A DNA stretch of 62,923 nucleotides, filler included. It is 4 parts of 4 records of this genome, joined end to end, with 100 filler letters (N's around TTAATTAATTAA, not from the genome) between each part and the next. Parts side by side here need not be neighbours in the genome. Positions count along the whole stretch, not along the records: positions 11,548 to 29,165 come from SRR20825010_3649; 3 more parts are not named here. One strand, written 5' to 3'. The notes beneath the pieces were generated by a model, which made no database searches, was not told the DNA's origin, and saw nothing but the letters and a program-made list of their open reading frames with translations. The position numbers were made by a program, and so were the translations under genes. Each line of letters opens with the position of its first letter. Position 1 is the first letter of the stretch. Of this stretch, positions 1 to 62,923 are shown piece after piece.

Positions 1-1341
1 CACCGGCAACATGAAGGCACAGCTTGCGGCCATGGCCGTGGGGGCCGCGAGCATGATGGGGTCGATATTCGCGGTAGTTGCGAGCGCCCCCAGCACGGGC
101 ACCAACGCCGCCGTAGTTGCTGTGTTGCTGGTGAGCTCTGTGAGGAAAATCACCATACCAACAATCGCGAGCATGATGAGGAAAAGGTGTGCTGTTGCCA
201 GGCCGCTCATGGCTTCCCCGGCCCAAATGGCGAGGCCCGTGGCCTTGATGGCCGCTGCCAGGCTTAGACCACCACCAAACAGAAGGATAACCCCCCAAGG
301 CAGGGTGACCGTACGTTCCCAATCGAGGAGCGCTTCGCCTTTTTTGTCAGAGCCCGCAGGCACCAGAAACATGGCAAGCCCGGCGGCGACAGCAATATGC
401 ATGTCAGACAGTTTGGCGACAAAAGGCAGCAGGTTTGTGAGCGGCTCGAAATCCACCAGAATTTGCCGGAAGCTCCACATAAACGCCATTGCGGCCATAA
501 TGATGGCAACGCGTTTTTCGGGTGTGGTGGTTTTGCCCATGGCCTCCAGCTCAGCCTGCACCACGCCGTGCCCGCCGCGTACTTCATCTACCTTGAAACG
601 GAAGCAGATTTTGGTGAGCACAAGCCACGCCAGAGGAACCATCACCGCCACGATCGGGATGGCAAAGGCCATCCACTCAAGAAAGAGAATCTCACGCCCG
701 GTTTGTTGTAGGATAAAACCTTTCACAAACAGGTTGGGCGGTGTGCCGATATAGGTGCCAAGCCCGCCGATGGAGGCGGCCCACGCACTACCAATAAGGA
801 GCGCAATGGTGAAACGGTGGCCTGCCGCTTTTTCGCGCAAAATCGTGTCGGCCACCGTAATGGCAATGGGCACGATCATAAGCGTGGTTGCGGTGTTTGA
901 AATCCACATGGAAAGAAGCGCACTTGCCGCCATAAAACCGCCGATCAGGGCGGCCGGGTGGTCCCCTACACGCGCGAGAATGTTAAGCGCGATACGGCGG
1001 TGCAGGTTCCAGCGCTGCATGCCCATGGCGGCAATAAAACCGCCGAGCAGCAGGAAGATCACAGGTTCCGCATACGGCCATGACGCTTCTTTGGATGTTG
1101 CGATGCCAAGGGTCGGCAGTAATACAAGCGGTAACAGGCTGGTTGCAGGCACAGGGATGGCTTCAGTGGCCCACCATGTTGCCATCAGGCTTGCAACCGC
1201 AACAGTACGCCACGCAATGGGGGGCAAACCTTCAGGGGCAGGCGAATAAAGGATGATGAAAAACAGGACCGGTCCCAACAGGAGGCCGATTGTCTGATAC
1301 ATGGCCCGGCCCGGCGCATCGCCCATGGATGCTGCGCTCAT
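1..1341 (-). CDS. DASS/SLC13 family sodium:dicarboxylate/sulfate symporter (3' end runs off the window)
   Basis: Not in the ORF track because it is open at the edge. My minus-strand translation from ATG 1341 (GGAG upstream) reads MSAASMGDAPGRAMYQTIGLLLGPVLFFIILYSPAPEGL..WWATEAIPVPATSL, then the SLC13 motifs SMWISNTATT and GTPPNL. Confidence 0.88.
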   Translation of the reverse strand, partial: MSAASMGDAPGRAMYQTIGLLLGPVLFFIILYSPAPEGLPPIAWRTVAVASLMATWWATEAIPVPATSLLPLVLLPTLGIATSKEASWPYAEPVIFLLLGGFIAAMGMQRWNLHRRIALNILARVGDHPAALIGGFMAASALLSMWISNTATTLMIVPIAITVADTILREKAAGHRFTIALLIGSAWAASIGGLGTYIGTPPNLFVKGFILQQTGREILFLEWMAFAIPIVAVMVPLAWLVLTKICFRFKVDEVRGGHGVVQAELEAMGKTTTPEKRVAIIMAAMAFMWSFRQILVDFEPLTNLLPFVAKLSDMHIAVAAGLAMFLVPAGSDKKGEALLDWERTVTLPWGVILLFGGGLSLAAAIKATGLAIWAGEAMSGLATAHLFLIMLAIVGMVIFLTELTSNTATTAALVPVLGALATTANIDPIMLAAPTAMAASCAFMLPV

Positions 1342-1560
1342 AAATCATCTCCCCCGAGATTGGTGTTGCTAGCCTGTCTTCCCCGCACTGGGTCTTCCCT
1401 GCACTGGATAGCGGACTGACGAAGACCTGTGAAGAGAAACTTGGTAGGCGCCGTCTCAACAGGTGATGCGCGATGTAGCAAACTGCTTTCAGCCGTAACA
1501 TTTCCTTGTGTGTGACGCGCGCTTTTGTATGCTGCTTTTCAGACATTGAGGGAGGATATC

Positions 1561-3372
1561 GTGTCCATCAGAAAAATAGTGGGGCTGCTGTTTCTGGCGC
1601 TCCTGATAATCGGCGGTGTATGGCTGGCCAAGCTTGTGTGGTTCAAGCCTTTCAGCTTTGATCATTTCCAGACCCGGGTGGTGGTTGAGAGCGGGCTTGA
1701 TAGTCCGCAAACCATGTCGGGTCTTCGCATGCTGGAACCATACGGCATCACCTCGCACAACGGCGAGTTGGACGATATTTCGCTCGAGCATGACGCCGAA
1801 CAGATGGCGGCGGTGAAGGAAAATTTTGAAACCCTGATGTCATACAGCGATGCGAGCCTCACGCCCGCACAGCGCTTCAACAAGCGGCTTATGGCTTATG
1901 GTATGGAGCAGACCATCCGTAATGAACGGTTCGCCCATTATAACTACCCGTTGACCCAGCTTTATGGTTGGCAAAATGGCATCTCCAGCTTCATGACCGG
2001 CACCCATTCGGTGACGGATATTGAAGAAGCGGAATATTATAATGCGCGCCTTCGCAAGATACGCACCCAGTATGAACAGTTGATGGGGCAGCTCAAGAAG
2101 CGGGAAGAAATGGGCATCGTTCCGCCAAAGTTCATTCTACAGAAGGTTGAAAACCAACTGCGTCCGTTCATCACAGACAAAGCGATCGACAACGCCTTCT
2201 ATAAGGCATTAAGCGCCAAGCTGAATGAGCTTGAAGATGTGTCGGATGAAGAAAAGGCTCGCGTGTTGGCTGAGACTGAAGCGGCGATTAATGAGGTGGT
2301 ATTCCCTGTTTGGGCAGAGCTTCTTGATTATACGGTGCAGCTCAAGAATATCGCCACAAATGAAGCGGGCGTCTGGAAACTGCCGGACGGTGCCGCTTAT
2401 TATCAGACCCAGCTTGAAGCGCATACCACCACAAAAATGACGGCGGATGAAATTCATGCGCTTGGTATTTCGGAAGTGGAACGCATCGAGGCTGAGATGC
2501 TCGCGCTTCTTGAGGAAGAAGGGTATGATACCTCATTGCCGTTTGATGAAATCCTCAACGCCTATACGGCGGAAGACCGGCACTATTACCCTGACACCGA
2601 TGAAGGCCGTCAGCAGATTTTGGCAGACTATACAGCACTTATTCGCGAGATTGAGGCAGGCATTGCCGACCAGTTCAATCGCACACCAAAAGCGCCGGTT
2701 GAGGTGGTGCGGGTGCCTGTATTTATCGAGCAGGGCGCGCCGGGGGGGTACTACGATGCACCCGCGTTTGACGGCAGCCGGCCGGGCCGTTTTTACGCCA
2801 ACCTCTATGACATCAAGGGCACGCCAAAATTTGGCATGCGGGCGCTGACCTACCATGAAGCGGTGCCGGGGCATCACTATCAGATCGCACTGCAGCTTGA
2901 GCAGGAAGACCTGCCCATGTTCCGCAAGTTTATGCATTACGGCGCATATACCGAAGGCTGGGCGCTTTATTCAGAGCGTGTGGCGGCTGAGATGGGTTTC
3001 CTGAAAACAAACGCCGACAAAATTGGTGCGTTGCAGTCTGAAATGTTCCGTGCTGTCCGCCTTGTGGTGGATACGGGTATCCATTCCAAACGTTGGACCC
3101 GTGAGCAGGCGATTGATTATATGATTGCCAAAACGGGCATGGGACAAACCGATGTCGTGACCGAAATTGAACGCTACATCGTGTGGCCGGGGCAGGCCTG
3201 TGGCTACAAGATCGGTCAACTGACGATCCTGCGCTTGCGGGACAAGGCGCGCGAAGCACTTGGCGACAAGTTCGATATTCGTGAGTTCCACGATATTGTG
3301 CTGATGGGAGGCTCGGTGCCGCTCACTGTACTTGAAGGACAGGTGGACGCCTATATCGCCTCTAAAGGTTGA
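1561..3372 (+). CDS. DUF885-family membrane-anchored protein (putative zinc metallopeptidase)
   Basis: GTG start after GAGGAGGA; N-terminal TM helix; HEAVPGHH, EGWALYSE and PGQACGYKIG motifs typical of DUF885. Confidence 0.88.
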   Translation: MSIRKIVGLLFLALLIIGGVWLAKLVWFKPFSFDHFQTRVVVESGLDSPQTMSGLRMLEPYGITSHNGELDDISLEHDAEQMAAVKENFETLMSYSDASLTPAQRFNKRLMAYGMEQTIRNERFAHYNYPLTQLYGWQNGISSFMTGTHSVTDIEEAEYYNARLRKIRTQYEQLMGQLKKREEMGIVPPKFILQKVENQLRPFITDKAIDNAFYKALSAKLNELEDVSDEEKARVLAETEAAINEVVFPVWAELLDYTVQLKNIATNEAGVWKLPDGAAYYQTQLEAHTTTKMTADEIHALGISEVERIEAEMLALLEEEGYDTSLPFDEILNAYTAEDRHYYPDTDEGRQQILADYTALIREIEAGIADQFNRTPKAPVEVVRVPVFIEQGAPGGYYDAPAFDGSRPGRFYANLYDIKGTPKFGMRALTYHEAVPGHHYQIALQLEQEDLPMFRKFMHYGAYTEGWALYSERVAAEMGFLKTNADKIGALQSEMFRAVRLVVDTGIHSKRWTREQAIDYMIAKTGMGQTDVVTEIERYIVWPGQACGYKIGQLTILRLRDKAREALGDKFDIREFHDIVLMGGSVPLTVLEGQVDAYIASKG

Positions 3373-3393
3373 TAGGCCGAACAGAGAATTTGG

Positions 3394-3420
3394 AAGGGGG
3401 CCAGGGTTGGCCCCCTTTTT
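3394..3420 (+). terminator. Rho-independent terminator
   Basis: AAGGGGGCCA-GGGT-TGGCCCCCTT followed by Ts, just after the DUF885 stop. Confidence 0.8.
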
Positions 3421-3543
3421 CATTATTCTACGGTTGGTTTAAATGCTGACCGCCGACCAGATTTCATCTAGATTGGTGCTGAAGGGTGGAGGGGAAAGTT
3501 TCTGAGCCAGAAAACCGATAGCGATTCCAGTGCGAGAGTAGCC

Positions 3544-5331
3544 GTGTTTGCGGCGCAAAACGATGCTGTGAAGCGTGCCCTTGACGGCATCTATCTGCAG
3601 CAGTTGCGAACGATTGTTGCGGTTGTCGCTGGATACTATCTGTTTTTGGCGATCGCCCACCAGTTTTTCCTGCCTCCTGAAATTCGGGGTACGCTTACCG
3701 GGCTCGCGCTTATTACTGCCTTTGTCAGCGGCGCGACATATGCGCTGGCTCGGTTAGGCAAAATCAGTGCCCGGATGAGCCATCTGGCTTTTGTGCCTGC
3801 AGGGCTGCTTGGGGTAACAAACGTCTATAGCCATATTGCGCTGACAGGTGACATCCTGCAGATGACCAACGCCGTGCTCGCGCTCATGGTGTTCGGGTTT
3901 GTAACCCTCAGCCCGTTTGTATATTTTTCGCTGACCAGTATTTCCGTCGTACTTTATATTTTCTGCCTGATGGATCTTGGTGGTGAGGAAGCCGGGCATT
4001 TTGCTTTTTTCCTCCTGCCGGCTTTTATGCTTGGGCTTTTGTGTTTTGCCCAGCGATACCGCACGCTTATTCATATTGAGCGCATGCGGTTAACCGACAG
4101 GCAAAAGAGCGACCAGTTGAAGGCTCTGAACGCTTCCGTCACCGAACAGATGCAGGAGGCCACAAGAGTCGCAGAAGAAGCACGGCGTGCGAACGAGTCC
4201 AAAGGTATCTTTCTCGCCAACACCAGCCATGAGTTGCGTACGCCGCTGACCGGTGTGCTTGGCATGATGAACTTGCTCGGACGCACCAAGCTGGATAGTG
4301 AACAACAGGAATTGGTGGAGGCCGCGCAGGTCAGTGCCAAAACGCTGCTCACGCTTATCAATGATATCCTTGACCTCGCCAAGCTGGATGAAGGCAAGCT
4401 GGAACTGAAAAACCAGCCGTTTGATGTTACCGAGACAGTGCGGCGGCTGGTGGACCTTCTTTTGCCGGCTGCACTTGAAAAGGGGTTGAAGCTGAATGTG
4501 CATGTGCCTGATGAGGCGGGCCTGCGCCTTGTGGGTGATCCGGTACGCATCGGGCAGATCCTGCTCAATTTTGTCAGTAACGCGATCAAGTTTACTGAAG
4601 AAGGACAGGTCGAGGTCACCGTAACCCTTGAGGCGGCTGATAGTGCGCTATACCGCCTTGGCTTGCTGGTTGAGGACACAGGTATCGGTTTTGACAAGGA
4701 AGCTGGGGCGAAATTGTTCCAGCGGTTTGAGCAGGTTGATGGTTCTGAGCGCCGCAAGCAGGGCGGCACGGGTCTCGGCCTCGCCATTTGCCGTGAGCTG
4801 TCGGACCTGATGGGAGGCACAATACATGCCGACAGCATGCCGGGTGTTGGCTCGCGCTTCCGCTTTGCCGTGACCCTGCCCAAGGCGGATGGCAGATATG
4901 ATGATACCCCACGAGTGCGTGTGGACAGCGGACGGTTGAGCACGCTCAAGCTCCGTGTTTTGTTGGCGGAAGATAACCGCATCAACCAGATGCTGGTTGA
5001 AAAGCTATTGGCACGATACGCCTGGGATATTGTGATCGTGAACAACGGCCAGGAAGCGGTGACGACAGTTGGCGACGCTGCCGCAGGCGGGCACGGGTTC
5101 GACCTTGTATTGATGGATGTGCGCATGCCTGTGATGGACGGCAAGACGGCTGCTAAAGCGATCCGGGCCATGGACGGCGATGTTGCCAGAGTGCCGATTA
5201 TCGCGCTAACCGCCAACACCATGCCGGAGGACATTGAAACCTACCGCGCCATTGGTATGGACGACGTGGTGGCGAAACCGATCGACATCGACCAGCTTGA
5301 GCAGGCGGTATCCAAACTCTTTCCTGAATAG
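3544..5331 (+). CDS. Hybrid sensor histidine kinase/receiver with multi-TM input domain
   Basis: H-box FLANTSHELRTPL, N-box QILLNFVSNAIKFT, G-boxes DTGIG and GGTGLGL, receiver LLAEDN..LMDVRMP..AKP. Confidence 0.93.
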   Translation: MFAAQNDAVKRALDGIYLQQLRTIVAVVAGYYLFLAIAHQFFLPPEIRGTLTGLALITAFVSGATYALARLGKISARMSHLAFVPAGLLGVTNVYSHIALTGDILQMTNAVLALMVFGFVTLSPFVYFSLTSISVVLYIFCLMDLGGEEAGHFAFFLLPAFMLGLLCFAQRYRTLIHIERMRLTDRQKSDQLKALNASVTEQMQEATRVAEEARRANESKGIFLANTSHELRTPLTGVLGMMNLLGRTKLDSEQQELVEAAQVSAKTLLTLINDILDLAKLDEGKLELKNQPFDVTETVRRLVDLLLPAALEKGLKLNVHVPDEAGLRLVGDPVRIGQILLNFVSNAIKFTEEGQVEVTVTLEAADSALYRLGLLVEDTGIGFDKEAGAKLFQRFEQVDGSERRKQGGTGLGLAICRELSDLMGGTIHADSMPGVGSRFRFAVTLPKADGRYDDTPRVRVDSGRLSTLKLRVLLAEDNRINQMLVEKLLARYAWDIVIVNNGQEAVTTVGDAAAGGHGFDLVLMDVRMPVMDGKTAAKAIRAMDGDVARVPIIALTANTMPEDIETYRAIGMDDVVAKPIDIDQLEQAVSKLFPE

Positions 5332-5498
5332 CGATGTTTATTGAGCCAGCATTGCACCGGCGATAAGCCAGCGCACAAAAGATAACGCCGAAATATTCAG
5401 ATGTCAGTAAAGGCTTAACCTTTGTACGCCAATGTGGGCGTTCGATTTTGCACATTGGGGGTGCAATCCGGAGGGAGGGTGCCATTTCAGGCAACCCA

Positions 5499-7214
5499 AT
5501 GACTAAAGCACAATTGATTGACGCGGAGATGGAGGTCATCGCCTGGCAATATTTGCGGGTGGTGGCGATTGCATTTTGTATTTTCTACCTTCTGCGCGGG
5601 CTCAGTTATCTTTTCATGTTTCCGCCGGAAGTATCGGGTCTTCTTGGTTGGCCAGCTTTATTGAGCGCGGGGTTGAGCGCTCTCGTGTTGTTGCTGCAAA
5701 TTACAGGGCGATTGCCGAAGGCCGCAATAGGAGCGGTGATGGTTGGGGTTGGCGTGTCGCTGATCTTCAATGTTTTTTGGAATCTTTATCTGACAGCAGA
5801 CACCGTTCAGTTCACGAACGCCTGTTTTGCCATCATCGCGTTTGGTCTTGGCACTCTTTCAGCTCCCATATGGCTCGCGCAGGTTGTTGTTTGTCTGATG
5901 TGCTATTTTTATGCGTTGGATATTATGGGGCTCGATACCCGCATCTACACACAAATTGCCGTTTCGGCGGTGACGTTGTCTGCGGTTTCTTTTTTCTTGC
6001 GCGCCCCCACCATAAGGCGACGGGTTGAGCTGCAACTGGAGCTTGAGGAAAAGGCTCGTCACCTTGAGAGAGCGAATAAGGCCAAGGACAGGTTCGTGGC
6101 GAACATGAGCCACGAACTTCGCACTCCGCTGACGGGTGTGTTGGGCATGATGGATCTGCTCAGGGACACAAGGCTTGACCGCGAGCAGACACAGTTTCTT
6201 GATACCGCTCGCACAAGCGCGGATTTCCTTCTCGGGATCATCAATGACGTGTTGGATTATTCAAAGTTGGATGCCGGGAAGATCAAGCTCAAACCCGCGC
6301 CCCTGGATGTGCGGGCCTTGACCGAAAACCTCGCCTCAATGATGCGTGGACAGGCGGAACGGAAGTCCATTTCACTGACCCTGGACCTGCCCAAGGACCC
6401 GGTACCTGTGTCAGCGGATGCTGTGCGTGTGGGGCAGGTTCTTTATAACCTGGTCGGCAATGCGATCAAATTTACCGAGGTGGGCGGGGTAACGATCAGC
6501 CTGGAAGCAAAACAGCAAGCCAACAAGACATGCCTCTTCTGGCAGGTGTGCGACACGGGGGCGGGCATACCGCAAAATCGCATAGCACGTTTGTTCGAGC
6601 GGTTTGAACAGGCAGATGCTTCGGAAACCCGTAATCAGGTTGGGACTGGGCTCGGGTTGGCAATTATCCGGGAACTTCTCGCACTGATGGGGGGCGACGT
6701 CACGGTCGACAGCAAGATCGGGCACGGCACGACTTTTAGTGTCACTCTTTCTTTTGATAGCGTGCCCTTGTCAGCGCTTGTCAGCGAACAGGATGGTTTG
6801 GCGAATAAGGACCAGCCTGAGAAAGCGCAAACTGGTCCGCTTTATATCCTGTTGGCAGAAGACAATCGTGTGAACCAAATGCTCGTCAGCCGCCTTCTAG
6901 AGGCCGGGGGGTGGGAAGTCAAAATTGTACAGGATGGTGAAGCTGCAGTAGCTGCTGCGACCAAAAGTGATCGACCGTTCGACCTTGTCCTGATGGACGT
7001 TCAGATGCCGGTGCTCGACGGTGTGAGCGCAGCACGTATTATCCGTGCCTCGATGAAATCGCCGCCACCAATAATTGCCCTCACTGCGAATACCATGCGA
7101 GATGATGTGGAACGGTATCTGGCGGCCGGTATGGATGCTCATGTCGCCAAGCCGATTGACAGGCAACTTCTGTATCAGACAATTGGTACGGTGATGCAGC
7201 GGAAGGCTGATTAA
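5499..7214 (+). CDS. Hybrid sensor histidine kinase/receiver, tandem paralog of the previous gene
   Basis: FVANMSHELRTPL, NLVGNAIKFT, DTGAG, GTGLGL, receiver LMDVQMP. ATG 5499 preferred over TTG 5448. Confidence 0.92.
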   Translation: MTKAQLIDAEMEVIAWQYLRVVAIAFCIFYLLRGLSYLFMFPPEVSGLLGWPALLSAGLSALVLLLQITGRLPKAAIGAVMVGVGVSLIFNVFWNLYLTADTVQFTNACFAIIAFGLGTLSAPIWLAQVVVCLMCYFYALDIMGLDTRIYTQIAVSAVTLSAVSFFLRAPTIRRRVELQLELEEKARHLERANKAKDRFVANMSHELRTPLTGVLGMMDLLRDTRLDREQTQFLDTARTSADFLLGIINDVLDYSKLDAGKIKLKPAPLDVRALTENLASMMRGQAERKSISLTLDLPKDPVPVSADAVRVGQVLYNLVGNAIKFTEVGGVTISLEAKQQANKTCLFWQVCDTGAGIPQNRIARLFERFEQADASETRNQVGTGLGLAIIRELLALMGGDVTVDSKIGHGTTFSVTLSFDSVPLSALVSEQDGLANKDQPEKAQTGPLYILLAEDNRVNQMLVSRLLEAGGWEVKIVQDGEAAVAAATKSDRPFDLVLMDVQMPVLDGVSAARIIRASMKSPPPIIALTANTMRDDVERYLAAGMDAHVAKPIDRQLLYQTIGTVMQRKAD

Positions 7215-7228
7215 ACCTCGCGGTTTTG

Positions 7229-7257
7229 CTTGACAGTTTACCGTACCATCCTTATGT
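7229..7257 (+). promoter_or_regulatory. Putative sigma70 promoter of the ffh operon
   Basis: CTTGAC-N17-TTATGT, close to the alphaproteobacterial CTTGAC-N17-CTATAT consensus. Confidence 0.55.
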
Positions 7258-7322
7258 AAAGCGCACTTTCCCAAGGGAATGACAGACATATATGCGTCTT
7301 AAACGGTTCGCCCTGAGATGCC

Positions 7323-7351
7323 CACCAGTCAGCGAGTTTCGCCCACTGGTG
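7323..7351 (+). promoter_or_regulatory. Structured ffh 5' leader hairpin
   Basis: CACCAGT/ACTGGTG outer stem enclosing a GCGA-GTT-TCGC inner hairpin, about 70 nt upstream of ffh; an ffh leader RNA is known in Alphaproteobacteria. Confidence 0.45.
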
Positions 7352-7420
7352 CCATTGTTGTTTGGTTCAAGCCTTTGTTGGAAAAGATGAATTTGGAAAA
7401 GATGCAAGGCGATTTTGCTT

Positions 7421-8803
7421 ATGTTTGACAGCTTGTCCGATCGGTTAGGTGGAATTCTCGATGGTTTGAAGCGCCGGGGTGCGCTCAAGGAATCGGATGT
7501 CACCGAAGCGCTCCGCGAAGTGCGGGTGGCCCTTCTGGAGGCTGATGTCGCGCTGCCGGTTGTCAAAGATTTTGTCGCAAAAGTAAAAACCAAAGCTGTT
7601 GGCCACGAAGTGATGAAGTCTGTCACGCCGGGCCAGCAGGTCGTCAAGATCGTCAACGACGAGCTTGTTGCCATGCTGGGCTCTGAAAGCTCGGGCCTCA
7701 ATGTTATTGGCGTGCCGCCGGTTGCCATCCTGATGGTGGGTCTGCAGGGCTCTGGTAAAACCACGACGACCGCGAAGATTGCAAAACGTCTGACCGAGAA
7801 AGACCGCAAGAAGGTCCTGATGGCATCGCTGGACGTGCGCCGCCCGGCCGCGCAAGAGCAACTGAAGATACTCGGTGAGCAAATTGGCGTGAAAACGCTA
7901 CCGATCATCCCGGGTCAGATGCCAGTTGATATCGCTCGCCGGGCGCTGGATGCCGCCAAGCTTCAGGGCTTTGATGTTGTCATGCTTGATACCGCAGGCC
8001 GGTTGCATGTTGACCAGGCCTTGATGGCTGAGGTCGTGGCGGTGCGGAACGCTACGATGCCAACGGAAACGCTTCTGGTGGCAGATAGTCTGACCGGCCA
8101 GGACGCTGTGAATGTGGCGAAAGAATTTGATGCGCAGGTCGGAATTACCGGCGTAGCGCTCACCCGTATGGATGGTGATGGCCGCGGTGGTGCTGCCCTT
8201 TCCATGCGGGCCGTCACTGGCAAGCCGATCAAGCTTGCGGGTACAGGCGAGAAAATGGATGCGCTTGAGGATTTCCATCCCGAGCGGGTTGCAGGCCGTA
8301 TCCTTGGCATGGGCGACGTTGTCAGCCTTGTTGAGAAAGCGTCTGAGACTATTGAAAAAGAAGACGCCGAGAAGATGGCCAAGAAAATGGCCAAAGGCGA
8401 GTTTGACCTTGATGACTTGCGCACGCAGTTGCAGCAGATGTCAAAGATGGGTGGCATGAAAGGTGTTCTTGGCATGCTGCCCGGTATGGGCAAGCTCAAG
8501 GGCGCGATGAATGCTGGCGTTGATGACAAGGTCTTCAAACGTCAGGAAGCGATCATTTCATCAATGACGGCACAGGAACGCAGGAAACCACAGGTTCTCA
8601 ACGCATCCCGCAAGAAGCGTGTTGCAGCGGGTTCCGGTACAAGCGTGCCTGAGGTGAACAAGCTTCTCAAGATGCATATGCAGATGGCGAAGATGATGAA
8701 AAAGATGTCCCGTATGGGCAAGAAGGGCGGCATGCCCGGAATGCCAGGTATGGGTGGAATGCCGGGTGGAATGCCGCCGGGCTTTGACAAGTTGTTCTCA
8801 TAA
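7421..8803 (+). CDS. ffh: Signal recognition particle protein
   Basis: MFDSLSDRL start, GLQGSGKTTT, DTAGR, Met-rich M domain. Confidence 0.98.
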   Translation: MFDSLSDRLGGILDGLKRRGALKESDVTEALREVRVALLEADVALPVVKDFVAKVKTKAVGHEVMKSVTPGQQVVKIVNDELVAMLGSESSGLNVIGVPPVAILMVGLQGSGKTTTTAKIAKRLTEKDRKKVLMASLDVRRPAAQEQLKILGEQIGVKTLPIIPGQMPVDIARRALDAAKLQGFDVVMLDTAGRLHVDQALMAEVVAVRNATMPTETLLVADSLTGQDAVNVAKEFDAQVGITGVALTRMDGDGRGGAALSMRAVTGKPIKLAGTGEKMDALEDFHPERVAGRILGMGDVVSLVEKASETIEKEDAEKMAKKMAKGEFDLDDLRTQLQQMSKMGGMKGVLGMLPGMGKLKGAMNAGVDDKVFKRQEAIISSMTAQERRKPQVLNASRKKRVAAGSGTSVPEVNKLLKMHMQMAKMMKKMSRMGKKGGMPGMPGMGGMPGGMPPGFDKLFS

Positions 8804-8894
8804 GAGGTCGCCAACCTCACCGGGAATTGTTTTAAAACTTGAGAATACGTCCGGCAACGCCCGCGAGGCCCCGGACATCTGAAAGGAAAATAAA

Positions 8895-9341
8895 ATGGCT
8901 GTTGCAATTCGTCTTGCCCGTGGTGGCGCTAAGAAACGTCCTTACTACCGTATCGTAGTTGCGGACACACGCGCTCGCCGCGATGGTAAATTCATCGAGA
9001 AAATTGGCCATTACAACCCAATGCTCGAAAAAGACGACGAGAACCGTGTAAGCTTTGACGCTGAGCGTGTGAAGCACTGGCTCGGTGAAGGCGCGAAGCC
9101 ATCCGACCGTATTGCTCGTTTCCTCGAAGCTGCTGGTATCCTCGAAGCTAAAACCCGTAATAACCCAAACAAGGGCACGCCGGGCCAGCGCGCTCTCGAC
9201 CTGATCGAAGAGAAAAAAGCGAAAGCTGAAGCTGCTGCGGAAGCCGCTAAAGAAGCAGAAGAAGCAGCAAAAGCTGCGGCTGCTGCTCCTGCTGCGGAAG
9301 AAGCACCAGTTGAAGAAGCTAAAGAAGAAGCTGCTGAGTAA
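8895..9341 (+). CDS. rpsP: 30S ribosomal protein S16 with Ala/Glu-rich tail
   Basis: [20 protein letters not shown]; canonical position after ffh. Confidence 0.98.
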
Positions 9342-9358
9342 TCACAGCACGATGATCC

Positions 9359-9394
9359 ATGCCCGGTACAGATGTGCCGGGCATGCTCATTTTT
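9359..9394 (+). terminator. Intercistronic hairpin or weak terminator after rpsP
   Basis: ATGCCCGGTACA-GA-TGTGCCGGGCAT with a T-run shortly after. Confidence 0.5.
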
Positions 9395-9408
9395 AAGGGT
9401 ATGCCAAA

Positions 9409-10026
9409 ATGGCTTCCGGGGCTCATGAACGCGCACAGCGCGGTGTTGAGGATGGTTGGATCTGCGTGGGTGCCTTATCGGGCGCGCACGGGGTGCGCGG
9501 CGACGTACGACTGAAGTCCTTCACTGAAGACCCGGAAGCCATTTTCGCATACCCCGCCCTTCATAAGGGTGCCGGGGGTACTAAAATCTCCCTCAAGCGG
9601 TTACGTGCTGACAAAGATGGTTTTATCGCCCGCATTGACGGTGTGACAAACCGTGAAAATGCGCAGGCAATGAAAAGCACCAAGCTTTATGTGCCGCGCG
9701 ACGCATTCGCCCTTGAGGATGAGGACGAGTTCTACCTCGCCGACCTCATTGGCCTCAACGCTTGTGACACGCAGGGTAAAACAGTTGGCTTTGTGCGTGC
9801 TGTTGAGAACTTCGGCTCTGACGACCTTCTGGAGCTGGTGTTGGAGAAGCCTCTGCCGGGCCTTGGCCGATTTGCCTTTATTCCCTTCCGCAAAATTTAT
9901 GTGCCAACCGTAGACTTGAAAGCGGAAACCATCACTATCGCGTTTGATGTCTGGGTCGAAACCCAGGTGAGCGAGCGGGACGGCGATGACGATGAAGGCG
10001 TTGAAAAAACAGGGGAAAACTTATGA
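9409..10026 (+). CDS. rimM: 16S rRNA processing protein RimM
   Basis: [37 protein letters not shown]; synteny. Confidence 0.95.
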
Positions 10027-10742
10027 CTCCTGCGTTCACCGCACAGGTGTTGACCTTGTTCCCGGATATGTTCCCGGGCTGCCTTGGCATGTCCTTGGCG
10101 GGCAAGGGCCTTTCAGACGATCTGTGGGCGTTGAAAACACTGGACATTCGCGATTTTTCGAGCGATAAGCACCGCTCGGTTGACGACACCCCCGCGGGTG
10201 GCGGTCCTGGAATGGTGCTTAGAGCAGATATTTTAGGCCGCGCGATAGATGCAGCGCGCGCGGAGGCCAAATCGGAATGGCCACTTGTTTATATGAGCCC
10301 TCGAGGCAAATGCTTCGACCAGAAAGAGGCTCACAGGTGGAAAAATGCAGGCGGTGTAACGCTGCTGTGTGGCCGGTTTGAAGGTGTCGATGAGCGGGTT
10401 TTGGAAGCGCGTGGCGTGGAAGAGATCAGCGTAGGTGATTTTGTGTTGTCTGGCGGTGAACCAGCGGCGCTTGTAATGCTTGATGCGGTTGTTCGCCTGC
10501 TGCCCGGCGTGATGGGCGCGGCAGAGACGCTGGATGAAGAGAGTTTTGAGAGCGGACTCCTAGAGTACCCTCAATACACCAGGCCTCAGGTCTGGGAAGA
10601 TCGGGAAATTCCCGAGGTGCTCACAAGTGGGCACCATGGTCGTGTCGCCCAGTGGCGCCGCGAAAAAGCTGAAGAGTTAACTCGGGTACGCCGGCCGGAT
10701 CTCTGGTCGACCTATGTTCGGGAAAAAAAAGAAAAGGTTTAA
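10023..10742 (+). CDS. trmD: tRNA (guanine37-N1)-methyltransferase
   Basis: [41 protein letters not shown]. Confidence 0.98.
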
Positions 10743-10746
10743 ACCG

Positions 10747-11127
10747 ATGAACATCATTCAAAAGCTCGAGCAAGAGCATATTGCCAAGCTCACGGAAGAC
10801 AAAACTATTCCTGCGTTTGGCGCTGGTGACACGCTGCGTGTTGACGTGAAAGTTAAAGAGGGTGAGCGCGAGCGTATCCAGGCATTTGAAGGTGTCTGCA
10901 TTGCACGTGCAAACAAGGGTATCAGCTCAAACTTCACCGTACGGAAAATTTCCTACGGCGAAGGTGTTGAGCGTGTGTTCCCACTCTATGGCCCAGCCGT
11001 TGATGCCATCACAGTTGTTCGCCGCGGTAAAGTACGCCGTGCGAAGCTTTACTACCTGCGTGGCCGTACTGGTAAAGCTGCTCGTATCGTTGAAAAGCGT
11101 GATTTCCGCAAAAACGACGCGAAATAA
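10747..11127 (+). CDS. rplS: 50S ribosomal protein L19
   Basis: [28 protein letters not shown] 10747. Confidence 0.98.
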
Positions 11128-11188
11128 TATTACAATCCTCGGCAGCAAGCTTTTTATTTGTTGCGTATTGTCGAGGGTGGCTATAAAG

Positions 11189-11223
11189 AACGGGGGCGGG
11201 TCGCAGATCCTGCCCCCGTTTTT
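11189..11223 (+). terminator. Rho-independent terminator after rplS
   Basis: AACGGGGGCGGG..CCTGCCCCCGTT followed by Ts. Confidence 0.8.
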
Positions 11224-11342
11224 CATTTTGGCTGATTAAATAGCCCGTGCTCCGCCAGAGCATGATACTGAAAAACACACTAAATGCCGGAAGGTCCGGG
11301 AAGGTACCAAACACAGACAAACACCGATGAGCGGAGTTGATG

Positions 11343-11447
11343 ATGCCAAGAACGATGTACGATAAGATCTGGGAAGGCCATGTTGTCGAGAAAAGAAGCG
11401 ACAGTGTTTCCCTACTATATATCGACCGTCACCTTGTGCATGAAGTG
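11343..11447 (+). CDS. leuC: 3-isopropylmalate dehydratase large subunit, N-terminal fragment cut by contig end
   Basis: My translation [27 protein letters not shown] is the LeuC N-terminus; rplS-leuC order is common in Alphaproteobacteria. Confidence 0.9.
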
Positions 11448-11547
11448 NNNNNNNNNNNNNNNNNNNNNNNNNNNNNNNNNNNNNNNNNNNNTTAATTAAT
11501 TAANNNNNNNNNNNNNNNNNNNNNNNNNNNNNNNNNNNNNNNNNNNN
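11448..11547. other. Artificial contig spacer
   Basis: N-run, TTAATTAATTAA (stops in all six frames), N-run; 100 nt. Confidence 0.99.
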
Positions 11548-13129
11548 CGTGGCGCTCTATCGCCCCGGCCCGATGGACAACATCCCGACATACGTGAACC
11601 GAAAACACGGCCGGGAGAAGGTGGAATATCCGCATCCAATTCTGGAAGAAATACTGTCTGAAACTTACGGCGTGATCATCTATCAGGAACAAGTGATGCA
11701 GATCGCGCAGGTTATGTCTGGCTACAGTTTGGGGGAAGCCGACATCCTGCGTCGCGCGATGGGTAAAAAAATTCAGGCGGAGATGGATAAACAGCGCGGC
11801 CGTTTTTGTGATGGCGCCGTTGAACGCGGCATCGACGCAGAGAAAGCCAGCTATATCTTTGATCTGGTTACTAAATTTGCGAGCTATGGATTTAACAAGT
11901 CTCATGCGGCCGCATATGCACTGGTTGCCTATCATACAGCCTTTCTGAAAGCGAATTATCCTGTGGAGTTCATGGCTGCGATCATGACACTTGATATGGG
12001 GAATACCGACAAACTCGCGGCGTTCAAACAAGAATTGCAGCGCGCAGAAATTCCGCTGCTGCTTCCCAACATCAATCGTTCTGACGTGGCTTTCGTTGTT
12101 GAGAAAGTTGATGAGGCTTATTGCGAAGAAGAGGACCCCAGGTTTAACCAGGGTGTGCGATATGCACTTGGAGCCATCAAGGGTGTTGGCGAAAAGGCCA
12201 TGGAAACCATCGTTGCCGAGCGGAAAGCAAACGGTGAATTCAAGGATATTTTTGATTTCGCAGAAAGAGTTGATCCCAGGCTTCTGAACAAACGTCAGAT
12301 GGAGCGTTTGGCCGCTGCCGGTGCCTTTGACTGCTTGCTTGAAAATCGTGCGCAGGCATATGCCGCCGCAGACATTGTGATGCGCCTGGCCCAAATGCAA
12401 GCTAAGGAGCGTGAGAGTGATCAGGTAAGCCTCTTTGGTGGCGAGATGGCAAAGGCTGTTGACCGTCCCAGTTTGCCGACAGTGCGCGCCTGGACAGACA
12501 CCGAGCAGCTCGAGAGCGAGAAAAATGCTGTCGGGTTTTATATATCGGCCCATCCGCTAGATGCCTATGAAACTATACTTGAGCGTGAGCGGATCATTCC
12601 GGCACGTGAGGTATATCACGATCCCGGCTTGGTTGGCCAAACTGTGCGAATGGCGGGTGCCATTGCTGGCTATCGTGAGGGTAACACCAAACGTGGCAGT
12701 CGGTTTGGTAGGCTTACACTGTCGGACAGGTCAGATGCTTTTGAGATTATGGCGTTTGAGGATGACCTTGACGGTATTCGTGCGTTGGTGGAGGAGGGGG
12801 CGCCAGTTGTTGTCTCTGTCCAGATCCGGAAACGGGATGACGATGACACGGTTGGTCTCTCTTGTCGGGGTATTGAGAGCTTGGAAACGGTAGCCTCGCA
12901 GTCAAGCAAAGGCCTGTTTATCGAAATTGAGGAAAGCAAGGCGTTTGTCCCGATCAAATCAACGCTTGACCGTAAATCGGGAGGCAAAGGCAAGGTTACG
13001 ATACGCGTTCCAGTGTCTGACAGTAGCCGCTTCGCTGAATTCCGCCTAAGCGGCCGTTATAAAATTACACCGGAGCTTAAGCAGGCTGTAGCCGCAGAGA
13101 TTGGTGTTCTGTCGGTGGAGGAAGTGTGA
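11548..13129 (+). CDS. dnaE: DNA polymerase III alpha subunit, C-terminal part
   Basis: ALYRPGPM, YQEQVMQIA, FASYGFNKSHAAAY, HhH LGAIKGVG, OB fold. Confidence 0.97.
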
Positions 13130-13902
13130 TGCCTGATAAACCCGGTAGGTATGTCAAAGCGCTTCCAGCTTCTTCCATAATGCTTGTCAGAGACGGTATG
13201 GGTGGCGTCGAGGTTCTGATGATCGAGCGCGCAAAAACCATGAAATTTGCACCGGGAGCGTTTGTTTTTCCGGGCGGGAAGGTTGACTCGGCTGACCAGC
13301 AGAATTGGCGCTGGCAAGGTATCACTACAGGACGGGGTGTCTTTCGTGACTTCAGCTATAGGGTAGCGGCGCTCAGGGAGCTATACGAGGAAGCTGGCGT
13401 GCTACAGATCGATCGGCCGCGTCGGCAAACCTTATACGCAGGTCTGCCGTTTGCTGATCTGGTTCGCTACTCTGGCGGAAAACTTGATATCGCGAATATG
13501 GTGCCATTTGCTCACTGGGTAACGCCGGAGCCCTTGCCTCGGCGGTTTGATACCCATTTTTATCTGGCGGAGCACAATGGTCAGGTTGCGCAGCATGATG
13601 GTAACGAGGCGGTATCGCTGAGATGGGTGAGCCCAAGGAAGGTGCTGAGCGACTGGGAAGAAAACAAAGTACCGCTGATGTTCCCGACACGGCTCAACCT
13701 AATGAAGTTGGCGCGAGCTAGCACCGCGGCGGGGGCGATACAACAAGCTCGGCGTTCTCCCGTAGTGCGTACCTTGCCGGTCGTGAATATGAGCGCAGCG
13801 GGTGTTAAACTCGAGATCGAAAAGGCTGCCGGGTTCGGCGTAACTTCCGCTACAGAGAAAGAATTAGCGGTTGAAGCAGGCGCCCGCCAAAATAAGCCTT
13901 GA
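13126..13902 (+). CDS. Nudix hydrolase
   Basis: FPGGKVD..AALRELYEEAG Nudix box and WVTP..RRFDTHFY; start overlaps the dnaE stop. Confidence 0.88.
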   Translation: MMPDKPGRYVKALPASSIMLVRDGMGGVEVLMIERAKTMKFAPGAFVFPGGKVDSADQQNWRWQGITTGRGVFRDFSYRVAALRELYEEAGVLQIDRPRRQTLYAGLPFADLVRYSGGKLDIANMVPFAHWVTPEPLPRRFDTHFYLAEHNGQVAQHDGNEAVSLRWVSPRKVLSDWEENKVPLMFPTRLNLMKLARASTAAGAIQQARRSPVVRTLPVVNMSAAGVKLEIEKAAGFGVTSATEKELAVEAGARQNKP

Positions 13903-13926
13903 TATTCCTTGGAAACAGGCCTATAC
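13898..13926 (+). promoter_or_regulatory. Putative sigma70 promoter of rpsB-tsf
   Basis: CTTGAT-N17-CTATAC. Confidence 0.6.
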
Positions 13927-13937
13927 GAGCCGCGACT

Positions 13938-14045
13938 TCACACGTGGGGTAGGCTACTTACTGTGTTGGTAAGGCGCCATCCGGTGTCGAAACCCAAATT
14001 CATGGGTTGCGGCGCACACTCCACGGAGGCTTAACCGGAAAAGGA
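13938..14045 (+). promoter_or_regulatory. rpsB leader (S2 autoregulatory RNA)
   Basis: Contains GGGGT near the 5' end and GGAGGCTTAACC near the 3' end, the elements I recall from rpsB leaders, with a central AAACCCA..TGGGTT hairpin. Confidence 0.65.
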
Positions 14046-14053
14046 GTAGTATT

Positions 14054-14947
14054 ATGGCAATGCCGCAAGTCGATATGCGCGCGCTTCTCGAAGCAGGCGT
14101 ACACTTTGGTCACCAGACCCACCGTTGGAACCCGAAAATGGCGCCGTTTATCTTCGGCGAGCGTAACGGTGTTCATATCGTAGACCTTTCACAAACAGTT
14201 CCTTACATGACACGCGCACTGCAAGCTATTCGTGACGTAGTGGCTGGTGGTGGTCGTGTTCTCTTTGTTGGTACAAAGCGTCAAGCTTCACCAATCATTG
14301 CAGAAGCTGCGAAGCGTTGTGGACAGTATTATGTAAATCACCGCTGGCTCGGCGGCATGATGACAAACTGGCAAACTATCAGCCAGTCCATCAAGCGCCT
14401 GAAGCAGTTGGATGAGCAGCTCAACCAAGAGCACACTGGTCTTACCAAGAAAGAAACTCTGCAGCTTACACGTCAGCGTGACAAGCTTGAACTTTCCCTT
14501 GGCGGTATTCAGGACATGGGCGGTCTTCCAGACATCCTCGTTATTGTTGACGTTATTGGCGATGACCTGGCGATTGCGGAAGCTAACCGTCTTGGCATTC
14601 CCGTTGTTGGCGTGATCGACACCAACTGTAAGCCTGATGGTGTTGACTATCCGATCCCTGGTAACGATGATGCGACCCGTGCGATCCGTCTTTATTGTGA
14701 TCTTGTTGCTGAAGCCGCTCTTGACGGTATTCAGGCTGAACTTACAGCACAGGGCGTTGATCTTGGTGCCTCTGAAGCCCCGGTTGAAGAAGCCGCTGTT
14801 GCTGAAGAGCCTGCACCAGCTGAAGAAGCTGCTCCTACAGAAGAAGTTGCACCTACTAAAGAGGCAGCTACTGCCAAAGAAGCCGCGCCTGCTAAAGCTG
14901 CAAAAGCTCCTGCGAAAAAAGCAGCTAAAGCTGCAACTGCAGAGTAA
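14054..14947 (+). CDS. rpsB: 30S ribosomal protein S2 with Ala/Glu/Lys/Pro-rich tail
   Basis: [26 protein letters not shown]. Confidence 0.99.
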
Positions 14948-15043
14948 CATTTCTCATTTAATGCTCTCGGTAGGCTGTGCGCGTACCGGGGGCACCATGT
15001 TATCTACACTTAGGCCTACATCTGGGCTGTAAGGGGAATACCA

Positions 15044-15970
15044 ATGGCACAAATTACCGCCGCTCTCGTAAAAGAACTGCGCGAACAATCTGGCGCAGGC
15101 ATGATGGATTGTAAAAAAGCACTGGCAGAAAATGACGGTGACTTGGAAGCCGCTGTTGATTGGCTCCGTACCAAAGGCCTTGCTGCTGCTGCGAAAAAAT
15201 CTGGTCGCGTAGCTGCCGAAGGCCTCGTGGCTGTAAAAGCTGCAGGCACAAAAGCCGCTGCGATTGAAATCAACTCAGAAACAGACTTCGTTGCACGCAA
15301 TGACAAGTTCCAACAGTTTGTTGGTGATCTCGCTGGTGTTGCTCTGGAAGTTGGTACAGACGTAGAAGCTATCAAAGCTTCCACATACCCAGGCAAAACC
15401 AAGCCTGTAGGTGAAGTGCTGACCGACAATATCGCCACTATCGGTGAAAACATGAACATCCGCCGCGCGTTTGTACTTGAGGTCGAGAACGGCCTTGTTG
15501 CGACATATGTTCATAACGCTGTTACTGATGGCATGGGCAAGATCGCTGTTCTTGTTGCACTGCAGTCTGAGGCGTCTGAGGAAGTTCTCGCTAATCTCGG
15601 CAAGCAGCTGGCCATGCATGTGGCAGCCGCCAACCCAGCGTCACTTTCTGAAGCCGATCTTGACCCAGAGCTTGTAGAGCGTGAAAAACAAGTTCAGATC
15701 GAGAAAGCTAAAGAATCAGGCAAGCCAATGGAAATCATCGAAAAGATGATCGTGGGCCGCATGCGCAAATACTATGAGGAAGTTGTTCTTCTCAATCAGG
15801 TGTTTGTAATGGACGGTGAAAGCAAGGTTTCCGACGTTATCGCGAAAGCTGCTAAAGAAGCTGGCACCTCTATTGAACTCACTGCTTATGCCCGCGTTGA
15901 GATGGGTGAGGGGCTGGAGAAGAAAGAAGACGACTTCGCCGCAGAAGTTGCCGCTGCTGCTGGCGTTTAA
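15044..15970 (+). CDS. tsf: Elongation factor Ts
   Basis: [27 protein letters not shown]. Confidence 0.99.
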
Positions 15971-15993
15971 GCCAACACAGTATGAGTGGTTGG

Positions 15994-16024
15994 AAGCCCA
16001 GGAGGTCTCTCCTGGGCTTTTTTA
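15994..16024 (+). terminator. Rho-independent terminator after tsf
   Basis: AAGCCCAGGAG-GTCT-CTCCTGGGCTT followed by Ts. Confidence 0.85.
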
Positions 16025-16153
16025 TGAGCAAAAATAGATTTAGGTAATTTCTGCTTAAGTCTCGGAATAAATTTAGATAAAACTACGGTAGCCATTACAT
16101 GCCCAAGCGGATAAGCTGCGGCGGGCTGAATGGCGTAGGGGAGAGTTCAGGCG

Positions 16154-16879
16154 ATGTCCAGTGGGCCTAAATATAAGCGTGTATTGCTAAAATTGTCTGG
16201 TGAAGCGCTGATGGGCGGCGGTAGTTACGGCATCGACCCAGAAACCGCTGCGCGTGTTTCGCGCGAAATCAAGCAGGCGCGTGAGATCGGTACAGAGGTC
16301 TGTGTTGTCGTTGGGGGAGGAAACATTTTCCGTGGCCTCAAAGGTGCTGCCGAAGGCTTGGACCGGTCCACTGCGGACTATATGGGCATGTTGGCCACTG
16401 TAATGAATGCCCTGGCGCTTCAAAACGCGCTTGAAAAGGCTGGCGTCGATACGAGGGTGCTGTCGGCTATCCCAATGGCAAGTGTAAGCGAGCCGTACAT
16501 TCGTCGCCGTGCAATCCGCCATTTGGAAAAGGGTCGTGTAGTAATTTTTGCTGCGGGCACTGGAAATCCTTTCTTTACAACTGATACAGCTGCAGCGCTG
16601 CGGGCCGCCGAAATGAACTGCAATGCTCTCCTGAAGGGCACACAGGTTGACGGTGTTTATAACGCTGACCCCAAGAAAGATCCATCTGCTGTGCGCTACG
16701 AAAGCCTGAGCTACATGGATGTTCTGACCCAGGACCTTAAGGTTATGGATGCATCCGCGATTTCGCTTAGCCGCGAGAATAACATTCCGATCGTTGTCTT
16801 TTCCATCCACGCCCAGAACGCGCTTGTTGACGTTCTGCAGGGAAAGGGCATCTGTACCACTGTAGGTGAGGAGCAATAA
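16154..16879 (+). CDS. pyrH: Uridylate kinase
   Basis: [30 protein letters not shown]. Confidence 0.98.
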
Positions 16880-16880
16880 A

Positions 16881-17444
16881 ATGAGTGATGAAGATCTAGA
16901 TTTGGGCGACATTGAGCGCCGCATGAAGGGCGCCGTTGATGCTTTGAAGCATGAGTTCGCGGGTTTGCGCTCCGGTCGTGCAACAACGAATATGCTCGAC
17001 CCTGTGACGGTTGATGTTTACGGCTCAAATATGCCTTTGAATCAGGTAGGCACTGTATCTGTCCCCGAGCCGCGTATGCTGAGTGTACAGGTTTGGGACA
17101 AAGCCAATGCCTCTGCTGTTGAAAAGGCTATCCGTAATGCGGGGCTTGGACTTAACCCCATGCTCGATGGTCAATTGGTTCGTATTCCTATTCCTGAACT
17201 GAACGAAGAACGGCGGGCGGAGCTGGCAAAAGTTGCCGGTAAATATGCGGAGCAGGCTCGGATTGCAATCCGGAACGTACGTCGCGACGGTATGGATCAG
17301 TTGAAGCGCATGGAAAAAGACAAGTCTATCAGTGAAGACGATCACAAAATGTATGCAGATGAAGTGCAGGACCTGACCAACAAGTTTGTTGGCGTGATTG
17401 ATGACCAGCTGCAAAGCAAAGAAAAAGAGATCATGCAGGTTTAA
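16881..17444 (+). CDS. frr: Ribosome recycling factor
   Basis: [24 protein letters not shown] 16881 after GAGGAG. Confidence 0.98.
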
Positions 17445-17445
17445 T

Positions 17446-18189
17446 ATGGCTGCTAGTGTGCACCAATGTGCTGAAGATACGTCTGGCGTCTCGTCTCTTT
17501 CTCACGTCGCCATCATCATGGATGGCAACGGCAGATGGGCTACGAAGAATGGTAAGTCACGTTCTTTAGGGCACAAAAAGGGTGCCGAGGCGGTGCGGGA
17601 AGCCATTGAGGGCGCGCTTGATTGTGGTGTTAAGTGTTTAACGCTCTATGCCTTCTCTAGTGAAAACTGGAATAGGCCAGTGGAGGAGGTCACTGACCTT
17701 ATGGCGCTCCTTAAGCTTTACCTGCAACGTGAGGTTAAGACTGTTCATAAGCAAGGGGTACGCCTGCGTGTCATTGGGCGAAGGGATCGTTTATCAGCCG
17801 ATATTGTCAAGATGATTGACAAAGCAGAGAAACGAACTGAAGCGAACACACGCATGACACTGGTGATAGCCTTAAGTTATGGTAGCCGCGATGAAATTAT
17901 TGAAGCCGCTAAGGCATTTGCAGTTTCCGTGGCGGAAGGAAAAGAAGATCCTTCACAATTGGACGAAGAAAAGTTTTCCAAAGGTTTGTGGACAAACGAT
18001 ATTCCTGACCCAGACCTGATTATTCGCACGAGCGGCGAACAACGTCTGTCGAATTTCCTTCTTTGGCAGGCAGCCTATGCTGAATTTTTGTTTCTGGATT
18101 TGCTGTGGCCAGACTTCAGCAAGATGGACTTCAGAGCTGCGGTAGATAACTATCTTGGCAGGAACCGGCGTTTTGGCGCCCGGCCATGA
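17446..18189 (+). CDS. uppS: Undecaprenyl diphosphate synthase
   Basis: HVAIIMDGNGRWA, FSSENWNRP, RTSGEQRLSNFLLWQ. Confidence 0.98.
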   Translation: MAASVHQCAEDTSGVSSLSHVAIIMDGNGRWATKNGKSRSLGHKKGAEAVREAIEGALDCGVKCLTLYAFSSENWNRPVEEVTDLMALLKLYLQREVKTVHKQGVRLRVIGRRDRLSADIVKMIDKAEKRTEANTRMTLVIALSYGSRDEIIEAAKAFAVSVAEGKEDPSQLDEEKFSKGLWTNDIPDPDLIIRTSGEQRLSNFLLWQAAYAEFLFLDLLWPDFSKMDFRAAVDNYLGRNRRFGARP

Positions 18190-18200
18190 TTGGATAATTA

Positions 18201-19013
18201 ATGCCACTCGGCCTTTCAGATAATCTCTTTCAGCGTATTGTATCGGCGCTCTTGCTGTTACCGCCAGTTTTGTGGGCCACCTATGAAGGCGGTGCTTGGT
18301 TCGCGGGCCTTCTTGCACTAGGCGGGGCGCTGATGACGCTAGAATGGTGCCAGCTTACGGCACGGAATAGTGCTCTCGAACGCATTGCAGCTCTGCTTGT
18401 GATTGTTGCACTTGCTGGTGCGCTTGAGATGCGCACGATAGATATCAGCTTCACATACGTCATTCTGGGGTTGTTGTTCCTGGTCTTGCTGGGTGTCGGA
18501 GCGGTTAGGGGGGGCGTTTCATTCGGGTGGTGGATCATCGGCGTTGCTTATGTAGCTCTGCCTATTTCATCACTATGGTTTATTAGGGATGCCAGCGGTC
18601 TGCTTGTTTTATGGGTCTTCCTTGTGACCTGGGCTACAGATGTTGGTGGCTATTTCGCAGGTAAAGGGATCGGTGGTCCTAAACTTGCTCCAAAGATCAG
18701 CCCCAAGAAAACCTGGGCTGGGTTGTTAGGTGGTATGGGGTTGAGTGTAATTGTGTCTGTGGTGATGCACCAAATTGTCCCCTTTGCCGCAGGTTTGGGA
18801 ATGATCTCACTTTTGTCAGGCCTTCTGGCGGTTTGGGCGCAGGTGGGGGATTTGCTTGAAAGTGCCGTTAAGCGCCATTTTGATGTGAAGGACTCCGGTG
18901 GGTTGATACCTGGGCACGGCGGGTTGCTTGATCGTGTTGACGGCTTGGTGTTTGTGGCACCGGCAGTGGCAGGAGTTCTGATCGTTTCCTCTGTTATTGG
19001 TTTTGAGTTTTAG
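18201..19013 (+). CDS. cdsA: Phosphatidate cytidylyltransferase
   Basis: ISPKKTWAG, GDLLESAVKRHFDVKDSG, PGHGGLLDRVD. Confidence 0.97.
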   Translation: MPLGLSDNLFQRIVSALLLLPPVLWATYEGGAWFAGLLALGGALMTLEWCQLTARNSALERIAALLVIVALAGALEMRTIDISFTYVILGLLFLVLLGVGAVRGGVSFGWWIIGVAYVALPISSLWFIRDASGLLVLWVFLVTWATDVGGYFAGKGIGGPKLAPKISPKKTWAGLLGGMGLSVIVSVVMHQIVPFAAGLGMISLLSGLLAVWAQVGDLLESAVKRHFDVKDSGGLIPGHGGLLDRVDGLVFVAPAVAGVLIVSSVIGFEF

Positions 19014-19016
19014 CAA

Positions 19017-20186
19017 ATGGATATCGTTAAAAAGCGAATAACCGTACTTGGCGCCACGGGGTCTGTGGGATTAAGTACACTTGATCTGGTTCGGAGGAAT
19101 TCGAGTAAATTCAGTATAGTATCCCTTACTGCTTATAGTAAGGTTGAGGAACTTGCCGCGCTAGCAGTAGAGTTTGGAGCTGAGCTGGCAGTTATCGGTG
19201 ACGAGACAAAGCTTGCGACGCTTCGGAACCTGCTTGCGGGTACGAGTATTGAGGCTGCGGCCGGCGAAGGCGGATTAATTGAGGCAGCAGATCGAGATGC
19301 TGAGGTCGTTATGGCAGCAATCGTGGGTGCGGCCGGTTTGAGGCCGACCATGGCTGCGGTGCGCCGAGGGGCGACCGTAGCACTTGCTAACAAAGAATGT
19401 CTCGTATGTGCGGGCGATTTGTTGATGCAGGAGGTGAAAGCTCACGGCGCTACACTTCTGCCAGTTGACTCTGAGCACAACGCCATCTTTCAGGTATTTG
19501 ACGTCAAGCGTGCAAGTAGCGTCGAGAAGGTGATATTGACAGCGTCCGGCGGGCCGTTTCGTGGCAGGTCATATGACAGTTTGAAGTCTGTTACTCCGGC
19601 GGAGGCTATCGCTCATCCAAATTGGGATATGGGTGCCAAGATATCGGTTGATTCTGCAACGATGATGAACAAAGGCTTGGAAGTCATTGAAGCTTATCAT
19701 CTTTTCCCGATTAAAAAGTCGCAGATCGATGTTCTGGTACATCCGCAATCGGTTATCCACTCCATGGTTGAATATTCGGATGGTAGCGTGCTCGCCCAGT
19801 TGGGCTCACCAGATATGCGCACACCAATAGCCTATAGTCTTGCATGGCCGGAGCGTATGAGCGCGCCTGTGAAGCGGTTGTCATTGGCAGAGATAGGCTC
19901 GCTGACGTTTGAAGAGGTAGACTTGAAGGCTTTTCGGTGTTTGGCACTGGCACGTGACGCGATGGAGGCTGGCGGTGCAGCACCTGCGATCTTGAATGCT
20001 GCAAATGAAGTGGCTGTGGCCGCTTTTCTCTCGGAAAAGCTTCGTTTTGTTGATATTTCATCTGTGGTAAGTGACACTTTGGCGGCGTGCGACATTAAAG
20101 CGCCACAATCACTTTCGAATGTGCTTGAAATTGATAGGATTGCCCGAGAGGCTGCAGAAAACCAACTGGCACTGCGCGCACAATAG
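19017..20186 (+). CDS. dxr: 1-deoxy-D-xylulose-5-phosphate reductoisomerase
   Basis: LGATGSVG, LANKE, PVDSEHNAIFQ, HPNWDMGAKIS. Confidence 0.98.
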   Translation: MDIVKKRITVLGATGSVGLSTLDLVRRNSSKFSIVSLTAYSKVEELAALAVEFGAELAVIGDETKLATLRNLLAGTSIEAAAGEGGLIEAADRDAEVVMAAIVGAAGLRPTMAAVRRGATVALANKECLVCAGDLLMQEVKAHGATLLPVDSEHNAIFQVFDVKRASSVEKVILTASGGPFRGRSYDSLKSVTPAEAIAHPNWDMGAKISVDSATMMNKGLEVIEAYHLFPIKKSQIDVLVHPQSVIHSMVEYSDGSVLAQLGSPDMRTPIAYSLAWPERMSAPVKRLSLAEIGSLTFEEVDLKAFRCLALARDAMEAGGAAPAILNAANEVAVAAFLSEKLRFVDISSVVSDTLAACDIKAPQSLSNVLEIDRIAREAAENQLALRAQ

Positions 20187-20252
20187 AATGATGGTGCTTT
20201 TGGTGTGTAGCTTTATGGAAACGATGAATAAGAATAAGGACCGAGGATAGTC

Positions 20253-21362
20253 ATGGAAACCGAAGGCCCGGGGCTTCTGTTTACGATAGCCGCTTTTGTT
20301 GGCGGGTTTAGTATACTTGTCTTCATACATGAATGGGGACATTACGCCGTAGCACGCCTTTTTGGTGTGAAGGTTGATACGTTTTCAATTGGTATGGGCC
20401 GCGAGGTCATCGGGCGTACCGATAAGAACGGCACACGATGGAAAGTTAGCATTCTACCTCTGGGTGGTTATGTAAAGTTTTTTGGTGATGCTTCTGCCGC
20501 GAGTAACCCTGGCGATATCCCAGAAGGTATGAGCGCTGAGGACAGGGCGGTTTGTTATCATTTCAAACCCCTCTGGCAGCGTGCGCTGATCGTTTTCGCT
20601 GGCCCGGCGATAAACTTGATCGCGGCAGCCTTGGTTTTTGCATCTTTCTTTTACAGCTACGGTATTGGGATATCAGAACCCGTTATCGAAACGGTGGTTG
20701 AGGATTCAGCTGCCTTTGAGGCAGGTCTGGAGCCGGGAGACCGCATTCTCAGCATCAACGGCGAAGAAATTGAACGCTTCTCTGACGTTGGGGGTATTGT
20801 TCGCCTCTATCCAGGTGGCAACATCACAATGCTCGTCGAGCGTAACGGCCGTGAACTTAGTAAGGTTGTGACGCTGGGCATCGCCTATATGGAGGATAGG
20901 TTCGGTAATCGGTATCCATATGGCCGCCTAGGTATTAGTTCTCCTGCGGTCGAGCGTGTTGAGCTAGGCCCAATTGGAGCCCTTGCCGAAGGGGGGCGCC
21001 AGACGGTTGAGATGACCGATACGATCTTCACAACCCTGGGCCAGATGATTATGGGCCTGAGGTCTGTCCGCGAACTTGGTGGGCCAGCCCGTATAGCCAG
21101 TATGGTTGGTGAGGCAGCGCACATTAGTGCGCAGAACTTTATCTGGTTGCTGGCGCTCTTGTCACTCAACCTTGGAATTCTGAATCTTTTGCCGATCCCT
21201 GTGCTGGACGGCGGCCATTTGCTCTATTACGGGCTGGAGGCAGTTAAGGGTTCACCACTAAGCAAGAAGGCCCAAGAAGCGGGTTTCGTGGCGGGTTTCG
21301 CCTTAATGGTGATTTTTATGCTTCTTGTAACACTGAATGACTTGCAATCCATGGCACTCTAG
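20253..21362 (+). CDS. rseP: Intramembrane zinc metalloprotease RseP
   Basis: HEWGH, PDZ domain, NLLPIPVLDGGH. Confidence 0.97.
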   Translation: METEGPGLLFTIAAFVGGFSILVFIHEWGHYAVARLFGVKVDTFSIGMGREVIGRTDKNGTRWKVSILPLGGYVKFFGDASAASNPGDIPEGMSAEDRAVCYHFKPLWQRALIVFAGPAINLIAAALVFASFFYSYGIGISEPVIETVVEDSAAFEAGLEPGDRILSINGEEIERFSDVGGIVRLYPGGNITMLVERNGRELSKVVTLGIAYMEDRFGNRYPYGRLGISSPAVERVELGPIGALAEGGRQTVEMTDTIFTTLGQMIMGLRSVRELGGPARIASMVGEAAHISAQNFIWLLALLSLNLGILNLLPIPVLDGGHLLYYGLEAVKGSPLSKKAQEAGFVAGFALMVIFMLLVTLNDLQSMAL

Positions 21363-21411
21363 GCCAATTTCACCGCCAAAGTTGCCGAAAAGATAAGAAT
21401 GGGCTGAAAAG

Positions 21412-23973
21412 TTGCGTTTAAATAAACTGAGTTTGACGTGGCGCTTTATACTAGCGCTCACCATCGGGGGGATTTCGTTTACTGGGTCGGTTTCGGCTCA
21501 GCAACAAGCGGCCCAACAGGTACCAATCATCCGCCAGATCAGCGTGGTCGGAAACGAACGCGTTGAGCCTGAGACCATCGCGTCCTATCTATCAGTCTCA
21601 CCGGGTGAACCGTTTGATCCAGTAAAACTAGATGAAAGCCTGAAAGCACTTTTTGCGACCGGCCTGTTCTCTGATGTTGAATTATCAGAGGTACAAGGCG
21701 CACTGCTGGTGCGTGTGGTTGAGAATCCCATCATTAACCGGATTGTTTTTGAGGGGAACAAGCGTCTTGACCGCGAAGAGTTACTTGAAGAAGTAAGGCT
21801 TCGCCCTCGCATGGTATTTACGCGCGCTAAAGTACGTTCTGATGTCCAGCGCATGCTTGAGCTCTATCGTCGCTCTGGCCGCTTTGCTGCGATTATTGAG
21901 CCAAAAGTTGTGCAGTTAGAACAAAACCGTGTTGATCTTTTGTTTGAAGTGCAGGAGGGCCCAAAAACTAAAGTCAGCAGCATTAAATTCATTGGCAACA
22001 AGAAATTTAGTGATGGTGACCTTAGGGATGTACTCGCTACAAAGCAGGCTCGTTGGTGGAAGCTGTTTACCTCAAACGACACATTTGATCCTGATCGGCT
22101 TGCATATGACCAGCAGATATTGCGCCAGCATTACCTGAACGAGGGCTATGCAGATTTTCGCACGGTTTCGGCGGTATCTGAACTTACACCTGACCGTAAG
22201 GACTTCTTCATTACTTTTACGGTTGATGAAGGTGAGATTTATAACTTTGGCAAGATTGACGTTGAGAGTGAAATTAGGGACGTAAACGTTAACTTGTTCC
22301 GGGCTTTCCTTCTGATGCGTGAAGGCGATACCTACAACGCTGAAGCAATTGAAAAAACAATTGAAGCGCTATCAAACGCAGCTGGTCTTCTGGGCTATGC
22401 GTTTGTTGATGTTCGGCCTCAAATCAACAGGAACCGTGAAGAGCGCACAATTGATATCAACTTCCGAGTGCTTGATGCGCCAAGGGTATATGTTGAGCGC
22501 GTTAACATTACGGGTAACGTTCGTACGCTGGATAGGGTTATCCGCAGGGAGTTCCGCCTGCAAGAAGGCGATGCCTTCAACTCCGCATTGGTAACGCGTT
22601 CCGAGAACCGCCTGAACCGTTTGAACTTCTTCCGTGAAGTTGAGGTCGAGCAGGTGCAAGGTAGTCAGCCCGACCGTATGGTGCTGGAGGTGGGCGTGGA
22701 AGAGCAGGCTACGGGTGAATTGAACCTAGGTGCCGGTTTCTCCAGCCTTGAGAATTTTATCTTTGACTTCTCTATCCGTGAGCGGAACCTGATGGGTAAA
22801 GGTCAGGACCTTCGACTTGGACTTCGCCTTTCAGGTACACGTCAAGAAATTGATCTAGGCTTTACTGAACCATATTTTATGGGCAGGAACGTGGCTGCGG
22901 GTGTTGACCTCTTCGCTCGGAAGATTGATAGCAGCAGCTATGGCTCATACTTTGATACCAAATCCATCGGTTTCTCCCTGCGGGCAGGGATGGCAATCAA
23001 CGAGTTTTGGACACTGTCCACCCGCTATACGCTTCGTCAGGATGATGTGTCCTTGCTCGATAGCTATCTTAATGCGGTGTACAACACATACTTCGACGCG
23101 CGCACGACAAATGGTATTACCGATCAAGACGAATTCGATCGGCGAGTTAGCCGCTTCGATAACAATAACGACGGTGTCGTTAATCTTGATGATTTTGACA
23201 CCGATGGAAATGGGACTATTAGTCAGGAAGAAAAGCAAGTTGCGCTGAGCCGCGGTGTACAGGACTCTATTGGCAAGCGGTATCAGTCTATCGTTGGCTA
23301 CACCGTGGGTTTTGATACGCGGAACAGCATTATTCGTCCTACACGAGGCCACAACTTCTTCTTCAGTCAGGATTTCGCTGGCCTTGGCGGGGATGTTCGC
23401 TATCTTCGATCAACCATAACCACGGACAACTACTGGACTCCCTGGGAGGGCTGGACATTCCGGTTGGGCGGTGAAGCAGGCATTATCCATGGCCTTGGGC
23501 AAGACGTACGGCTGTCCGACAAGTTCTTTATCGGTGGCCCTCGTATTCGCGGGTTTGATACCGCCGGTATGGGCCCGAGAGACTTTGCTAACAACCAGTC
23601 GATTGGTGGTACAGCATACTATATCGGCCGAGGTGAATTGTTCTTCCCTCTCGGTGATGCTGCCCTTGAGAGTGGTATCAATGCCTCAGCCTTTGTGGAC
23701 GTGGGCTCGCTGTTCAGAGCACAAGAAGATGCTTTGGCACCGTGTACCTTCAGCCGGGCAGAGTATGACGCAGCGGTTGTGGATAATGACTTTTCGGGCC
23801 TCGACCTGAACTGTATGTCAGGAAATAGCGCCAAACCGCGTCTGTCTGTTGGTATTGGCTTCTCATGGCAGTCGCCATTTGGCCCGTTCCGGATTGACCT
23901 ATCCAAACAGCTGCGTAAACAGCTTGGTGACCGGACACAAACGCTGCAGTTCAATGTCGGTACGACATTCTAA
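21412..23973 (+). CDS. bamA: Outer membrane protein assembly factor BamA
   Basis: Signal peptide, POTRA repeats, IRGF loop-6 motif, SPFGP, C-terminal FNVGTTF. Confidence 0.97.
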   Translation: MRLNKLSLTWRFILALTIGGISFTGSVSAQQQAAQQVPIIRQISVVGNERVEPETIASYLSVSPGEPFDPVKLDESLKALFATGLFSDVELSEVQGALLVRVVENPIINRIVFEGNKRLDREELLEEVRLRPRMVFTRAKVRSDVQRMLELYRRSGRFAAIIEPKVVQLEQNRVDLLFEVQEGPKTKVSSIKFIGNKKFSDGDLRDVLATKQARWWKLFTSNDTFDPDRLAYDQQILRQHYLNEGYADFRTVSAVSELTPDRKDFFITFTVDEGEIYNFGKIDVESEIRDVNVNLFRAFLLMREGDTYNAEAIEKTIEALSNAAGLLGYAFVDVRPQINRNREERTIDINFRVLDAPRVYVERVNITGNVRTLDRVIRREFRLQEGDAFNSALVTRSENRLNRLNFFREVEVEQVQGSQPDRMVLEVGVEEQATGELNLGAGFSSLENFIFDFSIRERNLMGKGQDLRLGLRLSGTRQEIDLGFTEPYFMGRNVAAGVDLFARKIDSSSYGSYFDTKSIGFSLRAGMAINEFWTLSTRYTLRQDDVSLLDSYLNAVYNTYFDARTTNGITDQDEFDRRVSRFDNNNDGVVNLDDFDTDGNGTISQEEKQVALSRGVQDSIGKRYQSIVGYTVGFDTRNSIIRPTRGHNFFFSQDFAGLGGDVRYLRSTITTDNYWTPWEGWTFRLGGEAGIIHGLGQDVRLSDKFFIGGPRIRGFDTAGMGPRDFANNQSIGGTAYYIGRGELFFPLGDAALESGINASAFVDVGSLFRAQEDALAPCTFSRAEYDAAVVDNDFSGLDLNCMSGNSAKPRLSVGIGFSWQSPFGPFRIDLSKQLRKQLGDRTQTLQFNVGTTF

Positions 23974-23995
23974 AAAAGATCATAGGGAATATAAA

Positions 23996-24583
23996 ATGGG
24001 TACGTTTTTAAAAACACTTAAACTTGGCATGGTAGCTGTTGCTGCGATGGTTGGCATTAGTGCGGTATCATCAGCACAGATATTGACCGTAGATGATGAA
24101 CGGGTTGAGCGTGAAGCTGCGGCTTATAAGGACTTCAACCTGCAGACTAATGAACTGCGCCAAAGCATATTGCAGCGTCGCCAGATGGTAACGCGTGGCG
24201 GAGCAATCGAGCAGCAGCTTGCAGACCTTGAGAAACGCAAGGCGATCATTGGCAACGATAAATACGAAGAAGAAAAGCGGAAGCTGGAGCAAACTTATGT
24301 ACGCTTTCAACAAGAACTTGCTCAGCTTGAGTATGTTTTTGACCAGCTTCGTCAGGAAGCTATGGTGCAAGTTGAGCGTGCGCGCCAACCGGTTATCCGT
24401 AGCCTGCTCGCGGAACGCAATGCTCAGGTCATTATGATGAAGCGCCTTCTCCTCGGTTCAGCTGCGGGCATTGATGTAACCACACAGTTTATTGAAAAGC
24501 TGGATGCTGAACTGCCAAACGTGACGCTGAATTTGCCAAAGGCGGGTGATGCTCCTGCTGCTGAACAACCAGAACAGCAATAA
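23996..24583 (+). CDS. skp: OmpH/Skp-like periplasmic chaperone
   Basis: Signal peptide, long coiled coil, C-terminal IDVT..IEKLD; position after bamA. Confidence 0.8.
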   Translation: MGTFLKTLKLGMVAVAAMVGISAVSSAQILTVDDERVEREAAAYKDFNLQTNELRQSILQRRQMVTRGGAIEQQLADLEKRKAIIGNDKYEEEKRKLEQTYVRFQQELAQLEYVFDQLRQEAMVQVERARQPVIRSLLAERNAQVIMMKRLLLGSAAGIDVTTQFIEKLDAELPNVTLNLPKAGDAPAAEQPEQQ

Positions 24584-24605
24584 CATTTAGATTGGCGCAT
24601 CGAAG

Positions 24606-25043
24606 ATGACATTCGATATCGAGAAAATCATGGAACTGATACCACACCGGTATCCGTTCCTGCTTGTGGATAAGGTTGTTGATATTGTGCCGGGCGAAAG
24701 CGGAACCGGGATCAAGAATGTCACGATGAATGAGCCATTTTTTCCAGGTCATTTCCCACAGAAACCTGTGATGCCGGGCGTTTTGATCCTTGAGGCAATG
24801 GCCCAAACAGCCGGGGCGCTGGCGATCGATTTTCTTGGAGACGATGCCAAGGGCAAAGTTGTTTACTTCATGGCGATTGACGGAGCAAAGTTCCGTAAAC
24901 CGGTTGTGCCGGGCGACCGCCTTGAAATGAAGCTCGTGAAGGTCCGGGGGCGTGGCGCGGTTTGGAAGTTTGATGCGAAAGCTTATGTCGACGATGAGTT
25001 GACAACGGAAGCGACATTGACAGCGATGCTTGGTGGAAACTAG
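24606..25043 (+). CDS. fabZ: 3-hydroxyacyl-ACP dehydratase
   Basis: IPHRYPFLLVD, GHFPQKPVMPGVLILEAMAQ. Confidence 0.98.
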   Translation: MTFDIEKIMELIPHRYPFLLVDKVVDIVPGESGTGIKNVTMNEPFFPGHFPQKPVMPGVLILEAMAQTAGALAIDFLGDDAKGKVVYFMAIDGAKFRKPVVPGDRLEMKLVKVRGRGAVWKFDAKAYVDDELTTEATLTAMLGGN

Positions 25044-25068
25044 CTCCAAGGTATTTCTAAATTCATGG

Positions 25069-25093
25069 AAGGCGGCCTATTGGCCGCCTTTTT
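25069..25093 (+). terminator. Rho-independent terminator closing the operon directly after fabZ
   Basis: AAGGCGGCC-TATT-GGCCGCCTT followed by Ts. Confidence 0.85.
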
Positions 25094-25204
25094 CATTTGG
25101 GTCATAAAGCTCCAGTATACTGGATGATTAGCAATGACATTTTGATCTAGGCGTATATTGGGCTATCTTATGCCAGAGAGGCGGCACAGAACGAAGGCCG
25201 TTCC

Positions 25205-26269
25205 GTGTGCGAGGTCGGCCATATGTACAAGTTCCCCGTTAATGATCTAACCCGCATATATGCGGGTTTTAACGATAACTTCCAAAGCAAAACTACGCCT
25301 TATGACTTCTTTAAGGTAGGCGAATCTGCGTCCGCGAACGGCGTACGTCTGGAGTTGAATGACCGGGTTGCCTCGGGCTATTGGGAACTTTTTCGCCCAG
25401 ATAGCGGTATACTTATTTGTGTAGCTGATGGTTTATATCACCGTGCATATCAGGAAGTCATCACACCAAAACAAGATGTGATTACGGTACGGTTTGTGCT
25501 CTCAGGTAAGATGTCTGTTCGTCTGGCGGGAAAACGTAGCATTGACATCCCACAGTGCAGCGCTTCTGTTCTACATATTAAGCAGTCCGAAGACTTCGAA
25601 CTCACCATTAGCGGCAACAGTCATCTATGTTCCGTCAGCTTCCATCTTGAACCGGGAATTCTACGAGACAGGTTTCACTTGGAAGGAGATCGTCTGCCAC
25701 CTCTCTTGCGTGATTTGGTGTTTGGGGCAGGTGGGACCCGGCCTCCGTATAACTTTCCCATGTCGGCTCATACCATCAATGTTGTCAACGATGTGTTGAA
25801 GATGCGGTTTGAGGGAGGGCGTCGGAGCGCATATGTACAGGCCAAGATGGTGGAACTTCTGTGTCGCCTGTTTCAAGAGGTGGAGGATGAATACCTGGGG
25901 AACAGGCAAATACTGACAGGCCCAAAGCAGAGTGTGCGCAAAAAGGTACACCGTGCGCATCAGATCCTTATCGCAAACTATATGAAGCCGCCGCCTATAG
26001 CCTCTCTGGCGAGGGAAGTGGGGCTCAACCGCAGCACGCTGAGCGCGGAATTCAAGAAGGTGTTTGGAATCAGTATATTTTCCTTCTCCCAAGACTATCG
26101 GCTTGATAAAGCGCGTGAGCTTCTGGGGAACCGCGACCTTTCCATTCAGGAGGTAGCAGAGATAGTTGGCTATGATTATGCTGCGAATTTTACGGCTGCT
26201 TTCAAGCGAAAGTACGGATTGCTTCCAAAGGATATACGCGTCGCTCCGCAGGTAGCTATCCTTCAGTAG
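25205..26269 (+). CDS. AraC-family transcriptional regulator (start may be ATG 25223)
   Basis: C-terminal double HTH: IASLAREVGLNRSTL..FKKVFG and IQEVAEIVGYDYAANFTAAFKRKYG. Confidence 0.92.
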   Translation: MCEVGHMYKFPVNDLTRIYAGFNDNFQSKTTPYDFFKVGESASANGVRLELNDRVASGYWELFRPDSGILICVADGLYHRAYQEVITPKQDVITVRFVLSGKMSVRLAGKRSIDIPQCSASVLHIKQSEDFELTISGNSHLCSVSFHLEPGILRDRFHLEGDRLPPLLRDLVFGAGGTRPPYNFPMSAHTINVVNDVLKMRFEGGRRSAYVQAKMVELLCRLFQEVEDEYLGNRQILTGPKQSVRKKVHRAHQILIANYMKPPPIASLAREVGLNRSTLSAEFKKVFGISIFSFSQDYRLDKARELLGNRDLSIQEVAEIVGYDYAANFTAAFKRKYGLLPKDIRVAPQVAILQ

Positions 26270-26412
26270 GCTGAATTCGCCGATAAATTACTGTCATGCG
26301 GAATTGACGATCTCAGTATTATTTTGGACGACCTCATAATTCCTTGTCAGAAAATTTCAATATTATCTCTCAAGCAATAACAGGATTGCTCTGACAATGA
26401 GGGTTAACAGCC

Positions 26413-28686
26413 ATGAATAAAAAATTAGATGCCTACGCGAAACAGCGTAGCATTTTCAGGGAAGGATTGGCGGCATCTACCGCTATTTCACAGTGTCTTG
26501 CTCTTGGTCTTTTAGGAGGAATCGCATTTAGCGGTGCGGCTTCTGCGCAACAAGCTGAAAGTAGTGACATGACGTTCGAAGAGATCGTGGTTACGTCTCG
26601 AAAACGTTCAGAATCGATGATGGATATTCCCATGAGTATCAACGTGGTCTCAGAAGGCCTGATTGAGAAGATGGGTGCCTCCAACTATACAGATTTGCTT
26701 GCATCAGTTCCCAGCCTGACAGCGTATCAGAACGGGCCGGGGCGTACTCGCCTGGTTATCCGTGGTGTTGCGAACACTTCAAGCGGGGCGAATGATAACG
26801 ATACACAGAACCAGGAAACAGTGGGCATCTATCTTGATGAAATTCCTATTTCGACCGGGGCGCTTAATCCGGAACTAGGACTGTTTGACCTGGAACGTGT
26901 AGAGGTTTTGCGCGGACCGCAAGGAACGCTATACGGCGCAGGTTCCATGACAGGAACGATCAGGCTTGTGTCCAAGAAACCGAACTTGCGGGAATTTGAA
27001 GGTAAGGTGGACGCGTCGCTTTCGACCATCAATAAGGGCAGCGAAAACTACGACGTTAAAGCGCTCGTGAATATTCCTGTGGTTGAGGATAGGTTCGCGC
27101 TTCGTACATCCGCCTACTACGAGAAGAACGGTGGATACATCGATAACGTTCTGACCGGCGAAAAAGACATTAACCATGGACGGGCTGTTGGTGCTCGCGT
27201 TTCCGCTAGACTTCAGTTAAGCGAGGCCTTCACGGCGGATTTTTCCTTCTTCCATCATGATTATTCCGACAATGGCCGCCCTGAAGATCTTGACCATACG
27301 CCACTGTTTTCGCGCGATTATCCATCAAACGATGGATATGACGACGAGATGCAAATCTATAACCTTACGCTCAATTATGATTTGGGCTGGGGGGAGATAG
27401 TATCTTCAACGTCGTATTTCGACCGCAAGGTGGTAAACCGTCGTTCGCTTGATCTCCTTTTTGAAACATTGCCTCCACAGATCGTGCCGCATGAGTTGAT
27501 CGACACAACGGATACTGATGTGTTTGTTCAGGAAATTCGCTTGGCTTCGCAGACGGAATCGCCACTTCAGTGGACCGTTGGGGCCTACTTGGACAAGAAG
27601 GATGTACTCTATCTGAATACATTTCCGGTTCCAGGTGCGGACGCTATTCTCGGCGATTCGAGCAACTTTGGCGCACCGAAAGACCATCTCTACTATGGTT
27701 ATGATGACCTTGAGGTTAAAACATACGCATTGTTTGGTGAAGCTTATTATACTTGGGATAAGTTTACATTTACCGCGGGCTTGCGCTACTTCAACTGGAA
27801 GCAGGACATTGAGTTCTATCAGTCTGGCCTTTTCAATGGGGGCGCCAACAGCGATGTGCGACCACAAAGTACGGTCGATGGCGTGAACCCCAAGTTCAAT
27901 ATCTCCTATCAGATAAATGACGATAATCTGGTCTATGTACAGATGGCCAAAGGTTTCCGTTATGGGGGTATTAATGGTGCCATTCCTGAGGCGGTGTGTG
28001 CCGATGAACTAGCACAGGTTGAACGCGAAGGAGGAGACACGCGGTTCTTTAACCCTGATAAAACCTGGAACTATGAAATTGGTAGCAAAAATTCGCTGGC
28101 TGATGGACGGGTAACGTTGAACGCCAGCTACTTCCATATCAAATGGCAGGACATGCAAACGTCACGCGGCTTTGAATGTGGCTTTGGCTTCAAGGAGAAT
28201 GTGGGCGAAGCGACGAGCCAAGGTATCGAGCTTGAGCTGAATGCCCGGGTTACAGAGAACTTGAGCCTCTACCTGGGTGGTACCTACATCAACTCGGAAC
28301 TGGCACAAGATGTACCAAATCTGGGCGCGGAAGAGGGCGACAAAGCGCCGTTTGTCCCTGAATTTGCGTTCAATACGTCAGCAGACTATGTACGTCCCCT
28401 CACTGACACAATGGATGGCTTCATCTGGGCCAACGTTCAGTATGTGGGTGAAAGAAACAGCCATTTCTCGGATGATGACGCCAATTTCCGGGCTATGGAT
28501 GGCTATTTCGTGTCAAACCTTCGTGTTGGTACCCGTTGGGACAATCTGGAACTCTCTGTGTTTGCTAACAATTTGTTTGATGGGCGAGGTGTTATTCGCG
28601 CAATGCGTAGACCACCATTCGACCCCGATGCGACTATCAAGGTTGAGCCACGTACGATTGGTGTTTCACTACGCGCCAATTTCTAA
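26413..28686 (+). CDS. TonB-dependent receptor
   Basis: Signal peptide, TonB box EEIVVTSRK, plug motif VEVLRGPQGTLYGAG, terminal Phe. Confidence 0.95.
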   Translation: MNKKLDAYAKQRSIFREGLAASTAISQCLALGLLGGIAFSGAASAQQAESSDMTFEEIVVTSRKRSESMMDIPMSINVVSEGLIEKMGASNYTDLLASVPSLTAYQNGPGRTRLVIRGVANTSSGANDNDTQNQETVGIYLDEIPISTGALNPELGLFDLERVEVLRGPQGTLYGAGSMTGTIRLVSKKPNLREFEGKVDASLSTINKGSENYDVKALVNIPVVEDRFALRTSAYYEKNGGYIDNVLTGEKDINHGRAVGARVSARLQLSEAFTADFSFFHHDYSDNGRPEDLDHTPLFSRDYPSNDGYDDEMQIYNLTLNYDLGWGEIVSSTSYFDRKVVNRRSLDLLFETLPPQIVPHELIDTTDTDVFVQEIRLASQTESPLQWTVGAYLDKKDVLYLNTFPVPGADAILGDSSNFGAPKDHLYYGYDDLEVKTYALFGEAYYTWDKFTFTAGLRYFNWKQDIEFYQSGLFNGGANSDVRPQSTVDGVNPKFNISYQINDDNLVYVQMAKGFRYGGINGAIPEAVCADELAQVEREGGDTRFFNPDKTWNYEIGSKNSLADGRVTLNASYFHIKWQDMQTSRGFECGFGFKENVGEATSQGIELELNARVTENLSLYLGGTYINSELAQDVPNLGAEEGDKAPFVPEFAFNTSADYVRPLTDTMDGFIWANVQYVGERNSHFSDDDANFRAMDGYFVSNLRVGTRWDNLELSVFANNLFDGRGVIRAMRRPPFDPDATIKVEPRTIGVSLRANF

Positions 28687-28730
28687 CCATCCGGTAGGGT
28701 GCTTCTATGACGTCCTACCTATCAGAAACA

Positions 28731-28765
28731 AAGAAAGGGCTGCGAAATTCGCAGCCCTTTTGCTT
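28731..28765. terminator. Bidirectional terminator between the TonB receptor and gltA
   Basis: AAAGGGCTGCGA-AAT-TCGCAGCCCTTT with A-rich and T-rich flanks. Confidence 0.8.
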
Positions 28766-28779
28766 TACTTTTGGTCCAA

Positions 28780-29165
28780 TTATCCGCGTTCTGCAACCGG
28801 CACATAATCTCGTTTTGGTGCGCCAGTATATAGCTGACGTGGGCGTCCGATTTTCTGCGTTGGATCCTCAACCATTTCTTTCCACTGCGCGATCCAACCT
28901 GCCGTGCGCGCGAGCGCAAACAGTACTGTGAACATTGCTGTCGGGAAGCCCATCGCTTTCAGGATAATGCCTGAATAGAAATCCACGTTCGGGTAGAGCT
29001 TTTTCTCAACAAAATATGGATCTTCGAGAGCAATCTTCTCAAGCTCCATGGCAACATCGAAGAGAGGATCGTCAACACCCAGTTCTTGCAGAACCCTGTG
29101 TGCCGTGTCGCGCATCACGGTCGCCCGTGGATCAAAGTTTTTGTAAACGCGGTGACCAAAGCCCA
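28780..29165 (-). CDS. gltA: Citrate synthase, C-terminal fragment
   Basis: [32 protein letters not shown]; 5' part cut by the spacer. Confidence 0.97.
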
Positions 29166-29265
29166 NNNNNNNNNNNNNNNNNNNNNNNNNNNNNNNNNNN
29201 NNNNNNNNNTTAATTAATTAANNNNNNNNNNNNNNNNNNNNNNNNNNNNNNNNNNNNNNNNNNNN
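29166..29265. other. Artificial contig spacer
   Basis: Same N/TTAATTAATTAA/N linker. Confidence 0.99.
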
Positions 29266-31405
29266 TCATGCAGGAACCGATGAACACTTCGTCGACCTTG
29301 TCGCCGGCGACTTCGGACAGGAACTTGGCGTCGTCCGGGTCGTTCGGGCAGCACACGATCGGCTCTTTGATGTCAGCCAGATCGATTTCCACAACGTGGG
29401 AGTACTCGGCGTCTTTGTCGGCACGCATCAGCTTGGGATCGGCAATCCACTCTTCCATCTGCTGGGCGCGACGCTCCAGGGTGCGCGGGTCGCCATAACC
29501 TTCGGCGATCATCCAGCGCAGCATGGTGATGTTCGAACGCAGGTACTCAGCCACGGACTCTTCAGACAGGTTGATCGTACAACCGGCTGCGGAACGCTCA
29601 GCGGAAGCGTCAGACAGCTCGAACGCCTGCTCAACGGTCAGGTGCTCAAGGCCTTCGATTTCCAGGATGCGACCGGAGAACTCGTTGATCTTGCCTTTCT
29701 TCTCAACGGTCAACATGCCTTGCTTGATGCCGTACAGTGGGATCGCATGTACCAGATCGCGCAGCGTGATGCCTGGCTGCATTTCGCCCTTGAAGCGAAC
29801 CAGGACGGATTCCGGCATATCCAGGGGCATAACGCCCGTCGCTGCAGCAAACGCCACCAGACCGGAACCGGCCGGGAAGGAGATGCCCATTGGGAAGCGG
29901 GTGTGAGAGTCGCCGCCGGTACCGACAGTGTCCGGCAACAGCATGCGGTTCAACCAGGAGTGGATGATGCCATCGCCCGGGCGCAGGGAAACACCGCCGC
30001 GGGTGCGGATGAAGTCCGGCATGGTGTGCTGCATTTCCACGTCAACCGGCTTCGGATAGGCGGCGGTGTGACAGAATGACTGCATCACCAGGTCGGCCTG
30101 GAAGCCCAGACAGGCCAGGTCTTTCAGTTCATCACGGGTCATCGGACCAGTGGTGTCCTGGGAGCCGACCGTAGTCATGTGCGGTTCGCAGTAAGTGCCG
30201 GGGCGAACGCCTTTGTCTTCTTCCAGACCGCAGGCCTTGCCGACCATCTTCTGACCCAGGGTAAAGCCTTTGGTGCCTTCTTCCGGATCATTCGGCAGAC
30301 GGAAGATGTCTGTGGCGCCCATGCCCAGTGCTGCGCGCGCCTTGGCGGTCAGGCCACGGCCGATGATCAGCGGAATACGGCCGCCGGCCTGAACTTCGTC
30401 CAGGATAACCTCTGACTTGAAGCCGAACTCCGAGATGGTTTCACCCGCCTCGTTCAGGATCTTGCCTTCGTAGGGACGGATGTCGATAACGTCGCCCATG
30501 TTCAGGTCGTCAACCGGTGCTTCGAAAACCAGGGCGCCAGCATCTTCCATGGTGTTGAAGAAGATCGGGGCTACTTTGTTACCAATGCACACGCCACCGG
30601 CGCGCTTGTTCGGAACACCCGGAACGTCGTCACCGAAGAACCACAGTACTGAGTTGGTGGCAGACTTACGTGAGGAGCCGGTACCAACAACGTCGCCTAC
30701 GAAGGCAACGGGCAGGCCCTTGGCTTTGATGTCGTCGATCTGACTCATTGGGCCAGTAACACCGGGCTCTTCCGGCTTCAGGCCATCACGCTCCATTTTA
30801 TAGGCAGCGCGGGCGTGCAGCGGGATGTCCGGACGGGACCAGGCATCGGGAGCCGGTGACAGGTCGTCGGTGTTGGTTTCGCCGGTAACTTTGAAAACCA
30901 CCATTTTGGTGCTTTCAGGAACCTTCTTCTTGTTGGTGAACCACTCGGCGTTGGCCCAGGATTCAACCACAGCCTTGGCGACCGCGTTGCCGGCGTCCAT
31001 CTTTTCCTTCACATCGTTGAAGGCATCGAACATCAGCAGGGTGCGCTTGAGCTTTTCGCCGGCCTGTTCGGCCAGTTCAGAATCGTCCAGCAGGTCGACC
31101 AGGGTCGCGATGTTATAACCGCCCTGCATCATGCCCAGCAGATCAACGGCCTTTGGCTTGTCCAGCAGGGGAGACGTTGCTTCACCCTTAACAATGGCGG
31201 TCAGGAAAGCAGCTTTTACATAAGCGGCTTCGTCCACACCCGGCGGAACGCGGTTTTCAAGCAGATAGACCAGCGTCTCTTCCTCGCCGGCTGGCGGGTT
31301 TTTAAGGAGATCGACCAGTGCGGCGGTCTGCTCAGCGTTCAGAGGCTTCGGGGGAATGCCCAGAGCCTCGCGTTCTGCAACGTGTTCACGATAGGCTTCT
31401 AACAC
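29266..31405 (-). CDS. acnB: Aconitate hydratase B (3' end truncated)
   Basis: GTG start, [35 protein letters not shown], ends at DEVFIGSCM at the gap. Confidence 0.97.
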
Positions 31406-31599
31406 GATATGGACCCTCATCAGTTGGAATGTCCCGCGCCTTGGGCGTCGTTGCCTGGCGGGAGTTTTATGGCGAAAAGGCGCTAAGTTGGCGCTGCATT
31501 CTATAGGAAACCCCTTATAAAGTTAAGTTGGACTGTGGTCGGATATTGTGGTTTGTTGCGGTATACTGCCGTGCCCGAGAAGCCGACCTGCTGTAAACA

Positions 31600-32202
31600 A
31601 TGACCGATTCCCTCGACCAGATTCACGATTTCCTGCCCTGCAAAACGCCACAGCGATGGATTGAAAACGCCCTGGCCAATCAGGACCTGATGCTGATTGA
31701 TCATGCCCATTGTGAGAAAAAAGCAGCGTCCACGGCGCTGAGTTTGATGTATCGCTATGTGGATAACACCGACCTGCTCAACAGGATGTCGCGTCTTGCG
31801 CGGGAAGAGTTGCGTCATTTCGAGCAGGTGCTGGCTATCATGAAAAAGCGGGGGGTGAGTTATGGTCACCTGAGCCCGGCTCGATATGCAGCCGGGTTGC
31901 GGCAGGAAGTACGCACAGAAGATCCCGGTCGGCTGGTGGATGTGCTGATCGTGGGTGCCATTATCGAGGCCCGTTCCTGCGAGCGGTTCGCGGCGCTGGC
32001 ACCGCATCTGGATGCAACACTGTCAGATTTCTACACCGGGCTGCTGAAGTCCGAAGCCCGACACTACCGTGACTACCTGACATTAGCCGAGCAGGCCGCA
32101 GGAAACTCGGTGGAGGATCGGGTTGCGACCTTCCTCGCGCTGGAGCAACAACTGATTGAGACACCGGACACCGAGTTCCGGTTCCATAGCGGGCCAGTCT
32201 GA
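31600..32202 (+). CDS. miaE: tRNA-(ms2io6A37) hydroxylase
   Basis: DHAHCEKKAA, REELRHFEQV, IEARSCERF, SEARH di-iron motifs. Confidence 0.95.
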   Translation: MTDSLDQIHDFLPCKTPQRWIENALANQDLMLIDHAHCEKKAASTALSLMYRYVDNTDLLNRMSRLAREELRHFEQVLAIMKKRGVSYGHLSPARYAAGLRQEVRTEDPGRLVDVLIVGAIIEARSCERFAALAPHLDATLSDFYTGLLKSEARHYRDYLTLAEQAAGNSVEDRVATFLALEQQLIETPDTEFRFHSGPV

Positions 32203-32215
32203 CTTTAGAGTGGAA

Positions 32216-33151
32216 TCAAGAAGATTTCCTGTCGTACAACAGGCCGCGCTCCTCAGGAAGCGGTGGATCCTGAAGTTGTTCGCACAGGTCAATCCAGCGG
32301 TCGATGCCGGCGCTCCGATACTTCTGTTTGTGCAGTATGAAATAGAAGGTTCGGTCGAACTGTCGTTCCTCCGGAACCTTCAACGGTACGAGGCTGCCCC
32401 GCCTGAACGCATCGGCAAGGCACACCCGTGACAGGCAGCCGATCCCAAGGTTGGCTTCCACCGCGCGTTTAATCGCCTCGGTATGCTCGAGTTCCAGCAG
32501 TATGTCCAGGTCTGGCAGCAGGCCGTGCATGCCACGCTCAAAGGTCTGCCGGGTGCCGGACCCCTGCTCACGCATCACCCAGGTTGCCGAGCGAAGGTCC
32601 GCATCCGAAAGCCTACCCTTCCGGGCAAACGGATGGTCCGGGGAACAAAAGACCACCAGCTCGTCTCCTCGCCAGGGTATAACCTCCAGCTCAGAGGATT
32701 GCAGTTCACCTTCAATCAGCCCGATGTCGAGTTCAAAATCCTTGACGCGCTGGGCTATGGTGCGGGTGTTGGCCACTTCAAGCGCCACTTTCGGGTGGGT
32801 AGGGGTATTCATGTATTGGGCCATGACGCCAACAGCCAGATAGTTACCAATAGTGAGGGTAGCGCCGACTTTCACGGCGCCGACTTCAGTATGCTTGCTG
32901 AACGCCTGTTCCAGTTCCCCGGCCTGGGCCAGCAAAGCCTCGACCTTTGGCCGATAGAGACGGCCGAGCTCATTGAGCTGCAGTCGTTTTCCGACCCGGT
33001 CGAAGAGCTGGATGTCGAACTGGCTCTCCAGTTCTTTCAGGGCGCTACTGGCCGCGGACTGAGACATGGCCAGGGAATCCGCCGCACGGGTGATGTTCTG
33101 GAAGTGCGCCGCAGCCAGGAAGACCTCGAGTTGGCGGAAGCTAAACTTCAT
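32216..33151 (-). CDS. finR: LysR-family regulator, FinR-like
   Basis: LysR HTH; divergent from fpr as in the pseudomonad finR-fpr locus. Confidence 0.8.
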   Translation of the reverse strand: MKFSFRQLEVFLAAAHFQNITRAADSLAMSQSAASSALKELESQFDIQLFDRVGKRLQLNELGRLYRPKVEALLAQAGELEQAFSKHTEVGAVKVGATLTIGNYLAVGVMAQYMNTPTHPKVALEVANTRTIAQRVKDFELDIGLIEGELQSSELEVIPWRGDELVVFCSPDHPFARKGRLSDADLRSATWVMREQGSGTRQTFERGMHGLLPDLDILLELEHTEAIKRAVEANLGIGCLSRVCLADAFRRGSLVPLKVPEERQFDRTFYFILHKQKYRSAGIDRWIDLCEQLQDPPLPEERGLLYDRKSS

Positions 33152-33270
33152 AATCGATAATTCCGAATAAGGTTATGAAAATATCCCATTTTGTCGATAG
33201 GTTACCCTTGGGTTACTATTTACACAATGATTTTTACTTATTTGCTAACGGCTAACGAACGGGCGATACC

Positions 33271-34041
33271 ATGAGCAACCTGAATAAAGAGCGTGTAACA
33301 AGTGTTCGTCACTGGAACGACACACTCTTCAGCTTCACCACCACCCGTGATCCGGGGTTCCGGTTCAAGAATGGCCACTTCACAATGATTGGCCTGGAAA
33401 CCGATGGTAAGCCGCTGATGCGTGCCTACAGCATCGCCAGTGCCAACTATGAAGAGGAGTTGGAGTTCTTCTCAATCAAGGTTCAGGACGGCCCGCTGAC
33501 GTCACGTCTGCAGAAAATTGAGGTTGGTGACGAGATCATGGTCAGCCGCAAGCCCACCGGTACCCTGATTATGGACAACCTGCTGCCGGGCAAGAATCTC
33601 TGGCTGATCAGCACGGGCACCGGTCTGGCACCTTTTATCAGCATCATCAAGGACCCGGAAGTCTATGAGGCCTTTGATAAAGTCATCGTGACCCATGGCG
33701 TTCGCTACAAGTCCGAGCTGGCGTACCAGTCCGAGATCGAGGAGCTGCCGAATAACGAGTTCTTTGGTGAAATGGTGGATGGCAAGCTGCTTTATTATCC
33801 TACGGTCACCCGTGAGGATTTCCGTAACACTGGGCGTCTGACCGACGCTATGGAAAACGGCAAGCTGACGAAGGACCTGGACCTTCCGGAATTTGACCTG
33901 GAAAATGACCGGTTCATGGTGTGCGGCAGTCCCAGCATGTTGAAAGACACCTGCTCCATCCTCAATAACATGGGGTTCAAGGAAGCACGCCATGGTAACC
34001 TCGGCCACTATGTGATCGAGAGGGCCTTCGTGGAGCAGTAA
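33271..34041 (+). CDS. fpr: Ferredoxin--NADP+ reductase
   Basis: RAYSIAS, GPLTSRL, TGTGLAPF, CGSPSM, C-terminal ERAFVEQ. Confidence 0.96.
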   Translation: MSNLNKERVTSVRHWNDTLFSFTTTRDPGFRFKNGHFTMIGLETDGKPLMRAYSIASANYEEELEFFSIKVQDGPLTSRLQKIEVGDEIMVSRKPTGTLIMDNLLPGKNLWLISTGTGLAPFISIIKDPEVYEAFDKVIVTHGVRYKSELAYQSEIEELPNNEFFGEMVDGKLLYYPTVTREDFRNTGRLTDAMENGKLTKDLDLPEFDLENDRFMVCGSPSMLKDTCSILNNMGFKEARHGNLGHYVIERAFVEQ

Positions 34042-34075
34042 ATCCTCCGCGTCGCCAGGGTTGATCCCAATGTCC

Positions 34076-34110
34076 GCAAAACCCCGAAGTGAGAGCTTCG
34101 GGGTTTTTGC
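34076..34110 (+). terminator. Rho-independent terminator after fpr
   Basis: AAAACCCCGAAG-TGAGAG-CTTCGGGGTTTT. Confidence 0.85.
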
Positions 34111-34142
34111 ATTTTGCGCCAATCTGAAAGGTGAATTGTGGA

Positions 34143-34481
34143 ATGATTCAGTGGTTATATTTGTCGGTGGCTATCGTTGCGGAGGTCATCGGAACCTCCT
34201 TTCTAAAAAGTTCTGAGGGTTTCACCCGTCTGTGGCCGTCGCTGGTTGTGGTGGTGTCCTACATCCTGGCGTTCTACTTCCTGGCGTTGACCCTGAAAAC
34301 CTTGCCAGTGGGAGTGGCATATGCGGTGTGGGCCGGTGCCGGCGTGGCCTTGATTGCGCTGTCGGGCTACCTGTTCTTTGGGCAGACGCTGGACCTTCCC
34401 GCCATCCTCGGCATCGGCCTCATCGTTGCCGGCGTTATGGTAATCAACGTATTCTCAGGCAGTATAGGGTCAACGCATTGA
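34143..34481 (+). CDS. SMR-family small multidrug efflux transporter (EmrE/QacE-like)
   Basis: IVAEVIGT with the conserved TM1 Glu, KSSEGFTRL, PVGVAYAVWAG; four TM helices. Confidence 0.92.
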   Translation: MIQWLYLSVAIVAEVIGTSFLKSSEGFTRLWPSLVVVVSYILAFYFLALTLKTLPVGVAYAVWAGAGVALIALSGYLFFGQTLDLPAILGIGLIVAGVMVINVFSGSIGSTH

Positions 34482-34496
34482 GGCAGAGGTGGATGT

Positions 34497-35606
34497 TTGA
34501 AGAAGGCCATGGTGATTCTGGGTATCGCGCTGCTGGTTGCCGCAATCGCCAGTGTCGCCTCCGATCCGGTACCCATTGAGCAGAAACTGATTTCGATCCA
34601 GGCCCGGGAGGCATTGCCCGGTTTTGATGGTATCGGGGACGAGCCTGTTGACGTCCAGGCCGCCATTCTGGACCTGGGGGACGACCCTCTTCTGCTCCTC
34701 AAGGCCCAGGCAGCTTTGATGGCACACCCTGACATGGCCCGCGCCGTTTTTCCGCTTTATGCGTCCGAGCCGGAATTCCAGGAGGTGTTGCGCACCTATG
34801 GAGAAAACGCCCTGCCGCCGATTCACTACTTCCTTCGCCAGCCCATCAGCTCCATTGAATGGATGAACAAGGCTGCCCGTCAGTATGAACGCGCCCGGGA
34901 CTATATTGCTGAGCTCCGCGGCAAGGACCAGAGCGAACGGACGCCGGAAAAAACGGAGTCTTTGACGCCCGAACAGCGAGGCTGGTACGCAGTGAACTTC
35001 ATCCGCAACGAGGGCCACGATTTTCTCGGGCAATTCGTGGTGGACGGGAATGGTCAGACCCAATGGGTACAGACCGAGAGGATTACGGAAGGGGTTGCCC
35101 AGTTCTTCACCAGCGGCGTGCGACAGTTGGAGGCGGATTATCGAACTGGAGAAGACATCTCCGCCAGTGACATAGGCTGGGCATCGGTGGATGTGTTGGT
35201 GTTTGCCAGTGCCGTAAAGGTACTTCGGGCCGGTCGCACGGCGGCAAAGGCGACCCAGGGCGCCAGGCTTTCAACACGCTCGGCGGCATTGGCTGCCCGT
35301 ATTACCGGTAGCGGGCGGCTGATTCTCCGTAGCGCCCGCTATGCGAAGTGGCCCCTGATCATTGGCGCTGGCTACCTGGTGGTCGCCCACCCCAGCATCA
35401 TCAACGACTTTTTTGCCGGGGTGGCCGATGTACTGGGTGTCTCCCCAATGATGGTCCAGCTCGCGGGCTGGTTGCTGATCCTAGTGCCGCTGTTCTATCT
35501 GGCAAGCTGGTTACTTTGGCCGGCCATCGCGCTGTTGAAGGGGCTGCTTGCGCTGCTCTACCGGCTCGCTGGCCACAGGCCCGGTTATTTTTCCGGCCTT
35601 CAGTAG
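34497..35606 (+). CDS. Hypothetical membrane protein
   Basis: 369-aa ORF with signal/TM N-terminus, soluble middle and hydrophobic C-terminus; no family recognised. Confidence 0.7.
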   Translation: MKKAMVILGIALLVAAIASVASDPVPIEQKLISIQAREALPGFDGIGDEPVDVQAAILDLGDDPLLLLKAQAALMAHPDMARAVFPLYASEPEFQEVLRTYGENALPPIHYFLRQPISSIEWMNKAARQYERARDYIAELRGKDQSERTPEKTESLTPEQRGWYAVNFIRNEGHDFLGQFVVDGNGQTQWVQTERITEGVAQFFTSGVRQLEADYRTGEDISASDIGWASVDVLVFASAVKVLRAGRTAAKATQGARLSTRSAALAARITGSGRLILRSARYAKWPLIIGAGYLVVAHPSIINDFFAGVADVLGVSPMMVQLAGWLLILVPLFYLASWLLWPAIALLKGLLALLYRLAGHRPGYFSGLQ

Positions 35607-36334
35607 AGGGTTCCCACTAAAAGCCCCCCGACAATCAGAGCGGCGCCGGTGATCCGGCTAAACGTTTGCGGCCAGGGCACCAGTTTCTCCGCCAGGAAAT
35701 AGAGCGCAAGCACTGCTATCCAGGCCAGGTTCATCACTCCGCCGACGAACATTAGCAGCATCAGCGCCCAGCAGCAGCCGGTGCAGAAGGCGCCATGGCG
35801 GGCTCCCATTGTAAAGGCACCGATTGCGCCGTCGCGCCATTCCGTCATCAGGAAGGTTATGGGTGACTGGCATCTGCTCAAGCAAGCTTGTTTTAGAGAG
35901 CTGAACTGGAAAGCCCCAGCGACAACCAGCAGGCAGCCCCCGAGAAGTGGTTCCAGATGCCCCATTGCCGAGGTCATCAGGGTGTTGGCGTGCAATGCCC
36001 ATTGAGCCACGGCTGCGACCGCGCCGAAGGCGGCCCAGACGGCAAGGTACCCGGCCATGAAAAGCCAGGTTGGTACCGCGGCCTTCTCGAGCTGGCGCCG
36101 GCGCTGGTGAACCCGGATATAGGTCATGATCATCGGGGCCGCACCCGGAAGCATCATGGCGGCCATCATCACCATCCACATGACGGTGCCAAGACCGAGG
36201 AATGACAGACCTGAACTGGCCGCCATAGTCATTGGCATGGCCATATAGGCCCATGCCAATGCGGTCAGAATCCCCAGGGAGGCGCCAATGGCTGCACGCT
36301 CCCACGAATGAATCTTAGCCATTGTCAGTTCCAT
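35600..36334 (-). CDS. DUF2182-like Met/Cys-rich integral membrane protein (putative metal binding)
   Basis: WMVMMAAMMLP, KQACLSRCQSP, GAFCTGCCWALMLLMFVGGVMNL; GAGGTG RBS before ATG 36334. Confidence 0.85.
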   Translation of the reverse strand: MELTMAKIHSWERAAIGASLGILTALAWAYMAMPMTMAASSGLSFLGLGTVMWMVMMAAMMLPGAAPMIMTYIRVHQRRRQLEKAAVPTWLFMAGYLAVWAAFGAVAAVAQWALHANTLMTSAMGHLEPLLGGCLLVVAGAFQFSSLKQACLSRCQSPITFLMTEWRDGAIGAFTMGARHGAFCTGCCWALMLLMFVGGVMNLAWIAVLALYFLAEKLVPWPQTFSRITGAALIVGGLLVGTLY

Positions 36335-36362
36335 CGAAATCACCTCAGGTGTCTCTCCGTTG

Positions 36363-36968
36363 TCAGGGGCCGGCGTATTCGAATGGGGAGTAGAGCGCTG
36401 TCCGCGCGCTCATATCCAGATCGATGCCGTGATTCCGATGGCGCAAACTCCGTGACTTCGCAACGACCAGTGAGTGGCCCGGAGCGACGGCCAGTGGGTG
36501 GTTGTCGATCGTGACCTTGCGTCCATTCTGGCCTTCGATCGCTTTGACATCGGCTTCATAGGACGAGCCGATGGTCAGATGCCGCCCGCCGTCATCAACG
36601 GAAAACCCGATGGGCTGTCTCTCGACAGCAAGAACGTCTCCGATCATGGAGGCCAGCAGTTCCGGGTGGCCGCCGGCCTTGCCGCCGAAGATATTGCCAA
36701 GCGCTTCCTGCTGTTGCTCATCGGCGCGTTGGTCGAGGTACAACACAACTTTCCAGTTGCCTTCTGCCATGGGCCCCGGGGCGTTGAGCGCAAGCGCAAT
36801 GTTCAGATCATCAAGCGCCACCTCGCCGTAAGCTCCTTTCTTGATGTGCCAGCCTACCAGGGCCGAGCAGTCGCCTTCTGTCGGTGGCTCCAGGTAAATG
36901 CATGGGCAAGCGCCTTTGCATGTGCAACTTTCAAGATAGTCACCCTGAATTTGCCATTGGGTGCTCAT
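36363..36968 (-). CDS. DUF1326-like Cys-rich protein
   Basis: WQIQGDYLESCTCKGACPC..GDC, DQRADEQQQEAL..IFGGKAGG; AAGGAGG RBS. Confidence 0.85.
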   Translation of the reverse strand: MSTQWQIQGDYLESCTCKGACPCIYLEPPTEGDCSALVGWHIKKGAYGEVALDDLNIALALNAPGPMAEGNWKVVLYLDQRADEQQQEALGNIFGGKAGGHPELLASMIGDVLAVERQPIGFSVDDGGRHLTIGSSYEADVKAIEGQNGRKVTIDNHPLAVAPGHSLVVAKSRSLRHRNHGIDLDMSARTALYSPFEYAGP

Positions 36969-37048
36969 CGTCGCCTCCTTACTCAAATTGAGGGTTGGTG
37001 TGCGGTTACTGCTATTGTCAGTTATAGCCCTGAATAGGTGTTTTGAGG

Positions 37049-37077
37049 TGATGAGGGGATGAGAATATCGTGAGAAT
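37049..37077. promoter_or_regulatory. 11-bp-phased direct repeats, candidate operator
   Basis: TGAGAAT at 37060 and 37071, plus a partial TGA at 37049, in the divergent intergenic region. Confidence 0.45.
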
Positions 37078-37096
37078 GTAGCGGAGGGAGACGATC

Positions 37097-39082
37097 ATGC
37101 CGCAACGGATGTCCGACATACTGGCGGCCCGGGCTCACCGGACGTTTGTAGGGCGCGATACAGAGCTTGGCGCCCTGGAAACCATGTTGATGCCAAAGGG
37201 GCCGAGGGTGTTACACGTTCACGGTATCGCCGGCATTGGTAAGTCCGCGTTGCTGGCGCGTTTCGCAACGATTGCCCGGGCCGGAGGAGCAACGGTTATC
37301 CTGCTTGATTGTCGCCATGTGGAGCCTACTGAGCAGGGTGTGCTCGGGGCGCTCGCGGAGGCCATTGGTGACACAGGATCGCGTGCCGGGGACATCGCTG
37401 ATCGGTTGGGAGAGCTGGGCGGCGCTGTTGTACTGGCCTTCGATACCTTTGAAGTATTCAGGCTTCTGGATACCTGGTTGAGGCAGGTGTTCATTCCGCT
37501 ATTGCCCGAAAACGTAAGGGTGGTTCTGGTGGGGCGACAGCCGCCTACCTCAGCCTGGTACGCGAGCCCGGGATGGGGGTGGTTAATGCGGGCTGTCCCG
37601 GTTTCCTCGTTGACCGACACAGAGGCGGAGAACTTCCTGCAGGGCCTGGGCCTGGAGCAGGCGGACATATCCCTGATCGCCCGCTGTACTCATGGCCATC
37701 CGTTGGCGTTGAAGCTCGCTGCGGCAGCCGTGAGGGAGGCCTCGCCGGAGCAATGGCCCACCGGTGCGCCCTTGCAGCGCGCCCTTGATGAACTCACACA
37801 GATTTTTCTTGAGGATGTTGGCGATGAGGTTACCCGGCAGGTGCTTGAGGGGGCGGCCGTTGTCCGCCGGGTAACCCTGTCGCTACTGCAAGCGCTGTTT
37901 CCGGATGTGCCGCCCCAGGATGCCTGGGAGAGGCTGCGTCGCTTGCCCATTGTGGTTGGCGCCAGCGATGGTCTGTTGATCCACGATGCGGTGCGAGAGG
38001 CCATTGCGCGTTCCCTGCATGCGAGTGATCCGGCGCGCTATCTCGAATACCGCCGTAAAGCCTGGCGGCAATTGGCGACAGAGGCGGGCGTTGCCGGTGG
38101 CGGTGATCTCTGGCGATACACCGCCGACATGCTGTTCATGATTGAAAACCCAGTGGTGCGGGAAGCGTTCTTCCCGAGTGGTTCCCCCGCGTTCGCCGTA
38201 GAGCCGGCCCAGGCAGACGATGGACCTGCGCTGGAGGATATTACCCATACCTGGGAGGGAAGTGAGGCCGCCGGAGCTTTGATGGCGTGGTGGCGTCGTT
38301 TGCCCCAGGCATTCTCATCGGTCCGGGACGGTGAGGGCCGCATGGTAGGTTTCTACGGCAAGCTCCGTTCGGACGAGCTCCAGCCGGCCTGGCTGCTGGA
38401 CGACCCGATAGCTGGCCAGTGGTATTCCCATCTCAAACAACATCCCATGCCCCGGGATGCCATTGCCCTGTTTTGCCGCCGCTGGTTGAGCATTGATGAC
38501 GGAGACTCTCCGGGTGACGTACAGGCAGCGGTTTGGCTGGACCTGAAACGTGCCTACATGGAGCTCAGGCCCAGACTTCGCCGTGTTTACCTGACGGTCC
38601 GGGATATGGGCGCCTACGCTGCTGTCGCCAGACGGTTGGGTTTTGAAGTGCTGGAAGATCACACCGTTGTGTTGGATGGCCGACGCTACCATTCTGCCGT
38701 GCTCGATTTTGGCCCCGCCTCGGTGGACGGCTGGCTGGCGGACCTTGCAGCTGCGGAGCTTGGCGTTCGGCGTGGGAACGAACTGTTGGACCCGGACGCC
38801 CGGGAACTGGTACTCGAAACGGGCAGGGTAGCTCTGACGCCACTGGAATTCGGTGTCATGCGTTACCTGAATGCTCGTGAGGGCAAGGCCGTGTCGCGCA
38901 GTGAACTGTTGCGGGATGTATGGGGGACGCGATACGAGGGTGGCAGCAACGTGGTTGACGCGGTGGTTCGCACTTTGCGCAAGAAACTGGGGGATCAGGC
39001 TGCCCGGGTCGAAACCGTGTCTGGCGTCGGGTATCGGCTACGGCCAGGTGGGCAGACTAGCGCAGCCAGTTCCGGAGCTTGA
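37097..39082 (+). CDS. P-loop NTPase (AAA_16/STAND-like) fused to a C-terminal OmpR/PhoB-type winged-helix DNA-binding domain
   Basis: FVGRDTEL, Walker A GIAGIGKS, Walker B VVLAFDTFE, GHPLAL, C-terminal LTPLEF..VSRSELLRDVWG..VDAVVRTLRKKL..ETVSGVGYRL. Confidence 0.9.
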   Translation: MPQRMSDILAARAHRTFVGRDTELGALETMLMPKGPRVLHVHGIAGIGKSALLARFATIARAGGATVILLDCRHVEPTEQGVLGALAEAIGDTGSRAGDIADRLGELGGAVVLAFDTFEVFRLLDTWLRQVFIPLLPENVRVVLVGRQPPTSAWYASPGWGWLMRAVPVSSLTDTEAENFLQGLGLEQADISLIARCTHGHPLALKLAAAAVREASPEQWPTGAPLQRALDELTQIFLEDVGDEVTRQVLEGAAVVRRVTLSLLQALFPDVPPQDAWERLRRLPIVVGASDGLLIHDAVREAIARSLHASDPARYLEYRRKAWRQLATEAGVAGGGDLWRYTADMLFMIENPVVREAFFPSGSPAFAVEPAQADDGPALEDITHTWEGSEAAGALMAWWRRLPQAFSSVRDGEGRMVGFYGKLRSDELQPAWLLDDPIAGQWYSHLKQHPMPRDAIALFCRRWLSIDDGDSPGDVQAAVWLDLKRAYMELRPRLRRVYLTVRDMGAYAAVARRLGFEVLEDHTVVLDGRRYHSAVLDFGPASVDGWLADLAAAELGVRRGNELLDPDARELVLETGRVALTPLEFGVMRYLNAREGKAVSRSELLRDVWGTRYEGGSNVVDAVVRTLRKKLGDQAARVETVSGVGYRLRPGGQTSAASSGA

Positions 39083-40853
39083 TCACCAGAAGTTCTGCGT
39101 CGGTCAGTGCCTGCCGGCGTTGTAGCAGTTGTGCCAACACAGCCGGTCGGTCGGTAATGATATTGTCCACTCCCATGTCGATGAAACGTGACATCGCCTG
39201 CGGCGTATTGACCGTCCAGACATGCAGTTCGTTGCCAGCACGGTGGGTGCGAGCCACTGTGGCGGGAGTGACACGGTTCTGTCGCAGGCCCAGTATGTCA
39301 AAGTGTTGCTCCCACAGCGGACCAACGATGAATTGTGCCAGCAGGCTGGTTTTAAGCGAAGGCTCCAGTTGTCGCGCTTCGGCCAGGACCCGCCATTCGG
39401 CGGCCGCAATCACCGTGTTCTCCACGGCATCCATGCGCTGCAGCATATGGACCACCTCCCTGGTCAAGTCGGGCGTCTCCGGGGCGGGCTTCAGATCGAG
39501 GTATAGATGGGCTTGTCCTCTGGTGGTTTCAATGACCTGTTCCAGGGTGGCGATTCGCTCATCGCTGAACGCAGGGCCGAACCACGAACCAGCGTCCCGG
39601 GCACGGGCCTCTTCCAGGGTGATATCGGAGATCCTGGCGTTCAGGCCGAAGACACGTCGCATGTCGGTATCGTGCCAAAGCACCGGCACGCCGTCTGCGG
39701 TCATGCGGATATCCACTTCAACGTAGTCGGCGCCATCCTCAATGGCTTGTCTTATGGCGCTCATGGTGTTTTCCGGCGCCTTGAAAGCACTGCCACGATG
39801 GGCAGTGATGGAAACATCGTCCTGGTGGTCGAAGGATTGCAGGACAAACCAGGCCTGGGTGGCGGCCAGGATGATGATTAAAAGCTCGGCCGACCACGCC
39901 AGTGGTGAGGCCCGCCGGGGCAGGGTTTGGGCAGTGCTGTGACGGTGGTGCCCCGTTGCCTGCCTATACACGCTGTATATCAGCATGCTGTAGGCCGCCA
40001 TGCCAGCAAAGGCGGCGGTGAGGGTGAACAGGATATAGAGCGCGATCAGGCCCAGGGTGACGGGCATCAGCACGCCCATTCGCTCCGGCAGGCTCGTTAT
40101 GATCTCGCCTCCCACTGCCTGGAACAGCCATGTAACCACGATGGGGATCAGCGCCAGGCCGACCAGGCCTGCGATGATTGCGCCCATCACAGGCAGGCGC
40201 TGGCCGTGGATATAGCGGCTACTTTGTCTGAGAGCGTCGCGCGCACCTCTGCGCTCCAGCAGGAGCAGGGGAACCGATAGTACCCAGCGCAGATAAAGCC
40301 AGCCGTTACATACGGCGATTCCCAGCGCTGCGACACCAGATATGCCCAGGAACCACCAGACTTCGGGTGGCCGTTCCAGCTTCAGATAGTAGATGTCGTG
40401 GGGTGAGATCAGCCACTGGTAACTCACCACTATGGCCAGCAGGAAAGGCACAGCGATCAGCGCATGGCCGCCCAATTGCAGCAGGGTGAGGGTGAGTAGT
40501 TGTTTGAAACGTCGCGCAAGAGCCCACAGCGTCGCAATGGCTATCCGGTATTCGCGGCCTCCGCCGGAGGCGGCAATCCAGGTCATGCCCGCCTGTTGCA
40601 GGATTACCAGGAGAGCGGTCAGGGTCGCCGTTGTGCTGATCCATAGTAAGCCGCCAGGGGACACCACAAACTGCACCAGCCCACCAGTGCTGATGGCGGC
40701 GTGACCGGTTATCGGCCGAAGCGCTGCCAGGCCGCTGGAAAAGAGCGGCGCAATGGCGGCCAGAACGAGGCCGGTGAAAAACAGATAAAAGACCAACAGC
40801 GCCCGGCGATGAACGTGCAGGAATGCCAGAGTGTGCAGTGCAAGAATCTTCAT
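39057..40853 (-). CDS. Glycerophosphodiester phosphodiesterase with N-terminal multi-TM domain
   Basis: TAHRGS..PENT, VEVDIRMTADG..HD, VWTVN, GVDNIITDRP. Confidence 0.92.
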   Translation of the reverse strand: MKILALHTLAFLHVHRRALLVFYLFFTGLVLAAIAPLFSSGLAALRPITGHAAISTGGLVQFVVSPGGLLWISTTATLTALLVILQQAGMTWIAASGGGREYRIAIATLWALARRFKQLLTLTLLQLGGHALIAVPFLLAIVVSYQWLISPHDIYYLKLERPPEVWWFLGISGVAALGIAVCNGWLYLRWVLSVPLLLLERRGARDALRQSSRYIHGQRLPVMGAIIAGLVGLALIPIVVTWLFQAVGGEIITSLPERMGVLMPVTLGLIALYILFTLTAAFAGMAAYSMLIYSVYRQATGHHRHSTAQTLPRRASPLAWSAELLIIILAATQAWFVLQSFDHQDDVSITAHRGSAFKAPENTMSAIRQAIEDGADYVEVDIRMTADGVPVLWHDTDMRRVFGLNARISDITLEEARARDAGSWFGPAFSDERIATLEQVIETTRGQAHLYLDLKPAPETPDLTREVVHMLQRMDAVENTVIAAAEWRVLAEARQLEPSLKTSLLAQFIVGPLWEQHFDILGLRQNRVTPATVARTHRAGNELHVWTVNTPQAMSRFIDMGVDNIITDRPAVLAQLLQRRQALTDAELLVIKLRNWLR

Positions 40854-40886
40854 TCAGGTAGCCGTTCCCATATCGAAGTTTCAAGC

Positions 40887-42755
40887 TCAGGGGTCCTCAG
40901 CGGGCTTCATGAGGGCTGCCCTGTTGAACAATGCCGTGCGCTCATCGAACGTCAGGAATGGTTCGGCATTCGTCGCCTCAAGCGTGCCAAACAGCCGCTC
41001 CGGATTAAAGCGCCAAGTGGTGCAGTCGGTCATCAGTTCGCTGCAGCTCAGAAGCTGCCCCGATTCCCTCAGGAAATACTTGAGCCCTGTATAGGTGTCC
41101 GCCAACAGCAGGTCGCGTTGCTGTTTCGGTTGCTTGACCATCAGGCTCCGGCCAATCATGTCGCCGGCCTCTGTTCCGAGCCCCGTTGCATCCAGGATGG
41201 TGGGTGGAATATCGATTTGCGCCACGATCTGGTCGCGATTGGCGTAATCTTCGAGTGAATCGCTGTCCGGAGGACGTATCGCCAGCACACCAACGTTGCT
41301 GTTCAGAGGTACGGATTCATGATCCTTGCGAATGAATCCGCCGGACTCATCCGATGTGATAATGACTAAAGTGTCGTCAAGAATGCCGTCGGACGCCAGG
41401 TCGTCAAGAAACCGATTCAAGGCATCTTCCATGGTTCTCATGGCCTTCTTACGCGCCTCCTGAGGCTCCGGTGTGATGTCCTCGGTGCTCAATTCGTCAT
41501 CCAGTGGTTGTTGCTCCGGCTCTTTTCCGATTTTAAACGGGTGATGGGTCCCCACGTTCAGCAGGGTGACCATCCACGGGCCGGGCTTCTCATCAAGCTG
41601 TCGCAGACGCTTTGCAACGTTGCTGAAATAGATCGGATCAGGTGGCCCCCAACCTTCCACTTCTTCTTCGGGGCCGTTGAAGATCGTTGCGCCGGTGACG
41701 TCGATAAATCCGGCCTGCGGCATGAACTCACCCTTTTGCATGTAATCCAACGGCGCGGCCTGCCAGTAGGCCGTGTGGTAGCCATGTTCCTTCAGATGTT
41801 TGGGCATGCAGTCCACCACAACCCGGCCTTCAGCTACATCAACCATTTTCCGCGATTGCCGGCGGAAGTCCGGGTATTCGCCACACAAGATGGCAAAGGT
41901 GCCGCGATCTGTCTGGCGCTCCATGCTCAGCGAATTCCGGTAGATACGAAATCCATGTCGGCGCAGGTTTTCTTCAAGGCTGGCCAGGGTAACGGTTGGG
42001 TCGAGATCGTGATAGCGGCTCAGGCTTGGGAAATAGCCGCCGGACATACCCTCAATCATGACCAGCAGCACGTTGGGGTGGTCCCTCACAATGGGGGCGG
42101 CAACCTGGTGACGAAAAAAACTCGCCGTCTGCAATGTTTTCAGGGCCTTTTCAGACCCGTTGAGCTCCTCGTCTTCCTTGGATAGTGCTGGGGCGAGTGG
42201 CCCGATGATCGCCCCTGGTATCTGGGCGAAGAAGCTGGCGACAACGTTGTTTGCGGGCGTTGTAAGGCTCTGGAACGACACGCCATAGACCGCGGCCACG
42301 AGCACCGCAACCACCACCTGCCCGGTCCTGCCCGCCGGCAGTGCTTCTGTGTCGATACGACGGTGCTGCCAATGAAGAATCCAGGCAAGGGAAAGGTAGA
42401 CGGGAAGCCAAAGCGCGTGAATGTTGATCAGGCTGCCAGTCACAAAGGTCGGATCAACGCCCTTGCCAATCAGTGACAGCTGGAACAGGGTTCCGTGAAC
42501 GGTAAGGTGCATACCGGCAACAAACGTTGCGCATCCCAGAACCACGACCAGAATAACCCTGGAAATGCCTCTGGTGATGCACAGCAAAACAGCGAGAACA
42601 AACGCACCGGCCAGGTCGCCGGCAATCATTGCCAGCGGATCGGGAACGACACCGCTTTGCAGCACATAGCTCGCCCTGACAACAACCAGCCAGCAGAAAG
42701 CCAAAACCAGTGTCTGGCGGAAATGTCTGGCCATGAGCCCAGAGAAAAATGTCAT
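40887..42755 (-). CDS. LTA-synthase/phosphoglycerol-transferase (alkaline phosphatase/sulfatase superfamily) membrane protein
   Basis: About five N-terminal TMs, then PNVLLVMIEG, RQTDRG, GTHHPF, DTLVIITSD, QIDIPPTILD. Confidence 0.8.
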   Translation of the reverse strand: MTFFSGLMARHFRQTLVLAFCWLVVVRASYVLQSGVVPDPLAMIAGDLAGAFVLAVLLCITRGISRVILVVVLGCATFVAGMHLTVHGTLFQLSLIGKGVDPTFVTGSLINIHALWLPVYLSLAWILHWQHRRIDTEALPAGRTGQVVVAVLVAAVYGVSFQSLTTPANNVVASFFAQIPGAIIGPLAPALSKEDEELNGSEKALKTLQTASFFRHQVAAPIVRDHPNVLLVMIEGMSGGYFPSLSRYHDLDPTVTLASLEENLRRHGFRIYRNSLSMERQTDRGTFAILCGEYPDFRRQSRKMVDVAEGRVVVDCMPKHLKEHGYHTAYWQAAPLDYMQKGEFMPQAGFIDVTGATIFNGPEEEVEGWGPPDPIYFSNVAKRLRQLDEKPGPWMVTLLNVGTHHPFKIGKEPEQQPLDDELSTEDITPEPQEARKKAMRTMEDALNRFLDDLASDGILDDTLVIITSDESGGFIRKDHESVPLNSNVGVLAIRPPDSDSLEDYANRDQIVAQIDIPPTILDATGLGTEAGDMIGRSLMVKQPKQQRDLLLADTYTGLKYFLRESGQLLSCSELMTDCTTWRFNPERLFGTLEATNAEPFLTFDERTALFNRAALMKPAEDP

Positions 42756-42854
42756 AGTGTGGTCCGGTATCGAGCGGCGGTTGAGGTCGTCAGCATTGGC
42801 GTGAATGGCCGGGCGCCAAACAAACAGGTTATCGCTACCGGCTGGAGGCTGGCA

Positions 42855-43736
42855 ATGTCGCGGAACGTTTATGAATCACTGGTAATCGGATGGCTGATCA
42901 TTTTTACCCTGTCAGGGTGCTCCGATGAAAAGGATCCCCCGCCTGCGGGAGCAGAATCGACAAGCGTGCAGGACCTAAGCGCACCTACGATTATGCTAAG
43001 TGACGCTGAACTCGACTGGGTAGGGCAGCAGATTTTTCGTAATGAATGTTCTGCGAAGAAAGCCTGCCTTGTGCACTGGAACAAAGGGGAAGCCTTTCCG
43101 TCGCTCGGTATCGGGCATTTTATCTGGTATCCGTCGGCAGTGGAGGGGCGGTTCGTAGAAAGCTTTCCCGCACTGATTCGGTACATGGCCAAGCGTGACG
43201 CACCATTGCCCCGCTGGCTTGCACGGCTGGATCCATTTGACGCGCCATGGCCCGACAGAGCCGCTTTTCTCGAGGTAGCAGATTCTGCGCGTGTTGCTGA
43301 ACTGAGGGAGTTTCTGCTGGCGACCCGGGATCTCCAGGCGGGCTTTATTGTCCAGCGGGCAAGTAGCTCCCTGTTACGCGTCATTCAGGCAGCTCCTGAC
43401 GCCCAACGAGCACGTGTAAAGCGGCATCTTGAGGAACTGGTCAGCACGTCCGGCGGGGTTTATGCCGTCATTGACTATGTGAACTTCAAGGGGGAGGGGT
43501 TGTCCGCCACGGAGCAATACAACGGTGAAGGATGGGGGTTGTTACAGGTCCTTCTTGCCATGAAAGGCGATGACCGGCCGACCCTTGACCGATTCCGAAG
43601 CGCAGCCGCCTATGTATTGACCCGTCGGGCCGGGAACGCCGACGCTCCGATCGAACGAGAGCGCTGGCTGGCGGGCTGGCTCAGTCGTTTGGAAAGCTAT
43701 CGGGAGCCGGATCATACTTTGGTCGCACCAAAATAA
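42855..43736 (+). CDS. Uncharacterised lipoprotein, possibly lysozyme-like fold
   Basis: ATG 42855 after GGAGG; lipobox LSGC; IFRNEC..WNKGEAFPSLGIGHFIWYP, DYVNFKGEG, GWGLLQVL. Confidence 0.75.
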   Translation: MSRNVYESLVIGWLIIFTLSGCSDEKDPPPAGAESTSVQDLSAPTIMLSDAELDWVGQQIFRNECSAKKACLVHWNKGEAFPSLGIGHFIWYPSAVEGRFVESFPALIRYMAKRDAPLPRWLARLDPFDAPWPDRAAFLEVADSARVAELREFLLATRDLQAGFIVQRASSSLLRVIQAAPDAQRARVKRHLEELVSTSGGVYAVIDYVNFKGEGLSATEQYNGEGWGLLQVLLAMKGDDRPTLDRFRSAAAYVLTRRAGNADAPIERERWLAGWLSRLESYREPDHTLVAPK

Positions 43737-43915
43737 TTCGTGAAAACTGGTCCAATTGGCGAACGCCTTCTACTTTATAGGGAAGTGGTTGAGAAATTGC
43801 CTGCCCTATGGTCTGTCAGCGCGTGCTGATGTGAGGCATTCGCTGCACAAAGTTGTGGCCTGTAGAGGTTGAAGACAGTATTCGAGGCTGCTTGTTTGAT
43901 AAAACAAATACTATA

Positions 43916-43928
43916 AATCAACACGTTG
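43916..43928 (+). promoter_or_regulatory. IHF binding site
   Basis: AATCAA-CACG-TTG matches WATCAANNNNTTR exactly, with an A-rich tract upstream. Confidence 0.6.
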
Positions 43929-43935
43929 GTATATC

Positions 43936-43951
43936 TGGCTCGTAAATTGCT
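43936..43951 (+). promoter_or_regulatory. Sigma54 (-24/-12) promoter of the aap operon
   Basis: TGGCTC-GTAAA-TTGCT versus consensus TGGCAC-N5-TTGCW, 45 nt before the aapJ start. Confidence 0.7.
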
Positions 43952-43996
43952 CATATTCAGTGCACCTCTAACCAACGGAATTTTGGAGATAAGATA

Positions 43997-45022
43997 ATGA
44001 AGAACGCCAAGTCGATTGCCGTCGGCGCAGCCATGCTGTGTGGAGTTTTTACCGCTTCGGTTGCTAGTGCGGCTACGACGCTTGAAAGCGTCAAGGAAAA
44101 AGGGCATTTGCAGTGTGGTGTAACAAGTGGTCTTCCGGGGTTTTCACAGCCGGACGACAAAGGTAACTGGACCGGTATAGACGTCGACACCTGTCGTGCC
44201 GTAGCCGCAGCGATTTTTGGGGACGCTAAGGCGGTCGAGTTCACGCCTTTGACCGCGAAAGAGCGTTTTACCGCACTCCAGTCGGGTGAAATAGACATGT
44301 TGTCCCGTAATACCACGTGGACGCTTACCCGGGATGCATCGCTGGGTCTCAACTTTGCCGGTGTTAACTACTACGACGGTCAGGGCTTCCTGGTGAACAA
44401 GGGCATTGGCGTGGACGATGCCACCCAACTGGACGGTGCGACTGTCTGTATCCAGGCCGGTACAACCACCGAGCTCAACCTGTCGGATTACTTCCGCGCC
44501 AAGGGCATGGAATACAAGCCCATTGTATTTGACACCTCTGAACAGACTGTCCAGGGCTTTGCGTCCGGGCGTTGTGACGTGCTGACCTCAGACCGTTCAC
44601 AGCTTGCGGCACTTCGCTCCAAACTGTCCGACCCCGATTCCGCCAAGATCCTTCCCAACACCATCTCCAAGGAGCCCCTTGGACCGGTCGTACGCCAGGG
44701 CGATGACCAGTGGTTCAATATCGTGAAGTGGGTGTTGTCGGTACAGATCAATGCTGAAGAGCTGGGCGTTACCAGCGCCAACGTTGATGACATGCTGAAG
44801 TCTGACAACCCGAACATCCAGCGTCTGCTGGGCACTGACGGTGATATGGGAGCCAAGCTCGGTCTGCCGGATGATTTTGGTGCCAAGGCCATCAAACAGG
44901 TCGGCAACTACGGCGAGATGTACGATCGTAACGTAGGCCCGGACACTCCGCTTGGTCTGGAGCGGGGCATCAACGCCCTGTGGACCGAAGGCGGTGTTAT
45001 GTACGCGCCTCCGGTACGTTAA
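43997..45022 (+). CDS. aapJ: General L-amino acid ABC transporter substrate-binding protein
   Basis: CGVTSGLPGFS, RFTALQSGEIDMLSRNTTWT, ISKEPLGP. Confidence 0.93.
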   Translation: MKNAKSIAVGAAMLCGVFTASVASAATTLESVKEKGHLQCGVTSGLPGFSQPDDKGNWTGIDVDTCRAVAAAIFGDAKAVEFTPLTAKERFTALQSGEIDMLSRNTTWTLTRDASLGLNFAGVNYYDGQGFLVNKGIGVDDATQLDGATVCIQAGTTTELNLSDYFRAKGMEYKPIVFDTSEQTVQGFASGRCDVLTSDRSQLAALRSKLSDPDSAKILPNTISKEPLGPVVRQGDDQWFNIVKWVLSVQINAEELGVTSANVDDMLKSDNPNIQRLLGTDGDMGAKLGLPDDFGAKAIKQVGNYGEMYDRNVGPDTPLGLERGINALWTEGGVMYAPPVR

Positions 45023-45036
45023 TACCTGAAAGCACC

Positions 45037-45069
45037 CAGTGGGCGCGCTCCCGTTGGAGCCGCCCACTG
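45037..45069 (+). other. Intercistronic stem-loop after aapJ
   Basis: CAGTGGGCG..GCTCC-CGTT-GGAGC-CGCCCACTG with no U-tail, as expected for an mRNA-stabilising hairpin. Confidence 0.55.
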
Positions 45070-45115
45070 ACATCTGTGATTCGTTTCGTCGCGGGCTAGC
45101 TTTCCGGGAACATGC

Positions 45116-46303
45116 ATGAAAAAACAAACCTTTGATTCCAAACCTGCGGGGCCAAAGCCCTGGTACGACCCGCGGGTTCGCGCTATTTTTTTCCAGGTAG
45201 TAGCCATTGCCCTCGTCTTCTGGGGTGGCTGGATTCTTATCGACAATACGCTTTCCAATATGGAAAGCCGTGGCATTAGCACCGGTTTCGGGTTCCTTGA
45301 TGAATCAGCCGGGTTCGGCATCATCATGAGCCTGGTCCCTTACGACGCCACCATGTCGTACGGTCGAACCTTTTGGGTCGGCCTGACCAATACCCTTCTG
45401 GTATCGGCAATGGGTGTGGTGACCGCCACTATCCTCGGTTTCATCATCGGTGTCGCCAGGCTTTCAAGTAACTGGCTGGTTGCCAAAGTCTCTCTGGCTT
45501 ATATCGAAGTGATCCGCAACATCCCCCTGCTGCTGCAGATTTTCTTCTGGTACTTTGCGGTGCTCAGCAGCCTGCCTTCACCGCGCCAGAGCGTGGACGT
45601 CGGCGGAGCTTTTTTCCTCAACAATCGTGGCCTGTATGTGCCGGAGCCGGTGACTCAGGATGGCTTTGGTCTGGTGTGGGGAGGCGTTCTCGCGGCCATT
45701 GCAGCCGTCATTGGCATTCGTATATGGGCCAAGAGGCGCCAACTGGCGACCGGAGCGATTTTCCCAACGTTCAAGGTGGGCGTGGGTATTCTGGTTCTGG
45801 TTCCGATAGTGTCGTACCTCCTCGCCGGTCAGCCCCTGGAATGGGATTTGCCAGCACTGAAGGGCTTCAATTTCGGTGGTGGCATTTCCATCATTCCGGA
45901 ACTGGCGGCGCTATGGATTGCCTTGTCCCTGTACACCGCCAGCTTCATCGCGGAAATCGTTCGGTCCGGCATCCTGTCGGTCAGCAAGGGGCAGACTGAG
46001 GCATCGAAGGCATTGGGCCTTCCGAATGGTCTTACGCTCAGATTGGTGGTGATTCCCCAGGCGATGCGGGTGATTATCCCGCCGTTGACGAGCCAATATC
46101 TCAACCTGGTGAAGAACTCCTCGCTCGCTACGGCCATCGGTTATCCCGATCTGGTCGCGGTGTTCATGGGAACCACGCTGAACCAGACCGGCCAGGCCGT
46201 GGAAGTTGTGGCCATTACCATGGCCGTTTATCTCACCATCAGCCTGTTGATCTCCCTGTTTATGAATATCTATAACCGGGCTGTAGCGATTAAGGAGCGA
46301 TGA
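45116..46303 (+). CDS. aapQ: Amino acid ABC transporter permease
   Basis: RNIPLLLQ, AEIVRSGI..GQTEA EAA loop. Confidence 0.92.
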   Translation: MKKQTFDSKPAGPKPWYDPRVRAIFFQVVAIALVFWGGWILIDNTLSNMESRGISTGFGFLDESAGFGIIMSLVPYDATMSYGRTFWVGLTNTLLVSAMGVVTATILGFIIGVARLSSNWLVAKVSLAYIEVIRNIPLLLQIFFWYFAVLSSLPSPRQSVDVGGAFFLNNRGLYVPEPVTQDGFGLVWGGVLAAIAAVIGIRIWAKRRQLATGAIFPTFKVGVGILVLVPIVSYLLAGQPLEWDLPALKGFNFGGGISIIPELAALWIALSLYTASFIAEIVRSGILSVSKGQTEASKALGLPNGLTLRLVVIPQAMRVIIPPLTSQYLNLVKNSSLATAIGYPDLVAVFMGTTLNQTGQAVEVVAITMAVYLTISLLISLFMNIYNRAVAIKER

Positions 46304-47388
46304 TGGCTGAGTCAACCATGAAAGCGCCAAAAAGGCGCATTGATCCGGTCCGGTGGGCGCGGGAAAACCTGTTTTCAAGCTGGCACAACACGATTCTGAC
46401 CCTGTTGGTGGGCTATCTGATCGTGACCAGCGTGGGTCCCTTGCTCAATTGGGTATTGCTGGATGCGAACTTCCAGGGCAGTGACCCGAGTGACTGTACC
46501 GGAGCGGGAGCCTGCTGGCTGTTTATCAACCAGCGGCTTAATTTCTTTATCTACGGGTTTTACCCCGAGGAATTCCAGTGGCGCGTGGACATCATGTTCG
46601 GCCTGCTGGCACTGTCTTTCGCGCCTCAGTTCATTGAACGCTTTCCTGGCCGTAAATGGCTGGGATTGTTCGGACTGACCGGGCTGCCGATTGTCGGCTA
46701 CTTCCTGATTCCGGGTGGCGTGTTTGGCCTGGAGGAGGTTCAGAGTTCGAAGTGGGGTGGGCTGATGCTGACGCTGATTCTGGCGTATATCGGCATCATT
46801 GCCTCGCTGCCAATCGGCACCTTGCTGGCGCTGGGGCGTCGCTCCGAGATGCCGATCATCCGTGGGCTCTGTGTGGTTTTCATCGAAGTGTGGCGAGCAG
46901 TCCCGTTGATTACGGTTCTGTTTATGGCCTCGGTGATGCTGCCGTTGTTCCTTCCGGAGGGCATGAACTTCGAGAAACTGGCGCGGGCACTCATCGGTAT
47001 CACGCTCTGGCAATCGGCTTATATGGCGGAGGTCATTCGCGGCGGCCTGCAGGCGATTCCCCGTGGGCAGTACGAAGCCGCCAGTGCGTTGGGCCTTGGG
47101 TACTGGAAGAAAATGGGACTGATTATCCTGCCCCAGGCGCTCAAGCTTGTTATTCCCGGCATCGTTAATACGTTTATCTCGTTGTTCAAGGACACAACGC
47201 TGGTGCTGATTATCGGGCTGTTCGATATTCTCGGCACCGTTCAATCGACGGTTACGGACCCCGCCTGGCAGAACGTGGCCGTGGAGGGGTATGTCTTTGT
47301 GGCGTTCTGTTTCTGGGTGTTTTGCTTCGGCATCTCCCGATACAGCCAGAACCTTGAGCGCAAACTAGATACCGGTCACAGAACCTGA
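46300..47388 (+). CDS. aapM: Amino acid ABC transporter permease
   Basis: [37 protein letters not shown]. Confidence 0.92.
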
Positions 47389-48194
47389 TGGGTAAACCAA
47401 TGACAGAACAAACGCAAACTCCTGATACGCAATCGTCACCGTCCTCGGACGTTGGCAAGTCCGATATTATTCGGGTGGAGGGCATGCACAAGTGGTACGG
47501 CGATTTCCACGTGCTGAAGGACCTCAACCTGGCGGTTCGCCATGGCGAGCGCATCGTGATATGTGGCCCCTCCGGTTCGGGTAAATCCACGTTCATTCGC
47601 TGTATCAACCGGTTAGAGGAACACCAGCAAGGCAAAATCATTGTCGACGACGTGGAGCTGACCGACGACGTACGTCAGATCGACAGCGTCCGACGCGAGG
47701 TTGGCATGGTGTTTCAGCATTTCAACCTGTTCCCGCATTTGACGGTGCTCGAGAACTGCTGCCTATCGCCGATCTGGGTGCGGAAAACGCCGCGCAAGGA
47801 AGCCGAGGCCACGGCGATGGAATACCTGGAGCGGGTAAAGATTCCGGACCAGGCCAACAAATTCCCAGGTCAGCTTTCCGGCGGTCAGCAACAGCGGGTG
47901 GCTATCGCCAGGGCGCTGTGTATGAAGCCGAAAATCATGCTGTTTGACGAGCCGACGTCCGCGCTGGACCCTGAGATGATCAAGGAGGTGCTGGACGTCA
48001 TGATTGAGCTGGCGGGCAGTGGCATGACCATGTTGTGCGTTACCCATGAGATGGGCTTCGCCAAGACGGTGGCTGACCGGGTGATTTTCATGGACGGTGG
48101 TGAAATCGTTGAAGAGGCGCCGCCCCACGATTTCTTCACCAACCCGCAGGAGCCCAGGACCCAGAAGTTCCTGAAGCAGATCCTGCAGCATTGA
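47388..48194 (+). CDS. aapP: Amino acid ABC transporter ATP-binding protein
   Basis: [26 protein letters not shown]. Confidence 0.94.
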
Positions 48195-48215
48195 ACGGCC
48201 TGCAACACCTAACGG

Positions 48216-48244
48216 AAAGAGCCGGGCGTCGCCCGGCTCTTTTT
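48216..48244. terminator. Bidirectional terminator between aapP and lpxH
   Basis: AAAGAGCCGGGCG-T-CGCCCGGCTCTTTT. Confidence 0.8.
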
Positions 48245-48968
48245 ACAGTGGTTGTTTGGTAAGAACCGGTTCCTTGTCCGGTTCTACCTCCAGCCACCAG
48301 ACGTTCTCGTCCCAGTCGCCCAGCACAATCCGCTTTGCCGGCTTACCGCCTGCCTCCAGCTCGTGAACGGCCGGACGATGGGTATGGCCGTGGATCAGTC
48401 GTTGCACCCCGTGCGCCTCCATTTCCTTCACCACCTCATCCGCGGTGACGTCCATAATGAACTCTTCCTTGCCCTGGTTCTTGGCCATGCTGATTTCCCG
48501 TAACTGACGGGCCATCTGTTGACGTTCGGCCAGGGGTCGTTGGAGAATCATCTGCTGCCATTGCGGGTTGCGCATGTTGGCGCGGAATTTTTGGTACTCC
48601 ACATCCGCGGTACACAGGCTGTCACCGTGCATTAGCAGGGTAGGCGTGCCGTAAAGATCCACCACCGTTGGGTCATCCAGTAGAGTGGCGCCGATTCGGT
48701 TGCAGTAATCTTCGCCAATCAGAAAGTCCCGGTTTCCGTGCATCAGGAACAACCTGGTGCCCGAGTCACTGACCGCGCGCAGTGCCGCCGCAATCTGCTC
48801 CTGCAGGGGCGTTCGCTCGTCATCGCCAATCCAGGCTTCGAAAAAGTCGCCGAGAATGTAGAGTTGCTCCACCCCTCGGGCCTTGTCTTCAAGGAATCCC
48901 AAAAACGCGTTGGTGATGTCCGGGCGGGACTCTTCCAGGTGTAAATCTGAGATGAACAGCGTGGTCAC
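48243..48968 (-). CDS. lpxH: UDP-2,3-diacylglucosamine diphosphatase
   Basis: [31 protein letters not shown]; follows ppiB. Confidence 0.96.
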
Positions 48969-49474
48969 GCCGCGCCTCCGTCCTCTGTGATTTCGGCTTT
49001 CTCGATCACCACATCTTCTGCAGGCACATCCTGATGGCCTGCACGCATAGTGGTACGCACCGCGCGAATGGCATTAACGGTTTCCATGCCTTCCACAACC
49101 TTGCCGAAAACGCAGTAGCCCCAGCCTTCGGCATTCTCGGCGGTGTGGTCGAGGAAGCCGTTGTTCTCGACGTTGATGAAGAACTGCGCAGTGGCGGAGT
49201 GCGGGTCCATGGTGCGGGCCATGGCAACGGTGCCCTGCATATTGCTGAGGCCGTTGTTGGCTTCGTTTTGAATGGGCTCGCGGGTCTTTCGCGGGGTCAT
49301 CCCCGGTTCAAAGCCACCACCCTGAATCATGAAGTTGCTGATGACACGGTGGAAAATCAGCCCGTCATAGAAACCGTCGCGAACGTACTGTTCGAAGTTT
49401 TTGGCAGTCTCGGGGGCCTTGTCGTAATCCAGTTCCAGAGTGATGTCACCGTGGGAGGTTTTCAGCAGAATCAT
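48965..49474 (-). CDS. ppiB: Cyclophilin-type peptidyl-prolyl isomerase B
   Basis: [32 protein letters not shown]. Confidence 0.96.
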
Positions 49475-49612
49475 CAGGGTTTCCTGTTCAAGTAGGTATT
49501 AAAAGCAACGTGGCTGTTATTGTACTGAAGAGTTTGTACGCGTGCATGAGTTAGGCAATGATTTGTGAGTATAATACGCGGTTTCAGATACACACCCTAC
49601 GATTGAGATTGT

Positions 49613-51289
49613 ATGAGCGCCGAGTCCAAGAAAGCCCATAACTTCATCCAGAGCCTGATCGAAGACGCTGTTGCCAAAGGCGAACACACGGGTAAGGTTG
49701 TGACCCGTTTTCCGCCCGAGCCGAACGGTTACCTGCACATCGGCCACGCCAAATCCATTTGCCTGAATTTCGGCATTGCGGAAACCTTTGGCGGTGAATG
49801 CACGTTGCGGTTTGATGATACTAATCCGGAAAAGGAATCCCAGGAGTACATTGACTCCATCAAGAAGGATGTTCATTGGCTGGGTTGTGAATGGAGCGGA
49901 GAGGTTCGCTACGCTTCGGACTATTTTGACGCCATTTACGACTTTGCCGTTGAGTTGATTGAAAAGGGCAAAGCCTATGTGTGCGCGCTGACTGCCGATC
50001 AGATGGCCGAGTACCGGGGTACGCTTAAAGAACCGGGCCAGAACAGCCCCTATCGTGACCGGCCGGTGGAAGAAAACCTTCAGCTGTTCCGCGATATGCG
50101 CGCCGGTAAGTATCAGAACGGTGAGCTGGTGCTGCGCGCCAAAATCGATATGGCCTCCCCGAACATCAATCTGCGGGACCCGATTCTGTACCGGATTCGC
50201 TACGCCGACCATCACCAGACTGGCGATAAATGGTGCATCTATCCGATGTACGACTTCACCCACCCGATTTCCGACGCCATGGAGGGGATTACGCACTCCC
50301 TGTGCACACTGGAATTCGAGGATCATCGCCCGCTCTATGATTGGGTGCTGGACAACATCTCAGCTCCCTGCCAGCCACGGCAGATCGAATTTGCCCGGCT
50401 GAATCTCAATTACACCATCACCAGCAAGCGCAAACTCAAGCGTTTGGTGGACGAAGGCTTTGTGGATAGCTGGAATGACCCACGCATGCCCACCATCTCC
50501 GGTATGCGCCGTCGTGGTTATACCCCGGAGTCCATCCGCACCTTCTGCGACATGATCGGTGTCAACAAGGCCGGCGGAACGGTGGACATGGGGATGCTGG
50601 AGCACGCCATCCGTGAAGACCTGAACACCCGTTCGCCCCGCGCCATGTGCGTAATGCGGCCGTTGAAGGTGACACTGACCAATTACCCGGAAGACAAGAC
50701 CGAAACCCTGGTGTTGCCGGTTCACCCCCAGAACCCGGACATGGGCGAGCGTGAAGTCACCTGGAGCCAGACCCTGTACATCGACCGGGAAGATTTCGCG
50801 GAAGAACCGCCCCGTAAATGGAAACGTCTTGCTCCGGAGCAGGCGGTGCGTCTGCGTGGCGGATACGTCATGACCTGCCGTGAGGTTATCCGTGACGACA
50901 GCGGTGAGATTGTTGAACTGAAATGCGAGTACGATCCCAATACCCTCGGCGTTAACCCCGAAGGCTACAAACCGAACGGTGTCGTTCATTGGGTGTCGGC
51001 CACTGACAGCGTTGAGACGGATATCAATCAATACGACCGCCTGTTCAACCATGAGTCGCCGGACAGTGATAAAGAGACTGACTTTGTGGACCTGATCAAC
51101 CCGGAATCTCTGGTGGTCCTCAAAGGCGCCAGAGTAGAGAAGAGTTTGGCCCAGCCCCGTACTGATTTGCCATATCAGTTCGAGCGTGAGGGGTATTTCT
51201 TCTGCGATCAGGAGCTGACTGAGGCAGCAGGCCGTCCGGTGTTTAACCGTACCGTGACCCTCAGGGATTCCTGGGGCAAGGGCAAGTAA
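49613..51289 (+). CDS. glnS: Glutamine--tRNA ligase
   Basis: [34 protein letters not shown]. Confidence 0.98.
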
Positions 51290-51329
51290 GTTCGGTGATA
51301 CATTCATTCAATTATTTAACGAGCGTAGC

Positions 51330-52712
51330 GTGATTAGAATCTACAACACCCTTAGTCAGCAAAAGGAAGAGTTCCAGCCGATCGAACCAGGAAAGGTTCG
51401 CATGTATGTCTGCGGCATGACGGTATATGACTACTGTCATTTGGGGCATGCGCGGGTGTTGGTGGCGTTTGATGTGATCACGCGGTACCTGCGTCACAGC
51501 GGCTACGATGTCCAATACGTGCGCAATATCACCGACATCGACGACAAGATCCTGCGCCGGGCTGACGAGAATGGCGAAGTTTATAGCGACCTCACCAAGC
51601 GCATGATCAATGCCATGCACGAGGATGAGGCTAAGCTGGGTGTTTTGTCGCCTACAGAGGAGCCGTGTGCGACCGAATACATTAATGACATTGTGGCCAT
51701 GATCCACAAGCTCGTTTCAGGCGGTCATGCCTATGCTGCCGATAACGGCGACGTCTACTTCTCCGTAGATTCGTACTCCGATTACGGCAAACTCAGCAAG
51801 AAAAAGCTTGAAGACCTTGTGGCTGGCGCACGGGTGGATGTTCAGGAAGCCAAGCGCAGCCCGGCGGATTTCGTGCTTTGGAAAGCCGCCAAAGAGGGTG
51901 AGGTAAGTTGGCCTTCGCCTTGGGGAGATGGCCGTCCAGGCTGGCATATCGAATGTTCCGCCATGTCTAACCGCTGCCTCGGCGAAACCTTCGACATCCA
52001 CGGCGGCGGGCCGGATTTGTTGTTCCCGCACCATGAGAACGAAATTGCCCAGTCCGAGTGTGCCAATGGTCACACATTCGTGAACACCTGGATGCACGCC
52101 GGCGCTATTCGGGTGAACAAGGAGAAAATGTCCAAGTCCCTGGGCAATTTCTTCACCATCCGTGAGATCTTTGAGAAGTATGCGCCGGAGGTGGTGCGTT
52201 ACTTCCTGGTGTCCAGTCATTACCGCAGTCAGGTGGATTACTCGGAAGAAAATCTCGCGGAAGCAGGGCGTACGCTCACCCGGCTCTATCATGCCCTGCG
52301 TGGTCTGGTGCCGGCCAAGAACGTGGCGGAAACGGAACACGACCAGCGTTTTGCCGAGGCCATGAATGACGACTTCAACACCGCAGGAGCCATTGCGGTT
52401 CTTCATGCTGTCGCTAATGAAATCAACCTGGACCGCAGGGAAGGGCGCGACGAAAAGGCTAACCAGCAAGCGGCAGTGCTTGTAAGGCTCGGGGGTATTC
52501 TGGGTTTGTTGCAGCAGGACCCGGAAGCCTACTTCCAGGCCGACACTGGCGGCGAGCTCAGTGCAGACGACATTGAGGCGATGATCCAGGCCCGAGCCGA
52601 TGCGCGGAAGCAGAAAGATTTCGCCGAGGCGGACCGTATAAGGGATGAGTTGGCCGATAAAGGCATTATCCTGGACGACAGTCGCGAAGGCACCAGCTGG
52701 CGCAGGGGATGA
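51330..52712 (+). CDS. cysS: Cysteine--tRNA ligase
   Basis: [29 protein letters not shown]. Confidence 0.98.
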
Positions 52713-52855
52713 TGTCAACCAAAGGTCGTGTTGTTGGCGCGGGAATGACCTTGTAGGGAAATTCCCGTACAATACCGCCCTCGAATTATAACGGCCCTGA
52801 CGGGTAAACCCGTAAAAAGGGCAGGGAATACAGTAACCCACTGAGGCAAACAACG

Positions 52856-55036
52856 ATGACAGAACGCGTACAAGTCGGCGACCTTCAGGTCGCAAAGAAC
52901 CTGTTCGATTTCGTTAATAACGAAGCAATTCCGGGCACGGGTGTCGACGCTGACAAATTCTGGGCCGAGTTCGACAAGATTGTTCACGAATTGGCTCCCC
53001 GCAACAAAGAGCTGCTTGCCAAGCGCGACGACATCCAGGAGAAAATGGACACCTGGAATCGTGACCACAAGGGCCAGAAGCTCGACATGGCCGAGTACAA
53101 GTCGTTCCTGAAGGATATCGGCTACCTGGTTGATGAGCCTGGCGACTTCAAAATCTCCACCTCAAATGTGGATCCGGAAGTGGCCACCATGGCGGGTCCC
53201 CAGCTTGTGGTTCCGGTGATGAACGCCCGTTTTGCACTGAACGCTGCCAACGCCCGTTGGGGTAGCCTTTATGACGCGCTGTACGGCACCGATGCGATCT
53301 CCGAGGAAAACGGCGCCGAAAAAGGCCGTGGCTATAACCCGGTTCGTGGTGCCAAGGTCATTGAATTTGCGCGCAACCTTCTGGACAGTTCCGCTCCGCT
53401 GGCTTCTGGCAGCCACAAAGACGCAGCCCGGTATCTGGTTGAGGGTGGCAAGCTGGTGGTCAAGTTGCAGAACGGTGAGTCTACCGGCCTGAAAGACGAG
53501 TCCGGCTTTGTGGGTTACACCGGCGCCGCCGATGCACCCACGGGCGTGCTGTTGGTCAAGAATGGCATGCATTTCGAGATTCAGGTCGATGCCAGCCACC
53601 CGATCGGGAAGGATGACGGGGCGCATGTAAAAGATGTGCTGATGGAGTCGGCTCTGACCACCATCATGGACTGTGAGGATTCTGTCGCTGCCGTGGATGC
53701 GGATGACAAGGCTCTGGCCTACCGCAACTGGTTGGGGCTGATGAAGGGCGATCTGGAAGAAACCTTCGAGAAAGGCGGCCAGCAAACCACCCGCAAGATG
53801 CACGGTGATCGTGCCTACACCAAGCCGGAAGGCGGAGAGCTGGTGCTGAAAGGCCGCAGCCTGATGTTTGTGCGTAACGTGGGTCACCTGATGACCAACC
53901 CGGCCATCCTGCTGAAAGACGGCAGTGAAGTGCCTGAGGGGCTGATGGACGGCCTCATGACCTCACTGATCGCGATTCACGATCTCAAGGGCGCTGGAAA
54001 GCTGCAGAACAGCACCACCGGCTCGGTTTACATTGTTAAGCCGAAGATGCACGGGCCTGAAGAAGTGGCGTTTACCAATGAGTTCTTCGGTCGTGTTGAA
54101 GATGCGCTCGGTCTGCCGGCCTTCACCCTGAAAGTTGGCATCATGGACGAAGAGCGGCGCACCACCGTTAACCTCAAGTCCTGTATCCATGCCGCCAGGG
54201 AGCGTGCCGTATTCATCAATACCGGCTTCCTTGACCGCACTGGTGACGAAATCCACACGTCCATGGAGTTGGGGCCGTTTATCCGCAAGGGGCCGATGAA
54301 GCAGGCTGCCTGGATTCAGGCCTACGAGCAGTGGAACGTGGACGTCGGGCTGGAAACCGGTTTCCGTGGTGTTGCCCAGATCGGTAAAGGTATGTGGGCG
54401 ATGCCGGACCTGATGGCAGGTATGCTGGAAGCCAAGATTGGCCACCCGAAAGCCGGGGCCAATACCGCGTGGGTTCCATCACCAACAGCGGCTACGTTGC
54501 ACGCCACCCATTATCATCAGGTGAGCGTTGCGGATATCCAGCAAGAGCTGGAAAGCCGCACCCGTGCCAACCTGGATGACATCCTGACCGTGCCTGTAAT
54601 GGACGACCCGAAATCCCTGTCGGCGGAAGAAATTCAGCAGGAGCTGGACAACAACGCCCAGGGTATTCTTGGTTACGTGGTGCGCTGGATCGACAGCGGT
54701 GTCGGTTGCTCCAAGGTTCCCGATATCAATGACGTGGGCCTGATGGAAGACCGCGCTACCCTGCGTATCGCTTCGCAGTTGCTGACTAACTGGCTCTACC
54801 ATGGCATCTGCACCGAAGAGCAGATCAATGAAACCATGAAGCGCATGGCAGCGGTGGTTGATCGCCAGAATGCGAACGACCCGTCCTACCGTGACATGGC
54901 GCCGGAGTTTGAGGGCAGCATTGCCTTCCAGGCCGCCATGGATCTGGTTCTCAAGGGCCGTGAACAGCCAAATGGCTATACCGAGCCGCTTCTGCACGCC
55001 TATCGTCTGAAGGCGAAAGAGAAGTACGGTCAGTAA
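52856..55036 (+). CDS. glcB: Malate synthase G
   Basis: [37 protein letters not shown]; 726 aa. Confidence 0.98.
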
Positions 55037-55048
55037 TCCGGGCCGGTG

Positions 55049-55082
55049 ATAAAAAAACCCCGCGAATGCGGGGTTTTTTTAT
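55049..55082. terminator. Bidirectional terminator between glcB and folD
   Basis: ATAAAAAAACCCCGC-GAAT-GCGGGGTTTTTTTAT. Confidence 0.92.
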
Positions 55083-55091
55083 GAGGCCAGA

Positions 55092-55949
55092 TTAATCCTT
55101 GTGTAGCTCGTTCGCTGCATAGAGCGTGTTCTGTAGTAGCGTGGCAATGGTCATCGGCCCTACGCCTCCCGGAACCGGGGTGATGTAAGCAGCCCGCTCC
55201 GACGCCGCTGCGAAATCCACATCGCCACGCAGTTTGCCGTCTTCCATCCGGTTGATTCCCACATCAATCACCGTTGCTCCGGGCTTGACCCACTCGCCCT
55301 TGATCAGTCCTGGCTTTCCGACCGCGGCAATCAGAATGTCCGCTTCCCGCACAAATTTCTCGAGATTGTCGGTAAACCGGTGGCATATTGTGACTGTGGC
55401 GCCTTTGAGCAGCAGCTCCATGGTCATCGGGCGGCCGACGATGTTGGATGCGCCGACGATAACCGCATGCTGGCCCTTGTAAGGGGTGTCTACGCTGTCC
55501 AGCAGGGTGATGACGCCTGCGGGCGTGCAGGGTCTCAGGGCCGGTTTGCGCTGCATCAGGCGGCCGATGTTGTAGGGGTGGAAGCCGTCCACATCCTTGT
55601 CAGGGCGGATCTTTACCAGAATGGGGTCTGGGTCCATATGGTCGGGCAGGGGAAGCTGCACCAGGATGCCGTCTACGTCAGGGTTCTCGTTGAGCTCGTC
55701 AACCAGTGCCTCCAGGGCCTCCTGTGACGTATCTTCCGGAAGGTCGTAGGAGAGCGACATGATGCCCGCCTCGTCACAGGCCCTGCGTTTGTTGCCTACG
55801 TATACGTGCGAGGCCGGGTCATTGCCCACCAGCACCACAGCCAGCCCCGGCGCACGAAGCCCCTGCTGTTTACGGGCCTCGGTTCCTGCCGCAACCTGTT
55901 GTCGCACAGAGGCGGCGATATCTTTTCCGTTGATCAGTTTGGCGCTCAT
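55092..55949 (-). CDS. folD: Methylenetetrahydrofolate dehydrogenase/cyclohydrolase
   Basis: [24 protein letters not shown]. Confidence 0.98.
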
Positions 55950-56044
55950 GTCTTTGTCTTGTCGGTTGTGCGAAAATAAAGGCGCAGCATTGTCTCATGC
56001 TTGGGCTCCGTCGCCAATCGATGGGCGAAAACCCCAAATGCGTG

Positions 56045-56080
56045 TTGACGGACCGGTTCGGCGCCGGTAATATGCGCGCC
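56045..56080 (+). promoter_or_regulatory. Stable-RNA-type sigma70 promoter
   Basis: TTGACG-N17-TAATAT followed by the GC-rich discriminator GCGCGCC, upstream of the tRNA. Confidence 0.75.
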
Positions 56081-56113
56081 AACTTTGCTGAGGTATCTGT
56101 TGTTCAGTTTAGA

Positions 56114-56149
56114 CGGGGTATAGCGCAGTCTGGTAGCGCGCCTGCTTTG
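56114..56149 (+). tRNA. tRNA-Pro, 5' half (probably TGG anticodon), cut by contig end
   Basis: CGGGGTATAGCGCAGTCTGGTAGCGCGCCTGCTTTG is a tRNA-Pro acceptor stem, D arm and start of the anticodon loop; divergent from folD. Confidence 0.88.
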
Positions 56150-56249
56150 NNNNNNNNNNNNNNNNNNNNNNNNNNNNNNNNNNNNNNNNNNNNTTAATTA
56201 ATTAANNNNNNNNNNNNNNNNNNNNNNNNNNNNNNNNNNNNNNNNNNNN
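56150..56249. other. Artificial contig spacer
   Basis: Same N/TTAATTAATTAA/N linker. Confidence 0.99.
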
Positions 56250-56766
56250 GATCCTGCTGATCGACGAAATCGACAAGGCGGATATCGAGTTTCCAAATGA
56301 CTTGCTGCAGGAACTCGATCGGATGGAGTTTTTCGTCTACGAGACCCAGCAAACGATTAAGGCGGCGCATCGGCCGCTGGTGATCATCACCTCGAATAAT
56401 GAAAAAGAACTGCCGGACGCTTTCCTGCGCCGCTGTTTCTTTCATTACATCAGCTTTCCCGATCAAGAAACGATGGAAAGAATCGTTGATGTTCATCATC
56501 CCGATGCCAAGCAGGAATTGGTGCGCGACGCCCTCAAAATCTTTTTCGATGTTCGCGAAACGCCGGGCCTCAAAAAGAAGCCGTCCACCAGTGAGTTGCT
56601 CGATTGGTTGAAACTGCTGATGAGCGAGGAACTGCCCGAAGAAGTGCTGCGCTCGAAAGATCCATCGAAGCTCATTCCGCCGCTTCACGGCGCGCTCCTT
56701 AAGAATGAGCAGGATGTACATCTGTTTGAACGGCTGGCTTTCCTCTCCCGCCGCGAACAGCGTTAG
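56250..56766 (+). CDS. MoxR-family AAA+ ATPase, C-terminal fragment
   Basis: ILLIDEIDKADIEFPNDLL (Walker B), ITSNNEKELPDAFLRRC. Confidence 0.92.
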
Positions 56767-56778
56767 GGCGGAACGGCC

Positions 56779-57957
56779 ATGTTCACCAAATTCTTCTTTA
56801 CCCTGAAAGAGGCCTCGATCCCCGTGACTTTACGGGAATACCTCACCCTGATCGAAGCGCTTAAAGCCGGCTGCGCCGAATATTCGGTGAATGATTTTTA
56901 CTATCTCGCCCGGACAACGCTGGTGAAGGATGAGAAGAATCTGGACAAGTTCGATCAGGTCTTCGGTCATTGCTTCAACGGTATCGAGTTTATTTCCGAT
57001 GGGACGGAGGTTGAAATTCCCGAAGAATGGCTGAAGAAACTGGCGGAGCTTTCCCTCACTGATGAGGAAAAGGCGGAAGTCGAGGCCATGGGCGGATGGG
57101 AAAAGCTCATGGAGACACTGCAGGAGCGCCTGAAAGAGCAGGAAAAACGGCATCAGGGCGGCAACAAATGGATCGGTACCGCCGGAAAATCCCCATTCGG
57201 CGCCTATGGCTATAACCCGGAAGGCGTTCGCATCGGCCAGAAGGAAAGCCGCAACCGCAAGGCCGTGAAGGTCTGGGACAAGCGCGAGTACAAGAACCTC
57301 GATGATAGCGTGGAACTCGGCACCCGGAACATCAAGGTGGCGATGAAGCGGTTGCGCCAGTTCGCCCGCGAAGGCGCGGCGGAGGAACTCGATCTCGACG
57401 ACACCATCCGCTCAACCGCGCGCAACGCGGGCTTTCTCGATCTAAAGATGCGGCCCGAGCGTCATAACACGGTGAAGGTCCTGATCCTGTTCGACATCGG
57501 CGGATCGATGGATGACCATATCAAGGCCTGTGAGGAGCTGTTCTCAGCGGCGCGCACTGAATTCAAGCATCTGGAATTCTATTATTTCCATAACTGCGTT
57601 TATGAAAAACTCTGGAAGGAAAACAGCCGCCGTCATACCTCCTTCATGCCGACATGGGATGTTCTGCACACCTACCCCGCCGACTACAAGCTGATCATTG
57701 TCGGGGACGCCACCATGAGTCCCTACGAAATTGCCTATGCAGGCGGCAGTGTCGAGCATTGGAATGAGGAAGCCGGGCAAGCCTGGATGGAGCGGATGCT
57801 GAACATCTACCATAAGGCGGTCTGGCTCAATCCGGTGCCAGAGAAATATTGGGACTACACGCCGTCGGTTCAGATGATGAAACAGCTGATGACAGACCGC
57901 ATGTATCCGCTCACCATCGGCGGCCTTGAAAACGCGATGAAGGAACTAAGCCGGTAA
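56779..57957 (+). CDS. VWA-domain (CoxE-like) partner of MoxR
   Basis: MIDAS-like DIGGSM, VGDATMSPYE, WLNP; directly after MoxR. Confidence 0.9.
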   Translation: MFTKFFFTLKEASIPVTLREYLTLIEALKAGCAEYSVNDFYYLARTTLVKDEKNLDKFDQVFGHCFNGIEFISDGTEVEIPEEWLKKLAELSLTDEEKAEVEAMGGWEKLMETLQERLKEQEKRHQGGNKWIGTAGKSPFGAYGYNPEGVRIGQKESRNRKAVKVWDKREYKNLDDSVELGTRNIKVAMKRLRQFAREGAAEELDLDDTIRSTARNAGFLDLKMRPERHNTVKVLILFDIGGSMDDHIKACEELFSAARTEFKHLEFYYFHNCVYEKLWKENSRRHTSFMPTWDVLHTYPADYKLIIVGDATMSPYEIAYAGGSVEHWNEEAGQAWMERMLNIYHKAVWLNPVPEKYWDYTPSVQMMKQLMTDRMYPLTIGGLENAMKELSR

Positions 57958-57987
57958 TTTTTATTCAACCGGCTAACTAAGGCGCAT

Positions 57988-58773
57988 CTAGTAGCGCGCC
58001 GGACGGGCAAACACCATCCATTTTCCACCGAACGCGTTGGAGAGCTTGTCAAATTCCGGACTCGCCTCCAACAGCGTATGATGCATCGGGTTATTGTAGA
58101 GGAAGTATATCGGCTCCCGCACATCCGCAAGATCAGCTGAAATACGATCAAGTACCCCCTGCAACACTTCTGGACCGAAGGCGTTAAAAACATAAATAAC
58201 GTGGGGAACCGGGGGCAAAGTGTAGCTGGCTGCATCGCCATGAATCGAGATGAGAGCATCTGCACGAACCTTATCCCGCTGTTTCATTTCCTCGATATTC
58301 TGTAGGGCGACCTGGTGCAGGTCGCCACTCAGTTCAACGCCCGTCACGGACTGGAAAGGGTAGCGCGCGGCCGCTGCCAAAATGGCCCCCTTGCCTGAGC
58401 CGTAATCGACAAAATTATATGCGGAGCAATCGATATGAAGCTTTTCGAGGACATCTCGAAATTCATAGTCCGATGCCGCCTCGTAGCGACTGGCAGAAGA
58501 TCGCATTTCTTCGGGTATATCCAAGTCATCCAGTTCGACAATACCGTCCGTGTCGAGACCGTTTTCACGTATATTCTGCTGATAAAAGCGATAGTCCTGC
58601 AAATAAGGGAGATTGGCTTTCGCGCAGGCAATCGCCAGGAGACCCAGAATTGTTCGGCCGAATCCACGATATTTTAAATTAACGAAGAGGGTTCTTAAGC
58701 TTCGCCGGAACTGATTATGTTCAACTTCAAGCCCGGGATAGCGGGCAGTCTTGGTAAATACGAAACGCAACAA
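57988..58773 (-). CDS. Class I SAM-dependent methyltransferase
   Basis: FVDYGSGKG, GVE, GDA, YVFNAF motifs. Confidence 0.85.
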   Translation of the reverse strand: MLRFVFTKTARYPGLEVEHNQFRRSLRTLFVNLKYRGFGRTILGLLAIACAKANLPYLQDYRFYQQNIRENGLDTDGIVELDDLDIPEEMRSSASRYEAASDYEFRDVLEKLHIDCSAYNFVDYGSGKGAILAAAARYPFQSVTGVELSGDLHQVALQNIEEMKQRDKVRADALISIHGDAASYTLPPVPHVIYVFNAFGPEVLQGVLDRISADLADVREPIYFLYNNPMHHTLLEASPEFDKLSNAFGGKWMVFARPARY

Positions 58774-58868
58774 TGGAATTTCCTACGCGAAAATGAACGG
58801 ATTACAGAACTTTCTGGCCGCAAATAAGGCAATTTCGAAGATTATTTAGGAAATGTCTTAATTTTCTT

Positions 58869-59423
58869 TTAGTCTTCCTCTTCCTCGACGAACTTAACGG
58901 CGTTAATCAGCGGTTGAAGACGGGACGCAACGAGCTTCTGCATTGCCAGCGATACAATGAGGTAATAAACCGCAGCATGCAGGACAAGGCCGGTATCGCT
59001 GCGTGATGCGAGATAGATCATCGCCCCAACAACGAAGAGACTTAAAAACCAGAGACGGCCAAGCTGGCGGAGCAATCCCGCCTTGCGGAGGAATTTGGCG
59101 TCCGTCAGCTCATATTTGTACCAAAGCTCGAACGCCGTCGAAAGGAGGACGACCGGCAACAGAATAGCAAGGACCGCAATCAGCAACGCAATCCCTCCCT
59201 GCCCGCCTTTAAGCAATGCTGCCATTCCGCTCAGTAAGGAAAAACTGCCGTTCAGACCAGCAAACCCTTGGCTTGTTATCATCGGCTGCGTGATCGCAAG
59301 CCCGAGCAACGCCGCCGAGACAAGCAGGATAGCTCCGAGATAGCGATCGCCGCTTTTTGCATATTTTGCAATCGTCTGCCGGTCCGGCCGCCCAATCAGT
59401 ATCCGCTCAACCGCCCAATGCAT
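58869..59423 (-). CDS. Membrane protein, PqiA-like
   Basis: Four hydrophobic segments, P..T..FSLLSGM..L and LGRLW pattern loosely like paraquat-inducible protein A. Confidence 0.5.
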   Translation of the reverse strand: MHWAVERILIGRPDRQTIAKYAKSGDRYLGAILLVSAALLGLAITQPMITSQGFAGLNGSFSLLSGMAALLKGGQGGIALLIAVLAILLPVVLLSTAFELWYKYELTDAKFLRKAGLLRQLGRLWFLSLFVVGAMIYLASRSDTGLVLHAAVYYLIVSLAMQKLVASRLQPLINAVKFVEEEED

Positions 59424-59525
59424 GACACGCCCCCTCCTCTTCAGAAATTTGTGACTTGCTTATACCTATTTGGATTGAAAGCGAGAAATCAAAAGGAAAC
59501 TGGGACACATGTTATCCGGTCGTTG

Positions 59526-59957
59526 CTAGCTGACAGAGATCAGGATGGCACCGCTCGCGATCAGGCCTACGCCAAGCCACGCGGGCGCTGAGAGATTTTC
59601 GCCAAGAAACAAGGCTGCGATTATCGCAACGAAAACGACACTCAGCTTATCGATCGGCGCAACCTGAGATGCCTTGCCGATTTGAAGGGCCCGAAAGTAG
59701 CAAAGCCAGGACGCACCCGTTGCAAGACCGGAAAGAATTAAAAATATCAATGACTTATTTGGTACTTTATCAAGCGGTTGAAACTCACCCGTATAAAGAA
59801 GCAACAGGGCCAGCGCCACGACGATAACAACCGTCCGCACGAAAGTCGCAAAATTTGAGTTGATGTCACTCACCCCGACCTTCGCCAATATGGCCGTCAA
59901 TGCGGCGAAAACGGCCGCCAGTAAGGCCCAGAACTGCCAGTATCCGGTATAGTTCAT
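59526..59957 (-). CDS. EamA/DMT-family small transporter
   Basis: FAALTAILAKVG, SGLATGASWLCYFRAL, VAPIDKLSV. Confidence 0.9.
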   Translation of the reverse strand: MNYTGYWQFWALLAAVFAALTAILAKVGVSDINSNFATFVRTVVIVVALALLLLYTGEFQPLDKVPNKSLIFLILSGLATGASWLCYFRALQIGKASQVAPIDKLSVVFVAIIAALFLGENLSAPAWLGVGLIASGAILISVS

Positions 59958-60024
59958 ATCTTCTTATACACCTCCGGGCTTGTTATCAGCGCAGCCTAAC
60001 GACTTATGCGACCAAAAGGCAGGA

Positions 60025-60549
60025 TCAGCTGATTTTTTTAAGCAATGCCAGAAACAATTCCTGTTCCTCCGCAGAGAGCGGTTCAAGCGTATCATCTGTA
60101 ATATCAAAACCATAGGGGATGATATCCTCGGTCAGCCTTACCCCGGCCTCTGTCAGACGCAGGAGCATCCGGCGGCGGTCAGTTTCATCCGGTCGTATCT
60201 GGACAAGGCCGCGGTCGATCAGGCGCCGGGTCACTCCCTGAATAGTCGCCGGGTCCATCGCGGTCAGGCGACCCAGGTGATTTTGCGATAGCTCCCCCTC
60301 GTCCCTCAGCTTCGTAAGCGCGGCGAACTGCGTCGGGGTGATCTGCACATGCCCCATATAAGACTGGAATATGGCGCTGGCACGCTGATGTGCCCGACGC
60401 AGCAAATGCCCAATATGTTCTTCAACGTGATAGTCATCTATGGAGGGGCCAACCTCTACCTGAGGCTGTAACGATTTCATATGCGTCATAACGGCCAACA
60501 TTTCCATATCAGTAAAATCAGGATCAAGCTGCCTCCGTTCGAAAGGCAA
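60025..60549 (-). CDS. MarR-family regulator (true start probably further downstream)
   Basis: GHLLRRAHQR, ITPTQFAAL, LSQNHLGR, DRRRMLLRLTEAG. Confidence 0.9.
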   Translation of the reverse strand: MPFERRQLDPDFTDMEMLAVMTHMKSLQPQVEVGPSIDDYHVEEHIGHLLRRAHQRASAIFQSYMGHVQITPTQFAALTKLRDEGELSQNHLGRLTAMDPATIQGVTRRLIDRGLVQIRPDETDRRRMLLRLTEAGVRLTEDIIPYGFDITDDTLEPLSAEEQELFLALLKKIS

Positions 60550-61104
60550 TTACTTCACGACTGTATCAGCTTCCTGACCTTTTTCAATGATGCTCATCCC
60601 GCCGCCGGACAACTGGATTTTGGTGATTGAGCAATGATCAGGGCGAATGACAACGACATCATCACTTCCTTCAATGGCACTAATGATCGCATTGATAACG
60701 ACAAAATGGGTCACGAATACCGCATCTTTCGTCTGCTTGCGGGTAAAATCGAGAATCGTCGATCGCCATCCCTGCAAATGCTCCGACTGTTGTGACCATT
60801 TTCCCTCAAGCACCTTGGTCAGCCAAGCACGCCGATTCCCGAGATCCAACCCCGCCGAGGGCACCTCCGACAGCTCAGGGGTGATAATCGCCCCCTCCTG
60901 CCATAAATTGGCCAGCGGCAATGCCGTCTCCTGGGTGCGGTTAAGAGGGCTGCTGTACAGGCTTGCAGGCGCAATCTTCCCATGCAACCGCGTGGCCATC
61001 TCCCGAGCCTGAAGAACTCCCTTTTCACTTAGACCCGGATCAAGAGCCTGATCCCAGGAACCCGCGGCCTCACCATGACGAACAAGATATACCGTTGTAC
61101 TCAC
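60550..61104 (-). CDS. Histidine phosphatase (phosphoglycerate mutase) family protein
   Basis: LVRHGE, SSPLNRTQETA, VTH. Confidence 0.9.
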   Translation of the reverse strand: MSTTVYLVRHGEAAGSWDQALDPGLSEKGVLQAREMATRLHGKIAPASLYSSPLNRTQETALPLANLWQEGAIITPELSEVPSAGLDLGNRRAWLTKVLEGKWSQQSEHLQGWRSTILDFTRKQTKDAVFVTHFVVINAIISAIEGSDDVVVIRPDHCSITKIQLSGGGMSIIEKGQEADTVVK

Positions 61105-61377
61105 ATCTACTCCTTTTCATACCAATTCGGCATCAACCTATAATATCGTTAGGCAAGAATGCAAAGAACTACATCATAAACGAGAAATACGAAGGCGAGA
61201 TGTCAGGCACCGGTAAATCCTGCAAAATGAAATACCCTATAATAGTGTATTAGTTATAATTATTTCAATTGACAAGTGTTTATACATAACTTAAGCGTTA
61301 ATTATAATTATTAAATACTCCAATGAGAGGCGCAAAATGTGGAATACCACAACGTGATATAGACCGGAACCACAACG

Positions 61378-62247
61378 ATGAACCATGCACAGCTAAAGGC
61401 ATTCCATGCCGTGGCCGAAACTGGCGGGTTTTCATCCGCAGCAAAGATGCTGGGCCTCACACAGCCGGCAATCACGCTACAGGTTCAGGCGCTGGAGCAG
61501 AGCTATAATACAAAGCTGTTCCGGCGCCACGGACGGAAGACGGAGATCACATCCTCGGGCAAAATGCTCTTGAAGCTATCCAAACGGATCTTTAGCCTGG
61601 AAGAAGAGGCCCACTTGCTCCTCGCTTCTCTCGACTCACTGAAGGCGGGGCAACTGAATGTCGTCGCGACCTCATCCCTTCGCGCACTGCAGTTGCTGTC
61701 TACTTTTCAAGCAAAATATCCAAATATTCAGCTTTCGTTTTTGACTATTCCGGCCCAGCAGATCGAGAAGGAAATCCTCAATTTCCGTGCGGATATTGCC
61801 ATACAACATGCACCTCCCAAAGATAACAGGCTGTTCGGACAGAAAATTGAGGAGTCTCCCCTGAAACTGGCTGTCTCAAAAGATCATCCTTGGTCACAGA
61901 AGAAAACAGTGACCCTGAAGGAACTGAAAGACCAGATAATCATTATGCCGTCCGATCTGGAGGCTGACAGTAAAGCCCGGGGGCACTGGTCAAGATACAT
62001 CAATGCTAGCACTCAACAGATCTTCACCCTACAAAGCAAGGAGATCGGACGGGAAGCGGTCGCGAATGACTTTGGCATTGCGTTTTTCACTGAAACAGAT
62101 ATCCGCTGGGATGAGCGTATTCATGGGATTGAAATAGAAGATACGTGCCTGAAAGAAGCGACTTACATAACTTGCCTTGAAGAAGAACGCCAATCCCGTT
62201 TGATTGCCTCTTTCTTCGATTCGACCATCGGTATCGGCAATCAATAA
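61378..62247 (+). CDS. LysR-family regulator
   Basis: QLKAFHAVAETGGFSSAAKMLGLTQPAITLQV HTH. Confidence 0.92.
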   Translation: MNHAQLKAFHAVAETGGFSSAAKMLGLTQPAITLQVQALEQSYNTKLFRRHGRKTEITSSGKMLLKLSKRIFSLEEEAHLLLASLDSLKAGQLNVVATSSLRALQLLSTFQAKYPNIQLSFLTIPAQQIEKEILNFRADIAIQHAPPKDNRLFGQKIEESPLKLAVSKDHPWSQKKTVTLKELKDQIIIMPSDLEADSKARGHWSRYINASTQQIFTLQSKEIGREAVANDFGIAFFTETDIRWDERIHGIEIEDTCLKEATYITCLEEERQSRLIASFFDSTIGIGNQ

Positions 62248-62257
62248 TCCCCGGCAT

Positions 62258-62923
62258 TCACCGGGCAACGGATATCTTATTCGGATAACTCTCTGCCTTG
62301 ATTTCCACCGTCATCCCCTCGCGTGCAACGAAGGCGTTTGGCCAAGCTTTGTAGGCGTCCTTCGCGACCTGATCCATAAAGTTATCATCATGGGACGGAT
62401 CATGATGGAATATCGCCAGCTGTCCGACATGCGCCGCCTTACATAACCGCACACCCTCCTGCCAGGTCGAATGCCCCCAGCCTTTGAACGTCGGATATTC
62501 CTCATCTGTATATGTGGAGTCATAAATAACCAGATCCGCGCCTTCGATAAGATCGAGGATATCCTGATCAGGGTGAGCGATAACATGCTCCGTATCGGTA
62601 ATGTAGCAAATCGACTTGTCTTCAAACTCAATCCGGTACCCAGTGCCGCCATCCGGATGCTTCATCGGCGCGGTCCGGACAAAGATACCATCGCCGAGCG
62701 AAAATGAATCCCCCGCCTTAAAATCGTGAAAACTCAGATTGGCGGCAAGCTCCGCAAAGGGAACGGGAAATGTCGGCTGGCACATTTGTGAGGAAAGAAC
62801 CTTCTTTATACCGCCCAGCTCGCCTAGATGCCCGGCCATAACCTCAATTCTAACGTCGCCGCGATATATCGGGCTGAAAAAGGGAAAACCGTTGATATGG
62901 TCCCAATGGGTATGGGATTGCAG
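62258..62923 (-). CDS. MBL-fold metallohydrolase (5' end beyond the window)
   Basis: Frame stays open to the edge: SHTHWDHINGFPFF, HPDG, YITDTE, WGHST, FHHDP. Confidence 0.9.
   Translation of the reverse strand: MQSHTHWDHINGFPFFSPIYRGDVRIEVMAGHLGELGGIKKVLSSQMCQPTFPVPFAELAANLSFHDFKAGDSFSLGDGIFVRTAPMKHPDGGTGYRIEFEDKSICYITDTEHVIAHPDQDILDLIEGADLVIYDSTYTDEEYPTFKGWGHSTWQEGVRLCKAAHVGQLAIFHHDPSHDDNFMDQVAKDAYKAWPNAFVAREGMTVEIKAESYPNKISVAR

What the first reader, a model, noticed from the sequence alone, without database searches (positions are those of the whole stretch)
23974..28780. Lipid A genes missing from the bamA-fabZ-gltA cluster: possible LPS-less alphaproteobacterium
Seen: bamA, skp and fabZ follow each other with gaps of about 22 nt, leaving no room for lpxD. 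A terminator sits right after fabZ, then AraC, a TonB receptor and convergent gltA. Known: in many Alphaproteobacteria this cluster runs bamA-(skp)-lpxD-fabZ-lpxA-lpxI-lpxB with gltA convergent, and Sphingomonadales lack lipid A and use glycosphingolipids instead. Inference: both flanks are intact while lpx genes are absent on both sides of fabZ, which suggests pathway loss rather than one random deletion. If the organism lies outside Sphingomonadales (it looks Kordiimonadales-like to me), it could have an undescribed LPS-free outer membrane.
Basis: partly seen in the sequence, partly recalled or inferred. Interest (0 to 1): 0.75.

Follow-up and report, generated by a model that had tools for sequence, protein, structure and literature searches.

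The report
Kordiimonas lacks lipid A genes
This marine Kordiimonas bacterium and its whole family lack the genes for lipid A, the usual outer-membrane lipid of Gram-negative bacteria, and carry a sphingolipid-making and export gene set instead; this was known for Sphingomonas, and the same swap shows up in several other alphaproteobacterial lineages.

Summary
The segment is 100% identical to G001, a complete single-contig Kordiimonas genome. G001 has no LpxA, B, C, D, K or WaaA, while positive controls hit. It has a Caulobacter-type sphingolipid cluster (aasR-cerR-acp-spt, cpgC/cpgB-like, bCerS-like) holding its only lptFG pair; the lptD-linked lptFG pair is gone. The trait is not strain-specific: LpxC 0 of 38 and Spt 38 of 38 in the family; LpxC 0 of 151 and Spt 145 of 151 in its GTDB order, which includes Sphingomonas. 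The loss is therefore probably inherited from an ancestor shared with sphingomonads: a known kind of envelope, not reported for Kordiimonadales in my 10 literature searches. Wider result: all 18 LpxC-negative Alphaproteobacteria of 2.5 Mb or more in a 301-genome sample have Spt. lpx-less lineages do not form one clade (AU p=5e-61), and none of 31 carries the LPS-type LptG. No lipid chemistry was done. The AraC-TonB receptor pair is an unrelated strain-level insertion. The scan's earlier notes held no such finding.

The parts
21412..23973 (+). bamA, outer membrane protein assembly factor
   Evidence: TIGR03303 731.9 bits over cut-off 297
23996..24583 (+). skp/OmpH-like periplasmic chaperone
   Evidence: PF03938 E 1e-4, below cut-off; syntenic with skp in relatives
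24584..24605 (.). 22-nt gap where lpxD lies in lipid A-positive relatives
24606..25043 (+). fabZ
   Evidence: TIGR01750 192 bits over cut-off; 96% to K. gwangyangensis
25069..25093 (+). terminator-like hairpin right after fabZ, where lpxA-lpxI-lpxB follow in relatives
   Evidence: fold z -3.87; similar hairpin in two named Kordiimonas; not listed by scan
25205..26269 (+). AraC-family regulator, strain-level insertion
   Evidence: absent at this site in K. gwangyangensis, K. lipolytica
26413..28686 (+). TonB-dependent receptor, strain-level insertion
   Evidence: absent at this site in the same two relatives
28733..28761 (.). two-way terminator between receptor and gltA
   Evidence: z -4.29
28780..29165 (-). 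3' part of gltA (citrate synthase), cut by scaffold gap
   Evidence: full 429 aa in G001

Best explanation
The organism is a Kordiimonas that cannot make Kdo-lipid A. Shown from genomes: lpxA/B/C/D/K and waaA are not found in its complete genome, and the lptFG pair that sits before lptD in LPS producers is gone. It keeps LptD, LptA, LptB, LptC, and one lptFG pair inside a Caulobacter-type sphingolipid cluster (G001 3741261-3753811: aasR, cerR, acpR, spt; opposite strand cpgC-like, cpgB-like, DUF2141; lptF, lptG, flippase-like, csaA, bCerS-like). Inferred: Spt, bCerS and CerR make dihydroceramide. The CpgB-like kinase and CpgC-like Tam41 protein turn it into an anionic phosphosphingolipid such as ceramide phosphoglycerate. 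The cluster's flippase and LptF2G2, with LptB-C-A-D, carry it to the outer leaflet in place of LPS. History (inferred): one loss in the ancestor of the GTDB Sphingomonadales plus at least three sister families, shared with Sphingomonas. The lpx-free bamA-skp-fabZ-gltA arrangement is its scar.
For: G001 complete, 1 contig, 100% identical over 14.1 kb and the whole segment. No LpxC (8), LpxB (9, 67), WaaA (13, 57), LpxK (25), LpxD (56). The four weak LpxA-profile hits (<=34 bits vs cut-off 231) are GlmU, NeuD-like and Vat/CatB-like acetyltransferases. Thalassospira, Ferrovibrio and Sneathiella controls hit in the same calls. Same absences in named K. gwangyangensis, K. lipolytica, E. milleporae. 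Family LpxC 0/38, Spt 38/38; order 0/151 and 145/151. No lpxC after ftsZ and no lptFG before lptD, unlike Thalassospira. Spt: E 1.5e-167 to PDB 2x8u against 3e-67 for the next enzyme class; NF047599 610 bits over cut-off 500. Cluster order matches Caulobacter CC_1165-CC_1154 as described in PMC11324152 and is conserved in three named relatives. Exactly one LptF/LptG pair in G001 and in 35 of 45 family genomes; G001's LptG falls outside the LPS-type clade. Caulobacter survives without lipid A only with anionic sphingolipids (PMC9393093 passages). Species tree: a 14-row lpx-less clade with Sphingomonas, SH-aLRT 100; the Spt tree agrees (0.994).
Against: No lipid analysis exists in my evidence; I found no paper reporting sphingolipids or absence of LPS in Kordiimonas. 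KdsA and KdsB are kept, though beside a capsule-synthesis gene (PF05159) and without WaaA. Spt scores 614 bits on the alpha-specific model NF047603, under its cut-off of 670. bCerS, CpgB, CpgC and flippase names rest on synteny plus family-level hits (GNAT, DAGK_cat, Tam41-like Atlas lead at 10% of members, weak MatE), not on direct comparison with Caulobacter proteins. LpxI, LpxH, LpxL, MsbA, LptE, cpgA and GSL glycosyltransferases were not searched genome-wide. All tree markers come from one locus, and the branch to Sphingomonadaceae is long (0.67). PMC7179689 and PMC8879329 place Kordiimonadales apart from Sphingomonadales.
Confidence: 0.8

Rival explanations
1. LPS is absent, but the outer leaflet is built mainly from other lipids (ornithine lipids, glycoglycerolipids, phospholipids), and sphingolipids are a minor component.
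For: OlsB homologues are reported for Kordiimonadales (PMC12971839 passages) and an Agt-type glycolipid transferase for K. gwangyangensis (PMC8231724 passages). CPG is a small share of the Caulobacter lipidome (PMC9393093). No sphingoglycolipid report for Kordiimonas was found.
Against: The only LptFG sits in the spt cluster; Spt is in 38 of 38 family genomes; all 18 LpxC-negative genomes of 2.5 Mb or more in the class sample have Spt, against 19 of 270 LpxC-positive ones.
Confidence: 0.12
2. Same envelope, but Kordiimonadales lost lipid A independently of sphingomonads (the orders are not close kin).
For: PMC7179689 groups Kordiimonadales with lipid A-positive Sneathiellales (EKRS clade); PMC8879329 argues that GTDB over-clusters. 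Independent losses do occur elsewhere.
Against: Three gene sets agree on one lpx-less clade that excludes Sneathiella or has no lpx-positive core member: species markers, Spt and LptG2 (0.998, with one lpx-positive genome, G279, nested in it). I did not run an AU test of EKRS.
Confidence: 0.15
3. Lipid A is still made by very divergent or non-homologous enzymes, or the genes were missed.
For: LptA/B/C/D and KdsA/B are kept; the search tool uses a loose first filter; WaaA survives in G011 within the order.
Against: Six separate families give no hit in a complete genome and across the family, while 270 of 301 class genomes give LpxC hits, down to 4e-33 at the weakest; three loci show the missing genes.
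Confidence: 0.04
4. Assembly artefact or one-strain deletion.
For: The window is a stitched scaffold with N-linker joints.
Against: Identical to closed genome G001; same arrangement in named relatives and across the order.
Confidence: 0.01

Closest known systems
LPS-free, glycosphingolipid outer membrane of Sphingomonas spp. / Sphingomonadaceae (as summarised in PMC9393093 and PMC11324152)
   Same: No lipid A genes; same bamA-skp-fabZ arrangement without lpx (S. parapaucimobilis record); closely related Spt; same LptG2 class; same clade.
   Different: Different family, and a different order outside GTDB. The genes are in one compact cluster, whereas PMC11324152 describes them as scattered in S. 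wittichii and Z. mobilis. Head group predicted from cpgB/cpgC-like genes to be phosphoglycerate-type; glycosphingolipid transferases not tested; no chemistry.
Caulobacter crescentus sphingolipid cluster CC_1168-CC_1152 (aasR cerR acpR spt cpgC cpgB cpgA lptF2 lptG2 bCerS)
   Same: Gene order aasR-cerR-acp-spt, opposite-strand Tam41-like and kinase genes, lptF-lptG, flippase-like and GNAT acyltransferase.
   Different: Caulobacter keeps lipid A and a first LptFG. G001 has neither, has one LptC only, and no cpgA, CC_1158, CC_1153/1152 or lptC2 beside the cluster (not searched elsewhere). It carries DUF2141 and csaA in the cluster.
Lipid A-deficient Caulobacter mutants (delta-lpxC delta-fur; PMC9393093)
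   Same: Survival without lipid A tied to anionic sphingolipids.
   Different: Laboratory suppressor state versus a natural, family-wide, ancient state; fur status of Kordiimonas not examined.
spt distribution in the SERIK group (PMC10411912, section 8 read)
   Same: Already reports spt and its four-gene operon peaking in SERIK taxa.
   Different: That paper's main text has 0 occurrences of 'lipid A' or 'LPS'; it does not link spt to loss of LPS or to Lpt paralogues. Its table S5 was not visible to me.

Membership tests
Sphingomonad-type LPS-free sphingolipid outer membrane | No lipid A (Raetz) pathway genes | tested here: met
   LpxA/B/C/D/K and WaaA not found in complete G001, controls positive; LpxI/H/L not searched genome-wide
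Sphingomonad-type LPS-free sphingolipid outer membrane | Serine palmitoyltransferase with acpR, aasR, cerR, bCerS | tested here: met
   bCerS by synteny and GNAT/Atlas match only
Sphingomonad-type LPS-free sphingolipid outer membrane | Glucuronosyl-ceramide glycosphingolipids and their glycosyltransferase | not tested
   no search for the transferase was run; the cluster points to phosphosphingolipids
Sphingomonad-type LPS-free sphingolipid outer membrane | Chemical absence of LPS and presence of sphingolipids in the outer leaflet | not testable with these tools
   needs lipid analysis; no report found
Sphingomonadales (GTDB sense) | Same order as Sphingomonas | tested here: met
   family f7 of G001's order is sister to named S. 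parapaucimobilis; PMC8879329 table lists Kordiimonadaceae there
Sphingomonadaceae (family where the loss was shown) | Nested within Sphingomonas and kin | tested here: not met
   G001 groups with Kordiimonas and Eilatimonas, support 100
Caulobacter-type phosphosphingolipid cluster | cpgB kinase and cpgC (Tam41-like) next to spt | tested here: met
   DAGK_cat E 9e-15; Atlas Tam41/cytidylyltransferase leads; PMC11324152 supplement says CC_1161 homologues are Tam41-like
Caulobacter-type phosphosphingolipid cluster | lptF2-lptG2 in the cluster | tested here: met
Caulobacter-type phosphosphingolipid cluster | cpgA, CC_1158, CC_1153, CC_1152 (CPG2 synthesis) and lptC2 | tested here: inconclusive
   not seen in about 40 kb around spt; one LptC-family hit in G001; no genome-wide search for the others

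The most novel reading that the evidence does not exclude
Replacing LPS by sphingolipids is a repeatable route in Alphaproteobacteria, not a Sphingomonas oddity. A lineage first carries the spt + LptF2G2 cassette alongside LPS (11 of 11 such genomes tested have two LptG), then drops the lpx genes and the LPS-type LptF1G1 while keeping the shared LptA/LptD bridge. This happened once at the base of a large clade holding Kordiimonadaceae, Sphingomonadaceae and sister families, and again in about six other lineages: a Dongiaceae clade, f67, a Ferrovibrio sister genus, single genera of f36 and f141, and a clade of Parvibaculaceae-labelled MAGs. LptF2G2 would then be the dedicated sphingolipid extractor, and cultured Kordiimonas a clean natural test of it.
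Probability: 0.65. Interest if true: 0.8.

Novelty: new member of a known kind. Interest (0 to 1): 0.62.

Why it matters
Lipid A is treated as near-universal in Gram-negative bacteria, and the papers I read name only Sphingomonas and spirochaetes as natural exceptions (PMC9393093 passages). The genomes extend the exception to a cultured marine family and, by gene content, to many more Alphaproteobacteria. How sphingolipids reach the outer membrane is stated to be unknown (PMC11324152). An organism whose only LptFG is the sphingolipid-linked one makes that question directly testable, without an LPS background. The shared loss plus shared cassette is also a rare genomic character bearing on the disputed placement of Kordiimonadales next to Sphingomonadales. 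It further predicts that these marine bacteria lack classical endotoxin and may contribute to marine sphingolipid pools.

Tried and rejected
1) The window's own assembly is not held; G001 stood in for it (identical over 11548-29165). Window segments 1, 3 and 4 were not matched to G001; the 15 kb of G001 next to segment 2 do not match segment 1. 2) Weak LpxA-profile hits as cryptic LpxA/LpxD: rejected. 3) Four other alpha-oxoamine synthases of G001 as Spt: rejected; they sit with bio, tdh and hem-type neighbours or match CqsA. 4) KdsA/KdsB as a sign of LPS: rejected as capsule-linked, no WaaA. 5) Extra LptF/G copies in the family as LPS-type: the Eilatimonas second LptG falls in the LptG2 group; the other 9 genomes with extra copies were not placed. 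6) AraC/TonB receptor as the element that displaced lpxA-I-B: rejected, relatives lack both the insertion and the lpx genes. 7) One single loss for all lpx-less Alphaproteobacteria: rejected. 8) My NOLPX label on G266 was wrong (lpxA/I/B are beside fabZ); that row is not in the 31-row tree or AU test. G266 and G393 are probably draft gaps for lpxC. 9) Literature searches found no report of lipid A loss in Kordiimonadales or of the class-wide pattern; PMC11334938 and PMC12583986 passages had nothing on it. The library lacks most subscription journals, including most species descriptions. 10) Earlier scan notes did not bear on this. No structure prediction or complex job was run.
Full report
Setting. 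The window is a stitched scaffold: N-runs with a linker at 11448-11547, 29166-29265 and 56150-56249. The finding lies in segment 11548-29165, which is 100% identical to G001, a complete one-contig 4.18-Mb genome. Its FabZ is 96% identical to Kordiimonas gwangyangensis, and G001 is sister to that species in all trees.

Observation. Confirmed as written: bamA, skp-like and fabZ with 22-nt gaps, a hairpin after fabZ, AraC, a TonB receptor, convergent gltA. In K. gwangyangensis and K. lipolytica, fabZ lies about 175 bp from gltA, so the AraC-receptor pair is a strain-level insertion into an already lpx-free site.

Genome-wide test. In G001 there is no match for LpxC, LpxB (9, 67), WaaA (13, 57), LpxK (25) or LpxD (56). 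The LpxA profile gives four hits of at most 34 bits (cut-off 231), which are GlmU, two NeuD-like and one Vat/CatB-like acetyltransferase. Thalassospira gave full hits for LpxA, LpxK and WaaA; Ferrovibrio and Sneathiella for LpxD; Ferrovibrio for LpxB. The tool's E. coli and Caulobacter controls rang in the family searches. The three named relatives K. gwangyangensis, K. lipolytica and Eilatimonas milleporae behave like G001. Two further loci agree: ftsZ is followed by an ArsR-type regulator rather than lpxC, and lptD-surA has no lptF-lptG in front of it, both unlike Thalassospira. Kept are LptD (28), LptC, LptA, LptB (62, 73), and KdsA/KdsB, which sit beside a capsule-synthesis gene (29, 48, 73). 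LpxI, LpxH, LpxL, MsbA and LptE were not searched genome-wide.

What replaces it. One of five alpha-oxoamine synthases is a serine palmitoyltransferase: E 1.5e-167 to PDB 2x8u against 3e-67 for the best non-SPT; NF047599 over its cut-off, NF047603 under. It ends the operon acyl-AMP ligase, NAD-dependent reductase, ACP, spt. Opposite lie a Tam41-like protein, a DAG-kinase-family protein and DUF2141; then lptF, lptG, a flippase-like protein, csaA and a GNAT acyltransferase. This mirrors the Caulobacter cluster described in PMC11324152 (passages and supplement passages), where CC_1160 is a ceramide kinase, CC_1161 is Tam41-like, CC_1154 is bCerS and LptF2/G2 are proposed, untested, sphingolipid transporters. 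The cluster is conserved in the three named relatives. This lptFG pair is the only one in G001, and 35 of 45 family genomes have exactly two PF03739 matches. Mechanism: the gene content is shown; ceramide and CPG synthesis, and export through LptF2G2-C-A-D, are inferred from Caulobacter, where anionic sphingolipids are needed to live without lipid A (PMC9393093 passages).

How far it extends. LpxC: 0 of 151 genomes in G001's GTDB order (0 of 130 high quality; family 0 of 38). Spt at E<=1e-110: 145 of 151 (family 38 of 38). Family f7 of that order is Sphingomonadaceae: its BamA is 66% identical to S. parapaucimobilis, and it is sister to that record. PMC8879329 (passages) confirms that GTDB files Kordiimonadaceae, Emcibacteraceae and Rhodothalassiaceae in Sphingomonadales, and disputes it; PMC7179689 (passages) groups Kordiimonadales with Sneathiellales. 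The other family codes cannot be named. In an IQ-TREE LG+C20 tree (31 of my 86 rows, 1760 columns, markers from this one locus, quick search), 14 lpx-less rows form a clade at SH-aLRT 100. It holds Kordiimonadaceae, Sphingomonas, four more families of the order and three outside families; Sneathiella, which has lpx genes, is outside. Spt and LptG2 trees give the same group. One shared loss is the simplest reading.

Class-wide pattern. In 301 Alphaproteobacteria of at least 95% completeness, 270 have LpxC and 40 have Spt; these tallies include two genomes flagged unpublished (G182, G339). Spt is in 21 of 31 LpxC-negative and 19 of 270 LpxC-positive genomes (odds ratio 28; kin are not independent, so the p-value overstates). 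Eleven of the 31 negatives were not listed by the tool, and I deduced them from missing handle numbers. Five of these were confirmed by LpxB search and locus (G342, G365, G392, G415, G435), two by locus only (G316, G414), G017; G378 and G416 were not rechecked; G393 has lpxA/I/B. All 18 negatives of 2.5 Mb or more have Spt. The 10 without Spt are 1.0-2.0 Mb, and two of them keep lpxA/I/B. Three lpx-less genomes have an lpx-positive sister at support 99-100 (G392/G286, G415/G181, G242/Ferrovibrio). The 20 lpx-less rows are rejected as one clade (AU p 4.75e-61; group defined by the trait, after I had seen earlier trees), with at least 7 changes on the tree; the direction as losses is inferred from the 270 of 301 majority. 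LptG copy number follows suit (49 genomes): one in 5 of 6 lpx+/Spt- genomes (none in a draft), two in 11 of 11 lpx+/Spt+, one in 29 of 31 lpx-/Spt+ (none in G212, G435), counting adjacent LptF cross-hits out. In 24 of those 31 it lies within about 15 kb of spt. In a 58-row LptG tree, 16 rows form an LPS-type clade (support 1.0; 12 of 16 seen next to lptD), all from lpx-positive genomes; none of 32 rows from 31 lpx-less genomes falls in it. One row (G298b) was not recovered, and two (G209b, G305b) aligned weakly and sit on a long branch. Exception: G462, a 7.4-Mb MAG, gave no LpxB, LpxD, Spt or LptG hit but has WaaA; its LpxC was not tested.

Comparison with print. Works like the Sphingomonas envelope and uses the Caulobacter gene set; not a member of Sphingomonadaceae. 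spt in these taxa is already reported (PMC10411912, section 8 read whole, passages, PDF supplement searched; table S5 not visible), without mention of LPS. Ten searches found no report of lipid A loss in Kordiimonadales or of the repeated swap. Most species descriptions, subscription journals and bioRxiv supplements were out of reach, so this is 'not found', not 'unpublished'. Passages of PMC12971839, PMC8231724 and PMC12583986 note OlsB homologues, a glycolipid transferase and no shc in these taxa, which keeps other lipids in play. Passages of PMC11334938 were not relevant.

Verdict. Real and genome-wide; a new member of a known kind of envelope, probably from the same ancestral loss as sphingomonads, with no chemistry yet. 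The value lies in the wider pattern and in the clean test system for sphingolipid transport. Interest 0.62.

Noticed in passing
window 11448-11547, 29166-29265, 56150-56249: The window joins four pieces with N-runs and a linker; GC is 0.54, 0.51, 0.58, 0.51. The third piece (acnB) looks gammaproteobacterial to me (recalled, untested), so the source assembly may be mixed and could supply foreign lpx genes to a same-bin search.
   Followed up: partly
G462 (genome of L033): 7.4-Mb MAG with bamA-skp-fabZ-gltA free of lpx; no LpxB, LpxD, Spt or LptG hit but WaaA present. Possibly a lineage without lipid A or Spt, or an incomplete bin.
   Followed up: partly
G212 and G435 (family f67): lpx-less, Spt-positive, but no LptG at E<=1e-36 although G212 is complete; sister genus G342 has one.
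   Followed up: partly
L222:10621-11733 (G207): A degenerate LpxB-like gene (93 bits, cut-off 190) stays after fabZ in a genome without LpxC, LpxD or WaaA.
   Followed up: no
G011:C1:915636-916154; G224:C23:23946-24467: WaaA-family genes kept in lpx-less genomes; possibly Kdo transfer to another acceptor.
   Followed up: no
L248:6571-15465 (G001): kdsA and kdsB lie between a flagellin and a capsule-synthesis (PF05159) gene, with pyruvyl-transferase and TPR genes; a capsule anchored without LPS.
   Followed up: partly
L111:8104-9345 (G001): CqsA-like autoinducer synthase (NF005526, 452 bits over cut-off 428) between a histidine kinase and a response regulator.
   Followed up: no
L303 (G279) and L143 (Eilatimonas second pair): The LptG2 of lpx-positive G279 nests among Sphingomonadales-clade LptG2 with the Eilatimonas second copy (0.966), suggesting transfer of the cassette.
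   Followed up: no
L108:2844-3497 (G001): Vat/CatB-like acetyltransferase, 277 bits, under the Vat cut-off of 300.
   Followed up: no
G043 (same family, complete): No FabZ match at E<=1e-25; L261 (G165) also lacks fabZ between lpxD and lpxA.
   Followed up: no
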